Assembly (NCBI GenBank): GCA_041390825.1
Contig: JAWKPF010000004.1
Location: 129,088-193,087 of the forward strand
Source of the DNA: Thermomicrobiales bacterium
Lineage (GTDB): Bacteria > Chloroflexota > Chloroflexia > Thermomicrobiales > UBA6265
DNA: 64,000 bases
Direction: 5' to 3'
Part shown: positions 1-64,000 of the stretch, in pieces
How positions within the stretch are numbered: the first letter of the stretch is position 1
Layout of the letters: each line of letters starts with the position of its first letter
Notes under the pieces: generated by a model
What the model was told of the DNA's origin: nothing
The model's input: the letters and a program-made list of their open reading frames with translations, nothing else
Databases searched by the model: none
Made by a program: the position numbers and the translations under genes

Positions 1-1
1 C

Positions 2-379
2 GCGGCGCGACGAGCGGCCGCGTTTTCCATCGCGGCCGGGGCCGGCGCGGTGTTCGGGGTGCTCAGCGCATTCTTCAACGGGTATGTCGGTCCGGGAACG
101 CTCGACTGGCGGCTCTCGGCCCAGTTCCTGTTGTCGGTGGTGATCGGAGGAGCGGGATCGCTCTGGGGACCGTTCATGGCCGGGGGCGGACTGCATATTC
201 TCAAGACCTACATCACTGGTCAAACGCAGTATTGGCCGATGCTGCTCGGGGCGCTCTACGTTATTGCCGTGGTGGCGTTGCCCGGTGGCATTGCCTCGAT
301 TCCCGCCATCATCCGCAACCGGCGTAACCGCTCGGTCCCACCGGTTCCCGGTCCGAGCAACGCGGTGCCGACCGAATGA
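2..379 (+). CDS. Branched-chain amino acid ABC transporter permease (LivM-type), C-terminal fragment cut by the window edge
   Basis: The frame is open to the window start. Hydrophobic C-terminus (GGAGSLWGPFMAGGGL...ALPGGIASIP). ATGA stop/start overlap with the next ATPase gene. Confidence 0.7.
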   Translation, partial: AARRAAAFSIAAGAGAVFGVLSAFFNGYVGPGTLDWRLSAQFLLSVVIGGAGSLWGPFMAGGGLHILKTYITGQTQYWPMLLGALYVIAVVALPGGIASIPAIIRNRRNRSVPPVPGPSNAVPTE

Positions 380-1128
380 GCGCCGTGCCGCAAACCGCGC
401 TGGCGGTTCAGAAGCTGACGGTCCGTTTCGGCGGCATCGTGGCGCTGTCCGAGGTCGATTTGACCGTGCGCCAGGGGAGCCGGCACGGCATTCTCGGTCC
501 CAACGGATCGGGAAAGACGACGCTCTTCAACAGCATTTCCGGGCTCAACACTCCGAGCGGCGGGACGATCACCTTGCTCGGGAGCGATGTGACCCGGCAA
601 CCGGCACGCAACCGGGCACGGATGGGCTTGGCGCGGACGTTCCAGATCACGTCGCTCTTCCCGTCCCTGACCGTGCGCGAGAACGTGGCGATGGCCACGC
701 GCATGGCCGACAACGTGGCCGGGAGCTGGTGGACGCCGGTCATGGACCAAACGCAGGCGAACACCGATGCCGACGCCATGCTGGAGCGGCTCCACATCGC
801 GCATCTGGGGTGGAGAACGGTGCGCTCGCTCGGGTATGGGGAGCAACGGCAGCTGGAGATCGCCATGGCGCTGGCCACCCGCCCATCAGTGTTGTTGCTC
901 GACGAGCCGACCGCTGGTCTCTCGAACGCCGAGACCGCCGCGTTGACCGATCTGGTGCGCACCTTCCCCGCCGATCTGACGGTGCTCATCATCGAGCACG
1001 ATCTCGGCGTGATCTTCGATCTCACCGACCAGCTCACCGTGTTGCAGAACGGCGTGGTGATCGCCAATGGACTGTCCGAGGTCATCCGCGAGGATCCGAT
1101 CGTGAAGGAGGTCTACCTTGGCCGGTGA
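376..1128 (+). CDS. livG: Branched-chain amino acid ABC transporter ATP-binding protein LivG-like
   Basis: Walker A GPNGSGKTT and Walker B LLLDEPTAGL. H-loop IEHD. LivG-type C-terminal tail (IREDPIVKEVYLG). Confidence 0.9.
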   Translation: MSAVPQTALAVQKLTVRFGGIVALSEVDLTVRQGSRHGILGPNGSGKTTLFNSISGLNTPSGGTITLLGSDVTRQPARNRARMGLARTFQITSLFPSLTVRENVAMATRMADNVAGSWWTPVMDQTQANTDADAMLERLHIAHLGWRTVRSLGYGEQRQLEIAMALATRPSVLLLDEPTAGLSNAETAALTDLVRTFPADLTVLIIEHDLGVIFDLTDQLTVLQNGVVIANGLSEVIREDPIVKEVYLGR

Positions 1129-1135
1129 GACGCCC

Positions 1136-1849
1136 ATGTTGTCGATCGCCGATGTGCAGGTCTACTACGGTATGAGCCATGTCCTGCATGGCGCGACGCT
1201 CGATGTGCCGCGTGGCCAGGTGACCGCGCTGGTGGGGCGCAACGGTGTCGGGAAGACGACGCTGGTCAATGCGATCGCCGGGCTGGTTCCGGTGCAGCGT
1301 GGGGCGATCGAACTTGGCGAGACCGATCTGACCAAGCTTCCTGCCACCGCGCGCCGGGGACTGGGTGTCGGGCTGGTGCCGCAGGGACGCCGCATCTTTC
1401 GCAATCTCACGGTGGAAGAGCATCTGGAACTGGCTCCGAAGTCGGCCAGCAACCCCTTTTCCCGCGCCTGGATCTACGAGACTTTTCCCCGGCTGGAAGA
1501 ACGGCGCACCTCGATGGCGAGCAATCTCTCCGGCGGCGAGCAGTCGATGCTCGCCATCAGCCGGGCGCTCACCATCAATCCCCGGTTGCTCATCATGGAC
1601 GAACCGACCGAGGGGTTGGCGCCGCTTCTGGTCGAAACGGTGCGCCAGGTGATCGAGCGGCTGCGGGAACAGCAGTTGACGGTGTTGCTTGTGGAGCAGA
1701 ACCTGCACTTCGCGCTCGATGTGGCCGACCGGGTGGCGGTGATGGACCGGGGGAGCATCGAGCATCTCTTCACACGGGACGAGATCACCGATGTGGCGCA
1801 GCTCGGCGACCTCATCATCTCGGGCGAGGCCGACTTGCCGGGTGCGTAG
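1136..1849 (+). CDS. livF: Branched-chain amino acid ABC transporter ATP-binding protein LivF-like
   Basis: Walker A GRNGVGKTT, signature LSGGEQ, Walker B LLIMDEPTEGL. I prefer ATG 1136 (MLSIADVQVYYG) over the track's TTG at 1118. Confidence 0.9.
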   Translation: MLSIADVQVYYGMSHVLHGATLDVPRGQVTALVGRNGVGKTTLVNAIAGLVPVQRGAIELGETDLTKLPATARRGLGVGLVPQGRRIFRNLTVEEHLELAPKSASNPFSRAWIYETFPRLEERRTSMASNLSGGEQSMLAISRALTINPRLLIMDEPTEGLAPLLVETVRQVIERLREQQLTVLLVEQNLHFALDVADRVAVMDRGSIEHLFTRDEITDVAQLGDLIISGEADLPGA

Positions 1850-2030
1850 TCGTAAGTTGCCGGTCGTCAGTCGTCAGCAGCCGGTTGGCGATGTCGGCCG
1901 TGCGTACGGCCGGGTCAATCTGCTGTGGGTGCTCTTTTCTGCTGCGCACCTGTCCCAGCTTGGACTGAAGGTTTCGTCATGGGCCAGTGCTTCCCGGTGG
2001 TCACGGGAGCGATTGTTCGCGGCGCTCAAG

Positions 2031-2600
2031 ATGGCCATCGTGGGGGGAGGGGTTCTTGCGCTGGTGACGGCGTTGCTCTGCGTGCCGCCGATCCGCGCGG
2101 CCGACGCAACGCCGGCGGCGTTCGATACCGATCCAGCCAGGTGCGTTGTCGAACCGCGATCGCTGGATGACCTGGAACGCATCGTGGCGAGCGCGACGCC
2201 CGCCGTGCCAGTGGGACGCCCGCCATCCGGAGATTGGATCGACCCTTCGTCAGATTCCGGACGGGCGGCGGTCGCGACGATCGAGACGTTCTTCGCCTGC
2301 CTCAATGCCGGTGACCGGTTGCGCGCCTACGCGCTTGCCACCGATGCCTACCTGGCCACGATTCTCCAACCTGGCGATCTTCCTGCGGTTGCCACGCCGC
2401 AACCGAACGACCCGGATGAGTTGACGCGCATCATCGCCATCGAGCTGCACACCCTCGTCGATGGCGGCATCATCGCCACGGTCACGCTCGATCCCGCCCT
2501 GATCCCGGTGGACAAGATCTTCGAGTTCGTTCTCATCCCGGTCGACGACGGTTGGAAAATCGACGCGGTCATCAACGAGATCGATTTCTCGCTTCCGTAG
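2031..2600 (+). CDS. Hypothetical secreted or membrane-anchored protein
   Basis: An internal ATG at 2031 gives an N-terminal hydrophobic segment (MAIVGGGVLALVTALLCVPPIRAADA). No recognisable domain. The upstream part of the 1791 ORF overlaps livF and looks non-coding. Confidence 0.4.
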   Translation: MAIVGGGVLALVTALLCVPPIRAADATPAAFDTDPARCVVEPRSLDDLERIVASATPAVPVGRPPSGDWIDPSSDSGRAAVATIETFFACLNAGDRLRAYALATDAYLATILQPGDLPAVATPQPNDPDELTRIIAIELHTLVDGGIIATVTLDPALIPVDKIFEFVLIPVDDGWKIDAVINEIDFSLP

Positions 2601-2662
2601 CAGGCAGCACGCGGCAGGCAGCAGTTAGTAGTCAGTAGTTAGTAGTCAGTGGTCAGGGGGCA
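2600..2662. repeat. Heptad-periodic spacer, about 9 units (GCAGGCA GCACGCG GCAGGCA GCAGTTA GTAGTCA GTAGTTA GTAGTCA GTGGTCA GGGGGCA)
   Basis: Read directly. G at every 7th base and CA at unit ends. Begins at the last base of the stop codon at 2598-2600. Confidence 0.85.
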
Positions 2663-2694
2663 GGTGTGGACGTCGGTGTTGGGGGATCATTTTG

Positions 2695-2817
2695 CTGGCA
2701 ACTGGCAACTGGCAACTGGCAACTGGCAACTGGCAACTGGCAACTGGCAACTAGCGACTGACAACTGGCGACTGGCGACTGGCAACTGACTGGCGACTGG
2801 CAACTGGAGACTGACTA
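2695..2817. repeat. Tandem heptanucleotide array: CTGGCAA x8 perfect, then about 9 degenerate units (CTAGCGA, CTGACAA, CTGGCGA ...)
   Basis: Read directly. Perfect units span 2695-2750 and degenerate units run to about 2817. The array lies upstream of the cytochrome c gene. Confidence 0.95.
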
Positions 2818-2948
2818 CTCATTTCGTGCTCGTTGCGTTGACATGATTCGCGCTGCGCGGCTACCCTTCGCCGCATCGACTGGCAACGGCATCGACGCGG
2901 ATGACTGCACGGCACTGTTCCGGAATTCCGGACGCGGATGGATTCTGA

Positions 2949-3434
2949 ATGCGGAAGCGTGGCTCGGTTCTGGCACTCACGTTACTTTCAGTGCTCATTG
3001 TGGTCGTTGCCTGTGGCCGCGCCAGCGAAGAGGACATCAACAAGGCGCTTGGCATCAAGCCGACCGCCACGTTGAGCGACGAGCAGATCGCCCAGGCAAC
3101 AGAATCGGCCGAAGCGGCAGCCTCGGCGATTGCCTCTGGCGCCACTCCTGTCGAATCCGGAATGCCGGTTGGCGATGTCCGCCTCGGACAACAGCAGTTC
3201 CAGTTCCAGTGCATGCAGTGCCATCAGCCGAGCGGCGCGGGTCAGGGCCCGGCGCTCACCACGGCCGATAGCCCGGCGATCGCGCTGACCGATCAGGAAA
3301 TCTTCGACATCGTCCGCACCGGCGAGGGGCATGGCACGCAAGCCGCGGTTTCTGAAGTCCGCGTCAACGACATGCAGCTCGCCAGCATCATCGCCTATAT
3401 CCGCGACCAGATCGCCACTGCCGAGGGAAGCTAG
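2949..3434 (+). CDS. Class I c-type cytochrome, probable lipoprotein
   Basis: Lipobox-like signal MRKRGSVLALTLLSVLIVVVAC. Single heme motif CMQCH. Distal Met candidate (VRVNDMQLASI). Confidence 0.75.
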   Translation: MRKRGSVLALTLLSVLIVVVACGRASEEDINKALGIKPTATLSDEQIAQATESAEAAASAIASGATPVESGMPVGDVRLGQQQFQFQCMQCHQPSGAGQGPALTTADSPAIALTDQEIFDIVRTGEGHGTQAAVSEVRVNDMQLASIIAYIRDQIATAEGS

Positions 3435-3590
3435 TCCGTAGTCGTCAGTCTCCAGTTGTCAGTACGGTGGGTTCGGGCACTGGTGACGGGGAGCTGAGCG
3501 CAGACGGCTTCGTATACTTGCCAGAACGAGCCGGCGACGCCTGAATGCGTTGCCGGATAGGTTGCGCGCGTCGGCAGGCAGGTTCCCGGT

Positions 3591-4625
3591 TTGGTCGTTT
3601 TCCCCATCATTGCGTTCGTCGTCAGTCTCTGCTGCATGGCAGTCATCGGTCGGGACACGCTGCGTCGCCGGCGTCCGGACCGGGTCGTCTGGACGATTGC
3701 GTTCGCGATCTTTGCCATCGCGGCCGGGTCGGAGGTGGTCGGATCGCTTTCGGGATGGACTCCGGCCATCGTGCGGGTCTATTACCTGACCGGCGCGGTG
3801 CTGGTGGTCGGGTTTCTGGCGCTGGGTGAGCTCTATCTGCTGGCCGGAAACAGGATCGCCAAGTTCGCTCCGGGGGCGGCCCTGCTCGTGACTGCGCTGG
3901 CGGCGACATTGGTGATCGATGCGCCGATCGATGAATCCATGCTGGCCGAGCATGGCTGGGAAGCACTGGAGCAAAGCGCCGGGCTGACCGCCATCACCAT
4001 GCTGCTGAACATCGGCGGCAGTGTCGTGCTCATTGGCGGGGCGCTCTGGTCGGCCTGGAAGTTCAGGAAGCTCGGCACGCAGCGCCGCCGCATGATCGGG
4101 TGCATTCTCATCGCGCTTGGCACCTTCGCGGTGGCCATGGGGGGCAGTCTCACCCGGCTTGGGCAGCGCGAGTATCTCTACATCGCCATGTCGATCGGTA
4201 TCGTGATCATCTTTTTCGGTGTGTTGGAAACGCGCCGCTCCGATCAGGATCCGAGCGGTCTGCGCGCTCTGCTGGGGCTCAACCGGTCCGGCGCCGAACG
4301 GGGCAAGATCGTGCCGTTGCAGCCAGCGGGGGTTGCGCGAAACACACGCGGCAATGACGCGCAAGCGCTCGACTATGTGGTGGAGCGATTGCTGCCGCTG
4401 GACGATGCCGCCATCGATCTCGATTGCCGGGGATGGAGCGTAACGCGCCGAAAGCTGGATATGCTCGACCGCGCGCAGGCGCAACAGGTGTGGAACCTGC
4501 GGACCCGGCTCGACCCCGCTTCGCAGCATCGCCTGGACGCGATGACGCCCGCCGCGCGGCTGCAACTGGCGGAACTCTATTTCGACGTCTTCTGCTCGTC
4601 CGCCAGTATGGACACGGCGGTCTGA
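3591..4625 (+). CDS. Hypothetical integral membrane protein with a soluble C-terminal region
   Basis: TTG start. About six hydrophobic segments in the first ~200 aa, then a charged C-terminal domain. No named family recognised. Confidence 0.45.
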   Translation: MVVFPIIAFVVSLCCMAVIGRDTLRRRRPDRVVWTIAFAIFAIAAGSEVVGSLSGWTPAIVRVYYLTGAVLVVGFLALGELYLLAGNRIAKFAPGAALLVTALAATLVIDAPIDESMLAEHGWEALEQSAGLTAITMLLNIGGSVVLIGGALWSAWKFRKLGTQRRRMIGCILIALGTFAVAMGGSLTRLGQREYLYIAMSIGIVIIFFGVLETRRSDQDPSGLRALLGLNRSGAERGKIVPLQPAGVARNTRGNDAQALDYVVERLLPLDDAAIDLDCRGWSVTRRKLDMLDRAQAQQVWNLRTRLDPASQHRLDAMTPAARLQLAELYFDVFCSSASMDTAV

Positions 4626-4668
4626 GCGATGGGGTGCGGGCTGCCAGCGGTGCGAGGACGTCCCTGAG

Positions 4669-5115
4669 ATGGCAGGGGTCTTCCAGCATCCGCTCACGCT
4701 GATCGTCCTTGCCCTCTCGCTGGTCGGCACACCGATTTCCTATCGAGGCGGCGCCTCCGACGCGCATGCGCATATGTTCGTGGAGTTCATGCTGGATGCC
4801 GCCAACGGGTCGTTCGGTCATCACCATGGTTCCGCGCAGGCGGAGTCGGATGCGGATGGGCACGACCATGGCCACGACCACGCCAGCGATGTTGCCGACG
4901 CCGAGGAACGGACGCCAACCGGCCAAGAGGCTGTCGTGGCGGATGCGTTTGGCCCTTCCTTCTCCGCGTTCGTCATTGGCGATGTTGGGCAGCTTGCGTC
5001 CGTTCTCCCATTGCGCGATCCCCCTCCGATCGTGAGGCGCGCGTTCGCCGTTTCCCCGTTCGGCAGCTTTCCGACCGGGCTGACGAGCGCCCCTGCCGCC
5101 CCGCCTCCCCGATAG
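4669..5115 (+). CDS. His/Asp-rich membrane-anchored hypothetical protein (candidate metal binder)
   Basis: N-terminal hydrophobic segment, then HAHMFVEFMLDAANGSFGHHHGSAQAESDADGHDHGHDH. No strong RBS. Confidence 0.35.
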   Translation: MAGVFQHPLTLIVLALSLVGTPISYRGGASDAHAHMFVEFMLDAANGSFGHHHGSAQAESDADGHDHGHDHASDVADAEERTPTGQEAVVADAFGPSFSAFVIGDVGQLASVLPLRDPPPIVRRAFAVSPFGSFPTGLTSAPAAPPPR

Positions 5116-5227
5116 TCGTTCCTGTCCGCAGCGCGGGAACGCTGCCACTGCAATCGACTCACCGACTCGCAGCATCGTTGCCCTGCCCATCCCGGGGAGG
5201 GTTGGTTCACACCAATGGAGACCTCAC

Positions 5228-5719
5228 ATGAATCGACGTTCATTCCTGCGTTCTGGCGCCCTGTTGCTCACCGCCGGCGCTCTCCTGGCTGGCAATGGTC
5301 TCGTCTCGGCGCACGAGCACCGCGAGGTTGGCGGCTATACCTTCGTCGTTGGCTTTCTGAACGAACCCGCCGTGCAAGGCGAAGTCAACGCCGTCAGCGT
5401 GCGCATCACCAAGGCCGCCCCGGCCGACGCCACTCCGGCCGCTGGCGAGGATGAGGTTGCCGAAGTCCCAGTGGAAGGGCTGGAGCTGACCGTGGAGGTG
5501 ATCCTTGGCGATCAGAAGGTGTCTTTGCCAATGGAGCCAAAGTGGGGCGATCCGGGCCACTATGTCGCCTATCTGATTCCCACCCAGCCGGGCGACTATT
5601 CGTTCCATGTGACCGGTGAGATCGAAGGGACGGCGATCGACGAAACCTTCACTGCCGGACCGGAAACCTTCTCGTCGGTCACCCCGCGCGAGGAGCTCGA
5701 ATTCCCGGCCGCGTCCTAG
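5228..5719 (+). CDS. TAT-exported hypothetical protein whose predicted mature N-terminus starts with His (HEH)
   Basis: Twin-arginine leader MNRRSFLRSGALLLTAGALLAGNGLVSA followed by HEHREVGG. GGAG RBS upstream. Sits directly upstream of copC. Confidence 0.55.
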   Translation: MNRRSFLRSGALLLTAGALLAGNGLVSAHEHREVGGYTFVVGFLNEPAVQGEVNAVSVRITKAAPADATPAAGEDEVAEVPVEGLELTVEVILGDQKVSLPMEPKWGDPGHYVAYLIPTQPGDYSFHVTGEIEGTAIDETFTAGPETFSSVTPREELEFPAAS

Positions 5720-5777
5720 CGGCTACCATCAACGGAGACCGGGGGTCGCGTGCCCCGGTCTCCCGCGAGGAGATCGA

Positions 5778-6404
5778 ATGTATCGAAATGCCGCTTGGCT
5801 TCGCTGGTTCGGCACGCTGGTCTGTGTGCTGGCTGTTCTCGGACTGGCGCAACCCGAACAAGCGCTGGCGCACGCTGTGCCGGAACGCGCCAATCCGCCA
5901 ATGAACTCAGCGGTGCCGGTGATGCCCAGCACGGTCGAGATCTGGTTCTCCGAGGACGTGAGCGCGGAGGGCGTCTCACTGACCGTCCTGAAGCTGGACG
6001 GCACGCAGGTCGATCGGGGGAACGCCGCGCTCGATCTGACGGATCCCACGCGCACGCGGGTGACGGTCGGTGTGCATCCCGGGTTGGACAACGGCGAGTA
6101 TCTGGTGCAGTGGACCGTGGTTTCGGCAGTCGATGGCGACAGCACCAGCGGAAGCTACCAGTTCATCGTCGACCCGGCCGCCTCACCTGTGGCGCTTCCC
6201 CAGGTGGCCACCCAGCAAGCGCCTGCTCAGTTGCCAGTGATCGATGCCGAGGGCAATCCGGTCCCGCAGGACGACAACCGGTTGCTCTACGGTATCGCCG
6301 CGGCCGTCACGGGCGCGGCGTTTCTCGGGTTGCTGGCGTTCTGGTTCTTCCGGCGCCCCTCCCGCGGGCGGCGCTGGAGCGACCGGCCGGTCGATCGCCT
6401 ATGA
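5778..6404 (+). CDS. copC: CopC-family periplasmic copper-binding protein with a C-terminal membrane anchor
   Basis: Signal peptide ending ALA followed by HAVPERANP. CopC-like strands (VEIWFSEDV, GEYLVQWTVVSAVDGDSTSGSYQF). C-terminal TM segment. GAGGAG RBS before ATG 5778. Confidence 0.8.
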   Translation: MYRNAAWLRWFGTLVCVLAVLGLAQPEQALAHAVPERANPPMNSAVPVMPSTVEIWFSEDVSAEGVSLTVLKLDGTQVDRGNAALDLTDPTRTRVTVGVHPGLDNGEYLVQWTVVSAVDGDSTSGSYQFIVDPAASPVALPQVATQQAPAQLPVIDAEGNPVPQDDNRLLYGIAAAVTGAAFLGLLAFWFFRRPSRGRRWSDRPVDRL

Positions 6405-8686
6405 GCCGCGCAATCGATTTCTCTGCGGCGACGGCTCGCCATGAGTGGCGCCGCCACGGAGCGGGGCTGTTCCTGCTGCTCGTGCTGCTGGCCGCGTTGC
6501 TGCCGGTGGAAACGTCGGCGCATGCCGCGTTCGATCGGAGCGATCCCCAGCCGAACACCATTCTGGCCGAGTCACCGGCGGAGATCCGCATCTGGTTCAC
6601 CGAACCGCTGGAAGCGGGCTACAACGAGGTGCGGGTCTTCGACCAGACTGGGCACGAGATTCCCAATCTGACGGTCGGGCCGGGTGACGGCGAGAAGTCG
6701 CTGGTTGCCACGTTGCCAGAACCATTGGTGAACGGCACTTATACCGTCGTCTGGCGGAACCTCTCCACGGCCGACGGCCACCCCGCGCAGGGGTATTTCA
6801 CCTTCACCGTGGGCACCCAGGCCGATGTCGCCTCGGTCACCATGCCCGTCATGGACGATTCCGCCGGCGCTCCGCTCTGGTTGCAATCGGCCGCGCGCTG
6901 GCTGGTGCTGCTGGCGCTGGCGGCAGCGATTGCGGTTTGGCCGGTCTGGTTGCTGGTGCTCTGGCCAGCCACCCGGCATGACGGCGCGCTCACCGCGGAA
7001 CTCGCCCAACGCGCCCAGACGTTGGGAACCGGCGCAGTGATCGGCGCGTTGCTGGCCAATCTGCTGGCGCTCGGTGTGCAAGCGACCAATCTGGACGGCG
7101 GATCGTTGCTTTCCCGGATCGGCGAGACCGTTTCCGATACCCGGTACGGCCGACTCTGGCTGGCGCGGGTCGGACTCTTGCTATTGATGGGCGTCGCGCT
7201 CCGATTTCTTCCCTGGCGCGATCCGATTCGACAATGGCCATCGACGGCGATCGGGCTGGTCATTGCGGCCCTCTTGCCGTTGCCGGTCAGCATGAACGCT
7301 CACGCGGCCGCGCTGGATGCAGGGCGCACCACTGCCATCGTCTTCGACTACGCGCACACTCTGAGCGCGTCGGTCTGGTTCGGCGGGTTGATCCTGCTGG
7401 GCGGGGTGCTGATCCGCGCATTGCGCGGCCAGATCGATCGCCGCGCGGTGTTGGCTCAGGCGCTGCCGCGGTTCTCCGCTATGGCGCTGGTCTGCTGGGG
7501 ATTGCTGGCGATCACCGGTCTCTACGCCTGGTGGCTCCAGGTGGGAAGCTGGGCGGCTCTGCGGGAGACGCAGTACGGCCAGTCGCTGCTGTTCAAACTG
7601 ATTCTGGTGGGGATCGTCTTCCTGATCGCTGGTCTGAATCTGTTGGTCATCACCCGCAAACTGGCGCGGGTCGATGCCATGGCGCAACCGCGCTGGTTCG
7701 GGCGCCTCGGGTATGCGGTGCTGGCCGAACTGGTGTTGACCACGCTCCTCCTGCTGGCGGTCGGCCGGATGACCAGTCTGCAACCGGCGCGCGATGTGCT
7801 GGCGGCCGAGCAATCCGGCCAGACGGTGCAATTCGATCTCGAGGGGCGCGATGTCACCCTGCAGATCGCGCCCGCCGCAGCCGGCCCGAATCACTTTCTG
7901 GTCACCATTCCGGGCGATCCGGCGCCGGATGGCACGGAGGCGCTCATCCGCTTCACCTATACCGGTGAGGATTTTGGCGTCAAGGAGGTCGAACTCGACC
8001 GTTCCGGACCAGCCACCTACGAAACCCATGGCAGCGAAATGGGCATTGCTGGCGAATGGGAACTCGAGCTCATCGTGCGGGAAATTGGGGAGTTCTCGTG
8101 GAGTGACACGCAGGTCATTTCCATTGGCGCCACCGGATCGGCTGCGCCGACACCGCCATGGCGTTTCGGCACTGGGGGCGCGATCGGGCTGCTGTTGCTT
8201 GGGATCGCGCTGGTCGGGTTCGTGGTCGCCTGGAGAGCTGGACGATCCCGCTTCCGCATGGAGAGCGCGGGACTGGCCGCTATTGCGACCGTGCTGGGGT
8301 TGATGCTCATGGCGCAGGCGCGCATCCAGCCAACGGTGGGATTCGATCCGGGGCTGACCAATCCCGTTGCCGCGACGAGTGGTTCGGTCACCCTGGGGCA
8401 GGAGCTCTATACGGCCAACTGTCTGGCCTGTCATGGCGCGGCTGGAGAAGGAGACGGTCCGGGAGGGGAAAACATGTTCCCGAAACCGGCCGATTTCACC
8501 GCCGCGCACACCAAGGTGCATCCAGACGGTCAGCTCTATGACTGGATCAAGAATGGCAAGGACGGCACCGAGATGCCGGCCTTCCCCCAGTTGACCGATG
8601 AGCAGATCTGGAACCTGATCAATTACCTCCAGGTCGAGTTCCAGGGGAAACCGATGGTCGAGGGAACACCGACCCCGGTGGAGTAG
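6401..8686 (+). CDS. Fusion protein: CopC domain, CopD-type polytopic membrane domain, YtkA/FixH-like beta domain (tentative), and a C-terminal c-type cytochrome domain
   Basis: ATGA overlap with the copC stop. TSA|HAAFDRSDP plus RIWFTEPL and TYTVVWRNLSTADGHPAQGYFTF (CopC). About 8 TM segments (CopD). CLACH heme motif at nt 8420-8434, followed by TEMPAF. Confidence 0.8.
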   Translation: MSRAIDFSAATARHEWRRHGAGLFLLLVLLAALLPVETSAHAAFDRSDPQPNTILAESPAEIRIWFTEPLEAGYNEVRVFDQTGHEIPNLTVGPGDGEKSLVATLPEPLVNGTYTVVWRNLSTADGHPAQGYFTFTVGTQADVASVTMPVMDDSAGAPLWLQSAARWLVLLALAAAIAVWPVWLLVLWPATRHDGALTAELAQRAQTLGTGAVIGALLANLLALGVQATNLDGGSLLSRIGETVSDTRYGRLWLARVGLLLLMGVALRFLPWRDPIRQWPSTAIGLVIAALLPLPVSMNAHAAALDAGRTTAIVFDYAHTLSASVWFGGLILLGGVLIRALRGQIDRRAVLAQALPRFSAMALVCWGLLAITGLYAWWLQVGSWAALRETQYGQSLLFKLILVGIVFLIAGLNLLVITRKLARVDAMAQPRWFGRLGYAVLAELVLTTLLLLAVGRMTSLQPARDVLAAEQSGQTVQFDLEGRDVTLQIAPAAAGPNHFLVTIPGDPAPDGTEALIRFTYTGEDFGVKEVELDRSGPATYETHGSEMGIAGEWELELIVREIGEFSWSDTQVISIGATGSAAPTPPWRFGTGGAIGLLLLGIALVGFVVAWRAGRSRFRMESAGLAAIATVLGLMLMAQARIQPTVGFDPGLTNPVAATSGSVTLGQELYTANCLACHGAAGEGDGPGGENMFPKPADFTAAHTKVHPDGQLYDWIKNGKDGTEMPAFPQLTDEQIWNLINYLQVEFQGKPMVEGTPTPVE

Positions 8687-8766
8687 TTCCCTGTTCCGGA
8701 GCCTTCATGACGGTCGTTGCCGTTCGATCCATGCGTCGTCGCGGGCCGCAGTGCCTGTCAGGGGTG

Positions 8767-8862
8767 TCCAAGAGCAGGCACAGAGGCCTGCGGCTACGCG
8801 GGGATGGGCGGGTGGTTGGCATGTACCTCCAAGAGCAGGCACAGAGGCCTGCGGCTACGCGG
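8767..8862. repeat. Two identical 35-nt direct repeats (TCCAAGAGCAGGCACAGAGGCCTGCGGCTACGCGG) 61 bp apart, each holding a GCAGGC/GCCTGC hairpin
   Basis: Copies at 8767-8801 and 8828-8862, read directly. The locus sits between convergent genes. Confidence 0.9.
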
Positions 8863-9346
8863 CCACCACGGTTCCCGATTCGTCCAGCACCCAGACGGTG
8901 ATCGATTCCGCAGGGTCGACGGTGCAGGCGATATCGAATTTCCCCGGGTTCGGGAACCGCTGGGTGTAGGTTTGCCCTGGGAGCACGACGAACGGTCCGG
9001 CCCGTAGCGGCACCGAATCCTCATTGGTGACCGAGATCGCGGCTTCGTCGCCCGGTTGGAAGGTGATCTCCGTTGGCAGGGTGATGGCGGACTTCATGGT
9101 GTCGTTGTTCACTGCCGCGCCCGCGCCCTTTGGGATGACGAACGAGAGCCCGACCGGCTCATCGCCGCCGTTCCAGCGGTCGCTGAAGAGCGCCGCCACC
9201 AGGAGCGCCAATCCGCCGCCACCTACGACAACCGTGGTCAGGAGCTGCCGCCGCGACATTTTCTTGTCCGGGTTGGCGACCGGGGTGTTCTCGGTCGCGT
9301 CGTCTGTCGTCGTTGCTGATTCGTCGATCTCGTTGTGCGTATCCAT
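8855..9346 (-). CDS. Membrane-anchored hypothetical protein with a small beta-rich (cupredoxin-like?) ectodomain
   Basis: GGGGAG RBS before ATG. One TM (LLTTVVVGGGGLALLVAALF). Last gene of the minus-strand Sco/PCuAC operon. The fold call is tentative. Confidence 0.5.
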   Translation of the reverse strand: MDTHNEIDESATTTDDATENTPVANPDKKMSRRQLLTTVVVGGGGLALLVAALFSDRWNGGDEPVGLSFVIPKGAGAAVNNDTMKSAITLPTEITFQPGDEAAISVTNEDSVPLRAGPFVVLPGQTYTQRFPNPGKFDIACTVDPAESITVWVLDESGTVVAA

Positions 9347-9420
9347 GTGTCACTACTCCCCGGCCCTGTGCCCGTCGTGTCGCCAGGTGCGGCGGCACGA
9401 CGGGCAACTCGCTGGTTCGA

Positions 9421-10011
9421 CTACATCGTGGGCGAAGCTGCTGGCGAGGCTGCCGGAGTGGCATCCATCGCCATGGCCGGAGCGGGCCGCGACCAGACGC
9501 CCGAGATGGTCAGGTCACCAGCTTCGGTCGAAACGATCGCATCGCCCTCGGGCGCCGCGCTCTGCACAGTCACCGGCACGACGACCTCGCCGGCGCGCTC
9601 GAAGGTGAGCGTCAGGTCGAAGGTGTCGCCCGCGTTCAGATCGTGCTTCAGGCCGATGAGCATGATGTGGAATCCGCCTGGTTCGAGAGCAACGGTTTCA
9701 CCGGCGGGAATCTCGAGCCCATCGGTGAGCGGACGCATTTCCATGACGCCGTTGTTGTCGGCAATTTCATGAATCTCGACCACAGCCGACACGTCGGCTG
9801 CCGCGGCGATCAGGCGGTCGGCTTCGGAGCCGCCATTCTCGACGTGGAAATAGGCTGCCCCCGTGCCGCCCATGGCGTGACCGGACATTCCGCCGGCCAT
9901 GGGGGATGCCTCGGGAGTCGCGTCGTCATGCGCGGCGGCGATGCCGCCGAAACCAATCAATCCAATTGCCAGAGCCGCCAGGGCCAGCATGCGCAGTGCA
10001 ATTCGGTTCAT
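9421..10011 (-). CDS. PCu(A)C-type periplasmic copper chaperone (DUF461 family)
   Basis: Signal peptide. Met/His-rich N-terminus (PMAGGMSGHAMGG). Family motifs MEMRPL and PGGFHIMLIGL. GGAG RBS. Confidence 0.8.
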   Translation of the reverse strand: MNRIALRMLALAALAIGLIGFGGIAAAHDDATPEASPMAGGMSGHAMGGTGAAYFHVENGGSEADRLIAAAADVSAVVEIHEIADNNGVMEMRPLTDGLEIPAGETVALEPGGFHIMLIGLKHDLNAGDTFDLTLTFERAGEVVVPVTVQSAAPEGDAIVSTEAGDLTISGVWSRPAPAMAMDATPAASPAASPTM

Positions 10012-10044
10012 TTCTTTGCTCCTTTTTTCGGTTTCTGTGACGAG

Positions 10045-10668
10045 TTATTCGGAAATCAGGTGTTGCACGTCTTCCGTGATCATCGCGGGGTCGGTGCCGT
10101 AGGGATAGGTCAGCCGGAGCTTGCCCTCCTTGTCGATGACGTAGATCAGGGCGGTGTGATCGATCAGATAGCCGGTCGAGGAGTTGGGATACTCGACCCG
10201 CTTGATCGTGACGCCGTAGTCCTTCAGGAACTGCTCGGTCTGCGCGTCGTCGCCACGCAATCCAATGAAGTCCGGATCGAAGAAGTTCAGGTACTCCTGC
10301 ATGCGGGCTTGCGTGTCGCGCTCGGGATCGAACGTGACCATGATGAATTCGACTTCATCGGCTTCGTCGCCCAGGTCTTCCTTCACGATGGCGAAGTCGT
10401 TCAGCGTGGTTGGGCAGAGATCGGGGCAGGTGGTGTAGCCGAAGTAGATCAGCGCGACCTTTCCCTCTTCTTGCGCCAGCGAGTACGGCTCGCCATGCTG
10501 GTCGGTTAGCGCCAGGTCCGGGGCAGTGGCCGCGGGACTGATCTCGCCACCGTTGAACTCGTACGCCTCGGTGCGGTTCGTGGCCCAATAGATGACGCCC
10601 CCGGCAATGAGCACCAATAGGGCAAGCACTCCGAGGAGTTGGTAGCGGCGGTTGGACGATGTCGTCAT
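10045..10668 (-). CDS. SCO1/SenC-family copper chaperone / thiol-disulfide oxidoreductase
   Basis: N-terminal TM. CxxxC motif YFGYTTCPDLCP and a downstream conserved His (DHTALIYVIDKEG). AGGAG RBS. Confidence 0.9.
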   Translation of the reverse strand: MTTSSNRRYQLLGVLALLVLIAGGVIYWATNRTEAYEFNGGEISPAATAPDLALTDQHGEPYSLAQEEGKVALIYFGYTTCPDLCPTTLNDFAIVKEDLGDEADEVEFIMVTFDPERDTQARMQEYLNFFDPDFIGLRGDDAQTEQFLKDYGVTIKRVEYPNSSTGYLIDHTALIYVIDKEGKLRLTYPYGTDPAMITEDVQHLISE

Positions 10669-10689
10669 GGTGGTTCTCCTCCGGGCGCC

Positions 10690-11961
10690 CTAGAACGGCG
10701 ACCAGGTTGCGTATTCGTTCAGGCGGCTCAGCGAATCGGTGAGCAAGAGCGCGGCGATGAGCAGGATCAGGACTCCGCTGACCTGTTGCATGCGGGGGAG
10801 CCATGCCCGGAACCGGGACGATTCCGCCATGAACTTGTCCACGAGCACAGTTGCCAGCAGGAATGGAACGGCCAGACCCAGCGAGTAGATCGCCAGCAGG
10901 CCGGTGCCCTCGCGCACGGTCGCGTCCGCGGCTGCGATGGTGAGAATGCTGGCCAGCGCCGGGCCGATGCAGGGGGTCCAGCCCGCTCCGAACGCCACCC
11001 CGATCAGGAAGGTTCCGGCGCGTCCGTATGAGCGGCCGCCCAGATCCATCTTGACGGTGCGGTCGGCGAACGGGAGGCGCAACAATCCGAGCAGGTGCAG
11101 CCCCAGGATTGCCAGAAAGACGCCCCCGACGCGCGCGATCCAGATGCGGTACTCCTGCAACCAACCCCCGAGCGCCGTGGCGGAGGCTCCAAAGAGCATA
11201 AAGACCGTGGTGAAGCCAAGCACGAAGAGGAGCCCGTTGATGGCCGTGGCGCGGCGCGCGCGGCGCTTGACCTCCCGATCGGTGGAGCGGAGCTCGGCGA
11301 AGCTCATGCCGCTGATCACCGCCGCGTAGGTGGGAATCAGCGGAAAGACGCAGGGCGAAAGAAAGCTGAGCAATCCTGCCGCGAACGCTACCGGAATGCC
11401 CACCCGCGCCACGGTCGAGGTCACCTGGCTGGCATCGGTGACCGTGCCTGCCAGAGCATCCTCGATCAGCGTCAGGTCGTCCGCGTTCTCTTCGACCAGC
11501 GCGCCTTTCCACCGATAGAGGATTTCACCGTCCCGCCCGATCAGCAGGGTTTCCGGCACGCCAGTTGTTTCGAAGGCGCGCGCGAAACGATTGGAGGAGT
11601 CGCGCCAGACGGGGAAGGTGACGCCGTGGTCCTCAGCGAATGCCTGGACCGCGTCGTCCTGTCCGTTGCGGTCGATGCTCACCCCGACGACCTGCAACCC
11701 CTGATCGGCGTACCGATCACTGAGGGCCTGCAACCAGGGCATCTCCTCTTTGCAGGGAGTGCACCAGGTGGCCCAGGTGTTCAGCAGCACAACATCACCC
11801 TGCAGGTCTTGCAGCGAGACGGTGTCGCCGGTGGCGAGGTCGGTGGCCTCGAATTCGGGTGCGGTGGTGGCCGAGACGTTGCCAGTCAGCAGGAGCAGGG
11901 TAAGCAGTCCCAGCCCGAGCAAGACCAACGCGCGCGGTCCGCGAAGCGTAAAGCGATGCAT
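10690..11961 (-). CDS. Fusion of a TlpA/ResA-like thioredoxin domain with a CcdA/DsbD-type transmembrane electron-transfer domain
   Basis: Thioredoxin motif WATWCTPC in the N-terminal half. CcdA motif SFLSPCVFPLIP and a second Cys in GWTPCIGP within about 6 TM segments. Confidence 0.85.
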   Translation of the reverse strand: MHRFTLRGPRALVLLGLGLLTLLLLTGNVSATTAPEFEATDLATGDTVSLQDLQGDVVLLNTWATWCTPCKEEMPWLQALSDRYADQGLQVVGVSIDRNGQDDAVQAFAEDHGVTFPVWRDSSNRFARAFETTGVPETLLIGRDGEILYRWKGALVEENADDLTLIEDALAGTVTDASQVTSTVARVGIPVAFAAGLLSFLSPCVFPLIPTYAAVISGMSFAELRSTDREVKRRARRATAINGLLFVLGFTTVFMLFGASATALGGWLQEYRIWIARVGGVFLAILGLHLLGLLRLPFADRTVKMDLGGRSYGRAGTFLIGVAFGAGWTPCIGPALASILTIAAADATVREGTGLLAIYSLGLAVPFLLATVLVDKFMAESSRFRAWLPRMQQVSGVLILLIAALLLTDSLSRLNEYATWSPF

Positions 11962-12097
11962 GTTCTTCGATCCTGTTGTTCGATCAGACGGTCACCGCGC
12001 GTAGATGCGGAGATGCCCGGCTACGCTCCGGCCCGATGGGCAGAACGGACGGTGACCGAGGAACCGGCACACAGTGTGCGGCTCCAGGCAGCGAGGA

Positions 12098-12589
12098 TCA
12101 GGCTGCTTTGGGGGGTGGCGAATCGGGAGGAATGGCGATACCAGTCAGCATCGCAGCCGGAGGGTTGACCTGCAGCAATGGATCTCCGTCCATTTGCAGC
12201 AGCGCTTCGATGTCCGGAGGCACTGGCGTGGCTGGCAAATCGAGCGCCGCGCCGACTGGTTGTTGCGATTGCGCATCGGCGCCGTCGGCCAGCATGAACT
12301 GGCAGAGCAGGTGCGATGCATCGGCCGAATCGGCATCGGAGGCGGAAGTTGGCGCACCATGATGGTGATGCCCAGTCATCGAGCCGGATTCGCTGGAGGC
12401 AGCGGCCGCATGCTGATGCCCGCTCATGCGCTCCATGTTCATGCCGGTGGGATCGACAAAGATCGAGTGCGGCGCGGTGGAGGCGTCACAGCGTACAGGA
12501 ATGAAGGCAAAGGAGACGATCAGCAGAATCGTCACCAGACGGATGCCCCATACGCGGTATTCGGTTGGCTTGCTGTTGCGCATTGCCAT
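12098..12589 (-). CDS. His-rich membrane-anchored hypothetical protein (candidate metal binder)
   Basis: ATG 12589 or 12583 preceded by GAAGG. One TM (IRLVTILLIVSFAFIPV), then MSGHQHAAAASSESGSMTGHHHHG ... CQFMLADG. Confidence 0.4.
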   Translation of the reverse strand: MAMRNSKPTEYRVWGIRLVTILLIVSFAFIPVRCDASTAPHSIFVDPTGMNMERMSGHQHAAAASSESGSMTGHHHHGAPTSASDADSADASHLLCQFMLADGADAQSQQPVGAALDLPATPVPPDIEALLQMDGDPLLQVNPPAAMLTGIAIPPDSPPPKAA

Positions 12590-12881
12590 TGCCTTCGGGT
12601 ACTCGGGTCGATCCCGATGTCCCTGCTGACAAGTATCCCAAACTCTGAGCGCGCAACCAATCGAAAATGGGGTCTCCGCGGCACATTGGCACGATTCTGT
12701 AACGTCTTCCGGCGCGCGCATGGTCGTGCGTATCATGCCCGGATGGCCGAGCAACATGCTCGCGAACGCTCTGGGAGCGATCAGGCAACTGTCAGGATCT
12801 CATCCACTGCTACCATTTGGGATGGGCAGACGGTGCAGCAGGCAGCGCGAACCAGCGCGTTGCCAGGCAGGAGACCCTTCG

Positions 12882-14012
12882 ATGGATCCAGACCGGTTCG
12901 ATTCGCTTGCCAAGCGGCTTGGGGGGCGGATTTCGCGGCGCGCGTTCGTTGGCGCAGCAGCCGCAACGATGTTGGCGGTTCCGGCCGTTCCCTATCGCAG
13001 CACGGTGCTTGCACAAAGCGAACGGACCACGGCGATCGACCGCTATATCGCCGTCCGCACCTTCGCCTATGACAGCACGCGCGAGAAGGCCGAAGCCGAA
13101 CTGCCCGATCTGGTTGCGCACATGGAGGAGCAGCCGGGATTCGTTGGTATCGAGTGTGTCTGGGGCGAGACCGAGATCTATCTGATCGTTACGTTCCTCG
13201 ATGAGGCAACCTCGGTTCCGGGAATGGAAACGATCGACTGGTGGATCGAAACCCACATTCAGTCGACGCTCTATGGCGACTTCGAACAGTCCGAGGGGAA
13301 GGTCGTACTCCGCTCGTTTCTCTTTGCGGGATGCCCGTGCGATCTGGAGGATGACGACGACCCGTGCGGTTCCGATCTGCTGGTGTGCTGCCCGGTTTCC
13401 GAGAGCGAGGGAGAGCCTGGTGTTTGCCTGACCGCGGAAACCACCTGCCCGGCCGGCGGCGGAGCGGATGACGATCCCAGCGATGAAGAACTGACGCTCT
13501 CGGCAGGCGATCTCACCCCCATTGCCGGCGCGGCGGTCTCCTGCACGAGTGAAGGATGCGACTGCCCAGACGGTATCTGTGACGCCGGGCTGGCTTGCTG
13601 CACATCCACCGGTACCTGCCAATACACCTGCCCATGCGGATATGAAGGCTGTTACTGCGTCGGCAGTGTCGTGAATACCTGCGACGACGGTCTGATCTGC
13701 TGCGCTCCAGGTGAGATCGGCGGCGAAGGGACGTGCCAGTATTCGTGCTCCTGCAGCTATGAGGGATGCTCGTGCACGACCGGGGTCGATGGCGCTTGCG
13801 ACGCTGGACTTTCGTGCTGCGGCATCTTCAGCTCCGACCCCGGCAATATCGGCGCCTGTCTCAGTAGCTGCTCCAATGGCTCGACCAACCCATGCCCCGG
13901 CGCAGACGGCTGCGAGTGCATTCCCGGCACTTCGTGGATCTGCAACGCCGGTCTCGTTTGCTGCGGCGCCGAGGCTGGCGAATCCGGCATCTGCGCAAGT
14001 TCGTGCGCCTGA
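12882..14012 (+). CDS. TAT-leader protein with an ABM/Dabb-like alpha+beta domain (tentative) and C-terminal hyper-cysteine repeat modules (paralog 1)
   Basis: ATG 12882 after GGAG. Leader MDPDRFDSLAKRLGGRISRRAFVGAAAATMLAV. Four modules of type GCxCx(5-7)C[DN]xGLxCC...GxC plus one N-terminal variant. Confidence 0.7.
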   Translation: MDPDRFDSLAKRLGGRISRRAFVGAAAATMLAVPAVPYRSTVLAQSERTTAIDRYIAVRTFAYDSTREKAEAELPDLVAHMEEQPGFVGIECVWGETEIYLIVTFLDEATSVPGMETIDWWIETHIQSTLYGDFEQSEGKVVLRSFLFAGCPCDLEDDDDPCGSDLLVCCPVSESEGEPGVCLTAETTCPAGGGADDDPSDEELTLSAGDLTPIAGAAVSCTSEGCDCPDGICDAGLACCTSTGTCQYTCPCGYEGCYCVGSVVNTCDDGLICCAPGEIGGEGTCQYSCSCSYEGCSCTTGVDGACDAGLSCCGIFSSDPGNIGACLSSCSNGSTNPCPGADGCECIPGTSWICNAGLVCCGAEAGESGICASSCA

Positions 14013-14233
14013 ACGCAATCGACGAGAACCGATCGTGCCGGTAGCAGGAACCATTTCGGTCTGGACTGCGTTGTAGGATTGGTGTTCACTGGTACGTACC
14101 AGTTATGCGCGATCCGTGGCAACATGCACGGGTATTGTGCGCGGCTGGTAGCATGGGTGATGGTCCAGGCAGGGTGCAGGGACCATATTGGCACCACTAT
14201 CAATTCCCCCGTGAGGGCAGAGGAGGAACGCGC

Positions 14234-15490
14234 GTGGATCCGAACCGATTCGACTCGTTCGCCAAGAAGCTGGGTAGCCGGCTTTCTCGCCGCGACATGA
14301 TGCGTGTCAGCGCCGCCACGGCCGTGGGCGCCATCGCTGTCAGCAAGTTCACCAGCGTGGCTGCTCAGGATGCGGGCACCACGGCCAAGGATCGCTTCAT
14401 CTCGGTGCGCACGTATGCGTACAGCGGCACCGAGGCGGATGCGGCTTCCGGACTGAGCGGCATCATCGCCGTTATGGAGCAGCAGCCAGGCTTTATCGAA
14501 TACAACCTCGTCTTCGGCGATGGGCAGATCCTGGCAATCTCGACGTTCCTCGATGAGACCACGGCGGTGGCCGCGGCGCAGCAGGAAGATGCCTGGATCA
14601 GCGCCAATGCCGCCAATATCCTGAGCGGCTCGCCGACGATTCAGAGTGGCGATGTCTTCCTCCGCTCCGAGCTGCACGCTGGTTGCGGTTGCATCACCGG
14701 AACGGAGGATCCCTGCCACTCCTCACGCCTCACCTGCTGTGCTACGACCGACCGCATGGGCGGCCCGGGTATCTGCCTTACCAACGAAACGACTTGCCCG
14801 GGCGCGATGCCGGCTGAACCGACCGCGACTGCGGCGCCAGATGAGCCGACCGCAGTTCCGGCATGCACGGGCGAAGGCTGCGCCTGCAACGGCGGCGTCC
14901 AGAACGCCTGCGACGATGGACTGGTCTGCTGCGGTGTGACCGAGCCCGGTGGCCCCGGCACCTGCGAGACGGAATCCGAATGCAATCCGACTTGCTCCAG
15001 CGAGGGCTGCACCTGTATCGGTGGCACCGAAGGCGCCTGCGATGATGGTCTTGTTTGCTGCGGCTCGAACCAGCCGGGCGGCTCCGGCCACTGCATGACC
15101 GAGGATGAGTGCAACCCGCCGTGCACCAGCGACGGATGCACTTGCACCGCCGGCACCCAGGGCGCCTGCGACGACGGTCTCGAATGCTGCGGCGCGGACA
15201 CGCCGGGCGGTCAGGGCACCTGCATGGCTTCGTGCCCCTGCACCGGCGACGGATGCGCGTGCACCACTGGCACCGATGGCAATTGCGATGACGGACTCGT
15301 CTGCTGCGCAGCCGACATGACCACTCCGGGTTCCCCGGGCACCTGCATGGCGGTCTGCGATTCCAGCGATTGCAACGGTCAGGAGAACTGCCCCTGCACT
15401 GCCGGCACCGAGGGCGCCTGCAACGATGGTCTCGAGTGCTGCGGCGCCGATACCCCGGGTGGACAGGGCACCTGCCAGAGCAGCTGCTAG
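14234..15490 (+). CDS. TAT-leader protein with an ABM/Dabb-like domain (tentative) and five hyper-cysteine repeat modules (paralog 2)
   Basis: GTG 14234 after GAGGAGG. Leader VDPNRFDSFAKKLGSRLSRRDMMRVSAATAVGAIAV. Five ACDDGL[VE]CC-type modules. I count 47 Cys in the C-terminal region. Confidence 0.7.
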   Translation: MDPNRFDSFAKKLGSRLSRRDMMRVSAATAVGAIAVSKFTSVAAQDAGTTAKDRFISVRTYAYSGTEADAASGLSGIIAVMEQQPGFIEYNLVFGDGQILAISTFLDETTAVAAAQQEDAWISANAANILSGSPTIQSGDVFLRSELHAGCGCITGTEDPCHSSRLTCCATTDRMGGPGICLTNETTCPGAMPAEPTATAAPDEPTAVPACTGEGCACNGGVQNACDDGLVCCGVTEPGGPGTCETESECNPTCSSEGCTCIGGTEGACDDGLVCCGSNQPGGSGHCMTEDECNPPCTSDGCTCTAGTQGACDDGLECCGADTPGGQGTCMASCPCTGDGCACTTGTDGNCDDGLVCCAADMTTPGSPGTCMAVCDSSDCNGQENCPCTAGTEGACNDGLECCGADTPGGQGTCQSSC

Positions 15491-15511
15491 TCGCTCAGTC
15501 CTGATGCGCAA

Positions 15512-15546
15512 CCGAGGCGGCCGATCGGCCGCCTCGGTTTCTTGTT
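15512..15546 (+). terminator. Intrinsic terminator after the Cys-repeat gene pair
   Basis: Near-perfect palindrome CCGAGGCGGCCGATCGGCCGCCTCGG followed by TTTCTTGTT. Confidence 0.7.
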
Positions 15547-15553
15547 GGTTAGA

Positions 15554-15616
15554 GTCCAGAGTCCAGAGTCCAGGGTTCAGGGGCCAGAGGGGAGGGTCCA
15601 GAGGGGAGGGTTTTGT
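15554..15616. repeat. Heptad-periodic spacer, 9 units (GTCCAGA GTCCAGA GTCCAGG GTTCAGG GGCCAGA GGGGAGG GTCCAGA GGGGAGG GTTTTGT)
   Basis: Read directly. Sits between convergent genes. Confidence 0.9.
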
Positions 15617-15625
15617 GGTTCTCCG

Positions 15626-16903
15626 CTATCCAAGCAAGGGGCGGATGGCCTCGGTTGCCGTGGATAGGGCCTGGGATGCGGTTTGCTCGCCGCGCAGCGC
15701 CTTCTGGATTTCGCGCCCGATCTCCAGCGTGATCTCCATATAGTTCCGGGTCACGAAGCTATCGAAGGGCGACTCCGCCTGCTGCCGCAGCACCGCCGCG
15801 ACCGGTGTGGTTGCCTGAATCTCCGGATCATCCAGCGACGAGAGCCGCGCCGGCAACCATCCCAGATCGGTCCATTGCCGTTTTTGCACCTCGGGACTGA
15901 GGTAGAACTCGAGGAGCTGCATGGCCAGGTCGGGATTTTGGGATGTCGAGGCGAGTGTCCAGCCATCGACAGCGTTGACGGTCGCGTTGTTTTCCGGTCC
16001 CTTTGGCATCACGGCCGGGATGACTTTTTCGGTGCCGGGCGCGGCGCCGCCGTTCATCACTTCCCAGGATGATGGAAAGGTCATGAACATGGCCATGCCG
16101 TCATATTGCATGCGGAATGCCACGGCGGTGGTGTCGATATTGCTGAGCGTGTCACCGGTCATGGAGGGCATGAGGTCGATCATGAGTTGCAACGCGTCGA
16201 CCCCGGGCGCATCGTCGAATGCAGGCTGCCCGGCCTCGTCCCACATGACGCCACCGGCCTGTTGCAAGAACGCCATCCAGTACGACGTGACGCCGCCGAT
16301 TCCTGCCGGGGCGCCCCAGGGCGCCATCATGCCGATGGGAAAGGGCGGTCCCTGAAACTCGGCGGCGAACCCTTTCAGTTCGTCCCAGGTCGTCGGTGGC
16401 CCGGTCAGCCCTTTTTCGTCGAAGAGGTTCTTGTTGTAGAACAGGAGCATGAGGGAGAGGGTCGGCATTACACCGTACTGCTGCCCCTCCCAGGACATGG
16501 ATGTTCCCTGCGCTGGCGCCAGATCGTTCACCAGCTCGTCCGGCAAGCGTGAGCCGATTTCCTGCAGGTACGGACTGAACTCGGGAATCATTGCCGAGTT
16601 GTAGAGTAGGTCATAGACAGGGGCGTCGGTGTCGAAGGCGGCCTGGCTGACCTGATCGATCGAGAAAAGCGGTCGGATGTCGTAGGTGATGGCAGTGTCG
16701 CGGTCGAACTTCCAGATATCCAGCATGTCGTTGCCGTAATCGTAGGTTCCCGGCGGCCGTGGCTCTGGCCGTCCCGCGGTGAGGACGGTCAACTGGTTGG
16801 CTTGTGCTCCGACCGGCGCAACGCCATGGCCCAGGGCGAGCCCTGTCCCGGCCGCCGCGCCCATTTTCATCAATCTACGCCGGTCGAGCCGTCGCATCTC
16901 CAT
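15626..16903 (-). CDS. ABC transporter extracellular solute-binding protein (family 1, sugar type), orphan
   Basis: TAT-like leader MEMRRLDRRRLMKMGAAAGTGLALG. Typical SBP_bac_1 length and W/Y-rich composition. AAGGTG RBS. No permease genes adjacent. Confidence 0.8.
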   Translation of the reverse strand: MEMRRLDRRRLMKMGAAAGTGLALGHGVAPVGAQANQLTVLTAGRPEPRPPGTYDYGNDMLDIWKFDRDTAITYDIRPLFSIDQVSQAAFDTDAPVYDLLYNSAMIPEFSPYLQEIGSRLPDELVNDLAPAQGTSMSWEGQQYGVMPTLSLMLLFYNKNLFDEKGLTGPPTTWDELKGFAAEFQGPPFPIGMMAPWGAPAGIGGVTSYWMAFLQQAGGVMWDEAGQPAFDDAPGVDALQLMIDLMPSMTGDTLSNIDTTAVAFRMQYDGMAMFMTFPSSWEVMNGGAAPGTEKVIPAVMPKGPENNATVNAVDGWTLASTSQNPDLAMQLLEFYLSPEVQKRQWTDLGWLPARLSSLDDPEIQATTPVAAVLRQQAESPFDSFVTRNYMEITLEIGREIQKALRGEQTASQALSTATEAIRPLLG

Positions 16904-17103
16904 CACCTTGTCACGTATCTGTTTCAGCCGGAGTGATGCTATCCGGGTCCGGTGTCCAGTGTCCAGTGTCGGGAAGCCGACGTTCCACGCATTTCGCAGC
17001 TTCCCTCCTGCACCCAGTCGAAGCAGGATGGCCGAGAACGGGGCGATGTGCGTAAACAGAGACGCGCCCTGGATCATACGGCGCACGCGCGGAGAGCAAT
17101 GCG

Positions 17104-17430
17104 ATGCATCAGATCATTACCGACAATTTGCACGCCATCCAGGCAATTTGCGAAGAGTTTGGGGTTGCTCGTCTCGAACTCTTCGGCTCGGCTGCTCGCG
17201 ACGACTTCGACCCTGAGAAGAGCGATATCGACTTCATCGTCGAATTCATCGATCATGGCGCCGGCATCTCCGATCGGTACTTCGGGTTGACGCACGCCTT
17301 GGAGGATTTGCTTGGACGTCTCGTAGATATAGGGTTTGCGCGCACCTTAAAGAATCCATATTTCATAGCTGAAATAGAAGCAGATCGGACTGTCCTCTAT
17401 GAATCGGAAAATCGCATCGCGGCTGCTTGA
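17104..17430 (+). CDS. MNT-type nucleotidyltransferase (antitoxin-like partner of HEPN/DUF86 toxins)
   Basis: Pol-beta-type NTase motif LFGSAARDDFDPEKSDIDFIV. About 108 aa, typical for MntA-like proteins. Confidence 0.8.
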   Translation: MHQIITDNLHAIQAICEEFGVARLELFGSAARDDFDPEKSDIDFIVEFIDHGAGISDRYFGLTHALEDLLGRLVDIGFARTLKNPYFIAEIEADRTVLYESENRIAAA

Positions 17431-17446
17431 CGCCGATCTCCGGTAG
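17399..17446 (+). pseudogene. Possible 15-codon stub of the cognate HEPN/DUF86 toxin gene (MNRKIASRLLDADLR*)
   Basis: The ATG overlaps the 3' end of the MNT gene in the usual coupled arrangement, but the frame stops after 15 codons. What follows is REP-like hairpins, not a HEPN body. Confidence 0.25.
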
Positions 17447-17600
17447 GGGCAATCCTCTGTGATTGCCCTTGTCACGCGGAATCCCAAGTCCGCGCTCAGT
17501 GCAATTTACCCCTACGCGATTGCTGAGAACATCTGCCGCTTCCACGAGATTCGTGTAGCGCAAGAATGGGGCACCCACAGGAGGCTGCCCTTACCAGCGC
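17447..17600. repeat. Two REP-like hairpins (GGGCAATC-CTCTGT-GATTGCCC then TTGTCACGCGG; GGGCA-loop-TGCCC then TTACCAGCGCG)
   Basis: Read directly at 17447-17479 and about 17568-17600. Same architecture as the repeats at 8767, 23361 and 50687. Confidence 0.6.
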
Positions 17601-17613
17601 GATGGCGACTTCC

Positions 17614-18822
17614 CTATCCGAACGTCGCGTCCAGGGCTGCTGATAGGTCGGCGATCAGGTCGGATGGGTCTTCGAGACCGACCGAGAACCGCAGGTGGCC
17701 GTAGCGGCGGAACGGTTCTGGATAGCGTTCCCAGCCGCCGCGGCCTTCTGGGCCGACATGGACGATGAGTGATTCGTCGTGGCCAAGGGAGACGGCGGAG
17801 GTGATTACCTTCAAGTTGCTCACGAAGCGGTTTTGCGTGTCCGCGTCGCCTTCGACCGCGAAGGCCAGCATGCCGCCGAAGCCATAGTCCCCGAACTGCC
17901 GCCTGGCTGATTCGTGTTGCGGGTGGGATGCCAGCCCCGGGTAGTAGACATAGGCGACGAAGGGGTCCTTCGCCAGGAATTCGGCGACCCGCTGGGCGCT
18001 TTCCACATGCTGCCGAAGCCGCAGGGGCAATGTCACCGAACCGCGGGTGATCATCCAGGCGTTGAACGGCGAAATCGCGCCGCCAACATCGACCAGCGCA
18101 TCGGCCTTGATCTTCGAGATCAGCGCGTTCGACCCGATCACCGCGCCACCCATGGCGTCGCCATGTCCATTGATGTACTTGGTCAGCGAGTGCGCCACCA
18201 AATCGGCGCCATGTTCCAGCGGACGGAACATCGGCGGAGGCGAAAACGTGGAATCGACCGTGAGCAGCGCTCCGCTTTCATGCGCGATTTCGGCCAGTGC
18301 CGCGATATCGGCTACTTCGGTGGTGGGGTTGGCGATCACCTCGGTGTGGATCAGCTTCGTTTCCGGGCGCATGGCGGCGCGCACTTCGTCCGGGTTGGTG
18401 ATGTCGACAAAGGTTGCGGAAATCCCGTATTTGTCCGGTAGCAGCTCATCGAATAACCGCCAGATGGCTTCGTAGGTGACATCGCTGAGGACGACGTGAT
18501 CGCCGCTCTCGAGCAGCGTGAAGAAGACTCCGTGCAGGGCAGCGACACCGGTGGCGAAGACGGCCGCCGCTTCGCCCCGTTCCAGCGCAGCCAGCTTTTC
18601 TTCCAGCCGGAGCTGGTTCAGCCCGGTGTTGCGGGTGTAGAAGAGGCTATTGGTGTCCGACCAGTCGATTCCGGTGGGGTCTTCCGGCAACGCATACGAG
18701 TTCGCCATTACGAGCGGTGTGCGAATTGCCCCGCTGCCGGCATCGATTTCATTGCCGATATGCACTGCTTGGGTAGCGAATGCCAGCGATTGCGGGTCGT
18801 GTTTGTCGGGTCGGAGGGTCAT
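17614..18822 (-). CDS. PLP-dependent Cys/Met-metabolism enzyme (methionine gamma-lyase / cystathionine gamma-synthase / O-acylhomoserine sulfhydrylase family)
   Basis: PLP-lysine motif HSLTKYINGHGDAMGG. Family-typical length and N-terminal FATQAVH. Confidence 0.85.
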   Translation of the reverse strand: MTLRPDKHDPQSLAFATQAVHIGNEIDAGSGAIRTPLVMANSYALPEDPTGIDWSDTNSLFYTRNTGLNQLRLEEKLAALERGEAAAVFATGVAALHGVFFTLLESGDHVVLSDVTYEAIWRLFDELLPDKYGISATFVDITNPDEVRAAMRPETKLIHTEVIANPTTEVADIAALAEIAHESGALLTVDSTFSPPPMFRPLEHGADLVAHSLTKYINGHGDAMGGAVIGSNALISKIKADALVDVGGAISPFNAWMITRGSVTLPLRLRQHVESAQRVAEFLAKDPFVAYVYYPGLASHPQHESARRQFGDYGFGGMLAFAVEGDADTQNRFVSNLKVITSAVSLGHDESLIVHVGPEGRGGWERYPEPFRRYGHLRFSVGLEDPSDLIADLSAALDATFG

Positions 18823-18828
18823 GGGTGA

Positions 18829-18891
18829 GTCCAGTGTCGAGAGTCCAGTGTCCAGGGGCTCGAGTCCGGAGTTCTGAGGCCGGAGTCCGGA
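18829..18891. repeat. Heptad-periodic spacer, 9 units (GTCCAGT GTCGAGA GTCCAGT GTCCAGG GGCTCGA GTCCGGA GTTCTGA GGCCGGA GTCCGGA)
   Basis: Read directly. Fills the gap between the paiB-like stop and the PLP-enzyme start. Confidence 0.9.
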
Positions 18892-18963
18892 GAAAACGGG
18901 TCGTGGGGAAGGGGCGCGGTGCTCTGTTGGGTCGAGTGTCCAGTGATCATGTTGGCTGCGGCG

Positions 18964-19608
18964 CTAATGTGTTGGGCGCGATCGTTCGATGAGGGCCGCC
19001 ATGGCGAGATCGGCATCGGAACCGCGGGCGCGGAGCCCTGCGACTGCGCCGGCAGCGTCTTCGGGGAGTCGGTTCTGGCTGGCCTTGGTTTTGCCGATCA
19101 GGGAGCGAATGGGAATCTCGATACCGACGATGTTCGCCAGCATGTCTTCGGTGTACTTCCGCGGGGCGTCGGCCATCTTCCAGGGAACCGGTTCGGATGC
19201 TTCCATCATTTTGGTCAGCTTGCCAGCCTGACCGCGAACCCATCTCTCGTCGTCGTGCACGATCAATTCGCCGCGCACCTGCGCCATGGCGTAGTTCCAG
19301 GTGGGCACGACTTCATGCGTCGTTTGCTTGCTGGGATACCAGTTGGGGGTGATGTAGCGGTCGACCGACTGAAAGACGACCAGCGCCTCCAAGCCGGGAT
19401 CGACATCGCGCCAGACCGGATTGTTCCGCGCTACGTGCAGCAGCAAGCGCCCCTGCTCGCCCCAGTCGCGGTCGAGCACGCATGGAATGGGATTGGCCGT
19501 GATTCCTTGACTGCCCATGGTGATCAACATGCCAAGGGGATTCGCCTCGATCAGCCCATAGATTGCGCTGGAATCGGATTCAATGAAATGTGGCGGCAGG
19601 TAGACCAT
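18964..19608 (-). CDS. PaiB-family FMN-binding putative transcriptional regulator
   Basis: MVYLPPHF N-terminus, LLLHVARNNP, and NYAMAQVRGEL are typical of the PaiB family. Start chosen at the internal ATG 19608. Confidence 0.75.
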   Translation of the reverse strand: MVYLPPHFIESDSSAIYGLIEANPLGMLITMGSQGITANPIPCVLDRDWGEQGRLLLHVARNNPVWRDVDPGLEALVVFQSVDRYITPNWYPSKQTTHEVVPTWNYAMAQVRGELIVHDDERWVRGQAGKLTKMMEASEPVPWKMADAPRKYTEDMLANIVGIEIPIRSLIGKTKASQNRLPEDAAGAVAGLRARGSDADLAMAALIERSRPTH

Positions 19609-19702
19609 GTGAATGAAGTCCAGTGTCCGTAAATCAGATTTGGCTTCGACCATCCTACAATCGTAGACCGAACAGCACACCTGCCCCTATGAAAGGATTG
19701 GC

Positions 19703-21538
19703 ATGTCCACCAAACCCGTGACAACGCTCCCCACCATGGACGAGTTCGCCGCCGTTGTGACGTACGGCGGCGCGGCGTCGTTCTCGCCCGACGGTTCCCA
19801 ACTGGCGGTCATCAACAATCGCTCCGGGCAGTACAACATCTGGCTGCAGCCGATCGCCGGCGGCGAGCAAACCCAGCTCACCTTCTATACCGACAACGCC
19901 GTGCGCGATCTCGCCTGGTCGCCGGACGGGAAGCGGATTCTCTACACTGCCGACTTCCAGGGCAACGAAAAGCACCAGCTCTTCCTGATGCCGGCCGAGG
20001 GCGGTGCGGCCGAAGCGCTGACCGATGAGCCGGAGGTGCAGTATTTCCTTGGCGACGGCGCCTGGTCGCCCGACGGCAACTACATCGCCTATGCCGGCAA
20101 CGACCGCGATCCCTACGCGCAAGACATCATCATCCGGGAGGCCCCAACCGGCGAGCTCGACCGCGCGGTGAAAGATGGACGGATCAACTTTGCTGGAGGC
20201 TGGTCACCCGATGGCAAGCACCTGCTGATCGCCGATGCCCGGTCCAACCTGGAGATCGTTCCAAAGCTGCTGAATGTCCAAACTGGCGAGGCCGAAGACC
20301 TGGTGGATACGGACGTGCTCGCCAACGAGCGGCCGGCCGCGTGGTCGCCAGACGGATCCGGATTCTGGCTCATTACCGATCGAGGAAGCGAGCACGACTG
20401 GCTGGGGTTCTACGAGCTGGAGACACGGAGGATCACACCGGTCGCGCAACCCGATTGGAGCGTGGAGACCGTAGCGGTTTCCAAGGACGGCACATGGCTG
20501 GTCTGGTCGGTGAACGAGAACGGCTATTCGCGCATCCAGGTGCTGAACCGCGAAACGGGCGCGCAACACGAGCTGACGGAACTGCCGGGCGGCACGTTGC
20601 CCCCATTCGGGGGTGGAATCCATCTCTCCCCGGACAACACGCATGCCGTCATCAAGATGGTCACACCCACCAAGCCGAACGAGCTCTACCTGGTCGAACT
20701 GGAAAGCGGCGCGACCCAGCTTCTCACGGACAGCCGCAAGGTGGCCATCGACGAGTCACTGCTGGTCGAACCGGAGCAAGTCGAGATCGAGGCATTCGAC
20801 GGTCTGACGATTCCCGCGCTGCTCTTCAAGCCGCATGGCGAGGGGCCATTCCCCGCGGTGCTTTCCATCCATGGCGGACCGGAAGCGCAAGAGCGGCCCG
20901 GCTATGCCTATCGCGGTTTCTACCAGTTCCTGCTCAGCCGGGGAATTGCCGTCCTGGCCCCGAACATTCGCGGTTCGACCGGGTACGGCACGAGCTACCA
21001 GAAGCTGATCCATGGCGATCTGGGCGGCAACGATGTCAACGACTTCGAAGCCTGCGCGCGGTATCTTCGGTCGCTGCCGTGGGTGAAATCGGACAAGATC
21101 GGCGTCTTTGGCGGCTCGTATGGCGGGTTTGCGGTGCTCACCTGTGTGAGCCGGTTGCCGGAGTATTGGGCGGCAGCGGTGGATATCGTCGGGCCGTCCA
21201 ATCTGGTCTCGCTGGTGCGGACCATTCCTCCCACCTGGCGCGACGTCGCCAAGAGTCTGTTTGGCGATCCCGAAACGCAGGAAGCGGACATGCTGCGACG
21301 CTCGCCGATCACCTATGTGGATCAGATCGTCACTCCGCTGTACGTCATCCAGGGCGCGAACGACCCGCGGGTGGTGCAAGCGGAAAGCGATGCCATTGTG
21401 GAAAAGCTGCGCGCTCGCGGGGTGGATGTGAAGTACGACATCTACCCGGACGAGGGGCATGGCTTCACGAAAGTCGAGAACGATATCAAAGCCATGCGCG
21501 ACTCCGGCCAGTTCTTCGTGGATCACTTGCTGGGGTAG
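19703..21538 (+). CDS. S9-family serine peptidase (prolyl oligopeptidase / acylaminoacyl-peptidase type) with an N-terminal beta-propeller
   Basis: Repeated WSPDG propeller motifs. Nucleophile elbow GGSYGG. C-terminal DEGHGF catalytic His region. Confidence 0.85.
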   Translation: MSTKPVTTLPTMDEFAAVVTYGGAASFSPDGSQLAVINNRSGQYNIWLQPIAGGEQTQLTFYTDNAVRDLAWSPDGKRILYTADFQGNEKHQLFLMPAEGGAAEALTDEPEVQYFLGDGAWSPDGNYIAYAGNDRDPYAQDIIIREAPTGELDRAVKDGRINFAGGWSPDGKHLLIADARSNLEIVPKLLNVQTGEAEDLVDTDVLANERPAAWSPDGSGFWLITDRGSEHDWLGFYELETRRITPVAQPDWSVETVAVSKDGTWLVWSVNENGYSRIQVLNRETGAQHELTELPGGTLPPFGGGIHLSPDNTHAVIKMVTPTKPNELYLVELESGATQLLTDSRKVAIDESLLVEPEQVEIEAFDGLTIPALLFKPHGEGPFPAVLSIHGGPEAQERPGYAYRGFYQFLLSRGIAVLAPNIRGSTGYGTSYQKLIHGDLGGNDVNDFEACARYLRSLPWVKSDKIGVFGGSYGGFAVLTCVSRLPEYWAAAVDIVGPSNLVSLVRTIPPTWRDVAKSLFGDPETQEADMLRRSPITYVDQIVTPLYVIQGANDPRVVQAESDAIVEKLRARGVDVKYDIYPDEGHGFTKVENDIKAMRDSGQFFVDHLLG

Positions 21539-21555
21539 CGCGGCCGATTCCAGCG

Positions 21556-22962
21556 CTATGAAGGAGCGGCGGCCATCCAGGAGGAGATCGGGCGGCGAAG
21601 TCCCTTGGGGTAGTGGTTCTTGATGACGTCGCCGGTGCGTTTGCCCCAGCCGAGCGGGAATCCGTCGAAAACGATCAGCACCCAACCGGGCTTGCCGGGT
21701 TTGGTGAGCGTTTCGCCAGAGAGATAGCGGGCGGTTTCCTCGAAATCGAGCGATTCCACCAACGTGCAGTCAGCTGGATTCAGGAAGAGCGCGAGCGCAT
21801 GCGAGGGCGTGAAGCGCCCGGGCGCGGCCGTTCCGAGCCAAAGCCCCGGACGCACCGTCGGGAGCTCACCGATCAGCGGACTGTACTCCGGCACGAGAAA
21901 CAACCGGTCGCCTTGCATTATGGGAATACCGTAATACTCGAGTTCTGGCACAGACTCGTCGAGGAATGCGTCGAGAATGGCAGTTGCCTTTTCTGTGCTG
22001 CGGGAATCGAACCGAGCACTGTCCCCCTCCCCTTCGACGTTCCGGCCGGAACTACCGTGATGCAGCCGAGCGATCGTATGGCCGTCGCCCTCGATCCGGT
22101 GCGGCCATAACCGCGCCATGCCGGAAAGATCGTGCGTGGTGTCTGCCCAATCGGTGCGGCCCGGGGTGGCGCCGGGGAGCTGCAATCGCTCCAGCGTCCA
22201 TGCGGGGTGGTCATCGAGAAACGCCGCTATGACCTGTTCGTTCTCTTCCGGGGCAAACGTGCACGTGCTGTAGACCAAATAGCCGTCCACTGCTACCAAC
22301 CGCGCGGCTGCATCGAGCAGCGCACGCTGGCGCCGGGCCGATCCTTCCACGTGCGCGACTGACCATTCTGTCCGGGCTTCGGGGGAACGACGGAAGAGCC
22401 CTTCGCCCGAACAGGGCGCATCGACCAGCACTTCCCCGAAGTTGCTTCCCTGCAGGGTCGCAATCCGGCCGATTTCCAGATTCGTGATGAGGGCCTTTTC
22501 GGTTCCCCAGCGTTCCAGGTTCTCCCCGAGCGCTTTGACGCGGCTGCCGACCAACTCGTTGGCCACGAGAATCCCTGTCTCCCGGAGGTGGTCGTGGATT
22601 TGGGTTGCTTTGCCGCCTGGCGCGGCGCACGCATCGACAACCCACTCCACTGTCGAGAAGTCCATCTGCTCCACCGGCGCCATGGCCGAGGGTTCCTGCA
22701 GGTAATAGACGCCGGCTGCGTGCCAGGGGTGCTTGCCGGCAGGGGCGTCTTCGGGGAGATAGAAACCGGTCGGGCACCAGGGGACTGGCTCCAGCGGCCA
22801 GGGGGAGCGCTGGCGGAACTCCTCGGGGGTGATCTTGTATGGATTGACGCGCAGTCCCGGGCGCGCCGGACGGTCGTAGGAGGCGAAGAAATCCGCAGCC
22901 TCGTCGCCGAGGAGCGTCGTCATCCGCTCGACATAGGCGGCCGGCAGCGGAGGGGATGCCAT
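21556..22962 (-). CDS. RsmB/RsmF (NOL1/NOP2/Sun) family RNA cytosine-C5 methyltransferase
   Basis: SAM motif DACAAPGGK. Catalytic motifs DAPCSGEG and YSTCT. Confidence 0.85.
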   Translation of the reverse strand: MASPPLPAAYVERMTTLLGDEAADFFASYDRPARPGLRVNPYKITPEEFRQRSPWPLEPVPWCPTGFYLPEDAPAGKHPWHAAGVYYLQEPSAMAPVEQMDFSTVEWVVDACAAPGGKATQIHDHLRETGILVANELVGSRVKALGENLERWGTEKALITNLEIGRIATLQGSNFGEVLVDAPCSGEGLFRRSPEARTEWSVAHVEGSARRQRALLDAAARLVAVDGYLVYSTCTFAPEENEQVIAAFLDDHPAWTLERLQLPGATPGRTDWADTTHDLSGMARLWPHRIEGDGHTIARLHHGSSGRNVEGEGDSARFDSRSTEKATAILDAFLDESVPELEYYGIPIMQGDRLFLVPEYSPLIGELPTVRPGLWLGTAAPGRFTPSHALALFLNPADCTLVESLDFEETARYLSGETLTKPGKPGWVLIVFDGFPLGWGKRTGDVIKNHYPKGLRRPISSWMAAAPS

Positions 22963-22973
22963 CTGGGGCGTTC

Positions 22974-23240
22974 CTACCCTTCGAGGATCTCGATGAGCTG
23001 ATCTTCGATTTCGCGCTCGTTCGGGAAGCGGTCGACCTTCTTGCGCGAGAAGAGGAGCTTGTCGTCCAACCAGACGTCGTAGACCTCACGGTCACCGGGA
23101 ATGATGGTGACTCCGCCCGGCAGAAAATCGCCGAACTCTTCCATCACATCGCCGGCGAGTTTGTTGGCGCGGCGGGTGAACCCGCATTCGAAGCAGAACT
23201 CGATCCGCACCGCCGGGGACTTGTCGGCAATAGGCATCAC
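22974..23240 (-). CDS. Rdx (SelW/SelT-like) family thioredoxin-fold protein, Cys form
   Basis: VRIEFCFECGF CxxC motif near the N-terminus. About 88 aa. Confidence 0.7.
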   Translation of the reverse strand: MMPIADKSPAVRIEFCFECGFTRRANKLAGDVMEEFGDFLPGGVTIIPGDREVYDVWLDDKLLFSRKKVDRFPNEREIEDQLIEILEG

Positions 23241-23360
23241 GTGCGCTCCTTCCGGCTACCAAGCGAAAGCACCATGCCTGCAATTGTGCCATCGAAAGGC
23301 AGTGAGCCGTGGGTTGTCAATTGGCAATCGGCCGCAGACGGCGAGGGCCGTCCTGACGGA

Positions 23361-23442
23361 GGCGGGCACGGGTCCCGCCACTACGAAGGTGGGTGCGGGC
23401 GTTGCCGGGAGGTTGGCGGGCACGGGTCCCGCCACTACGAGG
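23361..23442. repeat. Two near-identical direct repeats (GGCGGGCACGGGTCCCGCCACTACGA[A]GG) 54 bp apart, each with a GCGGG/CCCGC hairpin
   Basis: Copies at 23361-23389 and 23415-23442, read directly. Confidence 0.9.
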
Positions 23443-23470
23443 TAGGTGCGCGTGTTGGCGATGATGACGG

Positions 23471-24376
23471 CTATCGACTGCCTTTCGGGTCGAAGGCGTC
23501 GCGGAGGCCGTCGCCGACGAAGTTGAAGGCGAGGACGCAGAGGGTGAGGGCAATGCCGGGGAGGATGGCGAGCAGGGGGTCGGAAAGGTAGTCGGTGCGG
23601 CTTTCGCTGAGCATGTTGCCCCAGGTGGGGATGCCGGGGGGAACGCCAAAGCCAAGGAAGGACAATCCGGCTTCATAGAGCATGAAGAGGGCGACGTCGA
23701 GTGTGAAGGTGACCACGATGGCGCCGATCACGTTTGGCAGCAGATGCCGCCGGATGATCTGACTATTAGGGGTGCCGATGGAACGCGCGGCCTCCACGAA
23801 CTCGCGTTGCTTCAGGGAGAGGAACTCGCCCCGGACGATGCGGGTGAGCCACATCCAGCTAAACAGGCCCATGAAGAGGATGACGCCCCAGACGGAGATG
23901 CCTTCGAACATGGCGGCGATGATCAGCAGGAGGAAGATGCTGGGGAACGCCAGCATCAAATCGACGAAGCGCATGATGGCGCCATCCACCCAGCCGCCGT
24001 AGTAGCCCGAGACCGCGCCGAAGAGCATGCCCACCACCACGCAGATGACTGCAGCGGCCACCCCGATGGCGAGGGACATGCGGCCGCCGTAGAGCAGGCG
24101 GGAGAGAACATCCCGGCCGAGAGCGTCGGTGCCGAGCAAGTGCTCACGGCTGGGGGGCGCCTTGATGTTGAAGAGGTCGATCTCGTTTTGCCCGTGCGGG
24201 GCGATCCAGGGGGCCAGGGCGGTAAGCACCACGATGACGGTCAGCATACCCACGCCGAGCATGGCCAGCGGGGATCTGCGGAAGCGGCGCCAGGCAAGCT
24301 GCGCGGGCGTGCGGGCCTGTACGAAACCTGGATCGTTGCCCAGGACCTCATCGAGCGTGACGACACCGGCGCTCAC
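23471..24376 (-). CDS. Peptide/nickel ABC transporter permease (DppC/OppC type)
   Basis: GTG start in a GTGA overlap with the upstream permease stop. Motif LLGTDALGRDVLSRLLYG. Confidence 0.85.
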   Translation of the reverse strand: MSAGVVTLDEVLGNDPGFVQARTPAQLAWRRFRRSPLAMLGVGMLTVIVVLTALAPWIAPHGQNEIDLFNIKAPPSREHLLGTDALGRDVLSRLLYGGRMSLAIGVAAAVICVVVGMLFGAVSGYYGGWVDGAIMRFVDLMLAFPSIFLLLIIAAMFEGISVWGVILFMGLFSWMWLTRIVRGEFLSLKQREFVEAARSIGTPNSQIIRRHLLPNVIGAIVVTFTLDVALFMLYEAGLSFLGFGVPPGIPTWGNMLSESRTDYLSDPLLAILPGIALTLCVLAFNFVGDGLRDAFDPKGSR

Positions 24377-25323
24377 GAGTAGCTGATCCTCGGGTCGAGC
24401 TTGGCATAGACCAAATCGGCGATGAGGTTGCCGAGGATGATCAAGACAGCGCTGAACATCAAGATCCCCATGAGCACCGGGTAGTCCCGCCGGGTGAGCG
24501 AGTCGTAGAAGAGCCGTCCCATACCCGGAAGGGAGAAGACGGTTTCGATGAAGACCACGCCGGAGAGGTAGAGGGGAATGTCGATAGCCGCTACGGTCAC
24601 GAAGGACGTGAGCGAATTGCGCAGCACATGACGTGAGAGGACCGTTCGGTCGGCCAGCCCTTTGGCGCGGGCTGTGCGCACATAGTCGTGCTGAAGGGTT
24701 TCGATGGTGGAGGAACGGATATACCGGCTCCAGACAGCCACGCTGCCGATCGCCAGGGTGATTGCCGGCAAGATGAGATGCTCGATGGTGTCGAGTGTTC
24801 CCGGATCTTGCGGATCGTGCAGCCCACTGGAAGGAAGCCAGCCAAGCTTGACCGAAAAGATGAGTTGCAACATGAGCCCGAACCAGAAGACGGGCATGGC
24901 CAAACCGAAGTAGGCGATGATGGCCGTGACGTTGTCGAACCAGCCGTAGGGGTTGACGGCCGCGAAGACGCCGAAGAGCAATGCGACCACAAGCGCCAAC
25001 ATGAGGCCAATGGTGACGAGCAGTACGGTGTTCGGGAAGGCATCCCAGATGGCTTCGGTGACCGGGCGGTTCTGGACGTAGGAAAGACCGAGATCGCCGC
25101 GCAGCAGGTTCTGGATCCACTTGGCGAACTGCACGGGGATGGGTTGGTCGATGCCGAGGCGCGCGCGGATGGCGGCCAGGCGCTCGTCCGTCATGCGCGG
25201 GCTGCGGGCGTAGGTGGCGTCGGGACCGCCCGGCGCCACCTGCATCAGGATGAAGGAGATCACCGCTACCCCGAAGAGCAGCGGGATCGCCCCAAGCAAC
25301 CGCCGAATGAGAAAGCTACCCAT
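24373..25323 (-). CDS. Peptide/nickel ABC transporter permease (DppB/OppB type)
   Basis: N-terminus MGSFLIRRLLGAIPLLFGV. EAA-loop region YVRTARAKGL. Confidence 0.9.
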   Translation of the reverse strand: MGSFLIRRLLGAIPLLFGVAVISFILMQVAPGGPDATYARSPRMTDERLAAIRARLGIDQPIPVQFAKWIQNLLRGDLGLSYVQNRPVTEAIWDAFPNTVLLVTIGLMLALVVALLFGVFAAVNPYGWFDNVTAIIAYFGLAMPVFWFGLMLQLIFSVKLGWLPSSGLHDPQDPGTLDTIEHLILPAITLAIGSVAVWSRYIRSSTIETLQHDYVRTARAKGLADRTVLSRHVLRNSLTSFVTVAAIDIPLYLSGVVFIETVFSLPGMGRLFYDSLTRRDYPVLMGILMFSAVLIILGNLIADLVYAKLDPRISYS

Positions 25324-25343
25324 GAGCTAGCACGCTGCATGCG

Positions 25344-25474
25344 GCAGGCAGCACGCAGATTTCAGGGTAATCTGCGCCGCGTACTACCCGAACGATGGGC
25401 CGCATATGAGCCTCTCCCTCATAAACTCAGACGGATCACAATCCCGCTGCGTGCTGCGTGCTGCGTGCTGCGTG
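25344..25474. repeat. Intercistronic inverted repeat built from GCAGCAC-type heptads (GCAGCACGCAG at 25348-25358; CTGCGTGCTGC at 25447-25457, within a GCTGCGT x4 array)
   Basis: Read directly. The arms are exact reverse complements over 11 nt and flank about 88 nt between the SBP stop and the permease start. Confidence 0.8.
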
Positions 25475-27337
25475 CTACTCCGTCAGGTACCACTTGTTGG
25501 CGTTCCAGAAGATGGAGTTGAAGGTGGTGGGCAGGAAGCCGCCGACGTTGTTTGCCACGGCGGAGAACTGCTTGTCCCAGTAGATGAAGATAGTCGGGAC
25601 CTGCTCGTTGAGGAGCTTCTGGGAGGCGAAATAGGCTTCCTTGCGCTTGTCCTGGTCGAGCTCGGCGACGGCGGGGTCGATGATGGCGTCGATCTCTTCC
25701 TGGAAGTTGAAGTGGAAGAAGTACGCCTGCACGTTGCCGCCGGAACCGGTTGGCGTGTCCGGAATGTATTGCGAGCTCCAGTACCAGGTGTTGTCTGGGT
25801 CGGCGGTGTTGTACCAGGCATACATGCCGGCGGTCATCGCTTCGGTGAACTGGTAGCCCTCTGGGCCGAAGATGGTGGAAACATCCTCGAACTTCTGCTC
25901 GGTCTTGACGCCGATGTCGCCCCAGGCCTGGGCCACGACCTGCAGGATGAGCTCGTTTTCCTGGCTACCCGAAGGAGCCCAGAGCTCGATCGCGAGCGGC
26001 TTGACCGGGCCGGTCTTGTCGGTCATCTCGTCGATGCCGTCTTCCGGGGTCGGTGTCGGGCCGGTCCAGACACCGTCTTCCATTGTCAGCCCAGCTTCTT
26101 CCAGCAGCGCTTTCGCCTTGTCCGGATCGTATGGGGTCGGCTGCAGATCGGGGTCCCACGCCCAGGTTTGCGGCGTGGTGTCCGCGGCGCTGGGGAGGAC
26201 GTTGTTCTTCATCAGTTGCTCGATGATCTGCTGTTTCGGGGTGGCGTAGTCGAGCGCCTGGCGCACACGGGGATCGCGCAAGTGGTCGATGATCTTGAGG
26301 TCGAAATGCTTCCAGGCCGGTGAGGGGGTTTCCAGGATGGAGATGTTCTCGATGCCGAGCGCCTCTTCCAGCCGAAGCGCGCTGATGGCCGAATCGCTGC
26401 TGGCTACCTGGATTTCGCCGGTACGCAACTGAACGAGCTGGGTATTGTCGTCCGGCACGATGGCGTAGATCAGTTTGTCGAGGATGGCTTTGTCGCCCCA
26501 GTAGTCGTCGAAGCGCACGAATGAGATCTGCTGTTGCGGCACCCACTCTTCGAGCTTGAAGGGACCAGTGCCGATGAGGGCGCGGCCGAAGTCTGCGCCG
26601 AAGGCAACGGGGTCGGCGACCGCGCTGGACGGGACGATGGGCGCGATACCGGTGGAGGAGATGAAGGGCGCGTACGGCTCGGCGGTGGTGATGGTGACCT
26701 GTTTGCCATCCTCAGAGGCGGTGACTTCGGTAACGAGGTCCCAGCTGAAGGTGTTGTACGTGCCGAAATCCGGGTTGTTGACGATCTTCCAGGTGTTGAT
26801 GACATCATCGGCCACGAAATCCTCGCCGTTGTGCCATTTCACGCCTTCGCGCAGGGTGAAGGTGTAGGAGAGGCCATCCTCGGAGATCGAGTACTCGGTC
26901 GCCAGGCGGGGTTGTGGGGCCAGGTTCTCATCGAGCGCCACGAGTCCTTCCATGGGGGCGCTGAACATGTCGAAGCCGATCTGGAGCTGGGTGAGGTAGG
27001 GGTGGAGCGTGTCCGGTTCGCCATGGCCGCCGAGCAACAGGGCGCCTCCTGCAACCTGGGCGCCTTCTGGAGCGGTTGGTCCTTCCACCGGGACGGTGGA
27101 GCCGTCCTGGTTGCGCAGCAACGTGGCAGCGCCGCGCCCGCCAGCGGCGGCCTGGGTGTCGTTGGCGGCGCGCAGCAGGACGCCGAGAACGGCCGCGCCG
27201 ATGCCGAGCTGCCCGGCCCGTTCGATCAGTTGGCGGCGGGTAATGCGCCGGTCGATGCGGGCCTGCACGATTTCATCAACGGTGGAAAGCGACGCCGGGT
27301 CGATCGGCGCGCCTGGCCGAGCGGTCATTCGGATCAT
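25475..27337 (-). CDS. Peptide/nickel ABC transporter substrate-binding protein (family 5)
   Basis: AGAGGAGG RBS before ATG 27337. RR-containing leader (RRITRRQLIERAGQLGIGAAVLG). Family-5 length and motifs. First gene of the operon. Confidence 0.85.
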   Translation of the reverse strand: MIRMTARPGAPIDPASLSTVDEIVQARIDRRITRRQLIERAGQLGIGAAVLGVLLRAANDTQAAAGGRGAATLLRNQDGSTVPVEGPTAPEGAQVAGGALLLGGHGEPDTLHPYLTQLQIGFDMFSAPMEGLVALDENLAPQPRLATEYSISEDGLSYTFTLREGVKWHNGEDFVADDVINTWKIVNNPDFGTYNTFSWDLVTEVTASEDGKQVTITTAEPYAPFISSTGIAPIVPSSAVADPVAFGADFGRALIGTGPFKLEEWVPQQQISFVRFDDYWGDKAILDKLIYAIVPDDNTQLVQLRTGEIQVASSDSAISALRLEEALGIENISILETPSPAWKHFDLKIIDHLRDPRVRQALDYATPKQQIIEQLMKNNVLPSAADTTPQTWAWDPDLQPTPYDPDKAKALLEEAGLTMEDGVWTGPTPTPEDGIDEMTDKTGPVKPLAIELWAPSGSQENELILQVVAQAWGDIGVKTEQKFEDVSTIFGPEGYQFTEAMTAGMYAWYNTADPDNTWYWSSQYIPDTPTGSGGNVQAYFFHFNFQEEIDAIIDPAVAELDQDKRKEAYFASQKLLNEQVPTIFIYWDKQFSAVANNVGGFLPTTFNSIFWNANKWYLTE

Positions 27338-27426
27338 TAGGGCCTCCTCTTTGGGCTCGGAATGAAGTAGATTCCGGGTAGGGTAGCACTTCGTTCGTTT
27401 CACAGGATTGCCTAAGGTTACGTCTT

Positions 27427-28218
27427 TTGGCTGAGAAATCAATGAACGGGCGACCATTTGCCGATGGCAGCGCCGGCGATGTGAATTACGCGGCGATTGG
27501 ACGCGACTATGCGGTCTATCGCAGACCCGATCCGCAGATTGCCGCCCGGATTCTGAACGCATTGGGCGATGCGGAAACGGTGCTCAATGTGGGCGCCGGA
27601 CCGGGCGGCTATGAGCCGCGTGACCGGCAGGTGACCGCGGTGGAGCCCTCGGCCACGATGCGCGCGCAACGCCCACCCGATCTTCCCCCGGCGATCGATG
27701 CCGTGGCGGAGGCATTGCCGTTTCCCGACGATTCGTTCGATGCGGTGATGGCGAGTTCGACCGTGCACCAGTGGTCCGATCTGGCGCAAGGGATCGCCGA
27801 GATGAAGCGGGTGTCCCGCGGGCCGGTGGTCGTCACGGTCTCGGACCCGGACCGGATGCACGATTTTTGGCTGGCGGAGTATTTCCCGGAACCGCTCGAT
27901 GTGGAGCGAGGGCGTTTTCCCAGGATCGAACGGTTGGTGGAGCTGTTGGGCCCGGGAACGATCGTGGAATCGATTCCCATTCCGCTCGATTGCACGGACG
28001 GATTCACCGAGGCGTACTACGGGCGGCCGGAACGCCTGCTGGAGCCGGGGGTGCAGGGTGCGATGTCGTCGTGGACGCTGGCCGATGCGGGCGCGTTGCG
28101 CCAGTTCGAGGAGCGGCTCAGCGCCGATCTGGCTTCCGGCGCCTGGGATGCGCGTTGGGGGTACTTGCGCACCCAACCCTTCTATGACGGATCATTTCGT
28201 CTCGTCGTCCGCCCGTAA
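27427..28218 (+). CDS. Class I SAM-dependent methyltransferase
   Basis: Motif I VLNVGAGPGGY. Post-I acidic residue and FDAVMAS motif. The start could be 27442. Confidence 0.75.
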   Translation: MAEKSMNGRPFADGSAGDVNYAAIGRDYAVYRRPDPQIAARILNALGDAETVLNVGAGPGGYEPRDRQVTAVEPSATMRAQRPPDLPPAIDAVAEALPFPDDSFDAVMASSTVHQWSDLAQGIAEMKRVSRGPVVVTVSDPDRMHDFWLAEYFPEPLDVERGRFPRIERLVELLGPGTIVESIPIPLDCTDGFTEAYYGRPERLLEPGVQGAMSSWTLADAGALRQFEERLSADLASGAWDARWGYLRTQPFYDGSFRLVVRP

Positions 28219-28237
28219 TCCCGGGAGCGTTCCATCG

Positions 28238-28849
28238 ATGAAATACACCGCGCACTTCATGCTCGAGGATCCGGAAGCGGTCAAGCGCCTCATCCGTGAG
28301 AATCCCTGGGCCACGTTTGTTTCGTCGACTGCGAACGGCCTGGTGGCATCGCACTATCCCATCCTGCTGGACGAAGATGCAGAGGAGATCGTGCTCCTGA
28401 GCCATTTCGGCAAGCCCGACGATCGGCTCCATGAGCTCGGCGAGCACGAGATGCTGGTCATCGTGCAGGGGCCGCATGGATATATCTCGCCGTCCTGGTA
28501 TGCGCCACAGGATTTCATTCCGACCTGGAATCACGTTACCGCGCATCTCTACGGGACGCCGGAGATCCTCTCGTTCGACGAGAACTTTGCCGTGCTGCAT
28601 CGCCTGGTGGATCACTTCGAAGCGGGAGTCGCGCACCCTCGCAGCTTGCATCAGGACGAGGAGTACGCGCGCAAGGTGGCGACCGGCACCGCTGGCGTTC
28701 GCCTGGTGGTGAAGCGATTCGACGCCCGGCTCAAGCTCAGCCAGAACAAAGCTCCTGAGGTGGTGGAAACCATCACGCGGGAGCTGGAGTCGGGGGATGC
28801 ATACGCGCAGCCAGCGTTGGCGCGGGAAATGCGATTGGCGCGCGAATAG
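28238..28849 (+). CDS. PaiB-family FMN-binding putative transcriptional regulator (second copy)
   Basis: MKYTAHF start. LLSHFGKPD, GPHGYISPSWY and WNHVTAHLYG are typical PaiB blocks. Confidence 0.75.
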   Translation: MKYTAHFMLEDPEAVKRLIRENPWATFVSSTANGLVASHYPILLDEDAEEIVLLSHFGKPDDRLHELGEHEMLVIVQGPHGYISPSWYAPQDFIPTWNHVTAHLYGTPEILSFDENFAVLHRLVDHFEAGVAHPRSLHQDEEYARKVATGTAGVRLVVKRFDARLKLSQNKAPEVVETITRELESGDAYAQPALAREMRLARE

Positions 28850-28876
28850 TCCGCCGCACAAACCGCGCGGCGGACT
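28848..28876. terminator. Hairpin between convergent genes (AGTCCGCCGC-9 nt-GCGGCGGACT)
   Basis: 10-bp perfect stem overlapping the stop codon. No U-tract. Confidence 0.45.
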
Positions 28877-28901
28877 CCACGGGTATATCGGGTTCCGCGC
28901 G

Positions 28902-30266
28902 TTACGAGGCGAGCGCGACGAGTACGGCCTCCTCGGCGGTGCTACCGTCGGCGAGAACGATGCCGGCGGCTTGCCCGGAGATGAAGAGCGATTCGAACTC
29001 GGGGTAGCTGTTCTGCCAGAGCATGCTGCCGGTGGCGAGATCGACCGAGGTCACCGTGGGCGCCGAGCCCTCCTGAAATGCGGGGGTAAAGGTGAGCTCG
29101 CTGACGAAGACTTGCGCCGTTCCGGTAAACGAACCGTCGACGAGCGCCTCGGGTTGCGCCCAGAGCATTTCGCCGGTTTCGCCATCGACCATGACCAGCG
29201 CGTTCAGGTAGCTCACGGATGGGCCTGCGCCGACGATATGGGTGGCGTCGGCCAGAAGGGCATCGGCGCCGATGTTCTGGTTTTTCCAGCGAACTGCGCC
29301 GGTGGCGGCGTCGTATCCGGTCGCCGATTTCACCTCGAGCGAGCCGCCCGTGGCATACACAACCGCCGGAGCCGCGCCGTTGGTGAGGTACATGCGGCCG
29401 TAGCTGCCGTCATTGGCCAGTGGGGCAGACCAGGCAATGGCGCCGGTGGCGCCGTCGAGGGTGACGAGCGCCGCGGTTGCGTCGGTCAGGACCTCAGCGG
29501 CGATCGTGCCGGAACCGTTGCCCGCGAGCTCGAGTGTTCCTCCGGTGGAGGTAGCGGTTTGGCCAACCGGCGTCTGCCAAAGGATCATGCCGGTCGTTTT
29601 GTCGAGCCCGAAGGCCTGGACGTCCTGGCCCTCGGTTTCGGGACGTCCCAGCGCGACGAGGGGACCGCCCGCGATGTTTTCCCAGTCGGACACCGAGCCA
29701 ACCGGCAGCATCTGTTGCCAGGCGATCGCGCCGTCGCTCGCGCTCACGCCAGTCAGGCTGTTGTCGACGGAGAGGACGATGATGTCGTTCTCAGTGGTGA
29801 TGATTTCTGGCCACCCCTCGTAGCCATGCACAGCGCTCCAACGCTGGTCGCCAGTGGTTTCGTCGAAGGCGTAGACCATCTGGGAGGTCGACACGATGGC
29901 GAGACCGCTGCCGGTGGTCGCGGCGGAGGTGATTTCGCCCTGGAGCTGGTCGTAGGTGACCCGCCACATCTCGGTTCCGTCGAGGATGTTCAGGCCGACG
30001 ACCGCGATATGGGAGATGGCGCAGCCGGGGGAATTGACCAGGAGGGTCGCTTCGGTTGGGGTCCAGCCGACGACCTGGTAGTTCCCTGCTCCGTCATAGG
30101 TGTAGCGCCAGCGTTCCTGCGCCTGTGGGGCTTGCGCGGCCAGCTGGGGAGGGTCGCCGCAACCGACTGCACTCGCGGTTCGCGTTGGGAGCAGGATGAC
30201 TCCCATGAGGACGAGCGGCAGCACCGCGGCGAGGACCATCCGAGACCACTGGGTTGCACGCTCCAT
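28902..30266 (-). CDS. Secreted PQQ-like (BamB-like) beta-propeller repeat protein
   Basis: GAGGAG RBS before ATG 30266. Signal peptide. Repeated G-x-x-x-W motifs (GDQRWS, GMILWQ, GAIAWS, GAVRWK, GEMLWA, GSMLWQ). Confidence 0.7.
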   Translation of the reverse strand: MERATQWSRMVLAAVLPLVLMGVILLPTRTASAVGCGDPPQLAAQAPQAQERWRYTYDGAGNYQVVGWTPTEATLLVNSPGCAISHIAVVGLNILDGTEMWRVTYDQLQGEITSAATTGSGLAIVSTSQMVYAFDETTGDQRWSAVHGYEGWPEIITTENDIIVLSVDNSLTGVSASDGAIAWQQMLPVGSVSDWENIAGGPLVALGRPETEGQDVQAFGLDKTTGMILWQTPVGQTATSTGGTLELAGNGSGTIAAEVLTDATAALVTLDGATGAIAWSAPLANDGSYGRMYLTNGAAPAVVYATGGSLEVKSATGYDAATGAVRWKNQNIGADALLADATHIVGAGPSVSYLNALVMVDGETGEMLWAQPEALVDGSFTGTAQVFVSELTFTPAFQEGSAPTVTSVDLATGSMLWQNSYPEFESLFISGQAAGIVLADGSTAEEAVLVALAS

Positions 30267-30468
30267 TTCCGAACTCCTCATCATGTAAAGCGAAGCTGAG
30301 ACTCTGTCTACGCTGTTCCCTGAAACGACGATCTGGCCCGAACGGTTCCACACCTGCAGCAGGGGTTCTTGCGGACCTCGGGCGGCCAGGGTTGTGTTCG
30401 CGTTTCGTTCGGCGTAGCATCCAAGAAAATCCCAGTCTTGTCCCGGTCCGAAATCGCGAACAAGGAGA

Positions 30469-30996
30469 GTGATCATGCGTAGATTCGCACTCATGGTTCT
30501 CGGTCTTCTCGTGCTTGGTTTGGCGGCTCCCGTTGCTGCCCAGGACGCGACGCCAGAGGCATCGCCAGTGCACATGATGGGCTCGCTGGATATCACACCG
30601 GTGGATGGGGTCGTCTCGTTCACCCTCCTGGAGATTCCCGCCTCGGACGCGGTGGTCGACCAGGCTCCGGAAGGGGATAGCGCGGGCGATATTCTGGTCT
30701 TCGCCAATGTCTTGATGGACGAATCGGGCGAGATGCAGGTCGGAGCCGACCAGGGGTGGTGCGTGCGCACCAGTGTTGCTGGCGGCGCCTGGGAATGCAC
30801 CTGGACCATCTTCCTGGAGCAGGGGCAGATCGTGAGCCAGGGTCCGTTCTTCGACGCTGGACCGTCGACCATGGCGATCACGGGTGGCACGGGCGATTTT
30901 GCCGGGGCGCGCGGTCAACTGGAATTGAGCGCGAACGAAGACGGGTTGTTCGTCTTTGCCTACACGGTCATGCTGGATGAGGAAATGCCGGGATAG
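30469..30996 (+). CDS. Secreted dirigent / allene-oxide-cyclase-like beta-barrel protein
   Basis: Signal peptide ending VAAQD. C-terminal motif AITGGTGDFAGARG is typical of dirigent/AOC-like domains. Confidence 0.55.
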   Translation: MIMRRFALMVLGLLVLGLAAPVAAQDATPEASPVHMMGSLDITPVDGVVSFTLLEIPASDAVVDQAPEGDSAGDILVFANVLMDESGEMQVGADQGWCVRTSVAGGAWECTWTIFLEQGQIVSQGPFFDAGPSTMAITGGTGDFAGARGQLELSANEDGLFVFAYTVMLDEEMPG

Positions 30997-31011
30997 GGCA
31001 TCCCGGCATTT
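30983..31011. terminator. Hairpin between convergent genes (AAATGCCGGGA-7 nt-TCCCGGCATTT)
   Basis: 11-bp perfect stem that includes the stop codon of the 30469 gene. Confidence 0.5.
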
Positions 31012-31047
31012 TCAGCGATAGAAGCGTCTTCGAGGGGACCGATCGGC

Positions 31048-34000
31048 CTATTCGTCAGCGGTCTCCTCGGGGATGATGTACGCGTTGCATGACAGCGTCT
31101 CGCCACCGATGAGCACGACCCCGATCTGCCCATCCGGACTCAGATAGGTGAGCGGATCGAAGAGCGGCTCCTGATCGAGATCGCGCTGATTGCTGGCGCA
31201 CGATGCGATAAACGCGGCTGCGGTCTCCTCGGGGAGCGATTCGGTCAGCAGCCATGGACCAGGTTTCAGCCCGGAGAAGGTCGCGACGCCGTCGTCGTCC
31301 GTGGTGTCGATTTCGACCGGTGCGACCTGAGCAGTCTCGCCGGCAAGGGCGAGCAGCGAGACCTCGATGCCGGGCGCCGGTTCGTCACAATCCTCTTGCA
31401 GATCGGACTCGGGGCCGTAAACGTCGTAGCCTTCCGGGCAGACGTACGTCGTGAGGATGAGGGTTGCCGGAGCGGTCGGATTCGGCGTGGCGATTGGAGC
31501 CGGGGTAGGCGGCTTACCCGTGCCCGGCGTGGGAGTCGGCGACGGATGATCTGGCGGGGCCAGGTTGAACCAGTAGCACTCCAATGCGTCACCGGGCGCG
31601 ACGTGCCGCTCGATGGCGAACTGCGTCACCGGCGCCGATTCGAATGCGGCCTGCTGGCTGCCCGACGTTTGAACCGCGCAGAAGACGACGGCGCTTGTGT
31701 AGCCAGCCGGTGGTGTCTCGCTGATGAACAGCGGGCCGGGCGCGACCTCTTCCCAGGCGACGCTGCCGGTCGCGTCCGTGGTCTTTGTGAGCTCGGTGGC
31801 GGGACCGCCGAGCGTGAACGAGACGCCTTCCAGCGGGGTCGAGCATTTGGTCAGCAGGGCCTGATCCGAGTCGCTGTGCGGAGGCAGATATCCCGCGGGA
31901 CAGGCGTACTTGTGGATGGTGACGGTTGCGGGCGTCGTCTCGATATTGAACCAGAAGCAACCGATGACGGTGTCTGGCGTGGCCGGGTACTCGATCGTCC
32001 CATTCGAGATTTCCAGATCGAGGTACTCAGTCGGGTCGGCGGTGGAACCGGCCGGAGCGTGCCCGCAGAAGACGCGGACCGGCTGATAGTCGGACGCCAG
32101 CTCCGTGATCAGGATTGGTCCGGGCGGCACGTCGGTGAACAAGGCATACCCGGTTGTGCCGATTGGCAGGGTGGAATCGTAAGCGGCCGCTTCATTGCGC
32201 ACCTGGAACTCCACTCCATCGATGGGGGTGCAGGCGCCGTTCAGATCGAGCTGGCTGGCATGCTGGTAGTCATAGTCAGCCGGGCAGACGCTCTTGTACA
32301 CGTAGATGTCGACCGGAGGCGCCTCGACCGCAGCCCAATAGCAGGTGATAACCGAGTGTGGCTCGGCTGGATAGGCCACCCCTTCGTCGGTAATCGTGAG
32401 CGAGGTGTAGCTGCTGGGCGATTCCCCCACCATGGCCTGTCCGCAGTTGACCGCGACGGTTTGGTACTTCGGTGACAGTTCCGAGATGCGGAGCGGCGAC
32501 GGAGGCAGCTCCTCGAAGGAGACCGTGCCTTCCTTGCCGGTTGGCAAGGTGACATCCAGCGCATCCGGGGAGGGCTCGGTGCCCGACGTGTTTCCTGCCT
32601 GCACGCGGAACGGGACGCCGGCGGGCGTTTCCGAGCATTCGGCACGTATCCGGTCGTTGGTGAGATCGGCGAGACTGATGGTCGGCGGGCAGACGCGCAT
32701 CGTGATGGCGACCTGGGCAGGCTCGACGTAGGGAACATCGAACCAATAGCATTCCAGGGTGTATCCCCCGGACAGATAGGCATAGAGCGGCTCGGCGTTG
32801 TACCGCGCGAGGCTGTCGGGTTCTCCGGCCGTGCCTGGGTAGTAGTCACACCAGGCGGCCAACGGGCGGAAGCCGTTACCAGCGACCTGTTGGATCTCGT
32901 TGAAACCAGGACTCAGGTTGGTGAACGACACGTTTCCGATAGCATCGGTCACGGCCTCGGCTGGTGTCGTGAGCGGAGCTCCAGCAGTGAAGGCAACGCC
33001 TTCGGCCCGGGGAGCGCAATCGTCCACGAGGGCTTCGGCCGACTTGTACGCGTCGGTCCCTTCCGGGCAGGTGTAGGTGTGCAGCGTGACCGTGGCGGGA
33101 TCGGTCGAGGTTGCGCCAGCGGGCATATTCGCCCAGACGCATTCCAGGAAATAGCCGTCTTTCAACTCGGATGGCACGCTCCAGTTCTCGACGGTTACGG
33201 GGTCCAGGCTGCCAGTCGCTCCGGCTCCCACGAGCGTAAAGCGGCAGAACACCTTGGGCGGATCGTAGCCCTCACGCGGGAGTTCCGAGATGCGGAAGAT
33301 GCCTGGCGGGATGTCGGCGAACCGCGCAATGCCGTCTGCGCCGGTAATCGCGCTGATGGTCGTCTCTCCGTATGCGATCTTGAACTCGACACCGGGTTCG
33401 GAGGAGCAGTACATCGCGATTTCGATGTAGTTCGAACTGATTGCCGAAAAGCCCGGTGGGCAGATTCGCTTGTCCACATAGACCGATCCGGCCTTTGGCG
33501 GGCTGTCCGCCTTTCCAGTTGGGACGTTGAAGAAGTGGCACTCGATCACCTTGCCGTCTTCGATGGTCGCCGCGATGCCGCCATCGGCTACGGTCTGCTC
33601 GGCATAGACGTCTGTCAGGGCGAGGGCAGGCAGCCCGACATCGGTGGTCCTGCAGAGGGCGCGTTGCAACTCCTCGCCAGCAGTGCCCGGTTCGCCGATG
33701 CCCACGTTGCCGGGCGGTAATCCTTCGAATCTGGCAATTGCGGGGCCCTTTTCGAGGCGGGTCAAAGCGGTGAACGGCGCGCCGGTGGGGTAGTAGACCG
33801 CGATAACGACGCCTTCTTGCGGTGTCGGGCAGGCCACGCGAAGTTCTTCGTATGACTTGCCGGATGGATCGAAATCATCTGGGCAGCGCCACTTGAGAAT
33901 CGTGACGTGGCCGCCATCGTCCGCTGCCTTCCCCGTCGTTGCCATAGGAACTGTGAACCACTCGCAGGAATAGACGAGGGACGGATCGACATCCGAAAGC

Positions 34001-36213
34001 GGCATGGAAGGTTCGCCGGCGTTCAGGCGACCGGCATTGACATATGCGGGCTCCGCGCCCGCGGGCGCGGCTCCGCACCAGGCGTAGCCGTTGGCGAGCG
34101 AGTGGGGCGGGGTCGGCTGGATGTAAATATCGCCGGGCAAGACGCGGAAGGAGACAATGCCGTCAGCGCCGGTGGTCTCGGATGCGGTCAGTCCTCCGGC
34201 GTGCGTCAGATCGAACGTCACGCCCGGTTCTGGGTTGGTGCAGGCCGCGCGCCAGTCGTCGATCACGACGGTGTCGGGGTATTCGGGTCCGCACAGGTAT
34301 TTCTTGACGGTGACCGCAACATAGGCGTCATCCGGCAGCTCCTGGAACTCGAACCAGTAGCAACTCGTCTCGTACCCGCCTTCGATGTCGACTGTGACAG
34401 GAACCTCGGCATAGGCGGAGACTGGCGGAGCAGCTTCGCCGCGCGGATACGTTGTGCAGAAGAGCCGGTTCTGGCCGGAGTCTCCGAGGAGATTGAGCTC
34501 AGCTTCGCCGGGTGGGACATCCGGAAAAGAGATCGGCGCGCCGCCGGAGATGGCTGCGGTGAGGTCGGCGCCGCTTTCTGCCGAGAAGAGGCGAACCTGC
34601 GCGCCGTCGTTCGGCGTCTGGCAGAGGTCGAGATAGTTCTGCAGGGACCTGGTGGGGTCGTAGAGCTCATCAGCGCAGACGTATCCCTGCACCGTGACGC
34701 TCCCCGTGCCGTTGCCAGCCGCCACCACCGTGGGCGCAACTCCTTCGACGTAGAAAGAAACACAATTCAGTGTGTACCGTTCCGGAATGTCGTAGGTGAC
34801 GAGGTCGCCATCGTACGTCGGAAGATGAAAGGATGTGCCATCCAGTTCTCCTTGCGGTGGCGCAGGATCGCAGTAGGCCGGTCCAGCCAGGTAGCCTGGG
34901 GGTGCTTGCTGCGCGATGGTCACCATGCCCGCGGGGATGTTCTTCCATTCGAGGAAACCGTTCGTTCCGGTGTTTCCGGTGAACTGTTCGCCGTCGGCCG
35001 TGGTGAGGGTGAATTCGATGTTCAGGCCGGGAATCGAGCAACCCACCGTGAGCGCATGCAGCGTCATGTCAGCGGTGTCGTAGTCGGGTGGGCAGAAGAA
35101 GGGGATCATGGCGACGGTGGACTGGGGGACAGGAATGTTGAAGAGCTCGCAGTGCAGCGCTTGTCCAGGCGCAACCTGTCCGGTGATCTTCTTCCCATCG
35201 GACTGCACAAGGGACAGGTCGGGAGATCCGGCGGGGGTACCGACCGGGGCGACGCTGCAATAGGGCTGCGCGTATCGGTAGCCATCGGGGAGCGATTCGA
35301 GGATCGTCACGTTGCCGGATGGCACATCGGTCCAGGCAAGGAGGCCCTGGGCATCGGTCGTGGTGGTGCGGGGTTCGCCGGTGCTGGCCTGGAGCGTGAA
35401 GGAAAAGCCGTCTCCCACGGTGGTGCAGGCAGCTTTCAGCGCGCCGAGGGTCATGTCCGCTGTGTTGTAGTTGACCGGGCAGCGGTAATTTGTGAGGTGA
35501 ACTTCACCGGCCGCGGCGATGGCGTCCGGGGTGAGCGCCAGCGCGGGGTCGCCAGACTGGACGTTGAACCAGCGACAGTAGGTCTGGGCGTAGCTGGCCA
35601 GATTTGGGTCGCTCAGCCCGATATCGATCGTTCCCCCGCTGACGGGGAAGTAAAGGTATTGATCGGCGCCCGGTCCACCGGTGACCTCACAATAGACCCA
35701 GGGATCGGGCGCGCCCTGGGGGACGGTCTCGGAGATGGTGTATCCGGTTCCGAGCGGGATATCGGGCCAGGCGGCGATTCCGTCCCCACCGGTGGAGCGG
35801 GTATCGCCCGGATAAGCCGGGTTTTGGGTGTTCAGCGAGAAGGCGATGCCGGCCAACGGCTGGACACAGTTGGCGAGCGCTCCCGACGCATCGACGGTCG
35901 AAAGGTCGAACCCGGGCGGGCAGCTTCGTGCCTCGGCAATCGCAGCGGCAACACCACCGGCCTGGGGGTCCGGTTCAGCTTCGGCGGTGCTGGTGGGTTC
36001 CGGCGCGGGTTCTTCGGTGACCTCGGGTTCTGGAGCCTCACCTTCGCCGTCGCTTTGGACTTCTGCGATGGGCGTTTGCTCCTCGCCGTCCTGGGCGCCC
36101 ACGCCGGACGGCGCAAGGGCGGGCAGCATCGAGAAGAGGACAGTTGCCAGGACGAGTACGGTAAAGAACCGGGCAGTAGCGGAACGACCTGAAGGACGAT
36201 ACGACAGCTTCAC
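31048..36213 (-). CDS. Giant secreted protein (about 1721 aa) made of 12 tandem Cys-framed Cna-B/SpaA-like (prealbumin-fold) repeats
   Basis: GTG 36213 after GAGGAG. Signal peptide and acidic Pro/Glu linker. 12 repeats, each starting x-Y-x-C-P-x-x-[YF]-D ... C ... G-V-x-F and carrying T-D-x-x-G ... P-G ... I-x-E ... P-x-G-Y ... C ... C-x-W-F. No LPXTG. Confidence 0.75.
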   Translation of the reverse strand: MKLSYRPSGRSATARFFTVLVLATVLFSMLPALAPSGVGAQDGEEQTPIAEVQSDGEGEAPEPEVTEEPAPEPTSTAEAEPDPQAGGVAAAIAEARSCPPGFDLSTVDASGALANCVQPLAGIAFSLNTQNPAYPGDTRSTGGDGIAAWPDIPLGTGYTISETVPQGAPDPWVYCEVTGGPGADQYLYFPVSGGTIDIGLSDPNLASYAQTYCRWFNVQSGDPALALTPDAIAAAGEVHLTNYRCPVNYNTADMTLGALKAACTTVGDGFSFTLQASTGEPRTTTTDAQGLLAWTDVPSGNVTILESLPDGYRYAQPYCSVAPVGTPAGSPDLSLVQSDGKKITGQVAPGQALHCELFNIPVPQSTVAMIPFFCPPDYDTADMTLHALTVGCSIPGLNIEFTLTTADGEQFTGNTGTNGFLEWKNIPAGMVTIAQQAPPGYLAGPAYCDPAPPQGELDGTSFHLPTYDGDLVTYDIPERYTLNCVSFYVEGVAPTVVAAGNGTGSVTVQGYVCADELYDPTRSLQNYLDLCQTPNDGAQVRLFSAESGADLTAAISGGAPISFPDVPPGEAELNLLGDSGQNRLFCTTYPRGEAAPPVSAYAEVPVTVDIEGGYETSCYWFEFQELPDDAYVAVTVKKYLCGPEYPDTVVIDDWRAACTNPEPGVTFDLTHAGGLTASETTGADGIVSFRVLPGDIYIQPTPPHSLANGYAWCGAAPAGAEPAYVNAGRLNAGEPSMPLSDVDPSLVYSCEWFTVPMATTGKAADDGGHVTILKWRCPDDFDPSGKSYEELRVACPTPQEGVVIAVYYPTGAPFTALTRLEKGPAIARFEGLPPGNVGIGEPGTAGEELQRALCRTTDVGLPALALTDVYAEQTVADGGIAATIEDGKVIECHFFNVPTGKADSPPKAGSVYVDKRICPPGFSAISSNYIEIAMYCSSEPGVEFKIAYGETTISAITGADGIARFADIPPGIFRISELPREGYDPPKVFCRFTLVGAGATGSLDPVTVENWSVPSELKDGYFLECVWANMPAGATSTDPATVTLHTYTCPEGTDAYKSAEALVDDCAPRAEGVAFTAGAPLTTPAEAVTDAIGNVSFTNLSPGFNEIQQVAGNGFRPLAAWCDYYPGTAGEPDSLARYNAEPLYAYLSGGYTLECYWFDVPYVEPAQVAITMRVCPPTISLADLTNDRIRAECSETPAGVPFRVQAGNTSGTEPSPDALDVTLPTGKEGTVSFEELPPSPLRISELSPKYQTVAVNCGQAMVGESPSSYTSLTITDEGVAYPAEPHSVITCYWAAVEAPPVDIYVYKSVCPADYDYQHASQLDLNGACTPIDGVEFQVRNEAAAYDSTLPIGTTGYALFTDVPPGPILITELASDYQPVRVFCGHAPAGSTADPTEYLDLEISNGTIEYPATPDTVIGCFWFNIETTPATVTIHKYACPAGYLPPHSDSDQALLTKCSTPLEGVSFTLGGPATELTKTTDATGSVAWEEVAPGPLFISETPPAGYTSAVVFCAVQTSGSQQAAFESAPVTQFAIERHVAPGDALECYWFNLAPPDHPSPTPTPGTGKPPTPAPIATPNPTAPATLILTTYVCPEGYDVYGPESDLQEDCDEPAPGIEVSLLALAGETAQVAPVEIDTTDDDGVATFSGLKPGPWLLTESLPEETAAAFIASCASNQRDLDQEPLFDPLTYLSPDGQIGVVLIGGETLSCNAYIIPEETADE

Positions 36214-36610
36214 AATTCGACTCCTCACATGTAGCAGCAAACAAATACGAACACCGAACCATTGCCAATTACCGGGGTATCGAGCGGCGGCGAGGTGACG
36301 ATGCCCAGTTCGGTCACCTCGGGCCGGGAACCCCGTTGCGTGCTTTCGATCCACCGACCGGCCGCACCCTACAAAGCTATGGGTTTGGAGGGGCTCCTGG
36401 CATCATGGAAAACATGTAAATCTGAGCGGCAGTAGTCCGAAGCGCCCGACCTCACCCGACATACTCGAAAATCTTGGTAAATCTACATTCCTTAGTTTGG
36501 ATATCAGGGCGTCCTGATGGGTTTTTGGGCTGGGCAGCGGTGGTTGCTCTCCTACAATGGCCCGGCGTGCGATGCGAATACGTGCCGTCGAGAAACCTGA
36601 AGGAGTAGCA

Positions 36611-37705
36611 GTGACCATTGCAGGAGCGTGCAGCCGGACTTCGCCGAGATTCGACCAAGCCGCCCGGCAGTACGACGCCTTGCTTCTCCTTTCGTTTGGC
36701 GGACCTGAGGGCCCCGAGGACGTCGTTCCCTTTCTCGAAAATGTCACCCGCGGACGGAATGTGCCACGCGAGCGGCTGGACGAAGTGGCGGAGCACTATC
36801 TCCATTTCGGCGGGGTGAGCCCGATCAATGCGCAGAACCGCGCGTTGATTGCCGCGCTGCGTGACGAGTTGCGCCGTCATGAGATTCTGCTGCCGGTCTA
36901 TTTCGGCAATCGCAACTGGGATCCCTATGTCACCGATACCATAGGGGAGATGCGCTCTGACGGAGTGCAACGCGCGCTCGTCTTCGTGACCTCGGCGTTC
37001 AGTTCCTACTCCGGTTGCCGCCAGTATCGGGAAGATGTCGCCCGGGCAGTCGATGCGCTCGGGGAGCCAGCGATCGCATTCGACAAGATTCGCGGGTTCT
37101 ACAACCATCCAGGCTTCATCGACACCATGATCGCGCTGACTGCCGAGCGGCTCGATCGAATTCCGGTCGATCGGCGAGCGACTACCGAGGTGATTTTCTC
37201 CGCGCATAGCATTCCCGAATCGATGGCCAAAGGGTGCGCGTATGAGAAGCAACTGGCAGAGGCGTCGCGCCTGGTGGCACGGATGCTGGAACTGCCATCC
37301 TGGCGGCTGGCCTATCAGAGCCGCAGCGGATCGCCGCTGACACCCTGGTTGGAACCAGATATTCTCGATGTGCTCGAGACGCTGCCAGACGCCGGATTCA
37401 CCGACGCGGTGATCGTGCCGATCGGTTTCATTTCAGACCATATGGAAGTGCTGTTCGACCTCGACCATGAGGCGGCCGAGCGGGCTGCCGAACTGGGTCT
37501 GGGGTTCCAGCGCGTGCCGACTGCAGGGACGCATCCGCGATTCGTCGCCATGATCCGTGAGTTGATCGAAGAGCGGATGACGTGCGATCCAACACGCCAA
37601 GTGGTTGGCAACTTTCCACCAACGCACGATGTTTGCCCGCTCAATTGCTGCCTGATCGGCACAGGGCGCCCAACGGCTCCCGCGATTGCGGCTACACGCT
37701 CGTAA
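36611..37705 (+). CDS. hemH: Ferrochelatase (coproporphyrin ferrochelatase type)
   Basis: GTG 36611 after GAAGGAG. Motifs LLLSFGGPEGPEDV, YFGNRNWDPY and SAHSIPE. C-terminal Cys cluster CPLNCC plus internal SGCRQY suggests a [2Fe-2S] type. Confidence 0.85.
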   Translation: MTIAGACSRTSPRFDQAARQYDALLLLSFGGPEGPEDVVPFLENVTRGRNVPRERLDEVAEHYLHFGGVSPINAQNRALIAALRDELRRHEILLPVYFGNRNWDPYVTDTIGEMRSDGVQRALVFVTSAFSSYSGCRQYREDVARAVDALGEPAIAFDKIRGFYNHPGFIDTMIALTAERLDRIPVDRRATTEVIFSAHSIPESMAKGCAYEKQLAEASRLVARMLELPSWRLAYQSRSGSPLTPWLEPDILDVLETLPDAGFTDAVIVPIGFISDHMEVLFDLDHEAAERAAELGLGFQRVPTAGTHPRFVAMIRELIEERMTCDPTRQVVGNFPPTHDVCPLNCCLIGTGRPTAPAIAATRS

Positions 37706-37814
37706 GCCGGGCAAAACGTAAGCTTTCCGCATTTCATCGGCTAGAATGACTTTGAAACAGATGGATACACTGGCGCACGCGCCACTATCCTGCCTGGATC
37801 AGGATTCGCATTCA

Positions 37815-38756
37815 ATGGCACTCGGGAACCACATTCGGATAGGAGCGCGCGGCTCGCGACTGTCGCTCCGGCAGGCTGAATTGGTTCGTGCTCGATTGGC
37901 ATTGGCGCATCCCGATCGGGAAATCTCGATTACGGAGATCACCACCACCGGCGACCTCACGATCGATACCCCGCTCCCCGAAATTGGCGGCAAGGGCGTC
38001 TTTACGCTCGAAATCGAAGAGGCGCTGCGGGTGGGACAGATCGACCTGGCGGTCCACAGCTTGAAAGATTTGCCGACCGAGCCGACGCCGGGCATTGTGA
38101 TTGGGGCAGTTCCGGAGCGGGTCGACGTATCAGACGCGGTAGTCAGCCGCTCCGGGGTCCCCGTGCTCGAGTTGCCAGCACATGCCGTGATTGGCACCAG
38201 CAGTCACCGGCGCGCCGCGCAGTTGCTGCGGATGCGGCCGGACTTTCGGCCGGTGTCGATCCGAGGCAATATCGAGACCCGCATTCGCAAGACGATGGAT
38301 CCCAACGGGATGTATGACGCAGCAGTTTTGGCGAGCGCCGGTCTGAAGCGAATTGGGCTCCTCGATGCCGCGATCGAGCAATTGCCGTTGGATCTGATGC
38401 TGCCCGCGCCGGGGCAGGGGGCGCTCGGCGTGCAATGCCGGGACGACGCCGAATCGATTGCACTGCTGGCAGCTATCGACAATGTCGCTGCTCGTCTGGC
38501 GACCAGCGCGGAACGATCGTTTCTCTCCGGGGTGGGCGGCGGATGCTCAGCGCCGATCGCCTGTTACGGTGAGTTGACCGGCAATACGTTGCAGTTGCGA
38601 GGACGGATTGTGGCGCTCGACGGGTCGAGCCAGGTCGATGTCATGCTGGAGCGGGAGATCTTCGATGAAGCGGGAGCGATGGCCGCGGGCGCCGCGCTGG
38701 CGCTGGAAGCATTGCAATCTGGCGCGGCCGAGTTGTTGGCGGCGACAGCGGTATGA
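37815..38756 (+). CDS. hemC: Hydroxymethylbilane synthase (porphobilinogen deaminase)
   Basis: IRIGARGSRLSLRQA N-terminus. HSLKDLP. Cofactor Cys in GGGCSAPIA. Confidence 0.9.
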   Translation: MALGNHIRIGARGSRLSLRQAELVRARLALAHPDREISITEITTTGDLTIDTPLPEIGGKGVFTLEIEEALRVGQIDLAVHSLKDLPTEPTPGIVIGAVPERVDVSDAVVSRSGVPVLELPAHAVIGTSSHRRAAQLLRMRPDFRPVSIRGNIETRIRKTMDPNGMYDAAVLASAGLKRIGLLDAAIEQLPLDLMLPAPGQGALGVQCRDDAESIALLAAIDNVAARLATSAERSFLSGVGGGCSAPIACYGELTGNTLQLRGRIVALDGSSQVDVMLEREIFDEAGAMAAGAALALEALQSGAAELLAATAV

Positions 38757-39550
38757 ACGCACTTGAAGGCTTGCGGGTGGTCAATACACGTTCGACGCAC
38801 CAAGCGGGTGAGTTGAACGATCTGCTGCGCGCACAGGGCGCAGTTCCTTTGTCGTACCCGTGTATCGCTATCGAACCCGTCTCCAAGATCGAGGAGTTCG
38901 ATGCGGTGCTGTCGCAGCAATCGTTCGATTGGATTTGCCTCACCTCGCATAACGCGGTGGAGATGCTGGCGCATCGGATCGCTGCCGTTGGTATCGATCG
39001 GGCGCGTGTGACAGCGCCACATTTCGCCGCGGTTGGGACCGCCACGGCCGTCTCACTCAAGAAGCGTCTCGACATCGACGCCGATTTCACTCCGGCATCG
39101 TTCGACGCGGATTCCATGGTGCGCGAATGTCCGATTCATGAGGGCGAACGCGTGCTGATGCCAGTGTCAGACCGAGCGTCCGAGGAACCGGCCTCCTTTC
39201 TAACCGAGAAGGGCGCGTTGGTAACGCGCATGGTCGTCTATCACACGGTGGTCGGCAAAGGCGGAGTGGATGCCGGCACATTGTTGAAGGATGGACAAGT
39301 GGGGGCGATTACCTTCACGAGTCCGTCGGCGGTCTCCGGCTTTGTCAAACGGCTCATGAAAGAGGAAGGCAACATCGACGACACACGGCAAGTGCCGATT
39401 GCCTGTATTGGTCCACGAACGAGGGACCGGGCAATTTCGGAAAACATGTTGCGGGCGTTTAGTCCCAAGGAGCATACGTTGCACGGACTCCTGGATGCGT
39501 TGAGTGACGTGGTGGCGTCTCGCCGGCAAGGAGGGCGACTGTGGGGATAG
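38753..39550 (+). CDS. hemD: Uroporphyrinogen-III synthase
   Basis: ATGA overlap with hemC. HemD-like size and the pattern [10 protein letters not shown] ... ITFTSPSAV. Confidence 0.8.
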
Positions 39551-40590
39551 CAATAGCGTCTCGGCCATCGGCTGAGACGGCGGGGTTTCCGATCGACCGG
39601 CCACGCCGCCTGCGGAGGACCACCGCGATACGCGAACTGGTGCGTGAGCATCGGATCTCGCCGTCAGATCTGATTCTGCCTCTGTTCGTCTGCGAGGGGA
39701 CCGATATCCAGCGGCCGATCGGCTCGATGCCCGGACAGTTCAATTGGTCGATCGACCGGTTGGGGCCCGAGGTAGCGAGTCTGGGCAAGCTGGGAATTCA
39801 CGCGGTGATGCTCTTTGGCATCCCAAAGTCCAAGGACGATTGCGGTTCCGATAACTTCAATCCAGATGGCATCGTGCCACGCGCGATTCGGGCAATCAAG
39901 GATGCCAATCCGGAGATGATCGTGATCTCGGACATGTGCTTCTGTGAGTACACCGATCACGGGCATTGCGGATTGATCAATGTTCCTGAGAGCGCCCACT
40001 TCGATGCCAGCTTGCCGCACGGCTATCTGCTCAACGATCCATCCCTGGAACTGCTGGCGCGCGCTTCGGTGGTGCATGCGGAAGCCGGGGCGGACATGAT
40101 CGCTCCTTCGGCGATGCTGGACGGCCAGGTGGGCGCGATTCGCGCTGCGCTGGATCAGACGGGATTCGAGCATATTCCGGTGATGGCCTATGCAGCCAAG
40201 TTTGCCAGCGGGTTCTACGGACCGTTCCGCGAGGCAGCCCAAAGCGCGCCAAGCTTTGGGGACCGCAAGCAGTACCAGATGGACCCCGCCAACCGGCGCG
40301 AGGCAATGCGCGAGGCAGAACTGGATGTGGCCGAAGGCGCGGACATCATTATGGTCAAGCCTGCGCTGCCGTATCTGGACATCGTGAGCGATCTGCGAGC
40401 CACGTTCGATCTGCCCATTGCGGCCTATCAGGTGAGTGGGGAATACGCTATGCTCCATGCCGCTGCGGCGAATGGCTGGATCGACCTGCGGCGATGCGCC
40501 ATGGAATCGCTGATTGGTATCAAGCGAGCTGGCGCTGACATGATCCTCACCTACTTCGCGAAAGATGTTGCGGGCTGGAGCAACGGGTGA
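39541..40590 (+). CDS. hemB: Porphobilinogen synthase (5-aminolevulinate dehydratase)
   Basis: RPRRLR motif. Zn-site Cys cluster [14 protein letters not shown]. Schiff-base Lys regions (IMVKPAL, YQVSGEY). Confidence 0.9.
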
Positions 40591-41636
40591 GTGTGAGCGC
40601 GCCGCCGGTGGCAAAGAGCCGGTTCCTCAGACGAATTTGCGGCGAGCCAACCGATGTCACCCCGGTGTGGTTGATGCGCCAGGCCGGGCGATACATGCCT
40701 GAGTACCGTGCGCTGCGCGCGAAGCATTCGCTGCTCGAGATCATCAATAACCCTGAGCTGTCGGTCGAGGTCACGCTGCAGCCGGTAAACGCGTTCGATC
40801 TCGACGCGGCCATCATCTTTTCCGACATCTTGCCGCCGCTGGTTGGAATGGGCCTTCAACTTTCCTTTTCGAAGGGGGAAGGACCGGTCATCCACAATCC
40901 AGTGCGCACCGCGGCTGATATCTTCGCTCTGAATACTCCCGATCCTCGCGAAACAATGCGTGGCACGCTCGAGGCGATCCGGCTGTTGCGTCCCGAGTTG
41001 GATAGCCGCGGATTGCCACTCATCGGTTTCGCCGGCGCGCCATTTACCCTGGCCTGCTATGCAGTAGAGGGGGGCAAGAGCCGCTATCACGAGAACACCC
41101 GGATTCTGATGCTCTCCGAGCCAAAGCTCTGGGATGAGCTCATGACCAAACTGGCGACGACCGCGGGTCATTTCTTGCTCGCCCAGGCCAAGGCCGGCGC
41201 TGACGTGCTCAATGTCTTCGACACCTGGGTGGGTGAGTTGGCGCCTCATCATTACCGGGCATACGTGCTGCCGTATGTGCAGCAGATGATCTCCATTGCC
41301 GCGCAAGCCGGGAAGCCGATCATCCTCTTCGGAGTCGGGAACGGACCTTTGCTCGAGTTGATGGCCACCTCGGGCGCAACGGTGATCGGAGTCGACTGGC
41401 GGATCGATTTGTCGCTAGCTCGTAAACGCTTGGGACCTGGGATCACGCTGCAGGGCAATTTGGACCCAGTGTCGTTGCTGGCTCCGTGGGAGGTGCTGCA
41501 ACGCGAGATCGACGAGGTCTTTCGGCAGGTCAGTGGCGACCAGCGTTTCATCTTCAATCTGGGGCATGGGGTGCTTCCACAGACGCCGGTGGACAACGTG
41601 CGCCGATTGGTCGACTACGTCCATCAGGTCCGATGA
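40587..41636 (+). CDS. hemE: Uroporphyrinogen decarboxylase
   Basis: GTGA overlap. Motifs [15 protein letters not shown] and FDTWVG. Confidence 0.9.
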
Positions 41637-43045
41637 CCGAACAGCGGGATGTGATCGTGGTTGGCGGCGGTGTGGCCGGGTTGACGGTCGCCTGGCGGCT
41701 GGCGCAGCGGCGTCCAGAGGCGTCGATCGTTGTGCTGGAAGGAACGGACCGGACGGGAGGACGTATCCGTACCGAACGCTTGGCGCACGCAGAGGGAGAG
41801 TTCGTCATCGAGCTGGGGGCCGATTCACTGCTCGCCTCCAAGCCATGGGCAAAGCAGCTCTGTCTCGACCTGGGAATGGAGGCCGAGCTCTGTTCGGTGC
41901 AGCCAGCTGAGAACCCGACTGCGCTGTGGCGCAATGGGCGCCCGGTTGATTTGCCAAGAGGATTGACGGTGCTGGCGCCGACAGACGAAGAGGCATTGCT
42001 GGCATCGCCGTTGCTTTCCCGTCAGGGTGCGCTGCGCGCCCTGCAGGAACCGAACATACCGGCGCGCCAGAGCGATGAAGACGAAACGTTGGGCAGCTTC
42101 GCGCGCAGGCGATTTGGGCAAGAGTATCTGGATGTCGTTGCAGAGCCGCTACTAGCAGGGATTTACAACGCCGACCCGGATGAACTCAGCCTGCGCGCGG
42201 CGTTTCCGCATCTCCTGGCATTGGAGCGGGCGCATGGCAGCGTCATCGAAGGCGCAAGAAGCACGCCGGCGCCAGCGGATCGGACGCCGTTCTTTGCCCC
42301 TCTTGGCGGGGTGCAGTGTCTGACCGATCGACTCAGGGACGCGCTCGGTTCGGTCGTGCGCACCCGGAGCCGGGTGGAACTGCTGGAACGGTTGCCGCAA
42401 GGGGGCTATCGCGTCACGCTCACTACAGGCGAGCAGTTGCGTGCGTCCGCGGTAGTGATGGCCGCTCCGCTTTCGACCGCTCGGGCGCTGTTGCCGCAAG
42501 TCGCGCCCGAAACGCGCCAATGGCTTCAACGGCTCAAGGTGGCGGCATCGGGAGCGATCGTGCTGGCGTGGCCAGATCGCCAGATCGACCGGCCGCTCTC
42601 AGGCTACGGCCTGGTTATGCCGAAACGCGAAGGACAACCGTTCAACGCGGTCACGGTGATGTCGCGCAAGTACCCTAGCCGCGCGCCAGAAGGATGGAGC
42701 CTGATGCGCTTTTTCTTTGGAGGCTATCGGTCGCCGCAGACATTGCAGTTGGACGACCACGCGCTCTTGCAGACGGCGAAGCGCTTTGCGGAGCGGGCGG
42801 TTGGCGCGACCGGGGATCCAGAGATCGTGCGGATCGCGCGCTGGACCGAAGGGAGCCCGATCTACCGGCTCGGACATCTGGATACAGTCGCAGCGCTGGA
42901 AGGGTGCCTGCCGCCAGGGTTGTTCGTTACGGGAGCGCCGTTTCGCGGGCCGGGGATTCCGGACGTGACGCGCAGCGCCACTGAACTCGCGCATCGAATT
43001 GCGGCCTCGCCCATACTGGCGGCCGCGCTGGAGAGAGACTCATGA
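41633..43045 (+). CDS. hemY: Coproporphyrinogen/protoporphyrinogen oxidase (HemY/CgoX type, FAD)
   Basis: ATGA overlap. Dinucleotide fold VIVVGGGVAGL. HemY-like length. Confidence 0.85.
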   Translation: MTEQRDVIVVGGGVAGLTVAWRLAQRRPEASIVVLEGTDRTGGRIRTERLAHAEGEFVIELGADSLLASKPWAKQLCLDLGMEAELCSVQPAENPTALWRNGRPVDLPRGLTVLAPTDEEALLASPLLSRQGALRALQEPNIPARQSDEDETLGSFARRRFGQEYLDVVAEPLLAGIYNADPDELSLRAAFPHLLALERAHGSVIEGARSTPAPADRTPFFAPLGGVQCLTDRLRDALGSVVRTRSRVELLERLPQGGYRVTLTTGEQLRASAVVMAAPLSTARALLPQVAPETRQWLQRLKVAASGAIVLAWPDRQIDRPLSGYGLVMPKREGQPFNAVTVMSRKYPSRAPEGWSLMRFFFGGYRSPQTLQLDDHALLQTAKRFAERAVGATGDPEIVRIARWTEGSPIYRLGHLDTVAALEGCLPPGLFVTGAPFRGPGIPDVTRSATELAHRIAASPILAAALERDS

Positions 43046-43725
43046 CCGATCAGACGACCGTCTCGACCTTTGCCGCTTTTTGGCTCTATCGCGCCACGGA
43101 GGCGCGGTTCGAGCTGGAGCCGGACGATGCCGCCGCGATCCCGATCGAGACGGCGACGATTCTCGACGACCATGCGGAAGATGTGACCCTGCGCGCAGCC
43201 TATTCCACGCTTGGGTTCAGCGCCGGCGCGGACTTGATTTTCTGGGTGGTGGCGGACGACATGCGCAAGTTACATGCGTTGGCCGCAGATCTGCACAGTT
43301 CGGCGTTCTCCGCGTTTTTCGACCAGGTGCATGTCTATGCCGGCACGGCGTCGGCATCGCAGTACGATCCAAGTCACGGTCCCGCGTTTCTGCGCGGGAT
43401 TCCTCCAAAGGACTATTTGAGCGTCTATCCATTCACCAAGACACCGGAGTGGTACTTGCTCGATTTCGAGGAGCGCCGCCGGTTGATGGTGGAACATGGC
43501 AAGATGGGGCACGAATACCCATCCATCTCGACCAACACGATCAATTCCTTCGGGATCGCCGATCAGGAGTTCGTCGTGGCGTTGGAGGACGACGACCCGG
43601 CGACGCTGGTCAAGATGGTGCAGCGGCTGCGCGCGGCCGAGGTGCGCAAATACACGGCGCTGGATACCCCGATCTTCCTGGGGTTGAAGATGGCAGTGGA
43701 GGACGCCATTTCAGCGGCATTGTAG
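43042..43725 (+). CDS. hemQ: Coproheme decarboxylase (HemQ/ChdC, chlorite-dismutase family)
   Basis: ATGA overlap. Chlorite-dismutase-family length and blocks (YLSVYPFTKTPEWYLL, MVEHGKMG). Confidence 0.8.
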   Translation: MTDQTTVSTFAAFWLYRATEARFELEPDDAAAIPIETATILDDHAEDVTLRAAYSTLGFSAGADLIFWVVADDMRKLHALAADLHSSAFSAFFDQVHVYAGTASASQYDPSHGPAFLRGIPPKDYLSVYPFTKTPEWYLLDFEERRRLMVEHGKMGHEYPSISTNTINSFGIADQEFVVALEDDDPATLVKMVQRLRAAEVRKYTALDTPIFLGLKMAVEDAISAAL

Positions 43726-43931
43726 GGAGCGTGTTGGTGTGGCTGGAGGGGCGGAAACGATTTCGGCACGTCCGACTGATCCTGACGAAATCCGATGTGA
43801 TGCTCAGGGATGAGCGAACGGCCCTCCGTGGGATTCCACCGTTGGAACGCTGGTCTAGCCTCCCTCGACAATTGCCCGGATTCCGTACGACTTCTCGTCT
43901 CACCAATCGCAAGAGCACTACAAACGAAGAA

Positions 43932-43953
43932 GCGCGGTTCGAGCGAACCGCGC
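43932..43953. terminator. Hairpin between convergent genes (GCGCGGTTCG-AG-CGAACCGCGC)
   Basis: 10-bp perfect stem between the hemQ stop and the SH3b gene stop. Confidence 0.45.
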
Positions 43954-43983
43954 CCCCTCAATATCGAGCATCGATGGTCTGGT

Positions 43984-45156
43984 TTATGCGCTCGGGGCGC
44001 TGAGGTACTGGCCGGCGACGAAGCCGGTGAGATCGCCAGAGGAGATTTCGAACCAGACGAGACCTTCGGCTTCGGTGGGACCGCTGACGACGGTGACCGT
44101 CGCGCCGGTTTCCAGTTGGCCGAGCGGATCGCCCTCGGTGGAGGCCGTGGACCGGACGTTGAGCGGACCGTCTGACACCTGAGCTGCCGCGCCAACTGTG
44201 ATGCCACCGGTGAGGAAGTCGCCCGCGACATAGCCGGTTACGGCCGCGTCACCAGCGCCGAAGGTGACGGGATACCAAGAATAGTCACCACCCAGAACGG
44301 GCGCGTCGTTCACCGTGCCGACCGCGCCGTCGGCCAGTTGGCTGACGACATCGGAGTCGACGGAGGCATCGGCGCGCAGGTTGACCGATTCGCCATCGCC
44401 CGCGATGAAGACATAGGAGCCCGTTGGGAACGTGGACGATGCGGTGGCGGCGCTGGCTTCTGGTGTGGCCGTGGCTTCAGGTGTCTCGGACGATTGCGCG
44501 CCCGCCGCGGCTTCAGTTGTCGTTGCGCTGCTGGCTGCGCCGGGAACCGGGCCGAGATAGACGCCGGCAAGCCAGCCCTGCTCACCGTAGGCAGTATCGA
44601 CCTGATACCAGTCGAGGTCGTCGACCACGTCCGGTCCGCTGACAATGGTGACGAGGTCACCTTCGACCAAGCCGCTGATGACTTCGGATGAGGCGCCGGC
44701 TTCGGCGCGGAGGTTGAGGGAATCGGCCACGATCTCGCGCTCGGTGCCAGGGGCGAGCTGGGCGCCACCCTTGGCGATGCCGAACTGATCGGCGGCGATC
44801 CAACCGGTGATGCCGCCTTCGGTCTCGACCTGATACCAGTCGACTCCGCCGATCGGCTCAGGGCCGGCCAGGACGGTGACCGTGGCGCCTTCGTCGATCT
44901 CGGTCAGGGTGGCGGCTTCTGAGCCGGCCGCGTTCTTGACGCTGGCCTGACCGTTGAGCAGCATGAGCTCGGTGCCATAGGGGTACTTGCCGGTGGAGAG
45001 CGCCGCAGCGGCCGCATCGGCCTCGGTTTGCGGTGTTTCCGTCGCGGCTGGAGTGTCCTGTGCTGCAATGGATCGCGCCGGAATGCCGGTCAGCGATGCT
45101 CCGAGCAAAGCGGCCAGTGCCAGCGAGCCGATTGCTCCGCGTAATCGATGGTTCAT
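43984..45156 (-). CDS. Secreted protein with four bacterial SH3 (SH3b) repeats
   Basis: AGAGGGGA RBS. Signal peptide ending IAAQD. Four repeats of type LN[LV]R...G...V...L..G..VT...GP....G..WY.V....G.GW. Confidence 0.7.
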   Translation of the reverse strand: MNHRLRGAIGSLALAALLGASLTGIPARSIAAQDTPAATETPQTEADAAAAALSTGKYPYGTELMLLNGQASVKNAAGSEAATLTEIDEGATVTVLAGPEPIGGVDWYQVETEGGITGWIAADQFGIAKGGAQLAPGTEREIVADSLNLRAEAGASSEVISGLVEGDLVTIVSGPDVVDDLDWYQVDTAYGEQGWLAGVYLGPVPGAASSATTTEAAAGAQSSETPEATATPEASAATASSTFPTGSYVFIAGDGESVNLRADASVDSDVVSQLADGAVGTVNDAPVLGGDYSWYPVTFGAGDAAVTGYVAGDFLTGGITVGAAAQVSDGPLNVRSTASTEGDPLGQLETGATVTVVSGPTEAEGLVWFEISSGDLTGFVAGQYLSAPSA

Positions 45157-45414
45157 CGTTCCCCTCTTCGTTCTTCGCGGCCGCAGGGTTCGACCGCGGA
45201 TTGGTGCACGGCGTTCGCGGCAGCCACCGCGCGCAACGTGCGGATATCCGAAATGCCTGGCCACACGCGTGCGCGCGTTGCCGGACAGACTGCGCGGGGT
45301 ATCGAACGGTTACGGGGGTAGCCTCATCATAGCAGGATGTGACCGTACACTTCTAGCCGTTCTGGACGTACGCAGGAAACCTGGGCGGTCTATGGGAAGC
45401 GTTGGGGGCGGTCT

Positions 45415-46656
45415 GTGCGGATAACCAGGAGCGACGATGCGCAAACGATCTCGGATCGGCGTGTCGAACTCATCGTTTGGATGCTGGCGCTGACCACCTT
45501 CGCCTATGTCAGCCTGTCGGTTTCGCTCAGCCCGTTGCTGACGTCGATCGCCACGACCTTCGGTGTGTCGGAGAGCGCCGCCGGGCAACTGGCGACGATC
45601 CAGGGTGTGGTGGGAACGATTTCGGCGTTGGTGTCGGCGCCGTGGATGAACCGATATCCGCGGAGAACGTGGCTGCGGGCTGAACTGGCGTTGCTCTGCG
45701 TCGGTGTGGCGCTCGCCGCACTGGCGCCGAGCTTTGCGGTGATTGTGGTTGCCCGGGTGATCACCGGCATTGCCGCGGGGGCTTTGGTGGCGAATTGCTT
45801 CACCGCTGCCGGGGAGGTGGTGCGCGACCCACAACGGCAAGGGCGCGCGGTGGGGATCGTAGCATCGGGCACGACGATTGCCACCATGATCGGATTGCCG
45901 ATGGTCGCTTGGCTGAACGGTCTGTTCGGCTGGCGCTGGGCGATGGCCTGTTTGCTCATCCCGATGGGTCTCGCCCTGGCTGGCACGAGTCTGCTGCCGA
46001 GGGGCGTGCGGGAACATGGCGAAGACGAGAGCCATGGGGAAGCGATCGACAGCGGTGCGTTGCGTCAGGTCATGCGAGGAGACCGGGCCGCGCTGGTGCT
46101 GATCGTGGTTGGCGGGATCATCTTCGTGGCGTATATCGGATGGGTGACGTATTACAGCGCATATGTCGAGCGCGATTTCGACGGCGACGCGCGGCTTATT
46201 GGTTTGCTCTTTCTGGTTGGGGGCGTATTCGAGCTGGCAGGCAACTTTCTCGCGCCGGCGCTTTCGCATCGGGCGCCGGTGCGGTGGATCACGATTGCGG
46301 GCGCGGCCGGGATCGCGCTGGCATTGCTCGGTAGCGGTGTCGTCTTTCGCACGACCACCGGGTTGATTGCCGGGATCGCATTGCTCCATCTTGCGACATC
46401 GTTTGCCTATGTGGGGCTGAACACCTTGCTCTTGCGGCGTCCGGCAGCGATTCGCGGTACCGTGATGGCGTTGTCGTCCGCGGCAGTCGGGTTTGGCGGC
46501 GCGATGGGCGCATTGATCGGCGGAGTTGTGCTTTCGCGGACGGACGACTACGAGTCGATTTTTCATGTATTGGGCGCTGTGATGGCGGCAGGCGCCGCTG
46601 CCCTTGTGGTGGCGCTGCGTTCGAGCGACGAGACTCGCATGGAGCTGGAGGAGTGA
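45415..46656 (+). CDS. MFS transporter
   Basis: About 12 hydrophobic segments. MFS loop motif between TM2 and TM3 (APWMNRYPRR). Start uncertain (GTG). Confidence 0.75.
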   Translation: MRITRSDDAQTISDRRVELIVWMLALTTFAYVSLSVSLSPLLTSIATTFGVSESAAGQLATIQGVVGTISALVSAPWMNRYPRRTWLRAELALLCVGVALAALAPSFAVIVVARVITGIAAGALVANCFTAAGEVVRDPQRQGRAVGIVASGTTIATMIGLPMVAWLNGLFGWRWAMACLLIPMGLALAGTSLLPRGVREHGEDESHGEAIDSGALRQVMRGDRAALVLIVVGGIIFVAYIGWVTYYSAYVERDFDGDARLIGLLFLVGGVFELAGNFLAPALSHRAPVRWITIAGAAGIALALLGSGVVFRTTTGLIAGIALLHLATSFAYVGLNTLLLRRPAAIRGTVMALSSAAVGFGGAMGALIGGVVLSRTDDYESIFHVLGAVMAAGAAALVVALRSSDETRMELEE

Positions 46657-46658
46657 CG

Positions 46659-47141
46659 ATGAGCGGGTTGATCGATCCTGGACCGATCGAGTTCGATGCG
46701 GAGGTGCTTGGCGAAGGCGGGGGCACGTGGGTGGATGTGCCGCTGAATCTCAAGCAAACCTACGGCAAGGGGAACCTTGTGCCGATCAATGCGACTTTCA
46801 ATGGGACGGCGCCATATCAGGGCATCCTGGCGATGATGGGCGGTGATTGCCCCATGTTGCTGATCCGGAGCGATGTGCGCGCACAGCTCGGGGTAACCGT
46901 GGGCGATCGCGTGCATGTCCGCATCGAGCTCGATACGAAGCCGCGCGTGGTCGAGTTGCCAGAGGATGCGTCGACCGCGGTGGGCGCGAATCCTGAGGCG
47001 CAAGCGGTCTGGGATCGACTCGCGCCGAGTCACCGGCGCGAATATGTCCGCTGGATCGAGGACGCCAAGCGGCCGGAGACGCGCCAACGGCGCATCGAGG
47101 AAACCGTGCGTAAACTGAGCGCAGGTGAGAAACTGCGGTAG
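46659..47141 (+). CDS. DUF1905 plus YdeI/OmpD-associated domain protein
   Basis: GGAGGAG RBS before ATG 46659. C-terminal block SHRREYVRWIEDAKRPETRQRRIEETV is typical of the YdeI family. Confidence 0.6.
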   Translation: MSGLIDPGPIEFDAEVLGEGGGTWVDVPLNLKQTYGKGNLVPINATFNGTAPYQGILAMMGGDCPMLLIRSDVRAQLGVTVGDRVHVRIELDTKPRVVELPEDASTAVGANPEAQAVWDRLAPSHRREYVRWIEDAKRPETRQRRIEETVRKLSAGEKLR

Positions 47142-47177
47142 CGGTCAGCCGTATTCAATCGCAGTGGAGGAGACGAG

Positions 47178-47405
47178 ATGAGCAACGGCCCACTGTTTCC
47201 GAAGAAGTCCGAGACCAACGAGGAGCCGACGACCGGGTCTCAGGTGGAGATCGAACGCTCGGACGATCCGAATTTTGGCAAGACGACGAGCCGTGGACGG
47301 GGTAGTTTGCCGACGATGCAGGGAAAGCAAATCGGCTGCGGCACGTCGGTGTTCGTGCTGATGCTGTTGGTTGCGATCGTGGTGGCTGGGCAAGCGCTGC
47401 TCTAG
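47178..47405 (+). CDS. Small tail-anchored membrane protein, hypothetical
   Basis: Strong GGAGGAG RBS 6 nt upstream. C-terminal TM (CGTSVFVLMLLVAIVVAGQALL). Confidence 0.45.
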   Translation: MSNGPLFPKKSETNEEPTTGSQVEIERSDDPNFGKTTSRGRGSLPTMQGKQIGCGTSVFVLMLLVAIVVAGQALL

Positions 47406-47459
47406 CAGCGACCGTGCAGCGCCGCGACGGGTATTCGTGGATCGTCCCGTCGTTCTTCG

Positions 47460-48320
47460 ATGCGGCACATGCTGGTTTCGATCCTGACACCTTCACTCAA
47501 CCAGCGGGAGTGGTTGGCGGACAATCTCCAGTCCGTGGCCAGACAGAGCTATGCCCAGATCGAGCATGTGGTGATGGATGGTGGCTCCGTCGATGGAAGC
47601 GTCGAGGTGTTGGCCGCGCATTCGCGGCCGGGATTGATCTGGGTCAGTGAACCGGATGCGGGACAGTCTCACGCGCTGAACAAAGCGCTCGCCGCGAGTG
47701 CAGGGGAGATTGTGGGGTGGATCAACGCTGACGATGGCTATGTCGATCGCCGCGCGGTGGAGTTGGCGGCCAACTGTTTCAAGCGTCGCCCCGACGTCGA
47801 TGTGGTGTATGGACATTCTCTTCTCGTTGGGCCCACGAATACCGTCTTGCAGGTCTTGTGGGCGCCTCCCTATTCACGCGCCCTCTCGGGGTACGTCACA
47901 CCGTTTTTTCAGCCAGCGGTTTTCTTCCGCCGCACGGTCCTGGCGGCCGGGTTCGTCGACGAATCGTTGGACTATGTGATGGATTTCGATCTGTGGCGAC
48001 GATTGCGAGAGACCGCCACCTTCCAGCGGATTCCGATCTATGTTGGGCTCGAACGTCATCAGCCAGGCCGCAAGGTCTATTCGGCCGCCTATCGGACCGA
48101 GCGGGCAGCCTATTTTCAGACGAATCTTCCGGAACGTGACCAGTGGCGATTCCGTGGGATGCGCATGACGTATGCGGCGTTCGAGCGGGGAAGCGGCATC
48201 GCGGCGTCGATCCTGGCAGAACGCGACATCGAGCCTGCAGTCGATCTCCGTTGGCCACCGTTGTTCCGCCTTTGGAGGACGCAGCTCGCGTTGCATCGAA
48301 ACGAGCTTCCCGTTACGTGA
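47460..48320 (+). CDS. Family 2 glycosyltransferase
   Basis: N-terminus VSILTPSLNQ, then VVMDGGSVDGS and the DxD-like NADDGY. Confidence 0.8.
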   Translation: MRHMLVSILTPSLNQREWLADNLQSVARQSYAQIEHVVMDGGSVDGSVEVLAAHSRPGLIWVSEPDAGQSHALNKALAASAGEIVGWINADDGYVDRRAVELAANCFKRRPDVDVVYGHSLLVGPTNTVLQVLWAPPYSRALSGYVTPFFQPAVFFRRTVLAAGFVDESLDYVMDFDLWRRLRETATFQRIPIYVGLERHQPGRKVYSAAYRTERAAYFQTNLPERDQWRFRGMRMTYAAFERGSGIAASILAERDIEPAVDLRWPPLFRLWRTQLALHRNELPVT

Positions 48321-48417
48321 GCAACGCACGAGATGGGGCGAAGCGTCGCCACTCTTCCGGGCCGGCATATCGGGATTGGCGGGGTTCGGATCGAACAGAG
48401 ACGCGCAAGACGCGCAA

Positions 48418-48439
48418 ACGCCCGGGAGGTCCCGGGCGT
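48418..48439. terminator. Hairpin between convergent genes (ACGCCCGGGA-GG-TCCCGGGCGT)
   Basis: 10-bp perfect stem. Confidence 0.45.
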
Positions 48440-48473
48440 CTGCACCATTCCGTTGTGTCCGGTTCGAAGCCCT

Positions 48474-50594
48474 CTAGGCGGTGACCGGACCGAGATACCG
48501 ACCCGCCACCCAGCCAGTGACCGAATCGGTTGTGGTGACCTGGAACCAGTAGACTCCATCGATCACGTGCGGATTGACATTGAGGACGCTCACTTGGGCG
48601 CCCTGCGCGAGGCTTTGCAGGATGGTTGCACTGGCGCCGGCGGCGGAGCGCAGATTGACGGGCCCGTCGGCAACGACTGCGACCTCGCCGAGGGCGAACC
48701 CGCCCGTAACGTAGTCGGTCGCGACGAAGCCGGTGATTCCGGCATTCTCGACCTGGTTCCAGTCGTACCCGTCGGCGGTTGTGGTTTCGCCCAGGACGAG
48801 CATTCCGTCGCCGTCGGTCAGGCTGGCCAGAATCTGGCCGCTGGTGCTCGGGGTGGCGCGCAGATTGAGCGGTGGATCGGAGACGAAGATCCAGTCGCCG
48901 GCTCCGAAGGCTCCGGACGGCGGGGTGACCGGGGGCGCATCGGAAAGAGCCAGATATTCGGCCGCCACCCAACCGGAAACGACACCGCTGACATCGATCT
49001 TGTACCAGTCACGGCCATCGACATTGGTGGGACCGCCGGTGATCACCGCGATGGTGCCTTCGAAGATGGTGTCGAGCACGGTGCTATTGACACCAGCTTC
49101 GCTGCGCACGTTGAGCGAATCGGTGGTGACATAGACCACGTCGCCGGTGGACCAACCGACCTTGTCGAGTAGCTCACCTGCAACCCAGCCGGAGCTGCCG
49201 GATTCGGCGGTGACGCGGTACCAGGTATAGCCATCGGCAGCGGATGGGCCGCCTGTGACGGTCAGGAGATCTCCGGTCTTGAGCACGGCGACCACGGAGT
49301 TGCTGATGCCGGCCGCGCTGCGCAGATTGGCAGGTCCGTCCACGACCACCGCGCGATCGCCTGCGGCGAAGTCCCCATTGGGAGACGGGTTCGTGCCGGG
49401 AGTCGCCGTTGGAGACGGATTTGGCTGATTCACCTTCTGGAGGAAATCGGCCGCGACCCAGCCAGTGGCGCTCTCGGCGGTTTGCACCTGGTACCAGGTG
49501 TAGCCGTTGCCGGCCGAGGGGGCGCTCAGGATGGTGAGCACGGCTTCCTGGGGAATGGACTGGATCACCGGGGCACTGGTGCCGGCGGCGGATCGGAGAT
49601 TGATCGGTCCGTCGAACACGAAGACCTGATCGCCGATCGCGAAGGTGGCATTGGCGTCGGGCACGATCTGGAGGGCATCGACGATGACCCAGCCGGTCTG
49701 CCCGGATGACGAGGTGACCTGATACCAGTTGTAGCCATTGGCGGCGACCGGTCCGGAAACGATGGTGAGTTGCGTGCCGATTGCGAGCGAACCGAGCGAG
49801 CTGGAAGAGGTGCCGGCGGCCGAGCGCAGGTTGAGCGGACCTTCGGCGACGACCACTTGATCGCCGGGAACGAAGACATCTCCGGTATCGGCAGGCGCAA
49901 CGGATTCGTCCGCGGCGGAATCGACCGGTTCATCCACAGCGCTGTCGTCAACCGACGGAGCCTCAGCGGGAGGTGGAGCGGTGGTGGCGGTTGGCGAAGG
50001 GCGCAGCCCGGCAGTCGGTTGCGGAGTGACCTCGGAAAGCTCCTCGGTCGCAGCCGGTTCCGCTGGAGGATCGGCGGTGGTGTTCTCGGTGGCGGGAGGC
50101 TCGATCACGGGTGCGTCGGCAGACATCAGGAGGTACATGTCGAGCGAGGCGGAAGGGCTGGCCGCGCTGGTGGTGAAGCGATAGTCGAAGGATGCGGATT
50201 GCCCGGAGGCGACGCCTTCGCCCTGGACCAGGAAGGCGGACGTGCCGTCGGGCAGAGTGCTGTGCTTGAAGCCCCATTCATCGGTCGCGGAGCCGGAGGA
50301 CGTGGTGGTCCAGCGGAAGGTGTTGCCGTCCAGCACGGCGTCGCTGATGGTGAGCGGAGCGATGGCGCCGTTGATGGCCGTCAGGATGACATCGACCCCA
50401 CTGGTGATGGGGATGCAGTCGTCGGGGACCATGGCCTGGAGGGTGACGCCCGGAGGGCAACGATAGACATCGAGCGCGATCGTGCGCGTGGTGTTGTCCT
50501 GGGCAGCGGCCGGCATCGATCCGGCGAGCGGCGTGACAAGCAGTCCAGCCAAGAGTGCCACAATGGCAACGATGTGTCGTAGTCGCATTTGCAT
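48474..50594 (-). CDS. Secreted protein: N-terminal Cys-framed domain, Pro/Ala/Thr linker, six SH3b repeats
   Basis: Signal peptide ending AAAQD. N-terminal DVYRCPPGVTLQAMVPDDCIPITSGVDVIL resembles the giant-protein repeat start. Six LNLRSAAG-type SH3b units. Confidence 0.75.
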   Translation of the reverse strand: MQMRLRHIVAIVALLAGLLVTPLAGSMPAAAQDNTTRTIALDVYRCPPGVTLQAMVPDDCIPITSGVDVILTAINGAIAPLTISDAVLDGNTFRWTTTSSGSATDEWGFKHSTLPDGTSAFLVQGEGVASGQSASFDYRFTTSAASPSASLDMYLLMSADAPVIEPPATENTTADPPAEPAATEELSEVTPQPTAGLRPSPTATTAPPPAEAPSVDDSAVDEPVDSAADESVAPADTGDVFVPGDQVVVAEGPLNLRSAAGTSSSSLGSLAIGTQLTIVSGPVAANGYNWYQVTSSSGQTGWVIVDALQIVPDANATFAIGDQVFVFDGPINLRSAAGTSAPVIQSIPQEAVLTILSAPSAGNGYTWYQVQTAESATGWVAADFLQKVNQPNPSPTATPGTNPSPNGDFAAGDRAVVVDGPANLRSAAGISNSVVAVLKTGDLLTVTGGPSAADGYTWYRVTAESGSSGWVAGELLDKVGWSTGDVVYVTTDSLNVRSEAGVNSTVLDTIFEGTIAVITGGPTNVDGRDWYKIDVSGVVSGWVAAEYLALSDAPPVTPPSGAFGAGDWIFVSDPPLNLRATPSTSGQILASLTDGDGMLVLGETTTADGYDWNQVENAGITGFVATDYVTGGFALGEVAVVADGPVNLRSAAGASATILQSLAQGAQVSVLNVNPHVIDGVYWFQVTTTDSVTGWVAGRYLGPVTA

Positions 50595-50647
50595 GCGGAA
50601 GCCCCCATTCCGTCGTCTGGCAGCGCCCTTCATCGCTGTCAGGGGCC

Positions 50648-50676
50648 ATTATACGCACGTACACCTGTTTTGGGAA
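50648..50676 (-). promoter_or_regulatory. Candidate sigma-70-type promoter for the 48474-50594 gene
   Basis: On the minus strand: TTCCCA, 17 nt, TATAAT, about 50 nt upstream of the start codon. Confidence 0.35.
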
Positions 50677-50882
50677 CCCTGCAAAGCGGGAAATCCCCGC
50701 GTTCGTACGCGGGTAATTGTGCCTTTGCGGTCAAGATGGCCGATCAGAGTGACAGGCAGGCATCGGCTGGTCTGGCGGAACGATCGGGCGAATGACGTGT
50801 TGTGACCGTGAGGCGCGATTCCCCTCGCCATGCTCTGCTGGAGGGCATCAATTGGGGCTATGCGGGCGAACTCACGCCGAAT

Positions 50883-50915
50883 GCAGCCCGTCTCTCCAAC
50901 GGAGAGACGGGCTGC
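50883..50915 (-). terminator. Strong hairpin downstream of the 50936-51688 gene (GCAGCCCGTCTCTCC-AAC-GGAGAGACGGGCTGC)
   Basis: 15-bp perfect stem about 20 nt after the stop. No clear U-tract. Confidence 0.5.
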
Positions 50916-50935
50916 TGGCAGCTGCGGAAGGAATG

Positions 50936-51688
50936 TCAGGCGAGATAGGAATCGTAGGCCCAGCCGGCGGCGGAGCCATCGACCAGTTCGACGTAGCGGA
51001 ATCCATTGCTCAGCTGGTCAGAAGGCCACACCATGGTTCCAGCGGGCATGACCCTGAGGACAGGCGCCGAGAGCGATGCGGACGACCGCAGGTTGAGCGC
51101 CGAGGTGACGCGCAGTTGCCCGATCGGGCCGCCATTGCCTTCGCCATCGCCCCCTCCACCCGAGAGATAGTCGAGCGAGACCCATCCGAGCTGCTGGGCG
51201 TAGCCAACGAGCTGGAAGTTGCCCTGGAAGCTGTCGAAGACTTCGACGCTCGTCCCTTGCGGGAGCGTGCGAATGACGGAATATCCGGTGCTGGGACCGC
51301 TGCGCATGTTCACATAGGCAGACGTGGTCTTGTAGCCGAGGCTTTGCGGAATGTCGGAGCTTCCTCCATTGCCGGTGGCAACGTAGTCGGCATGCACCCA
51401 GCCGATCGTGCCCTGATTCGAGACTTTCATGAATCCGTAGCTTTCCGGACCGACAGCCTGGAGCGGCGATTGGGGTGGAAGGACCCGGATGACGCCGTAG
51501 TCGGCGCCAGGACCAGTGCGGAAGTTGACGTAGTCGGTGGTGCGATAGAAGCCGGATGCGGCCGCGGCGACTTCCTCGTCCTGGGCGGATGCGTTCGAGC
51601 CGAGGAGGGGCAGAGCGGCGACAGCAGTCGCGGCGGCGGACGAGCGCAGGAAGGCACGCCGGGAGAGATTGGATGAAATGGTTTCCAT
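50936..51688 (-). CDS. TAT-leader secreted protein with three SH3b repeats
   Basis: AGAGGA RBS. Leader METISSNLSRRAFLRSSAAATAVAALPLLGSNASAQD. Three SH3b units (VNFRTGPG, VNMRSGPS, LNLRSSAS). Confidence 0.7.
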   Translation of the reverse strand: METISSNLSRRAFLRSSAAATAVAALPLLGSNASAQDEEVAAAASGFYRTTDYVNFRTGPGADYGVIRVLPPQSPLQAVGPESYGFMKVSNQGTIGWVHADYVATGNGGSSDIPQSLGYKTTSAYVNMRSGPSTGYSVIRTLPQGTSVEVFDSFQGNFQLVGYAQQLGWVSLDYLSGGGGDGEGNGGPIGQLRVTSALNLRSSASLSAPVLRVMPAGTMVWPSDQLSNGFRYVELVDGSAAGWAYDSYLA

Positions 51689-52051
51689 GATGGTTTTCCT
51701 CTTATCGAATGAAACGATTAGCAACACGATGACGAACTTTTGGGTAGCAACGGGATCACCCACGCGACGATGGGGGCGGGGCGTTCCGGAATCGGGCGGT
51801 CGTGGCATAGGCCCCGGCGAGACGGCAGGGACGCTCCTTGCAACGACCGGTGGTTGGCGATGGCGGATCCTTTCATGTCCGGGCGATTCGGGTATCGCCT
51901 CACTGAAGCTGAGTGTGGCAGCGGGGACCGGGATTGTCTCTCGGTAGGATGCAGTAATTCTTCATAAGAAGGTGCGGATTGGTAGATCGACGTAGAAGGC
52001 ACGCAGCACGCGGTAGGCAGCAGGCAGAACGATCGGGGTCTTGCTCGGCGT

Positions 52052-52780
52052 TCAGGGGCGATAGGCGGCGATGAGGGTGTGTCCGGCGCGCGCCCAGGGG
52101 ATATCGATGCGGGTGTAGCCGGTCTGACGGAGCCAGTCGATCTGGTCGACGAGGGGGGAGGGGAAGTCCATTTCGAGGTCGGGCCAGGTGTAGATATTCC
52201 AGTGATCGTCGCGAAAGAACTCCCAGGAGGCCGGACTGCCGGAGAGCTCGCGCGATTGACGTTCGACATCCTCGTCCCAGGCGCGGGCGGCATGGCGCAG
52301 GGCGGCGGGGCTGGCTGGTTCGACCAGATCGGCTATGAGGAGCGCGCCGCCGGGGGAAAGGTGGCTGTGCAGATCGGCGAAGAGGCCGCGCTTGGCAGTT
52401 CCCTTCAGATGATGGATCGCAAGGGAGGAAACGATGGCGCGCAGGTCGTTCGGGAGATTTGCGCGCCAGTTGGTGTCGAGTAGTTCGAACGCGCGGGTTT
52501 CCCAGCGGCCAGGATAGGGAGCCAGCGATCGGGCGGTTTCGGCACGCATCTCGACGGAACCGTCGAGCGCGAGGATGGACGCGTTGGGGTATCGCTCCAG
52601 GATGGCGGCTGAGAGCCAACCGGCGCCGGACGCGAGTTCGACGACCTGGAAGGCCTCGTCGCGTTCGGCCGGGATCAGATCGAGGAACGCGTCCCGCAGT
52701 TCATCGCGGCGAGGGGTGAAGACCTTGCCCTGGTCGATGAAGATCTTCGATTCGTCCTCGTTCCAGTTTCGTTCGGTCAT
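52052..52780 (-). CDS. Class I SAM-dependent methyltransferase
   Basis: Motif I VVELASGAGW. ALDGS post-I. IVSSLAIHHL. Confidence 0.7.
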   Translation of the reverse strand: MTERNWNEDESKIFIDQGKVFTPRRDELRDAFLDLIPAERDEAFQVVELASGAGWLSAAILERYPNASILALDGSVEMRAETARSLAPYPGRWETRAFELLDTNWRANLPNDLRAIVSSLAIHHLKGTAKRGLFADLHSHLSPGGALLIADLVEPASPAALRHAARAWDEDVERQSRELSGSPASWEFFRDDHWNIYTWPDLEMDFPSPLVDQIDWLRQTGYTRIDIPWARAGHTLIAAYRP

Positions 52781-52940
52781 GGTTTGCGATCGCCCCTGTC
52801 AGCGTCGAACGACACGGCTGGAGAAGCGGCTTCCCCTTCTTGCTTTCGACTCTTTGCCGTCTTCCAATGGTACGCGCAAGGAGGGACTTGTGATGTGTCA
52901 ACGGGCCGGGATCGACTCGGGGCTTAGGGGCGGAGATGGG

Positions 52941-52980
52941 CCACCCGGCCAGGGCGTGAGCGTGCGTTCTGGCCGGGTGG
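52941..52980 (-). terminator. Hairpin downstream of the molybdoenzyme gene (CCACCCGGCCAG-16 nt-CTGGCCGGGTGG)
   Basis: 12-bp perfect stem about 20 nt after the stop at 53001. Confidence 0.4.
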
Positions 52981-53000
52981 GTAAGCGCGAGGGGCTGTCG

Positions 53001-54260
53001 TCAGGCGGTGACGTCGATCATCACGCGCTGGACGGCGTTGTATTGGTAGCCGAGCTGGTTCCATTGAGCGACGCCCGGTTGTGAGGTGGCGCGGTCGTCG
53101 GTGGCGCGGGTGAGCAGCCCGGTTGGTCCCGGGGTGGCGTCCCATAGGTATTCGAAATGCGCCCATGAGTGCTCGCCGCTCGAATCGGTGATGGTGGCGT
53201 CGTTCCAGGTCACGCCGTTGTCGGTCGAGACCTCGACTTTGGCGATGGCGCCAAGTCCGGACCAGGCGTAGCCGGTGATCGGCACCTGGCCGGCTTTCAC
53301 CTGGGAGTCGTAGGCGGGCGTCCAGATGGCAGACGACACCGGCATCTCACGGACCGGCCGGAGCACCTCATTCTGAGCAGTGATGACGATGTAGTTGCCG
53401 ACGTTGAAATCGCCCTGGAAGGTGGTATCGAGCACAGTGAGGCCGATGATCCATTTGGTGGAGGCGATGCCACCCCAGCCGGGGACGAAGAGGCGCACCG
53501 GCCCACCATGAGGCGCGGGGAGCTCTTCGCCGTTCATTTGCAGAACCAGCATGGTGTCGGCGCCCATGGCGACGTCGATCGGCAGCCCACGTTGCATCTC
53601 GGGGAAATCACCCCCCTGGGAGACGACATCGATGGCGCCGTCCTTGACCCCGGCCTGATCGAGGACGACGTGGAGCGGCACACCGGTCCATTCGGCGTTG
53701 CCGATGGCGTCATTGCGCCATTGACCGCCCTTGGCGGTGGGATTGAAGAAGCCGCGACCGTTGCCAGAGCATTCGAGGAATGACTGGTAGGTCTGCATCG
53801 GCATCCCTCGCAGGTCGTCCAGGGTGAGCTGAAGCGGGGTATCGACATGACCGCCCACCGTGAGCGTGTACTTCGACGGATCGTCGAGTTGGGCCGATGG
53901 TCCGTGCGATCGGATGAAGAAGGCGTCGTTGGCAACGTCGAAGTCGGTCACCAGTTCCGGCGGGGTGCCAAAGTTGAATCCTCCGTGCGCGATCAGCGGT
54001 TGATCGACACCAATCGACGCGAGGGATTTGGCCGGGTCGTCGTTGGGGGGAATGATCGTGAACGGGCTGGTGAGCTCGGGCAGCGCTGCCGCGGAGCCAG
54101 CTGTGGGTGTGCCGGCGACCGGGGTGGCGGCATCCTGCGCCCAGGCGCCGTCGGCCACGATCGAGGCGATGACCGGAGCGGCGAATCCTGCGGCGGCAAG
54201 GCGTTTCATCAGGGTGCGGCGATCGTAACGCGGGGCGGACGATTCGGTAGCGAGCATCAT
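53001..54260 (-). CDS. Sulfite-oxidase-family molybdopterin oxidoreductase (SorA-like), TAT-exported
   Basis: Leader RRTLMKRLAAAGFAAPVIA. Mo-ligand Cys block FLECSGNGRGFF. C-terminal dimerisation/Ig-like region. Confidence 0.8.
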   Translation of the reverse strand: MMLATESSAPRYDRRTLMKRLAAAGFAAPVIASIVADGAWAQDAATPVAGTPTAGSAAALPELTSPFTIIPPNDDPAKSLASIGVDQPLIAHGGFNFGTPPELVTDFDVANDAFFIRSHGPSAQLDDPSKYTLTVGGHVDTPLQLTLDDLRGMPMQTYQSFLECSGNGRGFFNPTAKGGQWRNDAIGNAEWTGVPLHVVLDQAGVKDGAIDVVSQGGDFPEMQRGLPIDVAMGADTMLVLQMNGEELPAPHGGPVRLFVPGWGGIASTKWIIGLTVLDTTFQGDFNVGNYIVITAQNEVLRPVREMPVSSAIWTPAYDSQVKAGQVPITGYAWSGLGAIAKVEVSTDNGVTWNDATITDSSGEHSWAHFEYLWDATPGPTGLLTRATDDRATSQPGVAQWNQLGYQYNAVQRVMIDVTA

Positions 54261-54559
54261 CTTGGTTGTCCTTTCCGAAGCACGGCTATGAACGATGCGT
54301 ATCGCTTCTCCAAGCGTTGCACAGCCACGCGCGTTCGGCAGATTCGCGCAGGTGGTTCGGAGCGGAGCGCCGGCAATCGTTCGGAAAGGGTTACGGTCGT
54401 CGATGGACGAGCGGCAAGGAACGGTTGGCATCCCTCTCCCGGAGTTGGGAGAGCGTGCTTCTCAGGCAAAGCCGGGATGCGAGAGCACAAGGGACATGAG
54501 ACAGGAGGACACAGTGGTCCTTCGCTCCGATTGGGCGGGGCAGCCTTGGGAGGTGGTGG

Positions 54560-55663
54560 CTACGCGGTTCCTCCAGCGAGGGTTTGCTGGGTGGCGCCGT
54601 CGAAGAGGTGCATGTGGGGGAGGTCGAGGGTGGCCCAGACGATGTCGTCGGCCTTGATGTGGGTCGAGGGGGGAACGCTGGCGACGATGAGGGCGTCGCC
54701 GAGGTAGCCGTGGACGTAGGTGAGGTCGCCAGTCGGTTCGACGGTGTAGACGCGCACGGGGATGGCGCCGTCGCGCTCCTGGGTGTGGAGGTCGATGGCG
54801 TTGTGGCGTAGTCCGGCGACGACGGTTCCGGAGCTGGCGGCGCGGGCCATGGCGGCGCGTTTGTCGTCGAGCTGGTACGACCATTTGTCCGCGTTGCGCA
54901 GCCAGGTGGTGGTTCCGTCGACTTCGACCGAGGCCGGAAGAAGGTTCATGGCGGGGCTGCCGACGAAACCGGCGACGAAGGTGTTGACCGGGTGGTTGTA
55001 GACGGTATCGGGCGCGTCGTATTGCTGGAGGAGCCCGCCGGACATGACGGCCATCTTGTCGGCCATGGTGACGGCTTCCAACTGGTCGTGGGTGACGTAG
55101 ACGATGGTGGCGTTGAGGTCTTGATGGAAACGTTTGAGCTCGGCGCGCATCTGGACGCGGAGCTTGGCGTCGAGGTTGGAGAGCGGTTCGTCCATCAGGA
55201 AGACCTGCGGATTGCGCACGAGGGCGCGGCCGAGGGCGACGCGCTGCTGCTGGCCGCCGGAGAGCTCTTTCGGCCGTCGGTCGAGCAGGGGCTCGATGCT
55301 GAGCAGGCGGGCGGTTTCGCGTACGCGTTGGTCGATCTGGGCCTTCGGAGTCTTGCGCATCTGCAGTGGGAAGGCGAGGTTGTTGTAGACGGTCTTGTTG
55401 GGATAGAGGGCGTAATTCTGGAAGACCATGGCAATGTCGCGGTCTTTGGGGTCGAGGTCGTTGACCAGCCGCTCGCCGATGTAGATGTTGCCATCGGAGA
55501 GCTCGAGCAGGCCGGCGATGAGATTCAGGGTGGTGGTCTTGCCGCAGCCGGATGGACCGACGAGGGCCACGAACTCGCCTTCCTCGACGGTGAGGGAGAC
55601 ATTGTCGACGGCGATGACGTCGCCGTAACGCTTGACGACGTTCTCGAGAATTACGCGGCCCAT
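54560..55663 (-). CDS. Sugar ABC transporter ATP-binding protein (MalK/UgpC/MsmX type)
   Basis: Walker A GPSGCGKTT, LSGGQQQRVALGRAL, Walker B FLMDEPLSNLD, and a C-terminal TOBE-like domain. Confidence 0.9.
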   Translation of the reverse strand: MGRVILENVVKRYGDVIAVDNVSLTVEEGEFVALVGPSGCGKTTTLNLIAGLLELSDGNIYIGERLVNDLDPKDRDIAMVFQNYALYPNKTVYNNLAFPLQMRKTPKAQIDQRVRETARLLSIEPLLDRRPKELSGGQQQRVALGRALVRNPQVFLMDEPLSNLDAKLRVQMRAELKRFHQDLNATIVYVTHDQLEAVTMADKMAVMSGGLLQQYDAPDTVYNHPVNTFVAGFVGSPAMNLLPASVEVDGTTTWLRNADKWSYQLDDKRAAMARAASSGTVVAGLRHNAIDLHTQERDGAIPVRVYTVEPTGDLTYVHGYLGDALIVASVPPSTHIKADDIVWATLDLPHMHLFDGATQQTLAGGTA

Positions 55664-55684
55664 GGGCGGTTCCCTTTGATACGA

Positions 55685-55847
55685 GCAGGCGGCATGCAGC
55701 AGACAGCATGCAGATCGATTGTCCAGAGTCCGGAGTCTTGTGTCCAAGTAGTGAACGCGTCGTCGAGCAGCACTCGCTGCGGCGAGGAGATCCTTCGCTG
55801 GCGCTCAGGATGACAAGACTGTCTGCTGCGTGCGGTGTGCTGCCTGC
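55685..55847. repeat. Intercistronic inverted repeat of GCAGCA-type heptads (GCAGGC..GCAGCAGACAG at 55685-55706; CTGTCTGCTGC..GCCTGC at 55819-55847), with GTCCAGA-type heptads in between
   Basis: Read directly. The 11-nt arms are exact complements and the outer GCAGGC/GCCTGC also pair. Lies between the permease stop and the ATPase start. Confidence 0.8.
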
Positions 55848-56726
55848 TCATTGCTTGACGGCGCCTTCGGTGAGGGCGCGGACGAAGTATTTCTGCAGGA
55901 CCATGAACATGATGACGACTGGGACGCTCATGAGGAAGGCGGCGGCCATGAGGCCGGGCCAGTTGGCGACGTATTCCGAGAAGAAGCGCTGCAGACCAAC
56001 CGGGACGGTGAGTTTCTGGTCGTCGGTGATGAAGGTGAGCGCGTAGACGTATTCGTTCCAGGCGAGGATGAAGCTGTAGATCGCGGTGGCGACGATGCCA
56101 GGCGCCGACAGCGGCATGACGACTTTGATGAATGCCTGGAAGCGAGTGGCGCCATCGATGCGGGCGGCTTGTTCCAGTTGGACGGGTATGTTGTCGTAGA
56201 AGCCTTTCAGCAGCCAGATCGAGAGCGGAAGACCGAACGTGAGATAGGTGATGATGAGGGAGAGGTAGCTGTTCACCAGATGCAGGTTGCGCATGAGGAT
56301 GAAGAGCGGAATCAGGAAGATGACCGCCGGGAACATGTTGCGCAGCAGCACCCCATAGAAGAGGGCGTTCTTCCCAGGGAAGCGGAAGCGGGAGAAGGCA
56401 TAGGCCGCTGGGACCGCCACGCAGACGCCAACAATGGTGGTGGCAGTCGAAACCCAGAGGCTGTTGAGCATGTAGCGCAGGAAGCGGCGGCCGATGTCGT
56501 CGTTCGGATCGAGGAGCATTTTGAAGTTGTCCAGCGTTGGATTGGCGGGAATCCAGCGCGGGGGGAACTGGAGCGCGCCGAGCTGGGTCTTGAGCGCGGT
56601 AGAGAGCATCCAGGCCAGCGGGACGAGCGTGAAGACCATCAGAAAAAAGAGGAAGATCCAGCCTGCAATGCCCCAGGCATCGAAGCGCTTGCGCGAGCCA
56701 GCGGTTCGTTCGTAGTTCGCGCCCAT
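55848..56726 (-). CDS. Sugar ABC transporter permease (MalG/UgpE type)
   Basis: Six TM segments. EAA motif EQAARIDGATRFQAF. Confidence 0.9.
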   Translation of the reverse strand: MGANYERTAGSRKRFDAWGIAGWIFLFFLMVFTLVPLAWMLSTALKTQLGALQFPPRWIPANPTLDNFKMLLDPNDDIGRRFLRYMLNSLWVSTATTIVGVCVAVPAAYAFSRFRFPGKNALFYGVLLRNMFPAVIFLIPLFILMRNLHLVNSYLSLIITYLTFGLPLSIWLLKGFYDNIPVQLEQAARIDGATRFQAFIKVVMPLSAPGIVATAIYSFILAWNEYVYALTFITDDQKLTVPVGLQRFFSEYVANWPGLMAAAFLMSVPVVIMFMVLQKYFVRALTEGAVKQ

Positions 56727-57709
56727 TAGCCCTCCCGTCGCTCATCGCCCCGCGTGAGGGCTTTCACATAGAAGTATCCGAGCGACATCATCACCAGGAA
56801 GAGGATCACCGAATAGGCCGAGGCGATGCCGAAGCGGGTGCGCCCAAAGGCCAATTGGTAGATCTGGGTGATCCAGATGTCGGTGGAGCCGGCGGGACCG
56901 CCGCCGGTCATGATCCAGACGAGGGTGAACGAGTTCAGGTTCGTCAGCAACAAGAGCAGGACAGTGACGACGGAGACGCTCTTGAGTTGCGGCATGGTGA
57001 TATGCCAGAAGCGAGCCCAGGCGCCGGCGCCATCGACGCGCGCTGCGCGGTGGAGCTGATCGGGTACGCCCTGGAGCCCGGCCAGCAACATGATCATGGC
57101 GAAGGGGAATTCTTTCCAGATGTTGGCGATGATCAATGCGGGGAGGGCGCGGTGGATGTTGTCCAGGATATTGATGTTGTCATCGACGATGTTGAGGCGA
57201 ACGAGGGTGTCGTTGATGAGCCCGTAGTCGGAGTGATAGAGCCATTTCCAGATGTAGGCGGCGGAGACGTAGCTGATTACCCACGGAATGAGGAGCAGGC
57301 CGCGCACCACGCTGCGGCCGCGGAACTCGCGTTGCACCACCAGCGCCGCGCCGAGCCCGATGAGATAGGCGAACGCGGTGGAGAGGATGGTCCACTCCAG
57401 CGTGTTCATGGTCACGTTGCGGAAGGAATCGCTTTGCAGGATGCGTTTGTAGTTGTCGAGCCCGACCCAGATCTTGTCTTCCATGGCCAGGTTCGCCGGA
57501 GTGGAATAGAAGGAAAGGCGAACCGTGTAGAAGATGGGATAGGCGATGACCACCAGCATGATGCCGAGAGCCGGGATGATGTAGAGGTAGTCGTTCCAAT
57601 GGCGCGCGATATCGCCGGGCAGCGCGGCAAGCCGGCCGAAGAACCCGGGGCCGGATTTCTTCGGCGGTGGAGGGTCAGCCGTGGGTTGGCCGCCGGTGAT
57701 CGCGGACAT
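56726..57709 (-). CDS. Sugar ABC transporter permease (MalF/UgpA type)
   Basis: EAA motif HRAARVDGAGAWARFWHITMP. 1-nt stop/start overlap with the next permease. Confidence 0.9.
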   Translation of the reverse strand: MSAITGGQPTADPPPPKKSGPGFFGRLAALPGDIARHWNDYLYIIPALGIMLVVIAYPIFYTVRLSFYSTPANLAMEDKIWVGLDNYKRILQSDSFRNVTMNTLEWTILSTAFAYLIGLGAALVVQREFRGRSVVRGLLLIPWVISYVSAAYIWKWLYHSDYGLINDTLVRLNIVDDNINILDNIHRALPALIIANIWKEFPFAMIMLLAGLQGVPDQLHRAARVDGAGAWARFWHITMPQLKSVSVVTVLLLLLTNLNSFTLVWIMTGGGPAGSTDIWITQIYQLAFGRTRFGIASAYSVILFLVMMSLGYFYVKALTRGDERREG

Positions 57710-57807
57710 GCGCGGATGGTCCTTTCCGAACGAGGGAGAAGGCGAACCCGGCCGGCGCCGTTGAGATTGCCGTCGCCGGCCGGGTTCTGGTTACGCGATG
57801 TTGGCGA

Positions 57808-59319
57808 CTAGAGCCCGTCGCCGCGCAGTTCTTCGATCTTGGCAGCCGCATCGTTGGCGGCGTCCTCGACCGACATCGATTCGGTGAGCGCGTTCTGCAG
57901 CATCTCCGGCACGATGATGTTCATGATTTCGGTCGATTCCGGGACCACCGGGAAGGGGATGCCGTAGGGGAGCATGGAGGTGGTCACATCGAGGTTGGGG
58001 ATCGAATCGAGCCGTTCCTTCATCCAGATGGTCTGGAAGCCGCGGATGTTGGAGGGGTTGGAGCCGACCCAGGCGAGCTTGGTGGACCATTCCGGACCGG
58101 TCATGAAGGCGATGAGCGCCCTGGCGGCGTCCAGATCGACATTGCCGCCATCGACCACGGAAGGATCGAAGACGTGGACATTCGATCCGCCGAAGACGAC
58201 CGCGCGGCGATCGGGGCCTTCCGGCAGGAAGCCATAGCGCATGTTCTCGACGACCTGATCGGCGATCTCTTTGTCCGCGCCGGTGGCAGTGGCGGCGAGA
58301 TCGTTCATCTTCGCGTACTCGGAGGGATGGGCGATCATCATGCCGAGGGTGCCGGCGATGAATGGCGCCTGATTCTCGGTCTGGGTGTTGGTCAGCGCAG
58401 AGGTCGGCACCGACTTGTCGGTGACGTACATCTGATAGTAGGCCTGGAGCGCGGCTTTGGAGCCGTCATTGTTGACCCAGATCTCCTCATAGGTGGGGTT
58501 CTCCGCAGCTTCGTCGAGCGCGCCGCCACCATATGCCCACATGGCCGGCATGAAGCGGAACGGGGTGTTGCCGGCATTGACGCGGGCGACGAGACCGTAG
58601 CCGTCCTTGCCGGTGTTGTCCTTGATCTGCTTCGAGTACGCGACGAGATCGTCCCACGTGGCCGGCGGCGCATCGGGATCGAGACCGGCCTCCTCGAAGA
58701 TGGCCGCATTCCAGATGAGGGCCATGGTTTCGTTGTTGGTGGGGACGCCATAGGTCTTGCCGTCATAGGTGACCGACTTCATGGCACCTGGCCAGTATTC
58801 CTCGACCGGGTAGCCGGCATCGGCTGGGCCGAATTCCTGAAGCTGGCCCTTGGCGGCGAACTCGACGCCCCAGAGGATCGGCATCTTGGCGACCATCGGC
58901 GCGGCATTGCCCAGCGCGGCGGTGCGGATCTGGTCCAGCATGTCGTTATAGGTCAGGCTGGTGATGTTGACCTTGATGTTGGGATAGGTAGCCGCGAATG
59001 CTTCCCAAAATTCCTTGTCGATGTCTTTGGTGATTTGCGGTTCGGCATCGGCCGGACCAACGTACCAGTAGGAGACTTCGCCGGCATAGTCGAGCGGCAC
59101 CACCTTGGCGACCTCGGCGGCGGTATCGACCTCGAGGGTACCGGCTTGCGCCACGATGGTTTCCGGAGTCCATTCGGTTGTGTCGATGGTGCCGTCCTGG
59201 GCCAGGGTCAAGGCCGAGGGGAGGAAGGCGGCTCCGGCGCCCGCTGCTGCGCCATATGCGAGGAACTTGCGGCGGTTCAATTCCTTATTGAAGAGTTCGC
59301 GATATCGCTGCGTTGACAT
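57808..59319 (-). CDS. Sugar ABC transporter substrate-binding protein (family 1), TAT-like leader
   Basis: AAGGAG RBS before ATG 59319. Leader NRRKFLAYGAAAGAGAAFLPSALTLAQD. Confidence 0.85.
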   Translation of the reverse strand: MSTQRYRELFNKELNRRKFLAYGAAAGAGAAFLPSALTLAQDGTIDTTEWTPETIVAQAGTLEVDTAAEVAKVVPLDYAGEVSYWYVGPADAEPQITKDIDKEFWEAFAATYPNIKVNITSLTYNDMLDQIRTAALGNAAPMVAKMPILWGVEFAAKGQLQEFGPADAGYPVEEYWPGAMKSVTYDGKTYGVPTNNETMALIWNAAIFEEAGLDPDAPPATWDDLVAYSKQIKDNTGKDGYGLVARVNAGNTPFRFMPAMWAYGGGALDEAAENPTYEEIWVNNDGSKAALQAYYQMYVTDKSVPTSALTNTQTENQAPFIAGTLGMMIAHPSEYAKMNDLAATATGADKEIADQVVENMRYGFLPEGPDRRAVVFGGSNVHVFDPSVVDGGNVDLDAARALIAFMTGPEWSTKLAWVGSNPSNIRGFQTIWMKERLDSIPNLDVTTSMLPYGIPFPVVPESTEIMNIIVPEMLQNALTESMSVEDAANDAAAKIEELRGDGL

Positions 59320-59518
59320 CTTTGCTCCTTGTTGGCTCAGCAACGAGCCGGGTGCGGTTCGAACAGATCGATCGGAAAACCTGCCGGTAAGCATACCGGG
59401 AGTGGACTTCGAGGTGCTCCTTTCGCGCAAGCAGAAACGGCCGATCCGGGCTGATTCGAGAGAGAACGGCGAGATCGAGCACCGGCATCTTCCGGTGCGT
59501 AGCGAGACTGGAGGTGCC

Positions 59519-59548
59519 GTTATACCCATTGCGCTCGCGGGCTGTCAA
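59519..59548 (-). promoter_or_regulatory. Candidate near-consensus sigma-70 promoter for the sugar ABC operon
   Basis: On the minus strand: TTGACA, 18 nt, TATAAC. This implies a leader of about 190 nt before the SBP start. Confidence 0.4.
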
Positions 59549-59833
59549 GCATCGGCAGCAACCTGTGCAACGTGCCTGTTTTTCCGCGAGCGAGGCAATG
59601 GCAAATCCCCATCGACCTTGGTTCTCCTGCACGAATAGTGCGCAATGAAGCTGAAGATTTGGCAAGGGAATCACGGCGCCTTGTGGGCATGACGCCAGGG
59701 GTTCCGCGCGCTTAGGGGGAACAGGGCCGCTGGGATCAGCATGACACGATTGACGGAGATCGTTTGGGCCGGCACACCTGACAATTACCGGCAGACACGC
59801 GCTCGAGCACGAAATGGGGGGACGGAGGCACCG

Positions 59834-61147
59834 ATGGCAAAGAAGCAGACGAAGGCGGAGAAGCCGGACGAGATTCAGCAGATCATCCCGGATGCGTGGC
59901 CGAAATATGCGCCGGCGGGAAAGGAGCCGGTGCGGATTCGGGATCTGAACGTGATCCTGACTGCGCCAGACGGCATCCGGCTGGTCATCGTGAAGGTGGA
60001 GACGAGCGAGCCGGGGCTCTATGGGCTGGGTTGCGCGACGTTCACCCAGCGGCCTATGGCGGTGGTGGAGGCGATCGAGCACTACATCAAGCCGATGGCG
60101 ATCGGGCGCGATGTGCATGACATCGAGGACCTTTTTCAGACCGGGTATCTCTCGTCGTACTGGCGCAGCGGGCCGGTGCTGAACAATGCATTGTCGGGGC
60201 TCGACATGGCGTTGTGGGACATCAAGGGGAAGCTGGCGGGGATGCCGGTCTACCAGCTTTTCGGTGGCAAGTCACGCCGAGCGGCGAATGTCTACGTGCA
60301 TGCCTCGGGGAACGATTTTGCTGAGGTGGAGGAATCGGCCAGGGAGTTCTGGGAGCAGGGATATCGCTATATCCGATGCCAGGTGGCGGTACCGAACTCG
60401 GCGACGTACGGGGTGTCGGGCAAGAGCATGAAGGCGGCCTACCACCTCGACCCGAAGCAGGAGTCGTGGGATCCGGACGCCTACGCGCGTATCGTGCCGA
60501 AGCTGTTCGAGCATATGCGCGCGGCGATGGGCGATGAGGTGGAGTTCCTGCACGATATCCACGAACGGGTGCCGCCGATCACGGCGATTCGCATTGCAAA
60601 GGAAGTCGAGCCGTATCGGTTGTTCTTCCTGGAAGACCCGTTCGCGCCGGAGGATAACGGCTATTTCCCATTGCTGCGGCAGCATTCGGCGGTGCCGATC
60701 GCGATGGGTGAACTGTATGTGAATCAGGCGGAGTACATCGATCTGGTGAAGGATCGGTTGATCGACTTCATGCGGGTGCATATCTCGGATATCGGCGGAT
60801 TGACCAACGCGCGCAAGCTGGCGGCGTATTGCGAGTACTTTGGCGTGCGGACGGCCTGGCACGGACCGGGGGATGCCTCGCCGGTGGCGCATGCGGCGAA
60901 CTTGCAGCTCGACCTGAACACGCCGAACTTCGGTATCCAGGAAGCGTATCTGCCACCAGAGAAGACCCGTGCGGTTTTCCCGGGCACGCCGGAGATACAT
61001 GACGGCATGATGTGGTCGAACGAGCAGCCGGGCCTGGGGATCGATATCGACGAGAAGCTGGCGGCGAAATATCCCTTCCCGGAGCATTCGATCAATGGGG
61101 CGTGGCCGCCGGTTCGGTTGAAAGACGGGACGGTGCAAAGGCCGTAG
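59834..61147 (+). CDS. Enolase-superfamily dehydratase (ManD/RspA-like, mandelate racemase/muconate lactonising family)
   Basis: ATG 59834 after GGAGG. N-terminal capping domain (LVIVKVETSEPGLYGLGCATF). Metal and acid/base region (FLHDIHER, FLEDP, MGE). Confidence 0.8.
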   Translation: MAKKQTKAEKPDEIQQIIPDAWPKYAPAGKEPVRIRDLNVILTAPDGIRLVIVKVETSEPGLYGLGCATFTQRPMAVVEAIEHYIKPMAIGRDVHDIEDLFQTGYLSSYWRSGPVLNNALSGLDMALWDIKGKLAGMPVYQLFGGKSRRAANVYVHASGNDFAEVEESAREFWEQGYRYIRCQVAVPNSATYGVSGKSMKAAYHLDPKQESWDPDAYARIVPKLFEHMRAAMGDEVEFLHDIHERVPPITAIRIAKEVEPYRLFFLEDPFAPEDNGYFPLLRQHSAVPIAMGELYVNQAEYIDLVKDRLIDFMRVHISDIGGLTNARKLAAYCEYFGVRTAWHGPGDASPVAHAANLQLDLNTPNFGIQEAYLPPEKTRAVFPGTPEIHDGMMWSNEQPGLGIDIDEKLAAKYPFPEHSINGAWPPVRLKDGTVQRP

Positions 61148-61288
61148 GTGGGGCGGGGACGGCGGAAGCATCACCCGCTCGGTGCGATTGTGAAGTATGA
61201 TCGGACCGAACCCAGCGGACCTATTCATATGGAATGTGCGTGTGGTGTCGTTCACGTGGAGTGGCACGTCGCGCGGAGAGGGCAAGGC

Positions 61289-62419
61289 ATGGACGATCGC
61301 AGTTTCGATTCGCTTGTGAAGGCAGTTGCTCTCGGGGCGAGCCGCCGCCGCGTGTTGAAGGGGATGCTCGGCCTGGGAGGAGCGGCGCTGGTTGGAAGCG
61401 TCGCGATGGAGGGCGACGCGGATGCCGCGCGGCGTCCGACGCCAACACCCAAGCCGATTCGGTGTCCCGGCCGGCAAACCTGGAACGGATCGGAGTGTGT
61501 CTGTCCTGATGACGCGCCTTCCAAGTGCGGCCCTGATTGTTGCACCGAAGGTGAGATCACGCCCGGAAGCCCAGGGTACTCCGAGTGTTGCGATAACGCG
61601 TGTTGTTTCGGTACGTGTTACGGCGAAGAGCTTTGTTGTCCGACAAATACGCCCGATGGGGGTGGGCTGCCCATAGCGAGTGTTTGCGCCAACGGCGAGT
61701 GCTGCCTGTTGCCAAACGTTTGCATCAACGGCGCGTGTGTGCCGTTCTCTGGTTGTGAATCGAATGACGATTGTGGAGACTGCGAAACCTGCAACCCGAG
61801 GACGGGCCAATGCAGCTCGTTGTGCACTGCCGATCTTCCCCAGTGCTGCGTCAATGGCTTCGGTGAGTACTGCATTCCGAGTGGAGAAACGTGCTGTTCC
61901 AGCGGTTCTGACTGCACGGAACCGTGTTCGTATTGCAACGATGTCGTCAGGTACTGCGTCGACCGATGTGACAATCCCGGCGAGTGTTGTGCCGGCGCGA
62001 ATGGGGATGACTGCTGCCCGGCCGATCGCTGCGTTCCGGGACAAGGGTGTTGCGCGGAAGGCACGAGCGCGTGTGGTACAGGTTGCTGCGACAACGCCAC
62101 CGAAACCTGCGATGGAAACGGCAGTTGTGTTTGCAATGCGGGCTTGATCGAGTGCGATGGCGTGTGCATCGATGCGCAATGTTGCGGGAGCGACGAATCG
62201 CCGTGTATCGAACTTGGGTACGATCCCGATTGCGTCGCGTGCTCAAATGGCGAGTGCGCTACCGCGGGATTCGATTTTCAGAGTTGCGGCACCGCTTTTC
62301 ACAGTTGGTGTTCCAACGGCCAATGCCTTGCGTGCATTCCGTATCTCTCGTACGGGTGTACCTACGACAATCAGTGCTGCAATGGGACTTGTATCGGGGG
62401 CAGATGCGACACGCATTGA
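61289..62419 (+). CDS. TAT-leader hyper-cysteine secreted protein (third member of the MDxxxFDS-leader family, no ABM-like domain)
   Basis: Leader MDDRSFDSLVKAVALGASRRRVLKGMLGLGGAALVG. The mature part is dominated by Cys and CC doublets (SECCDNACCFGTC, GECCAGANGDDCCPADRC, NQCCNGTC). Confidence 0.65.
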   Translation: MDDRSFDSLVKAVALGASRRRVLKGMLGLGGAALVGSVAMEGDADAARRPTPTPKPIRCPGRQTWNGSECVCPDDAPSKCGPDCCTEGEITPGSPGYSECCDNACCFGTCYGEELCCPTNTPDGGGLPIASVCANGECCLLPNVCINGACVPFSGCESNDDCGDCETCNPRTGQCSSLCTADLPQCCVNGFGEYCIPSGETCCSSGSDCTEPCSYCNDVVRYCVDRCDNPGECCAGANGDDCCPADRCVPGQGCCAEGTSACGTGCCDNATETCDGNGSCVCNAGLIECDGVCIDAQCCGSDESPCIELGYDPDCVACSNGECATAGFDFQSCGTAFHSWCSNGQCLACIPYLSYGCTYDNQCCNGTCIGGRCDTH

Positions 62420-62472
62420 TCGGCTGCATCCAGCGATGATTCCGCTGGATCAGTGCGTGCTTCAGGGATGAT

Positions 62473-64000
62473 GTGACGCTCCGAATCTTGGAGACAGGAG
62501 GATACGACGGGCCAAGTCTTTGGCATGACCGGCCCGTCGTGTGGGGGATTGTTGCAAGGGCTTCGGCAGAGACGCCGGACATCGATCGTCTGCTGGTGTT
62601 GCATCTCGAGATCGAAGCCCTGGATCGACGTCTGGATCGAACGCGGCTCACCCCGTATTCGTTGCCACCGATTCCTGACCGTGTAGACGCACCGTGGATG
62701 CTTGCCTGGGCGACGGCCGGATTGCAGCGGCTTGCCGGCGACAATGTCTCGTTCTTTGGCGCCCGTGAGCTGGAAGAAGCTGGGACCAGCGAGATCGTGG
62801 TCGAGTGCGGGCACCAACAGACGGGGCTGTTGGCGCTTCGGATCGCGTTGCAGCAGCTGAATGCAAGTGCAGACGCCAACCGAGTGCGAATGGCGCTGGA
62901 ATTGGAGCAGGCGTTTGCGAAACGTCTTGCGCCGGTTTCGGCGTCTCGGCGGCCAACGGCTGGACTGGCGTGTATTTTGGAGGCTGCGCGCACGCGGGAG
63001 ATCCCTATCACGTCGCTCGACCCGCACGGCCTGGTGCGCGAACTGGGACATGGAGTCTACCGGCGGCGGTTGCGCCATACGAGCACATCGAACACGTCCT
63101 ACCTTGGCACGCTCATCGCGCAAGACAAGCATCTCTCATTGCACTATCTGGCAGAGTGTGGGTTGCCGGTGCCCGACACGTTGCTGGCGCGCGATGCCGG
63201 CCAGGCGGTTGCCAACGCGAGGCAGATTGGGTTCCCGGTCGTTGTCAAACCGAACGACGAAGGAAACTCGGCTGGTCTGCATCTGGATTTGCGGAACGAG
63301 GAAGAGGTGCGAGCCGCCTTCGAGGTCACCGCTGGGATCAGCCGGTCGGGAACCGTGGTCGTGCAGCGGTTTCTGACCGAACGGCACTACCGCGTGCTGG
63401 TGGTTGGTGACCGGATTGTCGGGATTGCCGAGCGAATTGCCGCGCACGTGGTGGGCGACGGAGAGCATTCGATCCGGGAGTTGGCGGAGATCGAGAACCG
63501 AAATCCGCGACGAGGAACGCTGATGTCCGACCGGCTCAAGACGATCGCCATCGACGAGACGTCCGAACGAATACTGGTCAAGCAGGGATTTTCGTTGGAC
63601 GACGTGCCACACCCGGGACTCCGGTTGGAATTGCAACGAATCGACGATCTCGAAGCGGGAGGCGAGGCGATCATCCAGACCGGCAAGACGCATCCAGACA
63701 ACGAGGCCATCATCGTTTCGGCTGTGCGGGCCATGGAGCTCGATATCGCTGGGGTCGATCTGGTGGCCACGGATATCGAGGCGTCGATATGGGAAACATC
63801 CGGCGGCATACTCGAAGTCAATCGCGATACTGGGTTCGCGCTCATCCAGTTCCCAACTTCAGAGGGCGCGATCGATCCTGGTCCGGCAGTAATCGAATCG
63901 CTCTTTCCGCCGGGAGCGCCGGTGCGTGTGCCGCTCGTCGCGGTGACGGGTGGGAGTGGAACCGGTGCGGTGACCCGGGCGATCGGGCGGTTGTTGACCG
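62473..64000 (+). CDS. Cyanophycin-synthetase-like enzyme (N domain plus ATP-grasp domain plus start of a Mur-ligase-like domain), 3'-truncated by the window
   Basis: Not in the ORF track because there is no stop in the window. Frame-1 translation from GTG 62473 gives VTLRILETGGYDGPSLW ... FPVVVKPNDEGNS ... HYRVLVVGDRIVGIAERIAAHVVGDGEHSIRELAEIENRNPRRG ... VPLVAVTGGSGTG, colinear with CphA blocks. Confidence 0.75.
   Translation, partial: MTLRILETGGYDGPSLWHDRPVVWGIVARASAETPDIDRLLVLHLEIEALDRRLDRTRLTPYSLPPIPDRVDAPWMLAWATAGLQRLAGDNVSFFGARELEEAGTSEIVVECGHQQTGLLALRIALQQLNASADANRVRMALELEQAFAKRLAPVSASRRPTAGLACILEAARTREIPITSLDPHGLVRELGHGVYRRRLRHTSTSNTSYLGTLIAQDKHLSLHYLAECGLPVPDTLLARDAGQAVANARQIGFPVVVKPNDEGNSAGLHLDLRNEEEVRAAFEVTAGISRSGTVVVQRFLTERHYRVLVVGDRIVGIAERIAAHVVGDGEHSIRELAEIENRNPRRGTLMSDRLKTIAIDETSERILVKQGFSLDDVPHPGLRLELQRIDDLEAGGEAIIQTGKTHPDNEAIIVSAVRAMELDIAGVDLVATDIEASIWETSGGILEVNRDTGFALIQFPTSEGAIDPGPAVIESLFPPGAPVRVPLVAVTGGSGTGAVTRAIGRLLT

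Follow-up and report, generated by a model that had tools for sequence, protein, structure and literature searches.

Our analysis revealed that the 64-kb stretch of DNA analysed here (the window), from an uncultured Thermomicrobiales bacterium, encodes an exported 1721-aa protein built of 12 tandem repeats which, as judged from Pfam, AlphaFold2 and Foldseek, are CnaB/SpaA-type prealbumin-like domains with a seven-strand beta-sandwich. Each repeat carries four Cys residues that very likely form two disulfides, as Cys invariance and residue couplings within the family indicate, and four of the repeats (R6, R7, R10 and R11) most likely also form, by autocatalysis through Glu, the Lys-Asn isopeptide bond typical of this fold. 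On balance, we favor the view that the product is a Sec-exported, non-enzymatic, rigid and covalently stapled adhesin-like fibre or stalk of ~50 nm, which would be held at the surface non-covalently or released.

Gene, protein ends and neighbours

The ORF list and the translation place the gene at 31048-36213 on the minus strand, which the first-pass annotation had left unstated; a plus-strand reading was rejected, since its translation hits stop codons. The start is a GTG at 36213, separated by a 7-nt spacer from a Shine-Dalgarno-like GAGGAG, and the stop codon occupies 31048-31050. Together with the signal peptide, these elements confirmed the exported 1721-aa product proposed from the sequence. 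The protein is 100% identical to P0001, which is named by NCBI as [quoted passage not shown].

The N-terminus consists of basic residues, a 20-residue hydrophobic core and the sequence V-G-A↓Q-D, and the A↓Q-D/N motif at the signal-peptide end is kept in homologues P0002-P0009. We infer that the signal peptide is cleaved at VGA↓QD. The mature protein, of ~1681 aa and ~176 kDa, has an acidic calculated pI of ~4.05, and the protein is rich in Ala (11.6%), Pro (10.3%), Thr (9.4%) and Gly (9.2%). Both the Sec-type signal and the acidic PE-rich linker that had been described were found (Table 1). The C-terminus reads ...CNAYIIPEETADE*, the final residues being IIPEETADE. A scan of the whole protein detected neither a sorting motif (LPXTG-like or [YFW]PxTG) nor the YPK motif of pilins, and in the hydrophobicity scan the signal peptide was the only hydrophobic segment, with no C-terminal membrane segment; the earlier statement that LPXTG, TM and any obvious anchor are lacking therefore stands. 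A “TPGTG” at aa 1563, within the P/T linker, might be taken for a cryptic sorting motif, but it was rejected as one because it is missing from the linkers of the homologues.

The gene region contains no DNA tandem repeats and no Rfam match. The upstream intergenic region yielded only one promoter-like and one terminator-like match, both on the opposite (plus) strand and at about chance level. The secreted neighbours are as had been described, namely a dirigent/allene-oxide-cyclase-like protein that likewise carries a signal peptide (30469-30996, plus strand) and a PQQ_2 beta-propeller (28902 to ~30266, minus strand), but both genes are missing beside the homologues at loci L001-L004. An operon link was rejected on this ground and, since the neighbours are not conserved, no functional link follows from them.

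Table 1. Features of the gene and its product (window coordinates; aa, amino acid positions in the precursor).
Feature	Position	Strand	Basis
Whole gene including stop codon	31048..36213	-	ORF list, translation
Shine-Dalgarno-like GAGGAG	36221..36226	-	read from sequence
Signal peptide, aa 1-40; basic n-region, 20-residue h-region, V-G-A↓Q-D	36094..36213	-	translation, hydrophobicity scan
Acidic Pro/Glu-rich linker, aa 41-89	35947..36093	-	translation
R1, aa 90-219; conserved N-terminal “head” repeat, 4 Cys, extra loops, triad Lys missing	35557..35946	-	homologue identity, AlphaFold2, Foldseek
R2, aa 237-361; 4 Cys, Asn at position 6, hence no isopeptide Lys	35131..35505	-	best SpaA_4 match, aa 266-359
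R3, aa 366-490; 4 Cys, no triad (P/Q/Y)	34744..35118	-	repeat alignment
R4, aa 505-624; 4 Cys, no triad (G/L/E)	34342..34701	-	repeat alignment
R5, aa 633-756; 4 Cys, Lys kept, Glu and Asn missing	33946..34317	-	repeat alignment
R6, aa 769-898; 4 Cys, full Lys/Glu/Asn triad	33520..33909	-	repeat alignment
R7, aa 910-1031; 4 Cys, full triad	33121..33486	-	repeat alignment
R8, aa 1041-1161; 4 Cys, no triad (T/Q/D)	32731..33093	-	repeat alignment
R9, aa 1167-1297; 4 Cys, partial triad (M/E/A)	32323..32715	-	repeat alignment
R10, aa 1302-1425; 4 Cys, full triad	31939..32310	-	AlphaFold2 model of R10-R11
R11, aa 1430-1552; 4 Cys, full triad, best Pfam SpaA stretch	31558..31926	-	Pfam, AlphaFold2 model of R10-R11
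Pro/Thr-rich linker, aa 1553-1583; longer and Gly-rich in homologues	31465..31557	-	translation, homologue comparison
R12, aa 1584-1715; conserved C-terminal repeat, 4 Cys, no triad, best SdrD_B and CarboxypepD_reg match	31069..31464	-	Pfam, homologue identity
C-terminal tail EETADE and stop; sorting motif, hydrophobic segment and small terminal domain all missing	31048..31068	-	translation, scans

Fold and predicted cross-links of the repeats

The 12 repeats are diverged and ~125 aa long, and their openings occur in the order first given (CPPGFD, CPVNYN, CPPDYD, CADELYD, CGPEYPD, CPDDFD, CPPGFS, CPEGTD, CPPTIS, CPADYD, CPAGYL and CPEGYD). The Cys total is 48 (12 x 4), none lying outside the four-Cys frame, with spacings of ~18 / 54-64 / 32-38 inside a repeat and 19-46 from repeat to repeat; this pattern is far beyond chance. 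The motifs listed in the first-pass annotation (G-V-x-F, T-D-x-x-G, P-P-G-x-x-x-I-x-E-x-x-P-x-G-Y and C-x-W-F-N) can be recognised, with degenerate versions in some repeats (for example R4 and R6). Pairwise identity among the 12 repeats is 17-35% (mean 25%) and, because DNA-level tandem repetition is also absent, the array is, on this sequence evidence, old and not recently expanded.

In Pfam, the whole protein matched SpaA (PF17802) at 118.5 bits against a cut-off of 23.1 in 7 stretches, SpaA_4 (PF24514) at 46.5 against 27.3, and SdrD_B at 61.8 against 29.7. With both SpaA and SpaA_4 above cut-off, the domain is no longer the unnamed variant it had been taken for. Single repeats scored 17-24 bits against SpaA/SpaA_4, mostly just under the cut-offs. 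The matches span mainly the core (positions ~29-78; a SpaA_4 match can reach ~121), and strand A and the Cys-closed helical loop fall outside all Pfam matches to single repeats. The AlphaFold2 model of the R10-R11 pair (pLDDT 95, pTM 0.82) has, in each repeat, an A strand, a helix and then strands B to G. Foldseek matched this model to pilins and adhesin stalks at E 1e-8 to 1e-6, namely L. rhamnosus SpaA (5f44), SpaC, GBS52 (3phs), B. anthracis TIE (6fwv), SdrD B and BcpA. The agreement of Pfam, the repeat-pair model and Foldseek bears out the CnaB/SpaA prealbumin fold suggested earlier. R1 was likewise modelled with a pilin-like fold (pLDDT 93.9; Foldseek TM 0.4-0.5). Pfam detected stalk-type families only, with no ligand-binding A region or adhesive domain, and R1 is, according to its model, a decorated repeat of the same fold without a recognisable adhesive domain. 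Searched against PDB sequences, the whole protein had no match and the repeat profile recovered pilins and adhesins through their core motif only; these sequence and profile searches found no solved structure for any member of the four-Cys subtype.

The Cys quartets are retained by every homologue, down to 25% identity, and in P0002 and P0003 the R4 module is swapped for a different Cys-framed module. The family statistics were taken from the 150 best profile matches, a sample enriched for Cys-framed domains because the search profile itself includes the Cys. With this enrichment, ~813 of 814 near-full domains examined from 156 family representatives hold all four Cys; C1, C2 and C4 are conserved at 100% and C3 at 97% in their columns, and where C3 is absent from its column it is displaced by 1-3 columns in all but one domain. 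Domains with just two of the four Cys, sought in order to read the pairing from co-loss, do not occur in the family set, which consists of domains with the full Cys frame and of generic SpaA domains, free of Cys, from giant proteins.

Direct-coupling analysis of the family domains (zero-sum gauge; 7140 couplings ranked; C1-C4 at C9, C27, C83 and C118) provided contacts around the Cys residues. Scores between Cys columns were uninformative because these columns are invariant, and they were left unused. The F-G contacts 81-120 and 84-117 set C83 opposite C118, and the pairs 8-31 and 13-26 shut the A-B excursion at C9 and C27. In the AlphaFold2 model, strands F (75-86) and G (114-124) have extents that agree with the couplings. 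Topology and couplings thus support a pairing in which C1-C2 closes the helical A-B loop and C3-C4 bridges strands F and G, and the earlier proposal of two disulfides per repeat is strengthened by these results. A C1-C4 disulfide in place of the first-to-last-strand isopeptide was rejected because the A-G register sets C9 at least 3 residues from C118.

The other hallmark of the fold, the isopeptide triad, had been overlooked in the first-pass annotation. The couplings K6-E70, E70-N122 and K6-N122 rank 1, 3 and 4 of the 7140, and Lys and Asn co-occur in family domains with an odds ratio of 42. With respect to the A-G register, outward-facing contacts suggest i+112, which would put K6 four residues off N122 along the strand, and the core-facing contacts 4-120 and 6-122 fit i+116. 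The complete triad is confined to R6, R7, R10 and R11, and it is missing or partial in the other eight repeats.

Relatives, anchoring and possible role

An exhaustive profile search returned 12,231 matches, with 722 clusters at E<=1e-30; word-indexed homologue searches, with only 9, 1 and 3 matches, were very insensitive by comparison. The four-Cys subtype is, from these sequence searches, very abundant and not peculiar to the window gene. Every relative with an organism name comes from a Thermomicrobiales MAG. A scan of the genome collection with the whole protein gave no confirmed locus, and the same scan with the R1 alignment gave 3 loci. The comparison of repeat number that had been called for showed variation from 6 to 17 among relatives. 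In homologues that are 25-66% identical overall, R1 is 47-75% and R12 43-66% identical, indicating conserved ends and a variable middle.

Relatives with an R12-like C-terminal module have LPXTG or [YF]PNTG followed by a hydrophobic tail and/or, often, a fused Sortase domain (Pfam), which favors a surface role; NCBI calls one of them (P0054) “MSCRAMM family protein [Thermomicrobiales bacterium]”. Where relatives have a sorting signal, a small 4-Cys domain lies between it and the R12-like domain. No member examined of the R1-headed subfamily, to which the window protein belongs, has a sorting signal; tblastn of the window detected neither a sortase nor a remnant of the small 4-Cys domain, and no sortase genes were found beside the homologues.

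These results suggest the following model. After signal-peptidase cleavage at VGA↓QD, the acidic ~176 kDa protein would fold outside the cytoplasm into a rod of 12 beta-sandwich domains joined by linkers of 2-4 residues, and a length of ~50 nm is estimated from typical domain size. In each domain, an 18-residue helical excursion would separate strands A and B, one staple (C1-C2) shutting the excursion and the other (C3-C4) spanning the antiparallel F/G strands near the chain exit. R6, R7, R10 and R11 would add the isopeptide bond, and the other eight, having lost the triad, would depend on disulfides alone. The middle repeats may serve as a rigid, protease- and heat-resistant spacer, with R1 as the probable distal head contacting a ligand. 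The P/T linker and R12 would probably form the cell-proximal end, as a similar module in relatives directly precedes the wall-sorting signal. Since the sorting signal is missing throughout the R1-headed subfamily, these proteins would either attach to the envelope through non-covalent contacts or be released into the matrix. The rod length, the orientation and the adhesive or spacer role are inferred, and cell association of the window protein is our assumption, no anchor of a known kind having been found. A signal peptide and 12 SpaA-type domains make this a long exported protein with tandem stalk domains, as expected of fibrillar adhesins; the adhesive domain and cell anchor that also define such adhesins were not found, and the conserved terminal repeats alone hint at specialised ends.

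The main alternative, which we regard as possible and clearly the weaker reading, is a freely secreted matrix or biofilm scaffold, that is, a stable cross-linked filament or spacer rather than a cell-attached adhesin. The very low pI fits such a protein, as does the absence of any covalent or recognisable non-covalent anchor; because the whole R1-headed subfamily is without sorting signals, their absence looks selected, not accidental. However, the resemblance of R12 to the module adjoining the sorting signal in anchored relatives suggests a wall-proximal role, and a protein with both ends specifically conserved would be better suited to bridging two partners than to filling a matrix in bulk. 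The missing anchor would also be accounted for if the N-terminal hydrophobic segment remained uncleaved in the membrane, with the rod pointing outward and R12 at the tip. Its h-region is indeed long (~20 residues; the hydrophobicity scan marks aa 12-38), but we consider this arrangement unlikely, given that a small-x-Ala↓Gln-Asp signal-peptidase-type site is present in all homologues and in an unrelated secreted neighbour, and that in anchored relatives it is the end with the similar C-terminal module that adjoins the wall-sorting signal.

An S-layer or wall-building protein of the Thermomicrobiales envelope, an option raised in the first-pass annotation, seems quite improbable. The protein is large, abundant-looking, acidic and rich in Ala, Pro, Thr and Gly, and the wall of Thermomicrobium roseum was reportedly described in 1980 as unusually protein-rich. 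Nevertheless, neither Pfam nor NCBIfam, at E<=10, gave a match to an SLH or S-layer domain or to any other domain that forms lattices or binds the wall; in solved structures, tandem CnaB domains build stalks and pili rather than lattices, and the relatives are sortase substrates. Literature searches found nothing usable tying such proteins to the envelope or wall of Thermomicrobia, or on sortases in Chloroflexi. Least credible, and already disfavoured to the point of near-dismissal, is a sortase-polymerised pilin subunit or covalently wall-anchored MSCRAMM: the fold matches pilins, but the match to the NCBIfam SpaH/EbpB major-pilin model (NF033902) reached only 27.9 bits against a cut-off of 95, the sorting motif, C-terminal hydrophobic tail and YPK motif are all absent, and there is no sortase in the window or beside the homologues. 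We raise as a long shot that the anchor-less R1-headed subfamily forms a ~50-nm strut, held without sortase, of the poorly understood Thermomicrobiales envelope, and that disulfides, which depend on enzymes, have taken the place of the ancestral, self-forming isopeptide clamps in most domains; if true, it would be a natural test case for the trade-off between isopeptide and disulfide staples in a mechanical protein.

Comparison with known systems

The sortase-anchored or sortase-fused Thermomicrobiales relatives (for example P0054, P0018 and P0022) share the four-Cys repeat, the R12-like domain and P/T/G linkers. In contrast to the window protein, which ends right after R12, they extend into a small 4-Cys domain, [YF]PNTG or LPXTG, and a hydrophobic tail and/or Sortase domain, and they have no R1-type head. 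The B domains of S. aureus SdrD and the Cna B region are similarly tandem CnaB-type spacers, which separate a terminal functional region from the wall, and Foldseek matched the SdrD A2-A3-B1-B2 structure in addition to the SdrD_B match in Pfam. The staphylococcal B repeats, however, have no disulfides and are found in Firmicute proteins, whereas the window protein comes from Chloroflexota and has neither LPXTG nor a recognisable ligand-binding A region.

The combination of isopeptide and disulfide bonds in extracellular Ig-like pilin domains is said to occur in C. diphtheriae SpaA/SpaD and Actinomyces FimP, and Foldseek matched SpaD (4hss). Each of these pilins, which sortase polymerises, carries a single disulfide, located in just one of its three domains. 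In contrast, the window protein has two predicted invariant disulfides in each of 12 domains of a single chain without a sortase signal. A Mobiluncus mulieris adhesin fragment (5u5o and 5u6f, both matched by Foldseek, with TM up to 0.49 for R1) likewise stacks disulfide, isopeptide and ester cross-links in a stalk domain of related fold, but identity is only 12-22% and no ester-bond (Thr-Gln) domain was detected in the window protein by Pfam.

If these readings hold, two invariant disulfides lock the CnaB/SpaA stalk domain of this family, and isopeptide bonds, which occur in all domains of deeper-branching homologues, have been lost from two thirds of the domains in this clade. Such losses would provide a natural experiment on whether covalent cross-links in extracellular mechanical proteins are redundant, and the repeats might yield very stable, modular rods. 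The family also adds to the thin knowledge of Chloroflexota cell-surface architecture; to our knowledge, no protein of this kind has been studied in that phylum.

The protein does not represent a new category: stalks of tandem SpaA-like domains are familiar, and a survey has already recorded that they are combined with disulfides in Chloroflexota (PMC12617251). According to this 2025 survey, disulfides are prevalent in SpaA_4 and common in SpaA_2/3/4 isopeptide domains, and 42.7% of the isopeptide domains of Chloroflexota have them (PMC12617251). The repeats share with Pfam SpaA_4/SpaA the core G-V-x-F ... T-D-x-x-G ... P-x-G-x-Y-x-I-x-E-x-x-P-x-G-Y, and differ in that 8 of the 12 are without a complete isopeptide triad. 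The triad spacing of the window family (K6/E70/N122, 64 + 52) is closest to that of a SpaA_4 example (K704/E766/N814, 62 + 48; PMC12617251).

The repeat protein and its fold

The 1721-aa repeat protein is best explained as a stalk like those of fibrillar adhesins: exported, rigid and held together by covalent staples. Every domain of the stalk would be stapled by two disulfides, with isopeptides probable in four; the two ends are specialised, and there is no covalent anchor. The first-pass annotation had proposed an envelope, S-layer-like or adhesin fibre; the adhesin-fibre candidate is retained and the S-layer-like option is dropped, as neither the S-layer reading nor a pilin reading survived its defining tests. 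The protein is an unstudied member of a large Thermomicrobiales family, and the stalk kind itself is well known.

The gene boundaries annotated initially proved exact and the strand is minus; stop codons throughout the plus-strand frame rule out a reading in that direction. The minus-strand ORF spans 36354 to 31048, and the plausible start codon is GTG at 36213, which has GAGGAG ahead of it with a 7-nt spacer. The product from this start matches a database entry of equal length at 100% identity (NCBI 'MAG: hypothetical protein R2855_00725 [Thermomicrobiales bacterium]'). All motif features and all twelve repeat openings described earlier were found in the translation, which contains 48 Cys, four in each of the 12 repeats (R1–R12) and none elsewhere, spaced by ~18, 54–64 and 32–38 residues. 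Repeats are only 17–35% identical to one another and no DNA-level tandem repeats were found in the gene region, which marks the array as ancient.

At the N-terminus a basic stretch is followed by a 20-residue hydrophobic core, which ends VGA↓QD, and then by an acidic P/E linker; a P/T linker sits before the last repeat, and the chain ends ...CNAYIIPEETADE. The whole-protein scan found no LPXTG-like motif, YPK motif or second hydrophobic segment, in agreement with the reported absence of a sortase signal. The predicted mature form has a mass of ~176 kDa, and its calculated pI is ~4.05. Signal peptides with an A↓Q-D/N motif are common to the homologues. Ala↓Gln-Asp ends those of the window protein (...VGA↓QDGEE), all homologues and the unrelated dirigent-like neighbour (...VAA↓QDATPE); it may be a cleavage context typical of the lineage, perhaps yielding an N-terminal pyroglutamate.

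The whole protein scored above the Pfam cut-offs for SpaA (118.5 bits), SdrD_B (61.8), SpaA_4 (46.5) and CarboxypepD_reg (41.8), and thus falls in prealbumin-like (CnaB-type) families; isolated repeats scored slightly below the cut-offs. The aligned part was mostly the core (G-V-x-F ... T-D-x-x-G ... I-x-E-x-x-P-x-G-Y), although a SpaA_4 match could extend to about position 121 of the repeat, and no match covered strand A or the loop between the first two Cys. AlphaFold2, given an alignment of 27 repeat pairs from the window protein and homologues, produced a confident model of R10–R11 (pLDDT 95, pTM 0.82), in which strand A (2–9) of each repeat is followed by a short helix (20–26), strands B to E, strand F (75–86), a hairpin and strand G (114–124). 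Foldseek against the PDB matched this model to Gram-positive pilins and adhesin stalks, including L. rhamnosus SpaA and SpaC, GBS52, BcpA, the B. anthracis TIE protein, SdrD B domains and a Mobiluncus adhesin with three kinds of cross-link. Pfam scores, model and structural matches together make the CnaB-type fold assignment proposed at first pass secure. The variant features are an 18-residue helical A–B excursion and the four Cys.

Probable disulfides and the isopeptide triad

A word-indexed search returned only 8 homologues (25–66% identity, 1093–2213 aa), all 8 of which kept the Cys quartets. An exhaustive profile search with the repeat pair returned 12,231 representative clusters at E<=1e-3 and 722 at E<=1e-30. 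Cys statistics were taken from 814 near-full-length domains, aligned to a single-repeat model, of 156 proteins, a set that draws on the 150 best matches to a profile itself containing Cys. The first, second and fourth Cys (C1, C2, C4; columns 9, 27 and 118) were present in 100% of the domains and C3 (column 83) in 97%; where C3 was missing from its column it was shifted by 1–3 columns in all but one domain. Domains of the set either had the full Cys frame or were generic SpaA domains, free of Cys, from giant proteins; two-Cys intermediates were absent. The Cys frame is therefore not peculiar to the window gene. A 2025 survey of isopeptide domains reports disulfides as prevalent in SpaA_2/3/4 domains and present in 42.7% of Chloroflexota isopeptide domains (PMC12617251).

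Direct-coupling analysis of the 814 domains bears on the pairing. F–G contacts 81–120 and 84–117 place C83 directly opposite C118 in an antiparallel pair, and contacts 8–31, 13–26 and 10–28 bring the ends of the A–B excursion together at C9 and C27. A C1–C4 disulfide in place of the isopeptide is excluded by the outward-facing A–G contacts 3–115, 5–117 and 7–119, which put C9 several residues from C118. In the small C-terminal domain of relatives all four Cys are kept and C1–C2 is reduced to 10 residues, consistent with a local loop. From these couplings, this shortening and the invariance of four Cys per domain, an odd Cys never being seen, we infer C1–C2 and C3–C4 pairing.

The couplings K6–E70, E70–N122 and K6–N122 ranked 1, 3 and 4 of 7140, the three strongest meaningful couplings of the family, and Lys co-occurred with Asn/Asp at an odds ratio of 42. 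These columns correspond to the Lys-Glu-Asn isopeptide triad of CnaB domains, a feature absent from the first-pass description, with a spacing nearest to the SpaA_4 example of the survey (PMC12617251). Surface-facing and core-facing couplings point to different A–G registers for the Lys/Asn geometry. Of the 12 repeats of the window protein, just R6, R7, R10 and R11 have all three triad residues. The protein's clade (P0001–P0006, P0015) has just 2–5 triad-bearing domains per protein, full-length members having 12–13 domains; deeper homologues (P0007, P0010–P0013) carry it in nearly all of 13–16. All Cys are kept throughout both groups.

Family architecture and anchoring

Organism-named relatives were all from Thermomicrobiales MAGs, annotated as 'hypothetical', 'prealbumin-like fold domain-containing' or 'MSCRAMM family protein', and the genome loci found (n = 3) were from one Thermomicrobiales MAG and two 'uncultured Chloroflexia' MAGs. 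Homologues have 6–17 repeats, with a strongly conserved R1 (47–75% identity versus 25–66% overall); they also share a P/T/G linker and, at 43–66% identity, a conserved repeat of the R12 type. Many carry an extra ~105-aa four-Cys domain ending ...VYNCG. The window protein, P0002 and P0006 share an end point ahead of this domain; in other members it is followed by a P/T linker and [YF]PNTG or LPXTG, then by a hydrophobic tail or, in 34/156 cases, by a Pfam Sortase domain at the C-terminus (E 1e-19 to 2e-21, with TLITCGG).

Because the wall-proximal end of the sorting-signal relatives is a module resembling R12, homology would place R12 at the proximal end in the window protein, with R1 as its distal head. 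The R1 model (pLDDT 93.9) shares the fold and adds further loops and one short helix, its structural matches were pilin-type domains only, and no known binding domain was detected in the protein. Since R1-headed proteins of the 156-protein set never carry a sorting signal, the missing anchor is a subfamily trait, not a truncation; neither the small domain nor a sortase has left any remnant in the window.

P0008 has runs of near-identical internal repeats, indicating recent expansion, in contrast to the fully diverged repeats of the window protein. At the R4 position P0002 and P0003 have a different Cys-framed module (…SYLCPPEATFDD…), so that single modules are swapped while the remainder stays collinear. 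Tandem paralogues are present in relatives but absent from the window: at L004 the P0007 homologue (2213 aa) is directly followed by a 2227-aa paralogue with the same Pfam families, and at L001 a second SpaA-repeat ORF lies upstream. The L003 homologue is broken into at least three overlapping ORFs, either by assembly-error frameshifts or because it is a pseudogene.

The sortase-fused relatives are more unusual than the window protein. In these single ORFs (e.g. P0014, P0016, P0018, P0022, P0027, P0051, P0072) a Cys-framed SpaA stalk, the small domain, a P/T linker, K-[YF]-P-N-T-G and the Sortase follow in order, so that substrate and enzyme appear to share one polypeptide, which suggests self-anchoring in cis. 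Hydrophobic segments separate motif and enzyme in P0022 and P0051; the C-termini of P0014, P0016, P0018 and P0072 have none there. [YF]PNTG is the dominant sorting-like motif of the family (YPNTG 40, FPNTG 11; LPxTG variants ~10 in all) and would escape standard sortase-motif regex lists such as that of PMC12617251.

Genomic neighbourhood

Coordinates of the repeat gene, its neighbours and related loci
Feature	Locus	Coordinates	Strand
Repeat gene	window	31048-36213	-
Signal peptide	window	36094-36213	-
R4	window	34342-34701	-
Haem-biosynthesis cluster (upstream, divergent)	window	36557-43045	+
Dirigent/AOC-like secreted protein (downstream, convergent)	window	30469-30996	+
PQQ_2 propeller, 662-aa ORF (downstream)	window	28902-30890	-
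Large SH3_3-repeat protein	window	43984-45264	-
Large SH3_3-repeat protein	window	48474-50633	-
Large SH3_3-repeat protein	L002	17795-19789	
Large SH3_3-repeat protein	L003	17492-19459	
Tandem paralogues	L004	4151-10792; 10989-17672	
Second SpaA-repeat ORF	L001	19-2430	
Broken homologue ('uncultured Chloroflexia' MAG)	L003	9872-15171	

The repeat gene stands alone. The haem cluster comprises ferrochelatase, HemC (porphobilinogen deaminase), HemD (uroporphyrinogen-III synthase), HemB (ALA dehydratase), HemE (uroporphyrinogen decarboxylase) and an amine-oxidase-type (protoporphyrinogen-oxidase-like) gene. Homologues at L001 and L002 adjoin a class-III aminotransferase gene, which could, as a guess, represent the related HemL step.

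Both secreted neighbours named at first pass, dirigent-like and PQQ-like, were identified downstream. They are not conserved partners, because homologues adjoin other genes: an ABC-F ATPase, a DinB_2 protein, the class-III aminotransferase, SH3_3 or M23 proteins, or a second paralogue. The 662-aa PQQ_2 ORF overlaps the dirigent-like gene on the opposite strand. Its true start is probably Met at 30266 (or 30284), directly before a hydrophobic signal-like segment ending AVGC; this gives ~454 aa and removes the overlap.

Searches for a promoter, terminator or RNA family at the repeat gene gave no informative match. GC content of the window is 60–67%; every 2-kb bin from 1 to 64000 shows positive GC skew, with no switch point inside, and cumulative skew climbs steadily. 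Large SH3_3-repeat proteins are encoded a few kb to ~12 kb from the repeat gene, both in the window and in two related genomes. The one at 48474–50633 in the window contains a GW domain as well, and those of L002 and L003 match Peptidase_M23 weakly. These genes seem to form a neighbourhood of wall-associated proteins that is loosely conserved.

Follow-up and report, generated by a model that had tools for sequence, protein, structure and literature searches.

A cysteine-packed protein family with a twin-arginine-type leader in Thermomicrobiales, and its cyanophycin-synthetase-like neighbour

In the stretch of DNA that we analysed (the window, 64,000 nucleotides from a Thermomicrobiales bacterium), the gene under study encodes a precursor of 376 amino acids, and we think that its product is probably an exported, fully disulfide-bonded, acidic and modular protein, which represents a large, uncharacterised family and shares only its leader with two genes at 12.9-15.5 kb of the same window. 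The case is made from family membership, leader homology, an even cysteine parity, a predicted fold and the pattern of neighbouring genes. For convenience, we call the family of the gene under study family A, defined by the leader, an ARRPTPTPKP junction and a 14-Cys module, all of which are present in the window protein, and the family of the 12.9-15.5 kb pair family B. The features discussed here are collected in Table 1.

Table 1. Coordinates of the features discussed, all as positions of the window
Feature	Position	Strand	Basis or remark
Family B gene, ABM-like domain and C-x-C...CD.GL.CC repeats	12882..14012	+	shared leader type
Second family B gene, GTG start	14234..15490	+	shared leader type, ABM/ferredoxin-like fold at aa 54-141
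ManD/galactonate-dehydratase-type enolase, upstream neighbour	59741..61147	+	NF043051, E 5e-126
Hyper-cysteine precursor gene, complete with stop codon	61289..62419	+	ORF, N-terminus of homologs, dN/dS, AF2
Predicted signal peptide, aa 1-46	61289..61426	+	alignment of 121 family members
Leader prefix DDRSFDSLVKAVA, upstream of the RR motif	61292..61330	+	alignments A1 and A2; AF2
Twin-arginine motif S-R-R-R-V-L-K	61340..61360	+	family consensus SRRSVLK
Start of predicted mature chain: ARR, PTPTPKP linker, IR	61427..61462	+	alignment of 121
Family-defining 14-Cys module, aa 59-133	61463..61687	+	conservation, AF2
Variable Cys-rich beta-hairpin modules, aa 134-347	61688..62329	+	alignment, AF2
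C-terminal six-Cys unit ACIPYLSYGCTYDNQCCNGTCIGGRC	62330..62407	+	Cys spacing, conservation
Perfect 8-bp hairpin ATCCAGCG / CGCTGGAT, 7-nt loop, no U tract	62428..62450	+	in the 53-nt gap
Cyanophycin-synthetase-like ATP-grasp ligase, 5' part, 509 codons	62473..64000	+	NF010623; runs off the window

The family A member at 61289-62419 is a real gene. An earlier note on this DNA, made from the sequence, had placed a hyper-cysteine protein here and quoted four peptide strings and a PTPTPKP linker from it, and every one of these is found in the translation. In the ORF list the open frame itself spans 61148..62419 on the plus strand, and the ATG at 61289 was chosen as the start; the resulting N-terminus, MDDRSFDSLVK, matches the start of every homolog. 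The DNA at this locus is 63% GC and carries long open frames in several frames, including one of 635 aa on the minus strand (60272..62179), so that one has to weigh whether the frame is open by chance or only shadows a gene of the opposite strand. We give that reading practically no chance: hundreds of homologs begin at the identical methionine, the AF2 model is confident, and the minus-strand frame overlaps the well-supported ManD gene and is therefore itself spurious. Indeed, dN/dS in the frame of the cysteine gene is 0.10 against the 59%-identical ortholog in the related locus L002, which is purifying selection, and all 64 of the 64 cysteines are kept between the two (other ORFs of related loci have about 0.8% Cys); on this conservation pattern and dN/dS the spurious-frame reading is rejected. 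As for signals in the DNA, an Rfam search of 60900-62700 gave no match, the 141-nt gap upstream of the gene folds no better as RNA than its shuffles (z = -1.45), and a consensus scan for promoters and terminators found none in the gaps on either side of the gene, its single terminator-like match lying inside the coding sequence and within chance expectation.

An amphipathic prefix (aa 2-14) opens the leader; the twin-arginine motif comes next, then an h-region rich in Gly and Ala, and the predicted cleavage site is A-D-A. Two alignments describe its conservation, A1 with 23 sequences and A2 with 121. The prefix has the family consensus DDRRFDSLVKALA, and its residues F6, D7 and A14 do not vary in A1, while in A2 each is kept in 90% or more of the sequences; AF2 models it, at low confidence, as a helix over residues 4-14. 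As an amphipathic, lineage-specific segment it reads MDDRRFDSLVKALA, it is not present in ordinary RR-signal ORFs from the related loci, and together with the RR motif it forms the segment MDDRRFDSLVKALASG-SRRSVLKG. Both arginines, R19 and R20, occur in 120 of 121 members, and the pattern [STN]RRx[VLFIMA][LFIVM][KR] describes 113 of the 121. The h-region of the window protein is MLGLGGAALVGSVAM, 15 residues with four glycines. At the cleavage site the A-x-A rule is obeyed throughout (121/121), with A, T, V, S or G at position -3 in all 121 members and, at position -1, alanine in 120 and A or G in 121; the leaders are also practically free of cysteine, with a single leader Cys in total over 120 proteins.

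The Tat consensus is S-R-R-x-F-L-K with a weakly hydrophobic h-region, Tat cargo is normally folded and typically cofactor-bearing, and disulfide-dependent proteins fail Tat proofreading unless they are oxidised in the cytoplasm (PMC6708511). The window leader resembles such signals in its S-R-R-x-hydrophobic-L-K motif, in the moderately to weakly hydrophobic, Gly/Ala-rich h-region and in the A-x-A site, and the Tat pathway is thus the most probable export route, with a putative cut after A44-D45-A46; the two arginines of the mature N-terminus fall after this predicted site and not before it. The curated Tat models, however, score below cutoff for the window protein (PF10518, TAT_signal, 12.5 against 22.7 bits; TIGR01409, 13.2 against 16.7 bits), with eight of 121 members reaching E<=0.01 on them. 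Further departures from Tat substrates and signals are a cargo that has no recognisable cofactor domain and would require about 32 disulfides, and a prefix conserved over 2,119 clusters with unrelated cargos. Because Tat proofreading fails disulfide proteins that are not oxidised, a 330-aa cargo with 32 disulfides would make an awkward Tat substrate.

Long-n-region Tat signal peptides are bound by dedicated chaperones, as in TorA/TorD, DmsA/DmsD and NapA/NapD. By likeness to these, the conserved stretch ahead of the RR motif could be a binding handle; unlike TorA/TorD-type systems, no chaperone gene is found near the family loci. In the window protein no lipobox, sortase motif or C-terminal transmembrane segment is seen, and because of this missing anchor a cell-surface location is a guess.

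The earlier note had called this gene the third member of the family of the 12.9-15.5 kb pair, on the strength of a shared leader type, and had proposed a profile-profile comparison with the proteins encoded from 12882 and 14234. The leader half of that idea stands: the leader of family A aligns with that of family B over 38 columns (hhalign probability 97.9%, E 5e-13), the window protein finds the 12882 and 14234 proteins through its leader at BLASTP E-values of 0.009 and 5e-5, and the form common to both families is MDxxRFDSxxKxL..SRR. The other half does not, since the mature regions score an hhalign probability of 0.2% (E 0.3) and BLASTP gives nothing significant against either protein beyond aa 1-60; the note had itself named such an outcome, no relationship of the cysteine pattern beyond the leader, as speaking against its proposal. 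We have therefore rejected a common family with the pair, the mature regions being unrelated, and the window gene belongs instead to another and bigger family, which has a conserved 14-Cys module of its own near the N-terminus. Family B remains similar in its homologous leader, its cysteine-rich cargo and its lineage. Unlike the window protein, it has an ABM/ferredoxin-like domain (aa 54-141 of the 14234 protein take the SnoaB/ActVA-Orf6/MhuD fold, Foldseek prob 1.0) and regular C-x-C...CD.GL.CC repeats; it is also without the AARRP junction, and its cysteine number is mostly odd (82/120). That the window protein has no ABM-like domain, as the note had said, is borne out by the absence of any such Pfam or Foldseek match and by a model made entirely of beta-hairpins.

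The note had also supposed at least two cargo architectures behind one leader type, and there are in fact at least four junction/cargo classes among leader-bearing clusters. A profile of the leader alone matches 2,119 clusters, and among the best 150 of these, for which the cargo was seen, nearly all have 6-20% Cys and there are several cargo types; 55 of the 62 new matches in these 150 that do not carry the strict family A motifs still have at least 6% Cys. The same holds in about 800 kb of related loci, where a Cys content of 6% or more is reached by 54 of the 55 ORFs with the prefix leader; the median is 15.6% for these ORFs and 0.2% for the 19 ordinary ORFs with an RR signal. The leader thus appears to be attached almost only to cysteine-packed proteins, and may mark a broader class of hyper-cysteine cargo.

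Family A itself is large. At a threshold of E<=1e-3 the window protein has at least 315 homologs (clusters) in the database, the best of them 82% identical over the full length, and many alike only over aa 1 to about 150, at 55-70% identity. Scanning genomes gave 45 distinct loci, which with a single exception lie in MAGs of Thermomicrobiales/Chloroflexia, and single MAGs hold at least 10-13 family copies, with many paralogs and tandem arrays; counting all leader-bearing genes, there are 10-35 per genome. A contig nearly identical to that of the window is present in the Logan run SRR19611629. No relatives were found in a scan of viral contigs, and in the literature on Thermomicrobiales/Chloroflexi, cysteine-rich and twin-arginine proteins we found no description of the family, which is so far known only from uncultured (soil) Thermomicrobiales.

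Immediately after the predicted cleavage site comes the ARRPTPTPKP junction, conserved throughout family A (A47 in 120, R48 in 116, R49 in all and P50 in 114 of 121 members). It leads into the 14-Cys module, with the pattern CPGxQTW..CVCP..CGPDCC..SECCDNACCFGTCYGEELCCPTN...C, which is 55-70% identical in more than 100 proteins with differing tails and is modelled with a pLDDT of 91-97. Thirteen of its cysteines are invariant in A1 (C59, C70, C72, C80, C84, C85, C100, C101, C105, C106, C110, C116 and C117), and the window protein has them all, together with the invariant G81, P82, D102, G108, E113 and E114; the fourteenth, C133, is at least 90% conserved in A1. The following region, aa 134-347, shows many insertions and deletions among orthologs and paralogs alike, at a pLDDT mostly of 82-96. 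The chain closes with a six-Cys unit of knottin-like spacing (C349-x7-C357-x5-C363C364-x3-C368-x4-C373), of which C357, C363, C364 and C373 are conserved in at least 90% of full-length homologs; the spacing is that of a knottin and the fold match is weak (hainantoxin-IV, 1ryv, E 7, 29 aligned columns). Cysteine accounts for 64 residues of the window protein (17% in the precursor, 19.4% when the leader is left out), and 13 CC doublets occur among them, which agrees with the irregular Cys/CC lattice after the linker that had been described earlier. The mature chain of about 330 aa is acidic (D+E 13.7% against K+R 3.3%).

The AF2 model has a mean pLDDT of 86.6, mostly above 90 in the mature part, and consists entirely of short beta-hairpins in stacked modules. 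Its nearest PDB folds are the furin-like repeats of R-spondin, EGF and megalin, none of them significant (Foldseek, best E 0.13); the family profile, run against the PDB sequences, matched nothing at E<=1, and searches of Pfam, NCBIfam, PADLOC and PHROGs returned only the sub-threshold Tat signal. The predicted architecture, strings of beta-hairpins stapled by disulfides into an elongated stalk, would be like that of furin-like R-spondin, EGF-like, TNFR-type and Dicty_CTDC repeats, and true repeats of the Dicty_CTDC, Ephrin_rec_like, TSP1 or LDLa type do occur in some paralogs (tails of other family A members match Dicty_CTDC at E 3e-45, and also Ephrin_rec_like, TSP1_spondin, TNFR-like and LDLa). 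Unlike those extracellular repeat modules, the window protein is bacterial and has no Pfam match, and no library contains its 14-Cys base module.

What do so many cysteines do? The number of cysteines is even in 111 of 120 members (p = 2e-23), and an even-Cys bias is an accepted mark of disulfide bonding in exported proteins (PMC2823432). This parity points to disulfides rather than metal clusters, and from it we infer that the cysteines of the window protein are paired, in about 32 bonds. A metal-thiolate protein (metallothionein-like, or one that stores copper or iron-sulfur), which would take up its metal in the cytoplasm and pass through Tat in the folded state, would suit the twin-arginine-type leader, the 19% Cys, the MopE putative metal-binding motif/repeats matched by one family A member, and the tendency of Tat to move folded, cofactor-bearing proteins (PMC6708511). 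We nevertheless hold it to be very improbable, and have rejected metal clusters on cysteine parity, since such clusters demand no parity and there is no excess of multiples of four (only 53 of 120 members). In addition, His makes up 0.6% of the window protein and there is no CxxC-rich ferredoxin-type motif, all 64 cysteines are kept, in pairs of positions within the hairpins of a confident model, and the modules look like disulfide-stapled extracellular repeats, which some members carry outright.

The secreted cysteine-rich repeat proteins and conotoxin-type superfamilies are animal venom or secretory products with Sec-type signals. Family A has in common with them a conserved signal region, variable tandem disulfide-rich domains and many paralogs, and differs in being bacterial, much larger and acidic, with a constant module in the mature chain. 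One could accordingly imagine a polymorphic family of secreted toxins or antimicrobial-type proteins, in which a conserved prepro-leader and constant module carry hypervariable, disulfide-rich 'warheads'. The conserved leader and base module with strongly variable cysteine-rich tails, the tandem arrays of paralogs, the knottin-like spacing with its weak spider-toxin match and the recurrence of TIR-STAND NTPase genes near family genes all lean this way, and the multi-domain layout resembles one that is named in the title of PMC6262176. Yet the mature chain, with 330 aa, is a large one and has a strongly acidic composition, the constant module remains in the mature protein and is not part of a cleaved pro-region, selection among orthologs is purifying and not diversifying, there is no PADLOC or PHROG match, and among the ORFs of the related loci no immunity-type or transporter gene recurs beside family members. 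A toxin is in our opinion improbable, and the structural or binding protein outlined at the end of this article is the reading that we prefer.

On the same strand, 53 nt beyond the TGA of the cysteine gene (62417-62419), starts the GTG of the next gene (62473), a spacing correctly read in the earlier note, as was the cyanophycin-synthetase-like character of that gene, which matches NF010623 at E 1e-104 on the 509 aa inside the window. Its full-length orthologs have 702-721 aa, against about 880-980 aa for CphA1, and scores fall below the NCBIfam cutoffs (467 against 877 bits for a full-length ortholog on NF010623; 399 against 850 bits). The ATP-grasp domain is intact; the P-loop of the M domain reads VTGGSGTGAV or VTGDDDRSEV, where CphA1 has VTGTNGKTT (GxxGKT), and the Mur-ligase Pfam domains PF08245 and PF02875 were not found. 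A true cyanophycin synthetase is rejected on this degenerate P-loop, the missing Mur-ligase domains and the sub-cutoff scores, and the ATP site of the M domain is to all appearances lost. CphA2 consists of an N domain, an active G domain and a truncated, inactive M domain (PMC10273328), and to judge from its sequence the ligase has just this layout of N, G and truncated M domain with degenerate P-loop. By sequence, however, CphA1 is the closer match (7wac, E 5e-89) and cyanobacterial CphA2 the more distant one (7ta5, E 3e-46), which gives no support for placing the ligase in the cyanobacterial CphA2 clade. It further differs from CphA2 in coming from Thermomicrobiales only, as far as its sources are named, and in always following a hyper-cysteine gene.

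This place is constant. Nine intact copies of the M-degenerate enzyme were found, and every one of them comes next after a family A gene in the same orientation; seven belong to clade 1 (the window, L002, L004, L005, L048, L049 and L050) and two to clade 2 (L006 and L007), which is about 40% identical to clade 1 and paralogous to it. By comparison, in 80 canonical CphA loci from metagenomes no ORF with the prefix leader occurs, and the GxxGKT P-loop is kept in 79. Whether homologs elsewhere adjoin cphA-like genes, a question raised earlier, is thus answered with a yes for the particular subfamily of the window gene. The gap between the two genes measures 25-106 nt in clade 1 and about 130-190 nt, with a strong hairpin, in clade 2. 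In the window the gap as a whole folds no better than its shuffles (z = -0.99), and a consensus scan found no sigma-70-type promoter and no terminator in it; the small hairpin listed in Table 1 is kept in L049 with a G-U change, and stronger hairpins stand at the equivalent place in L005, L048, L006 and L007, of which that in L007 is terminator-like. Co-transcription of the two genes is possible.

The constant position behind a family gene suggests a functional link, and it may be that the cysteine protein, or perhaps the whole leader class, is the substrate or partner of the ligase. The enzyme would then recognise the leader or the junction in the cytoplasm and, before the precursor leaves through Tat, attach amino acids or a short chain of the Asp/Arg type to one of its carboxylates, by analogy with RimK tailing of ribosomal protein S6 and with ATP-grasp maturases acting on leader-bearing precursors. 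We regard this as rather unlikely. Besides the nine-in-nine adjacency and the empty canonical loci, the short clade 1 gaps favour it, as does the fact that 5.8 billion proteins contain very few close relatives of the enzyme (about 10, those with named sources being Thermomicrobiales, the lineage of the family itself); modification before export is compatible with the Tat route, and the order of a highly expressed precursor gene, a hairpin and then the gene of its enzyme is a known operon layout. However, seven of the nine cases count as a single event in evolution, because clade 1 is a single orthologous, broadly syntenic region, and in clade 2 the gap is wide and its hairpin strong. There are also 10-35 leader-bearing genes to one or two enzymes per genome, L003 has an intact cysteine gene beside a 219-aa enzyme remnant, the syntenic clusters L018 and L034 have no enzyme, the C-termini of the adjacent cysteine proteins vary (CDTH, CDTQ, CVRY, CEQS), and the enzyme retains the whole CphA N-G-M layout, as in the free-standing polymerase CphA2. 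In ribosomal peptide (RiPP) precursors, a short core peptide stands behind a leader and the maturase gene is a neighbour. The window gene has a leader and an adjacent ATP-grasp gene; its 'core', however, would be a self-folding protein of 330 aa, and most paralogs have no adjacent enzyme.

In clade 1 the gene order is ABC permeases, three MR_MLE genes, the cysteine gene, the ligase, a 234-aa gene and BrkB, and the upstream enolase is the same in L002, L003, L004, L005 and L048 (conserved synteny). Among 633 clustered ORFs of the related loci, no maturation, chaperone or transporter gene recurs outside two syntenic contexts, and the only genes that recur near family genes encode SH3_3 repeat proteins, Amidase_2 and TIR-STAND NTPases.

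Taken together, the reading we favour is of a precursor whose 46-aa twin-arginine-type signal peptide, with its lineage-specific amphipathic prefix ahead of SRRxVLK, would most probably direct it to Tat, the prefix possibly serving as a handle for a leader-binding factor. Signal peptidase would cut after the A-D-A site, and the mature chain, starting at ARR-PTPTPKP, would then be oxidised outside the cytoplasm, presumably after export, to a rigid stalk of beta-hairpin modules with a constant 14-Cys base in all paralogs and a tail that varies between them, so that specificity would be diversified through paralog expansion. No fold or sequence match that gives a function came from the PDB profile search, Foldseek, PADLOC or PHROGs, and the protein most likely has a structural or binding role outside the cell or at its surface.

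Proteins with dozens of disulfides are rare in bacteria, and here one twin-arginine-type leader sits on thousands of hyper-cysteine proteins (15-19% Cys, even-numbered) and on almost nothing else, which raises the question of how such proteins stay export-competent and then become oxidised. Family A is also a large block of protein 'dark matter', covered by no Pfam, NCBIfam, PDB, PADLOC or PHROG entry, and its disulfide-stapled, confidently modelled modules might be of interest as stable scaffolds. The pairing with a cyanophycin-synthetase relative that lacks the arginine-adding domain is a testable lead, both to a new use of the enzyme fold and to the function of the cysteine family. Sorting signals with their own cargo classes are known from PEP-CTERM/exosortase, LPXTG/sortase and GlyGly-CTERM/rhombosortase, and the likeness lies in a short, conserved terminal signal on many otherwise unrelated secreted proteins of one lineage; the difference is that the family A signal is N-terminal, is built on a Tat-type peptide and has no known partner enzyme. 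We would put forward only tentatively, as a speculation with the odds against it, that the leader MDDRRFDxLxKxLA-SRRxVLKG is a dedicated sorting and maturation signal for hyper-disulfide proteins, that a binding factor keeps the precursors Tat-competent and that the M-degenerate ligases modify them in the cytoplasm. If this were true, it would amount to a new bacterial route for the secretion and maturation of disulfide-rich proteins, with a leader found on at least 2,119 clusters.

Although the locus lies in GC-rich DNA, there is little doubt that the cysteine-rich gene at 61289 is real. The start is placed at the internal ATG at 61289 because all homologs begin at the same point, and the resulting 376-aa product (N-terminus MDDRSFDSLVK), in which every peptide string quoted in the earlier note is found, contains 64 Cys, or 19.4% of the predicted mature chain, with 13 CC doublets, 12.7% Gly and a strongly acidic composition (D+E 13.7% versus K+R 3.3%). 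A chance ORF is ruled out by a dN/dS of 0.10 with 64/64 Cys kept relative to a 59%-identical ortholog (L002), by 315 homologs at E<=1e-3, and by a confident AlphaFold2 model (121-sequence alignment; mean pLDDT 86.6, mostly >90 from residue 59 on). We also rejected the minus-strand ORF 60272..62179, which is spurious because it overlaps a well-supported ManD-type gene as well. A 4709-bp Logan contig from SRR19611629 (L049) matches window 60-64 kb almost exactly (dN 0.003 and dS 0.02 for the Cys gene), which means that the sample behind it contained the same population; the protein it encodes, 99% identical, is absent from the list of 315 homologs, where the best match is 82% identical. In the Thermomicrobiales MAG ACE_NR_CHLO10 (L004), the ortholog at 9944-11058 is broken into overlapping ORFs (9944-10564 and 10555-11058), because of a frameshift or else an error in assembly, and a second family member sits just upstream at 7717-9093.

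The homologs define one family, family A, to which the 61289 gene belongs. No Pfam or NCBIfam model matches the protein except a sub-threshold Tat signal, the family profile matches no PDB sequence, and the AlphaFold2 model, which contains short beta-hairpins only, finds nothing significant in the PDB with Foldseek, the best matches (E 0.13-1) being R-spondin furin-like repeats, EGF-type modules and megalin. The 14-Cys module (see table) is 55-70% identical even among proteins with differing remainders. Extracellular disulfide-rich repeats are recognisable in the tails of other members: Dicty_CTDC in seven (E 3e-45), and Ephrin_rec_like, TSP1_spondin, TNFR-like, LDLa and MopE in one each. When one genome per species was scanned, 45 distinct loci emerged, 44 of them in Thermomicrobiales/Chloroflexia MAGs; a single MAG can have at least 10-13 copies, and up to six stand in tandem. 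Family A occurred in none of the viral contigs scanned. The exception, a 2.8-kb contig binned as Pseudomonadales (L016, JAGRIN010000400.1), is probably mis-binned, and the first 75 residues of its family member are identical to those of one on a Thermomicrobiales MAG contig (L019). Family A shows a lineage-restricted expansion of paralogs. In two MAGs, the 20-kb loci L010 and L014 each have six to seven leader-bearing Cys-rich ORFs in tandem, some of family A and others of different junction classes (AARRGFSGP type); several of these ORFs are shortened or split, which suggests rapid turnover.

How might so many cysteines be used? Metal-thiolate clusters would impose no parity on Cys number. 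In family A, whose leaders have essentially no Cys, the number is even in 111/120 proteins (binomial p = 2e-23) and a multiple of four in only 53/120. An excess of even counts is an accepted sign that exported proteins are disulfide-bonded (PMC2823432). Given this parity, which speaks against a metal-thiolate protein and makes that reading the disfavoured one, together with the nature of the related repeats, we infer that the 64 Cys form about 32 disulfides outside the cytoplasm.

The leader is just as distinctive. Its SRRRVLK motif (SRRSVLK in the family A consensus) agrees with the Tat consensus S-R-R-x-F-L-K (PMC6708511), its h-region is short and Gly/Ala-rich like those of Tat signals, and positions -3/-1 before A47 follow the A-x-A rule in 121/121 aligned members, yet scores lie below the cutoffs of curated Tat HMMs. 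Two things are unusual: a conserved amphipathic prefix precedes the RR pair, and the leader is specific in its cargo. Related loci totalling about 800 kb, whose choice through family A biases the prefix-leader count, contain 55 prefix-leader ORFs of >=150 aa, and Cys reaches 6% or more in 54 of them (median 15.6%). Among 19 ORFs there with an RR motif of the ordinary kind plus h-region, the median falls to 0.2% (maximum 3.6%), and the remaining 457 ORFs stand at 0.8%. Around 20 leader-bearing ORFs in these loci carry other, equally Cys-rich cargos. Searched against 1.84 billion representative proteins, a profile of the leader's 47 positions alone retrieved 2,119 matches at E<=1e-3 and 214 at E<=1e-10. 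Among the best 150 of the 2,119, 62 were new, with cargos of >=80 aa and without strict family A motifs, and Cys is 6% or more in 55 of those 62 (median 16%); the other seven look mostly like frameshifted calls. Two solute-binding-type proteins of the window have ordinary RR signals without the MDxxRFD prefix, and so the prefix is not general to the Tat signals of this genome.

This does create a problem for export, because Tat rejects unfoldable cargo, including disulfide-dependent proteins not oxidised in the cytoplasm, and tolerates only limited, hydrophilic unstructured stretches (PMC6708511). It is possible that these hydrophilic precursors cross Tat unfolded, perhaps aided by a factor binding the prefix, that they are oxidised ahead of export, or that Sec uses the leader in this lineage.

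The earlier note had made the 61289 protein a third member of the family of the 12882 and 14234 proteins, and this stands for the leader but not for the cargo. Those two are paralogs (43% identical) within a Thermomicrobiales family of their own, family B (198 matches). Leaders of the two families are homologous (profile-profile probability 97.9%, E 5e-13, 38 columns), whereas the mature regions are unrelated (probability 0.2%), which is the outcome that the note itself had named as refuting a kinship beyond the leader. As the note had it, an ABM/ferredoxin-like domain is present in the 14234 protein (aa 54-141; Foldseek prob 1.0; SnoaB, ActVA-Orf6, MhuD) and absent from the 61289 protein. Its idea of one leader serving at least two cargo architectures is strongly supported and indeed goes well beyond two, with at least three junction classes: AARRPTPTPKP-CPG (family A), AARRG(F/Y)SGP and DARRSS...TTPPP. 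Unlike the mostly even counts of family A, Cys number is odd in 82/120 family B proteins (P0241-P0360; modal count 39, window copies 40 and 47). A single conserved Cys may therefore stay unpaired in family B, perhaps in the first module that follows the ABM-like domain.

The next gene is cyanophycin-synthetase-like, as previously claimed (NF010623, E 1e-104 on the partial product), and its GTG does lie 53 nt beyond the Cys gene on the same strand; the N-terminus agrees with those of its orthologs. A canonical cyanophycin synthetase is nevertheless rejected: full-length orthologs of this ligase have only 702-721 aa, lack Mur-ligase Pfam domains, carry a degenerate P-loop (VTGGSGTGAV or VTGDDDRSEV versus VTGTNGKTT in CphA1), and score far below NCBIfam cutoffs (467 versus 877 bits). 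The domain layout is that of CphA2, namely N, active G and truncated inactive M domains (PMC10273328): the ATP-grasp domain is intact, and the M domain is cut short and lacks the GxxGKT loop. The sequence is nevertheless nearer CphA1 (E 5e-89) than cyanobacterial CphA2 (E 3e-46), and a CphA1-like lineage is apparently where this layout emerged. Close homologs number only about ten among 5.8 billion proteins, the named sources being Thermomicrobiales; the next scores, already lower, belong to canonical CphA1 at <=39% identity.

Whether homologs elsewhere adjoin cphA-like genes, a question raised in the note, has a positive answer for this particular subfamily. Each clade 1 ligase with readable context (window, L002, L004, L005, L048, L049, L050) lies directly behind a same-strand family A gene, at gaps of 25-106 nt, and the clade 2 ligase (L006 and L007, two MAGs), about 40% identical and also without a P-loop, lies right behind a family A gene where four to five leader-bearing genes are clustered. 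By comparison, none of 80 canonical CphA loci from metagenomes, 79 of which keep GxxGKT, has a prefix-leader ORF. Against a strict link, the clade 1 context is one broadly syntenic region, so that its seven cases represent one evolutionary event; L003 keeps its Cys gene next to a decayed ligase; clusters syntenic to L006/L007 in two other MAGs (L018, L034) have no ligase; and the 10-35 leader genes of a genome mostly stand without a ligase next to them. We regard a functional partnership of Cys protein and ligase as tenable, if somewhat short of an even bet, and the specific model in which the ligase modifies the precursor as unlikely. The L003 remnant (219 aa) corresponds to the N-terminal part, the Cys gene upstream is intact (406 aa, 70 Cys), and the same MAG still keeps the second ligase clade, in L007.

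Our scan of the 53-nt gap in the window found no sigma-70-type promoter or terminator. The gap does contain a hairpin, although as a whole it folds no better than shuffles, and related loci have much stronger ones at the same position after the Cys gene stop codon (-38 to -81 kcal/mol for those gaps), mostly without a U tract, the L007 hairpin being followed by a T run. These stem-loops may be terminators, attenuators or 3'-end stabilisers; co-transcription, as suggested earlier, is thus possible, and may be attenuated.

In relatives, a third same-strand gene 3' of the ligase encodes 234-246 aa with an ordinary Tat-type signal (MNRRAMMTG...); the product matches no Pfam or NCBIfam family and is 79% identical between two MAGs (L048, L005). 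In L050, the called start of the candidate homolog (3017) overlaps the ligase end (3020) by 4 nt, and in the window this gene would fall beyond position 64000. Directly upstream of the second leader-bearing Cys cluster, four MAGs have a phage portal-like gene (SPP1 Gp6-like, E 5e-12), with no further phage genes seen beside it in those four loci and a conserved 600-aa protein, assigned to no family, a few genes upstream (L007). Outside these two syntenic contexts, four-fold bacterial SH3 repeats, Amidase_2 (muramoyl-alanine amidase-like) and TIR-STAND NTPases recur near family members; the SH3_3 repeat proteins and Amidase_2 fit an envelope setting weakly.

Features of the cysteine-rich gene, its protein family and neighbours (L numbers, loci of related genomes or metagenome contigs; other positions, window)
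Feature	Position	Strand	Remark
ORF with internal ATG	61148..62419	+	
Stop codon, Cys gene	62417-62419	+	
Perfect 8-bp hairpin	62428-62450		In 53-nt gap, no U tract
Next ORF, GTG start	62473	+	N-terminus VTLRILETGGYDGPSLWHDRPVV
Ligase	62473-64000; L002 6004-8139; L005 11550-13685; L048 8001-10127		
Ligase remnant	L003 11316-11774 (= L001 7382-8041)		
Strong GC-rich stem-loops	L005 11474-11552; L048 7892-8003; L006 12533-12720; L007 11828-12021		
Solute-binding-type protein	57808-59529	-	NRRKFLAYGAAAG..., few Cys
Solute-binding-type protein	15626-17086	-	RRRLMKMGAAAG..., few Cys
Third gene	L048 10211-10915; L005 13732-14472; L050 3017-3328		L050 partial, candidate homolog
Portal-like gene	L006 8050-9362; L007 6942-8270; L018 5321-6718; L034 4129-5457	- (L034)	
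Conserved 600-aa protein	L007 2057-3859		
SH3-repeat / Amidase_2 / TIR-STAND neighbours	L015 11409-12338; L010 12337-13548; L008 3-1868	-	
Family A leader	46 aa		Consensus MDDRRFDSLVKALAxGxSRRSVLKGLLGLGGAAL....(A/T/V/S)-(D/E)-A
Family A junction			ARRPTPTPKP
Conserved module	aa 59-133 of 61289 protein		14 Cys; CPGxQTW..CVCP..CGPDCC..SECCDNACCFGTCYGEELCCPTN...C
Variable tail			Cys-rich modules, many insertions/deletions
C-terminal unit			Often knottin-like spacing; 61289 protein C-x7-C-x5-CC-x3-C-x4-C

Taken together, we envisage that the precursor would be exported through its RR leader, cleaved after A44-D45-A46 and oxidised, giving what the model suggests may be a rigid stalk of constant base module and variable tail. 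Such a product would probably act outside the cell or at its surface, in a structural or binding role that differs between paralogs; rival readings are a substrate or partner of the ligase, a polymorphic toxin-like family and the metal-thiolate protein disfavoured above. In the curated libraries and literature that we searched, we found no description of family A, the leader class or the ligase clade. Neither secreted cysteine-rich repeat proteins nor Tat signals are new in themselves; what is new is their systematic union under one conserved, cargo-specific leader; if a dedicated pathway does stand behind that leader, this would be more than a new combination of known kinds.
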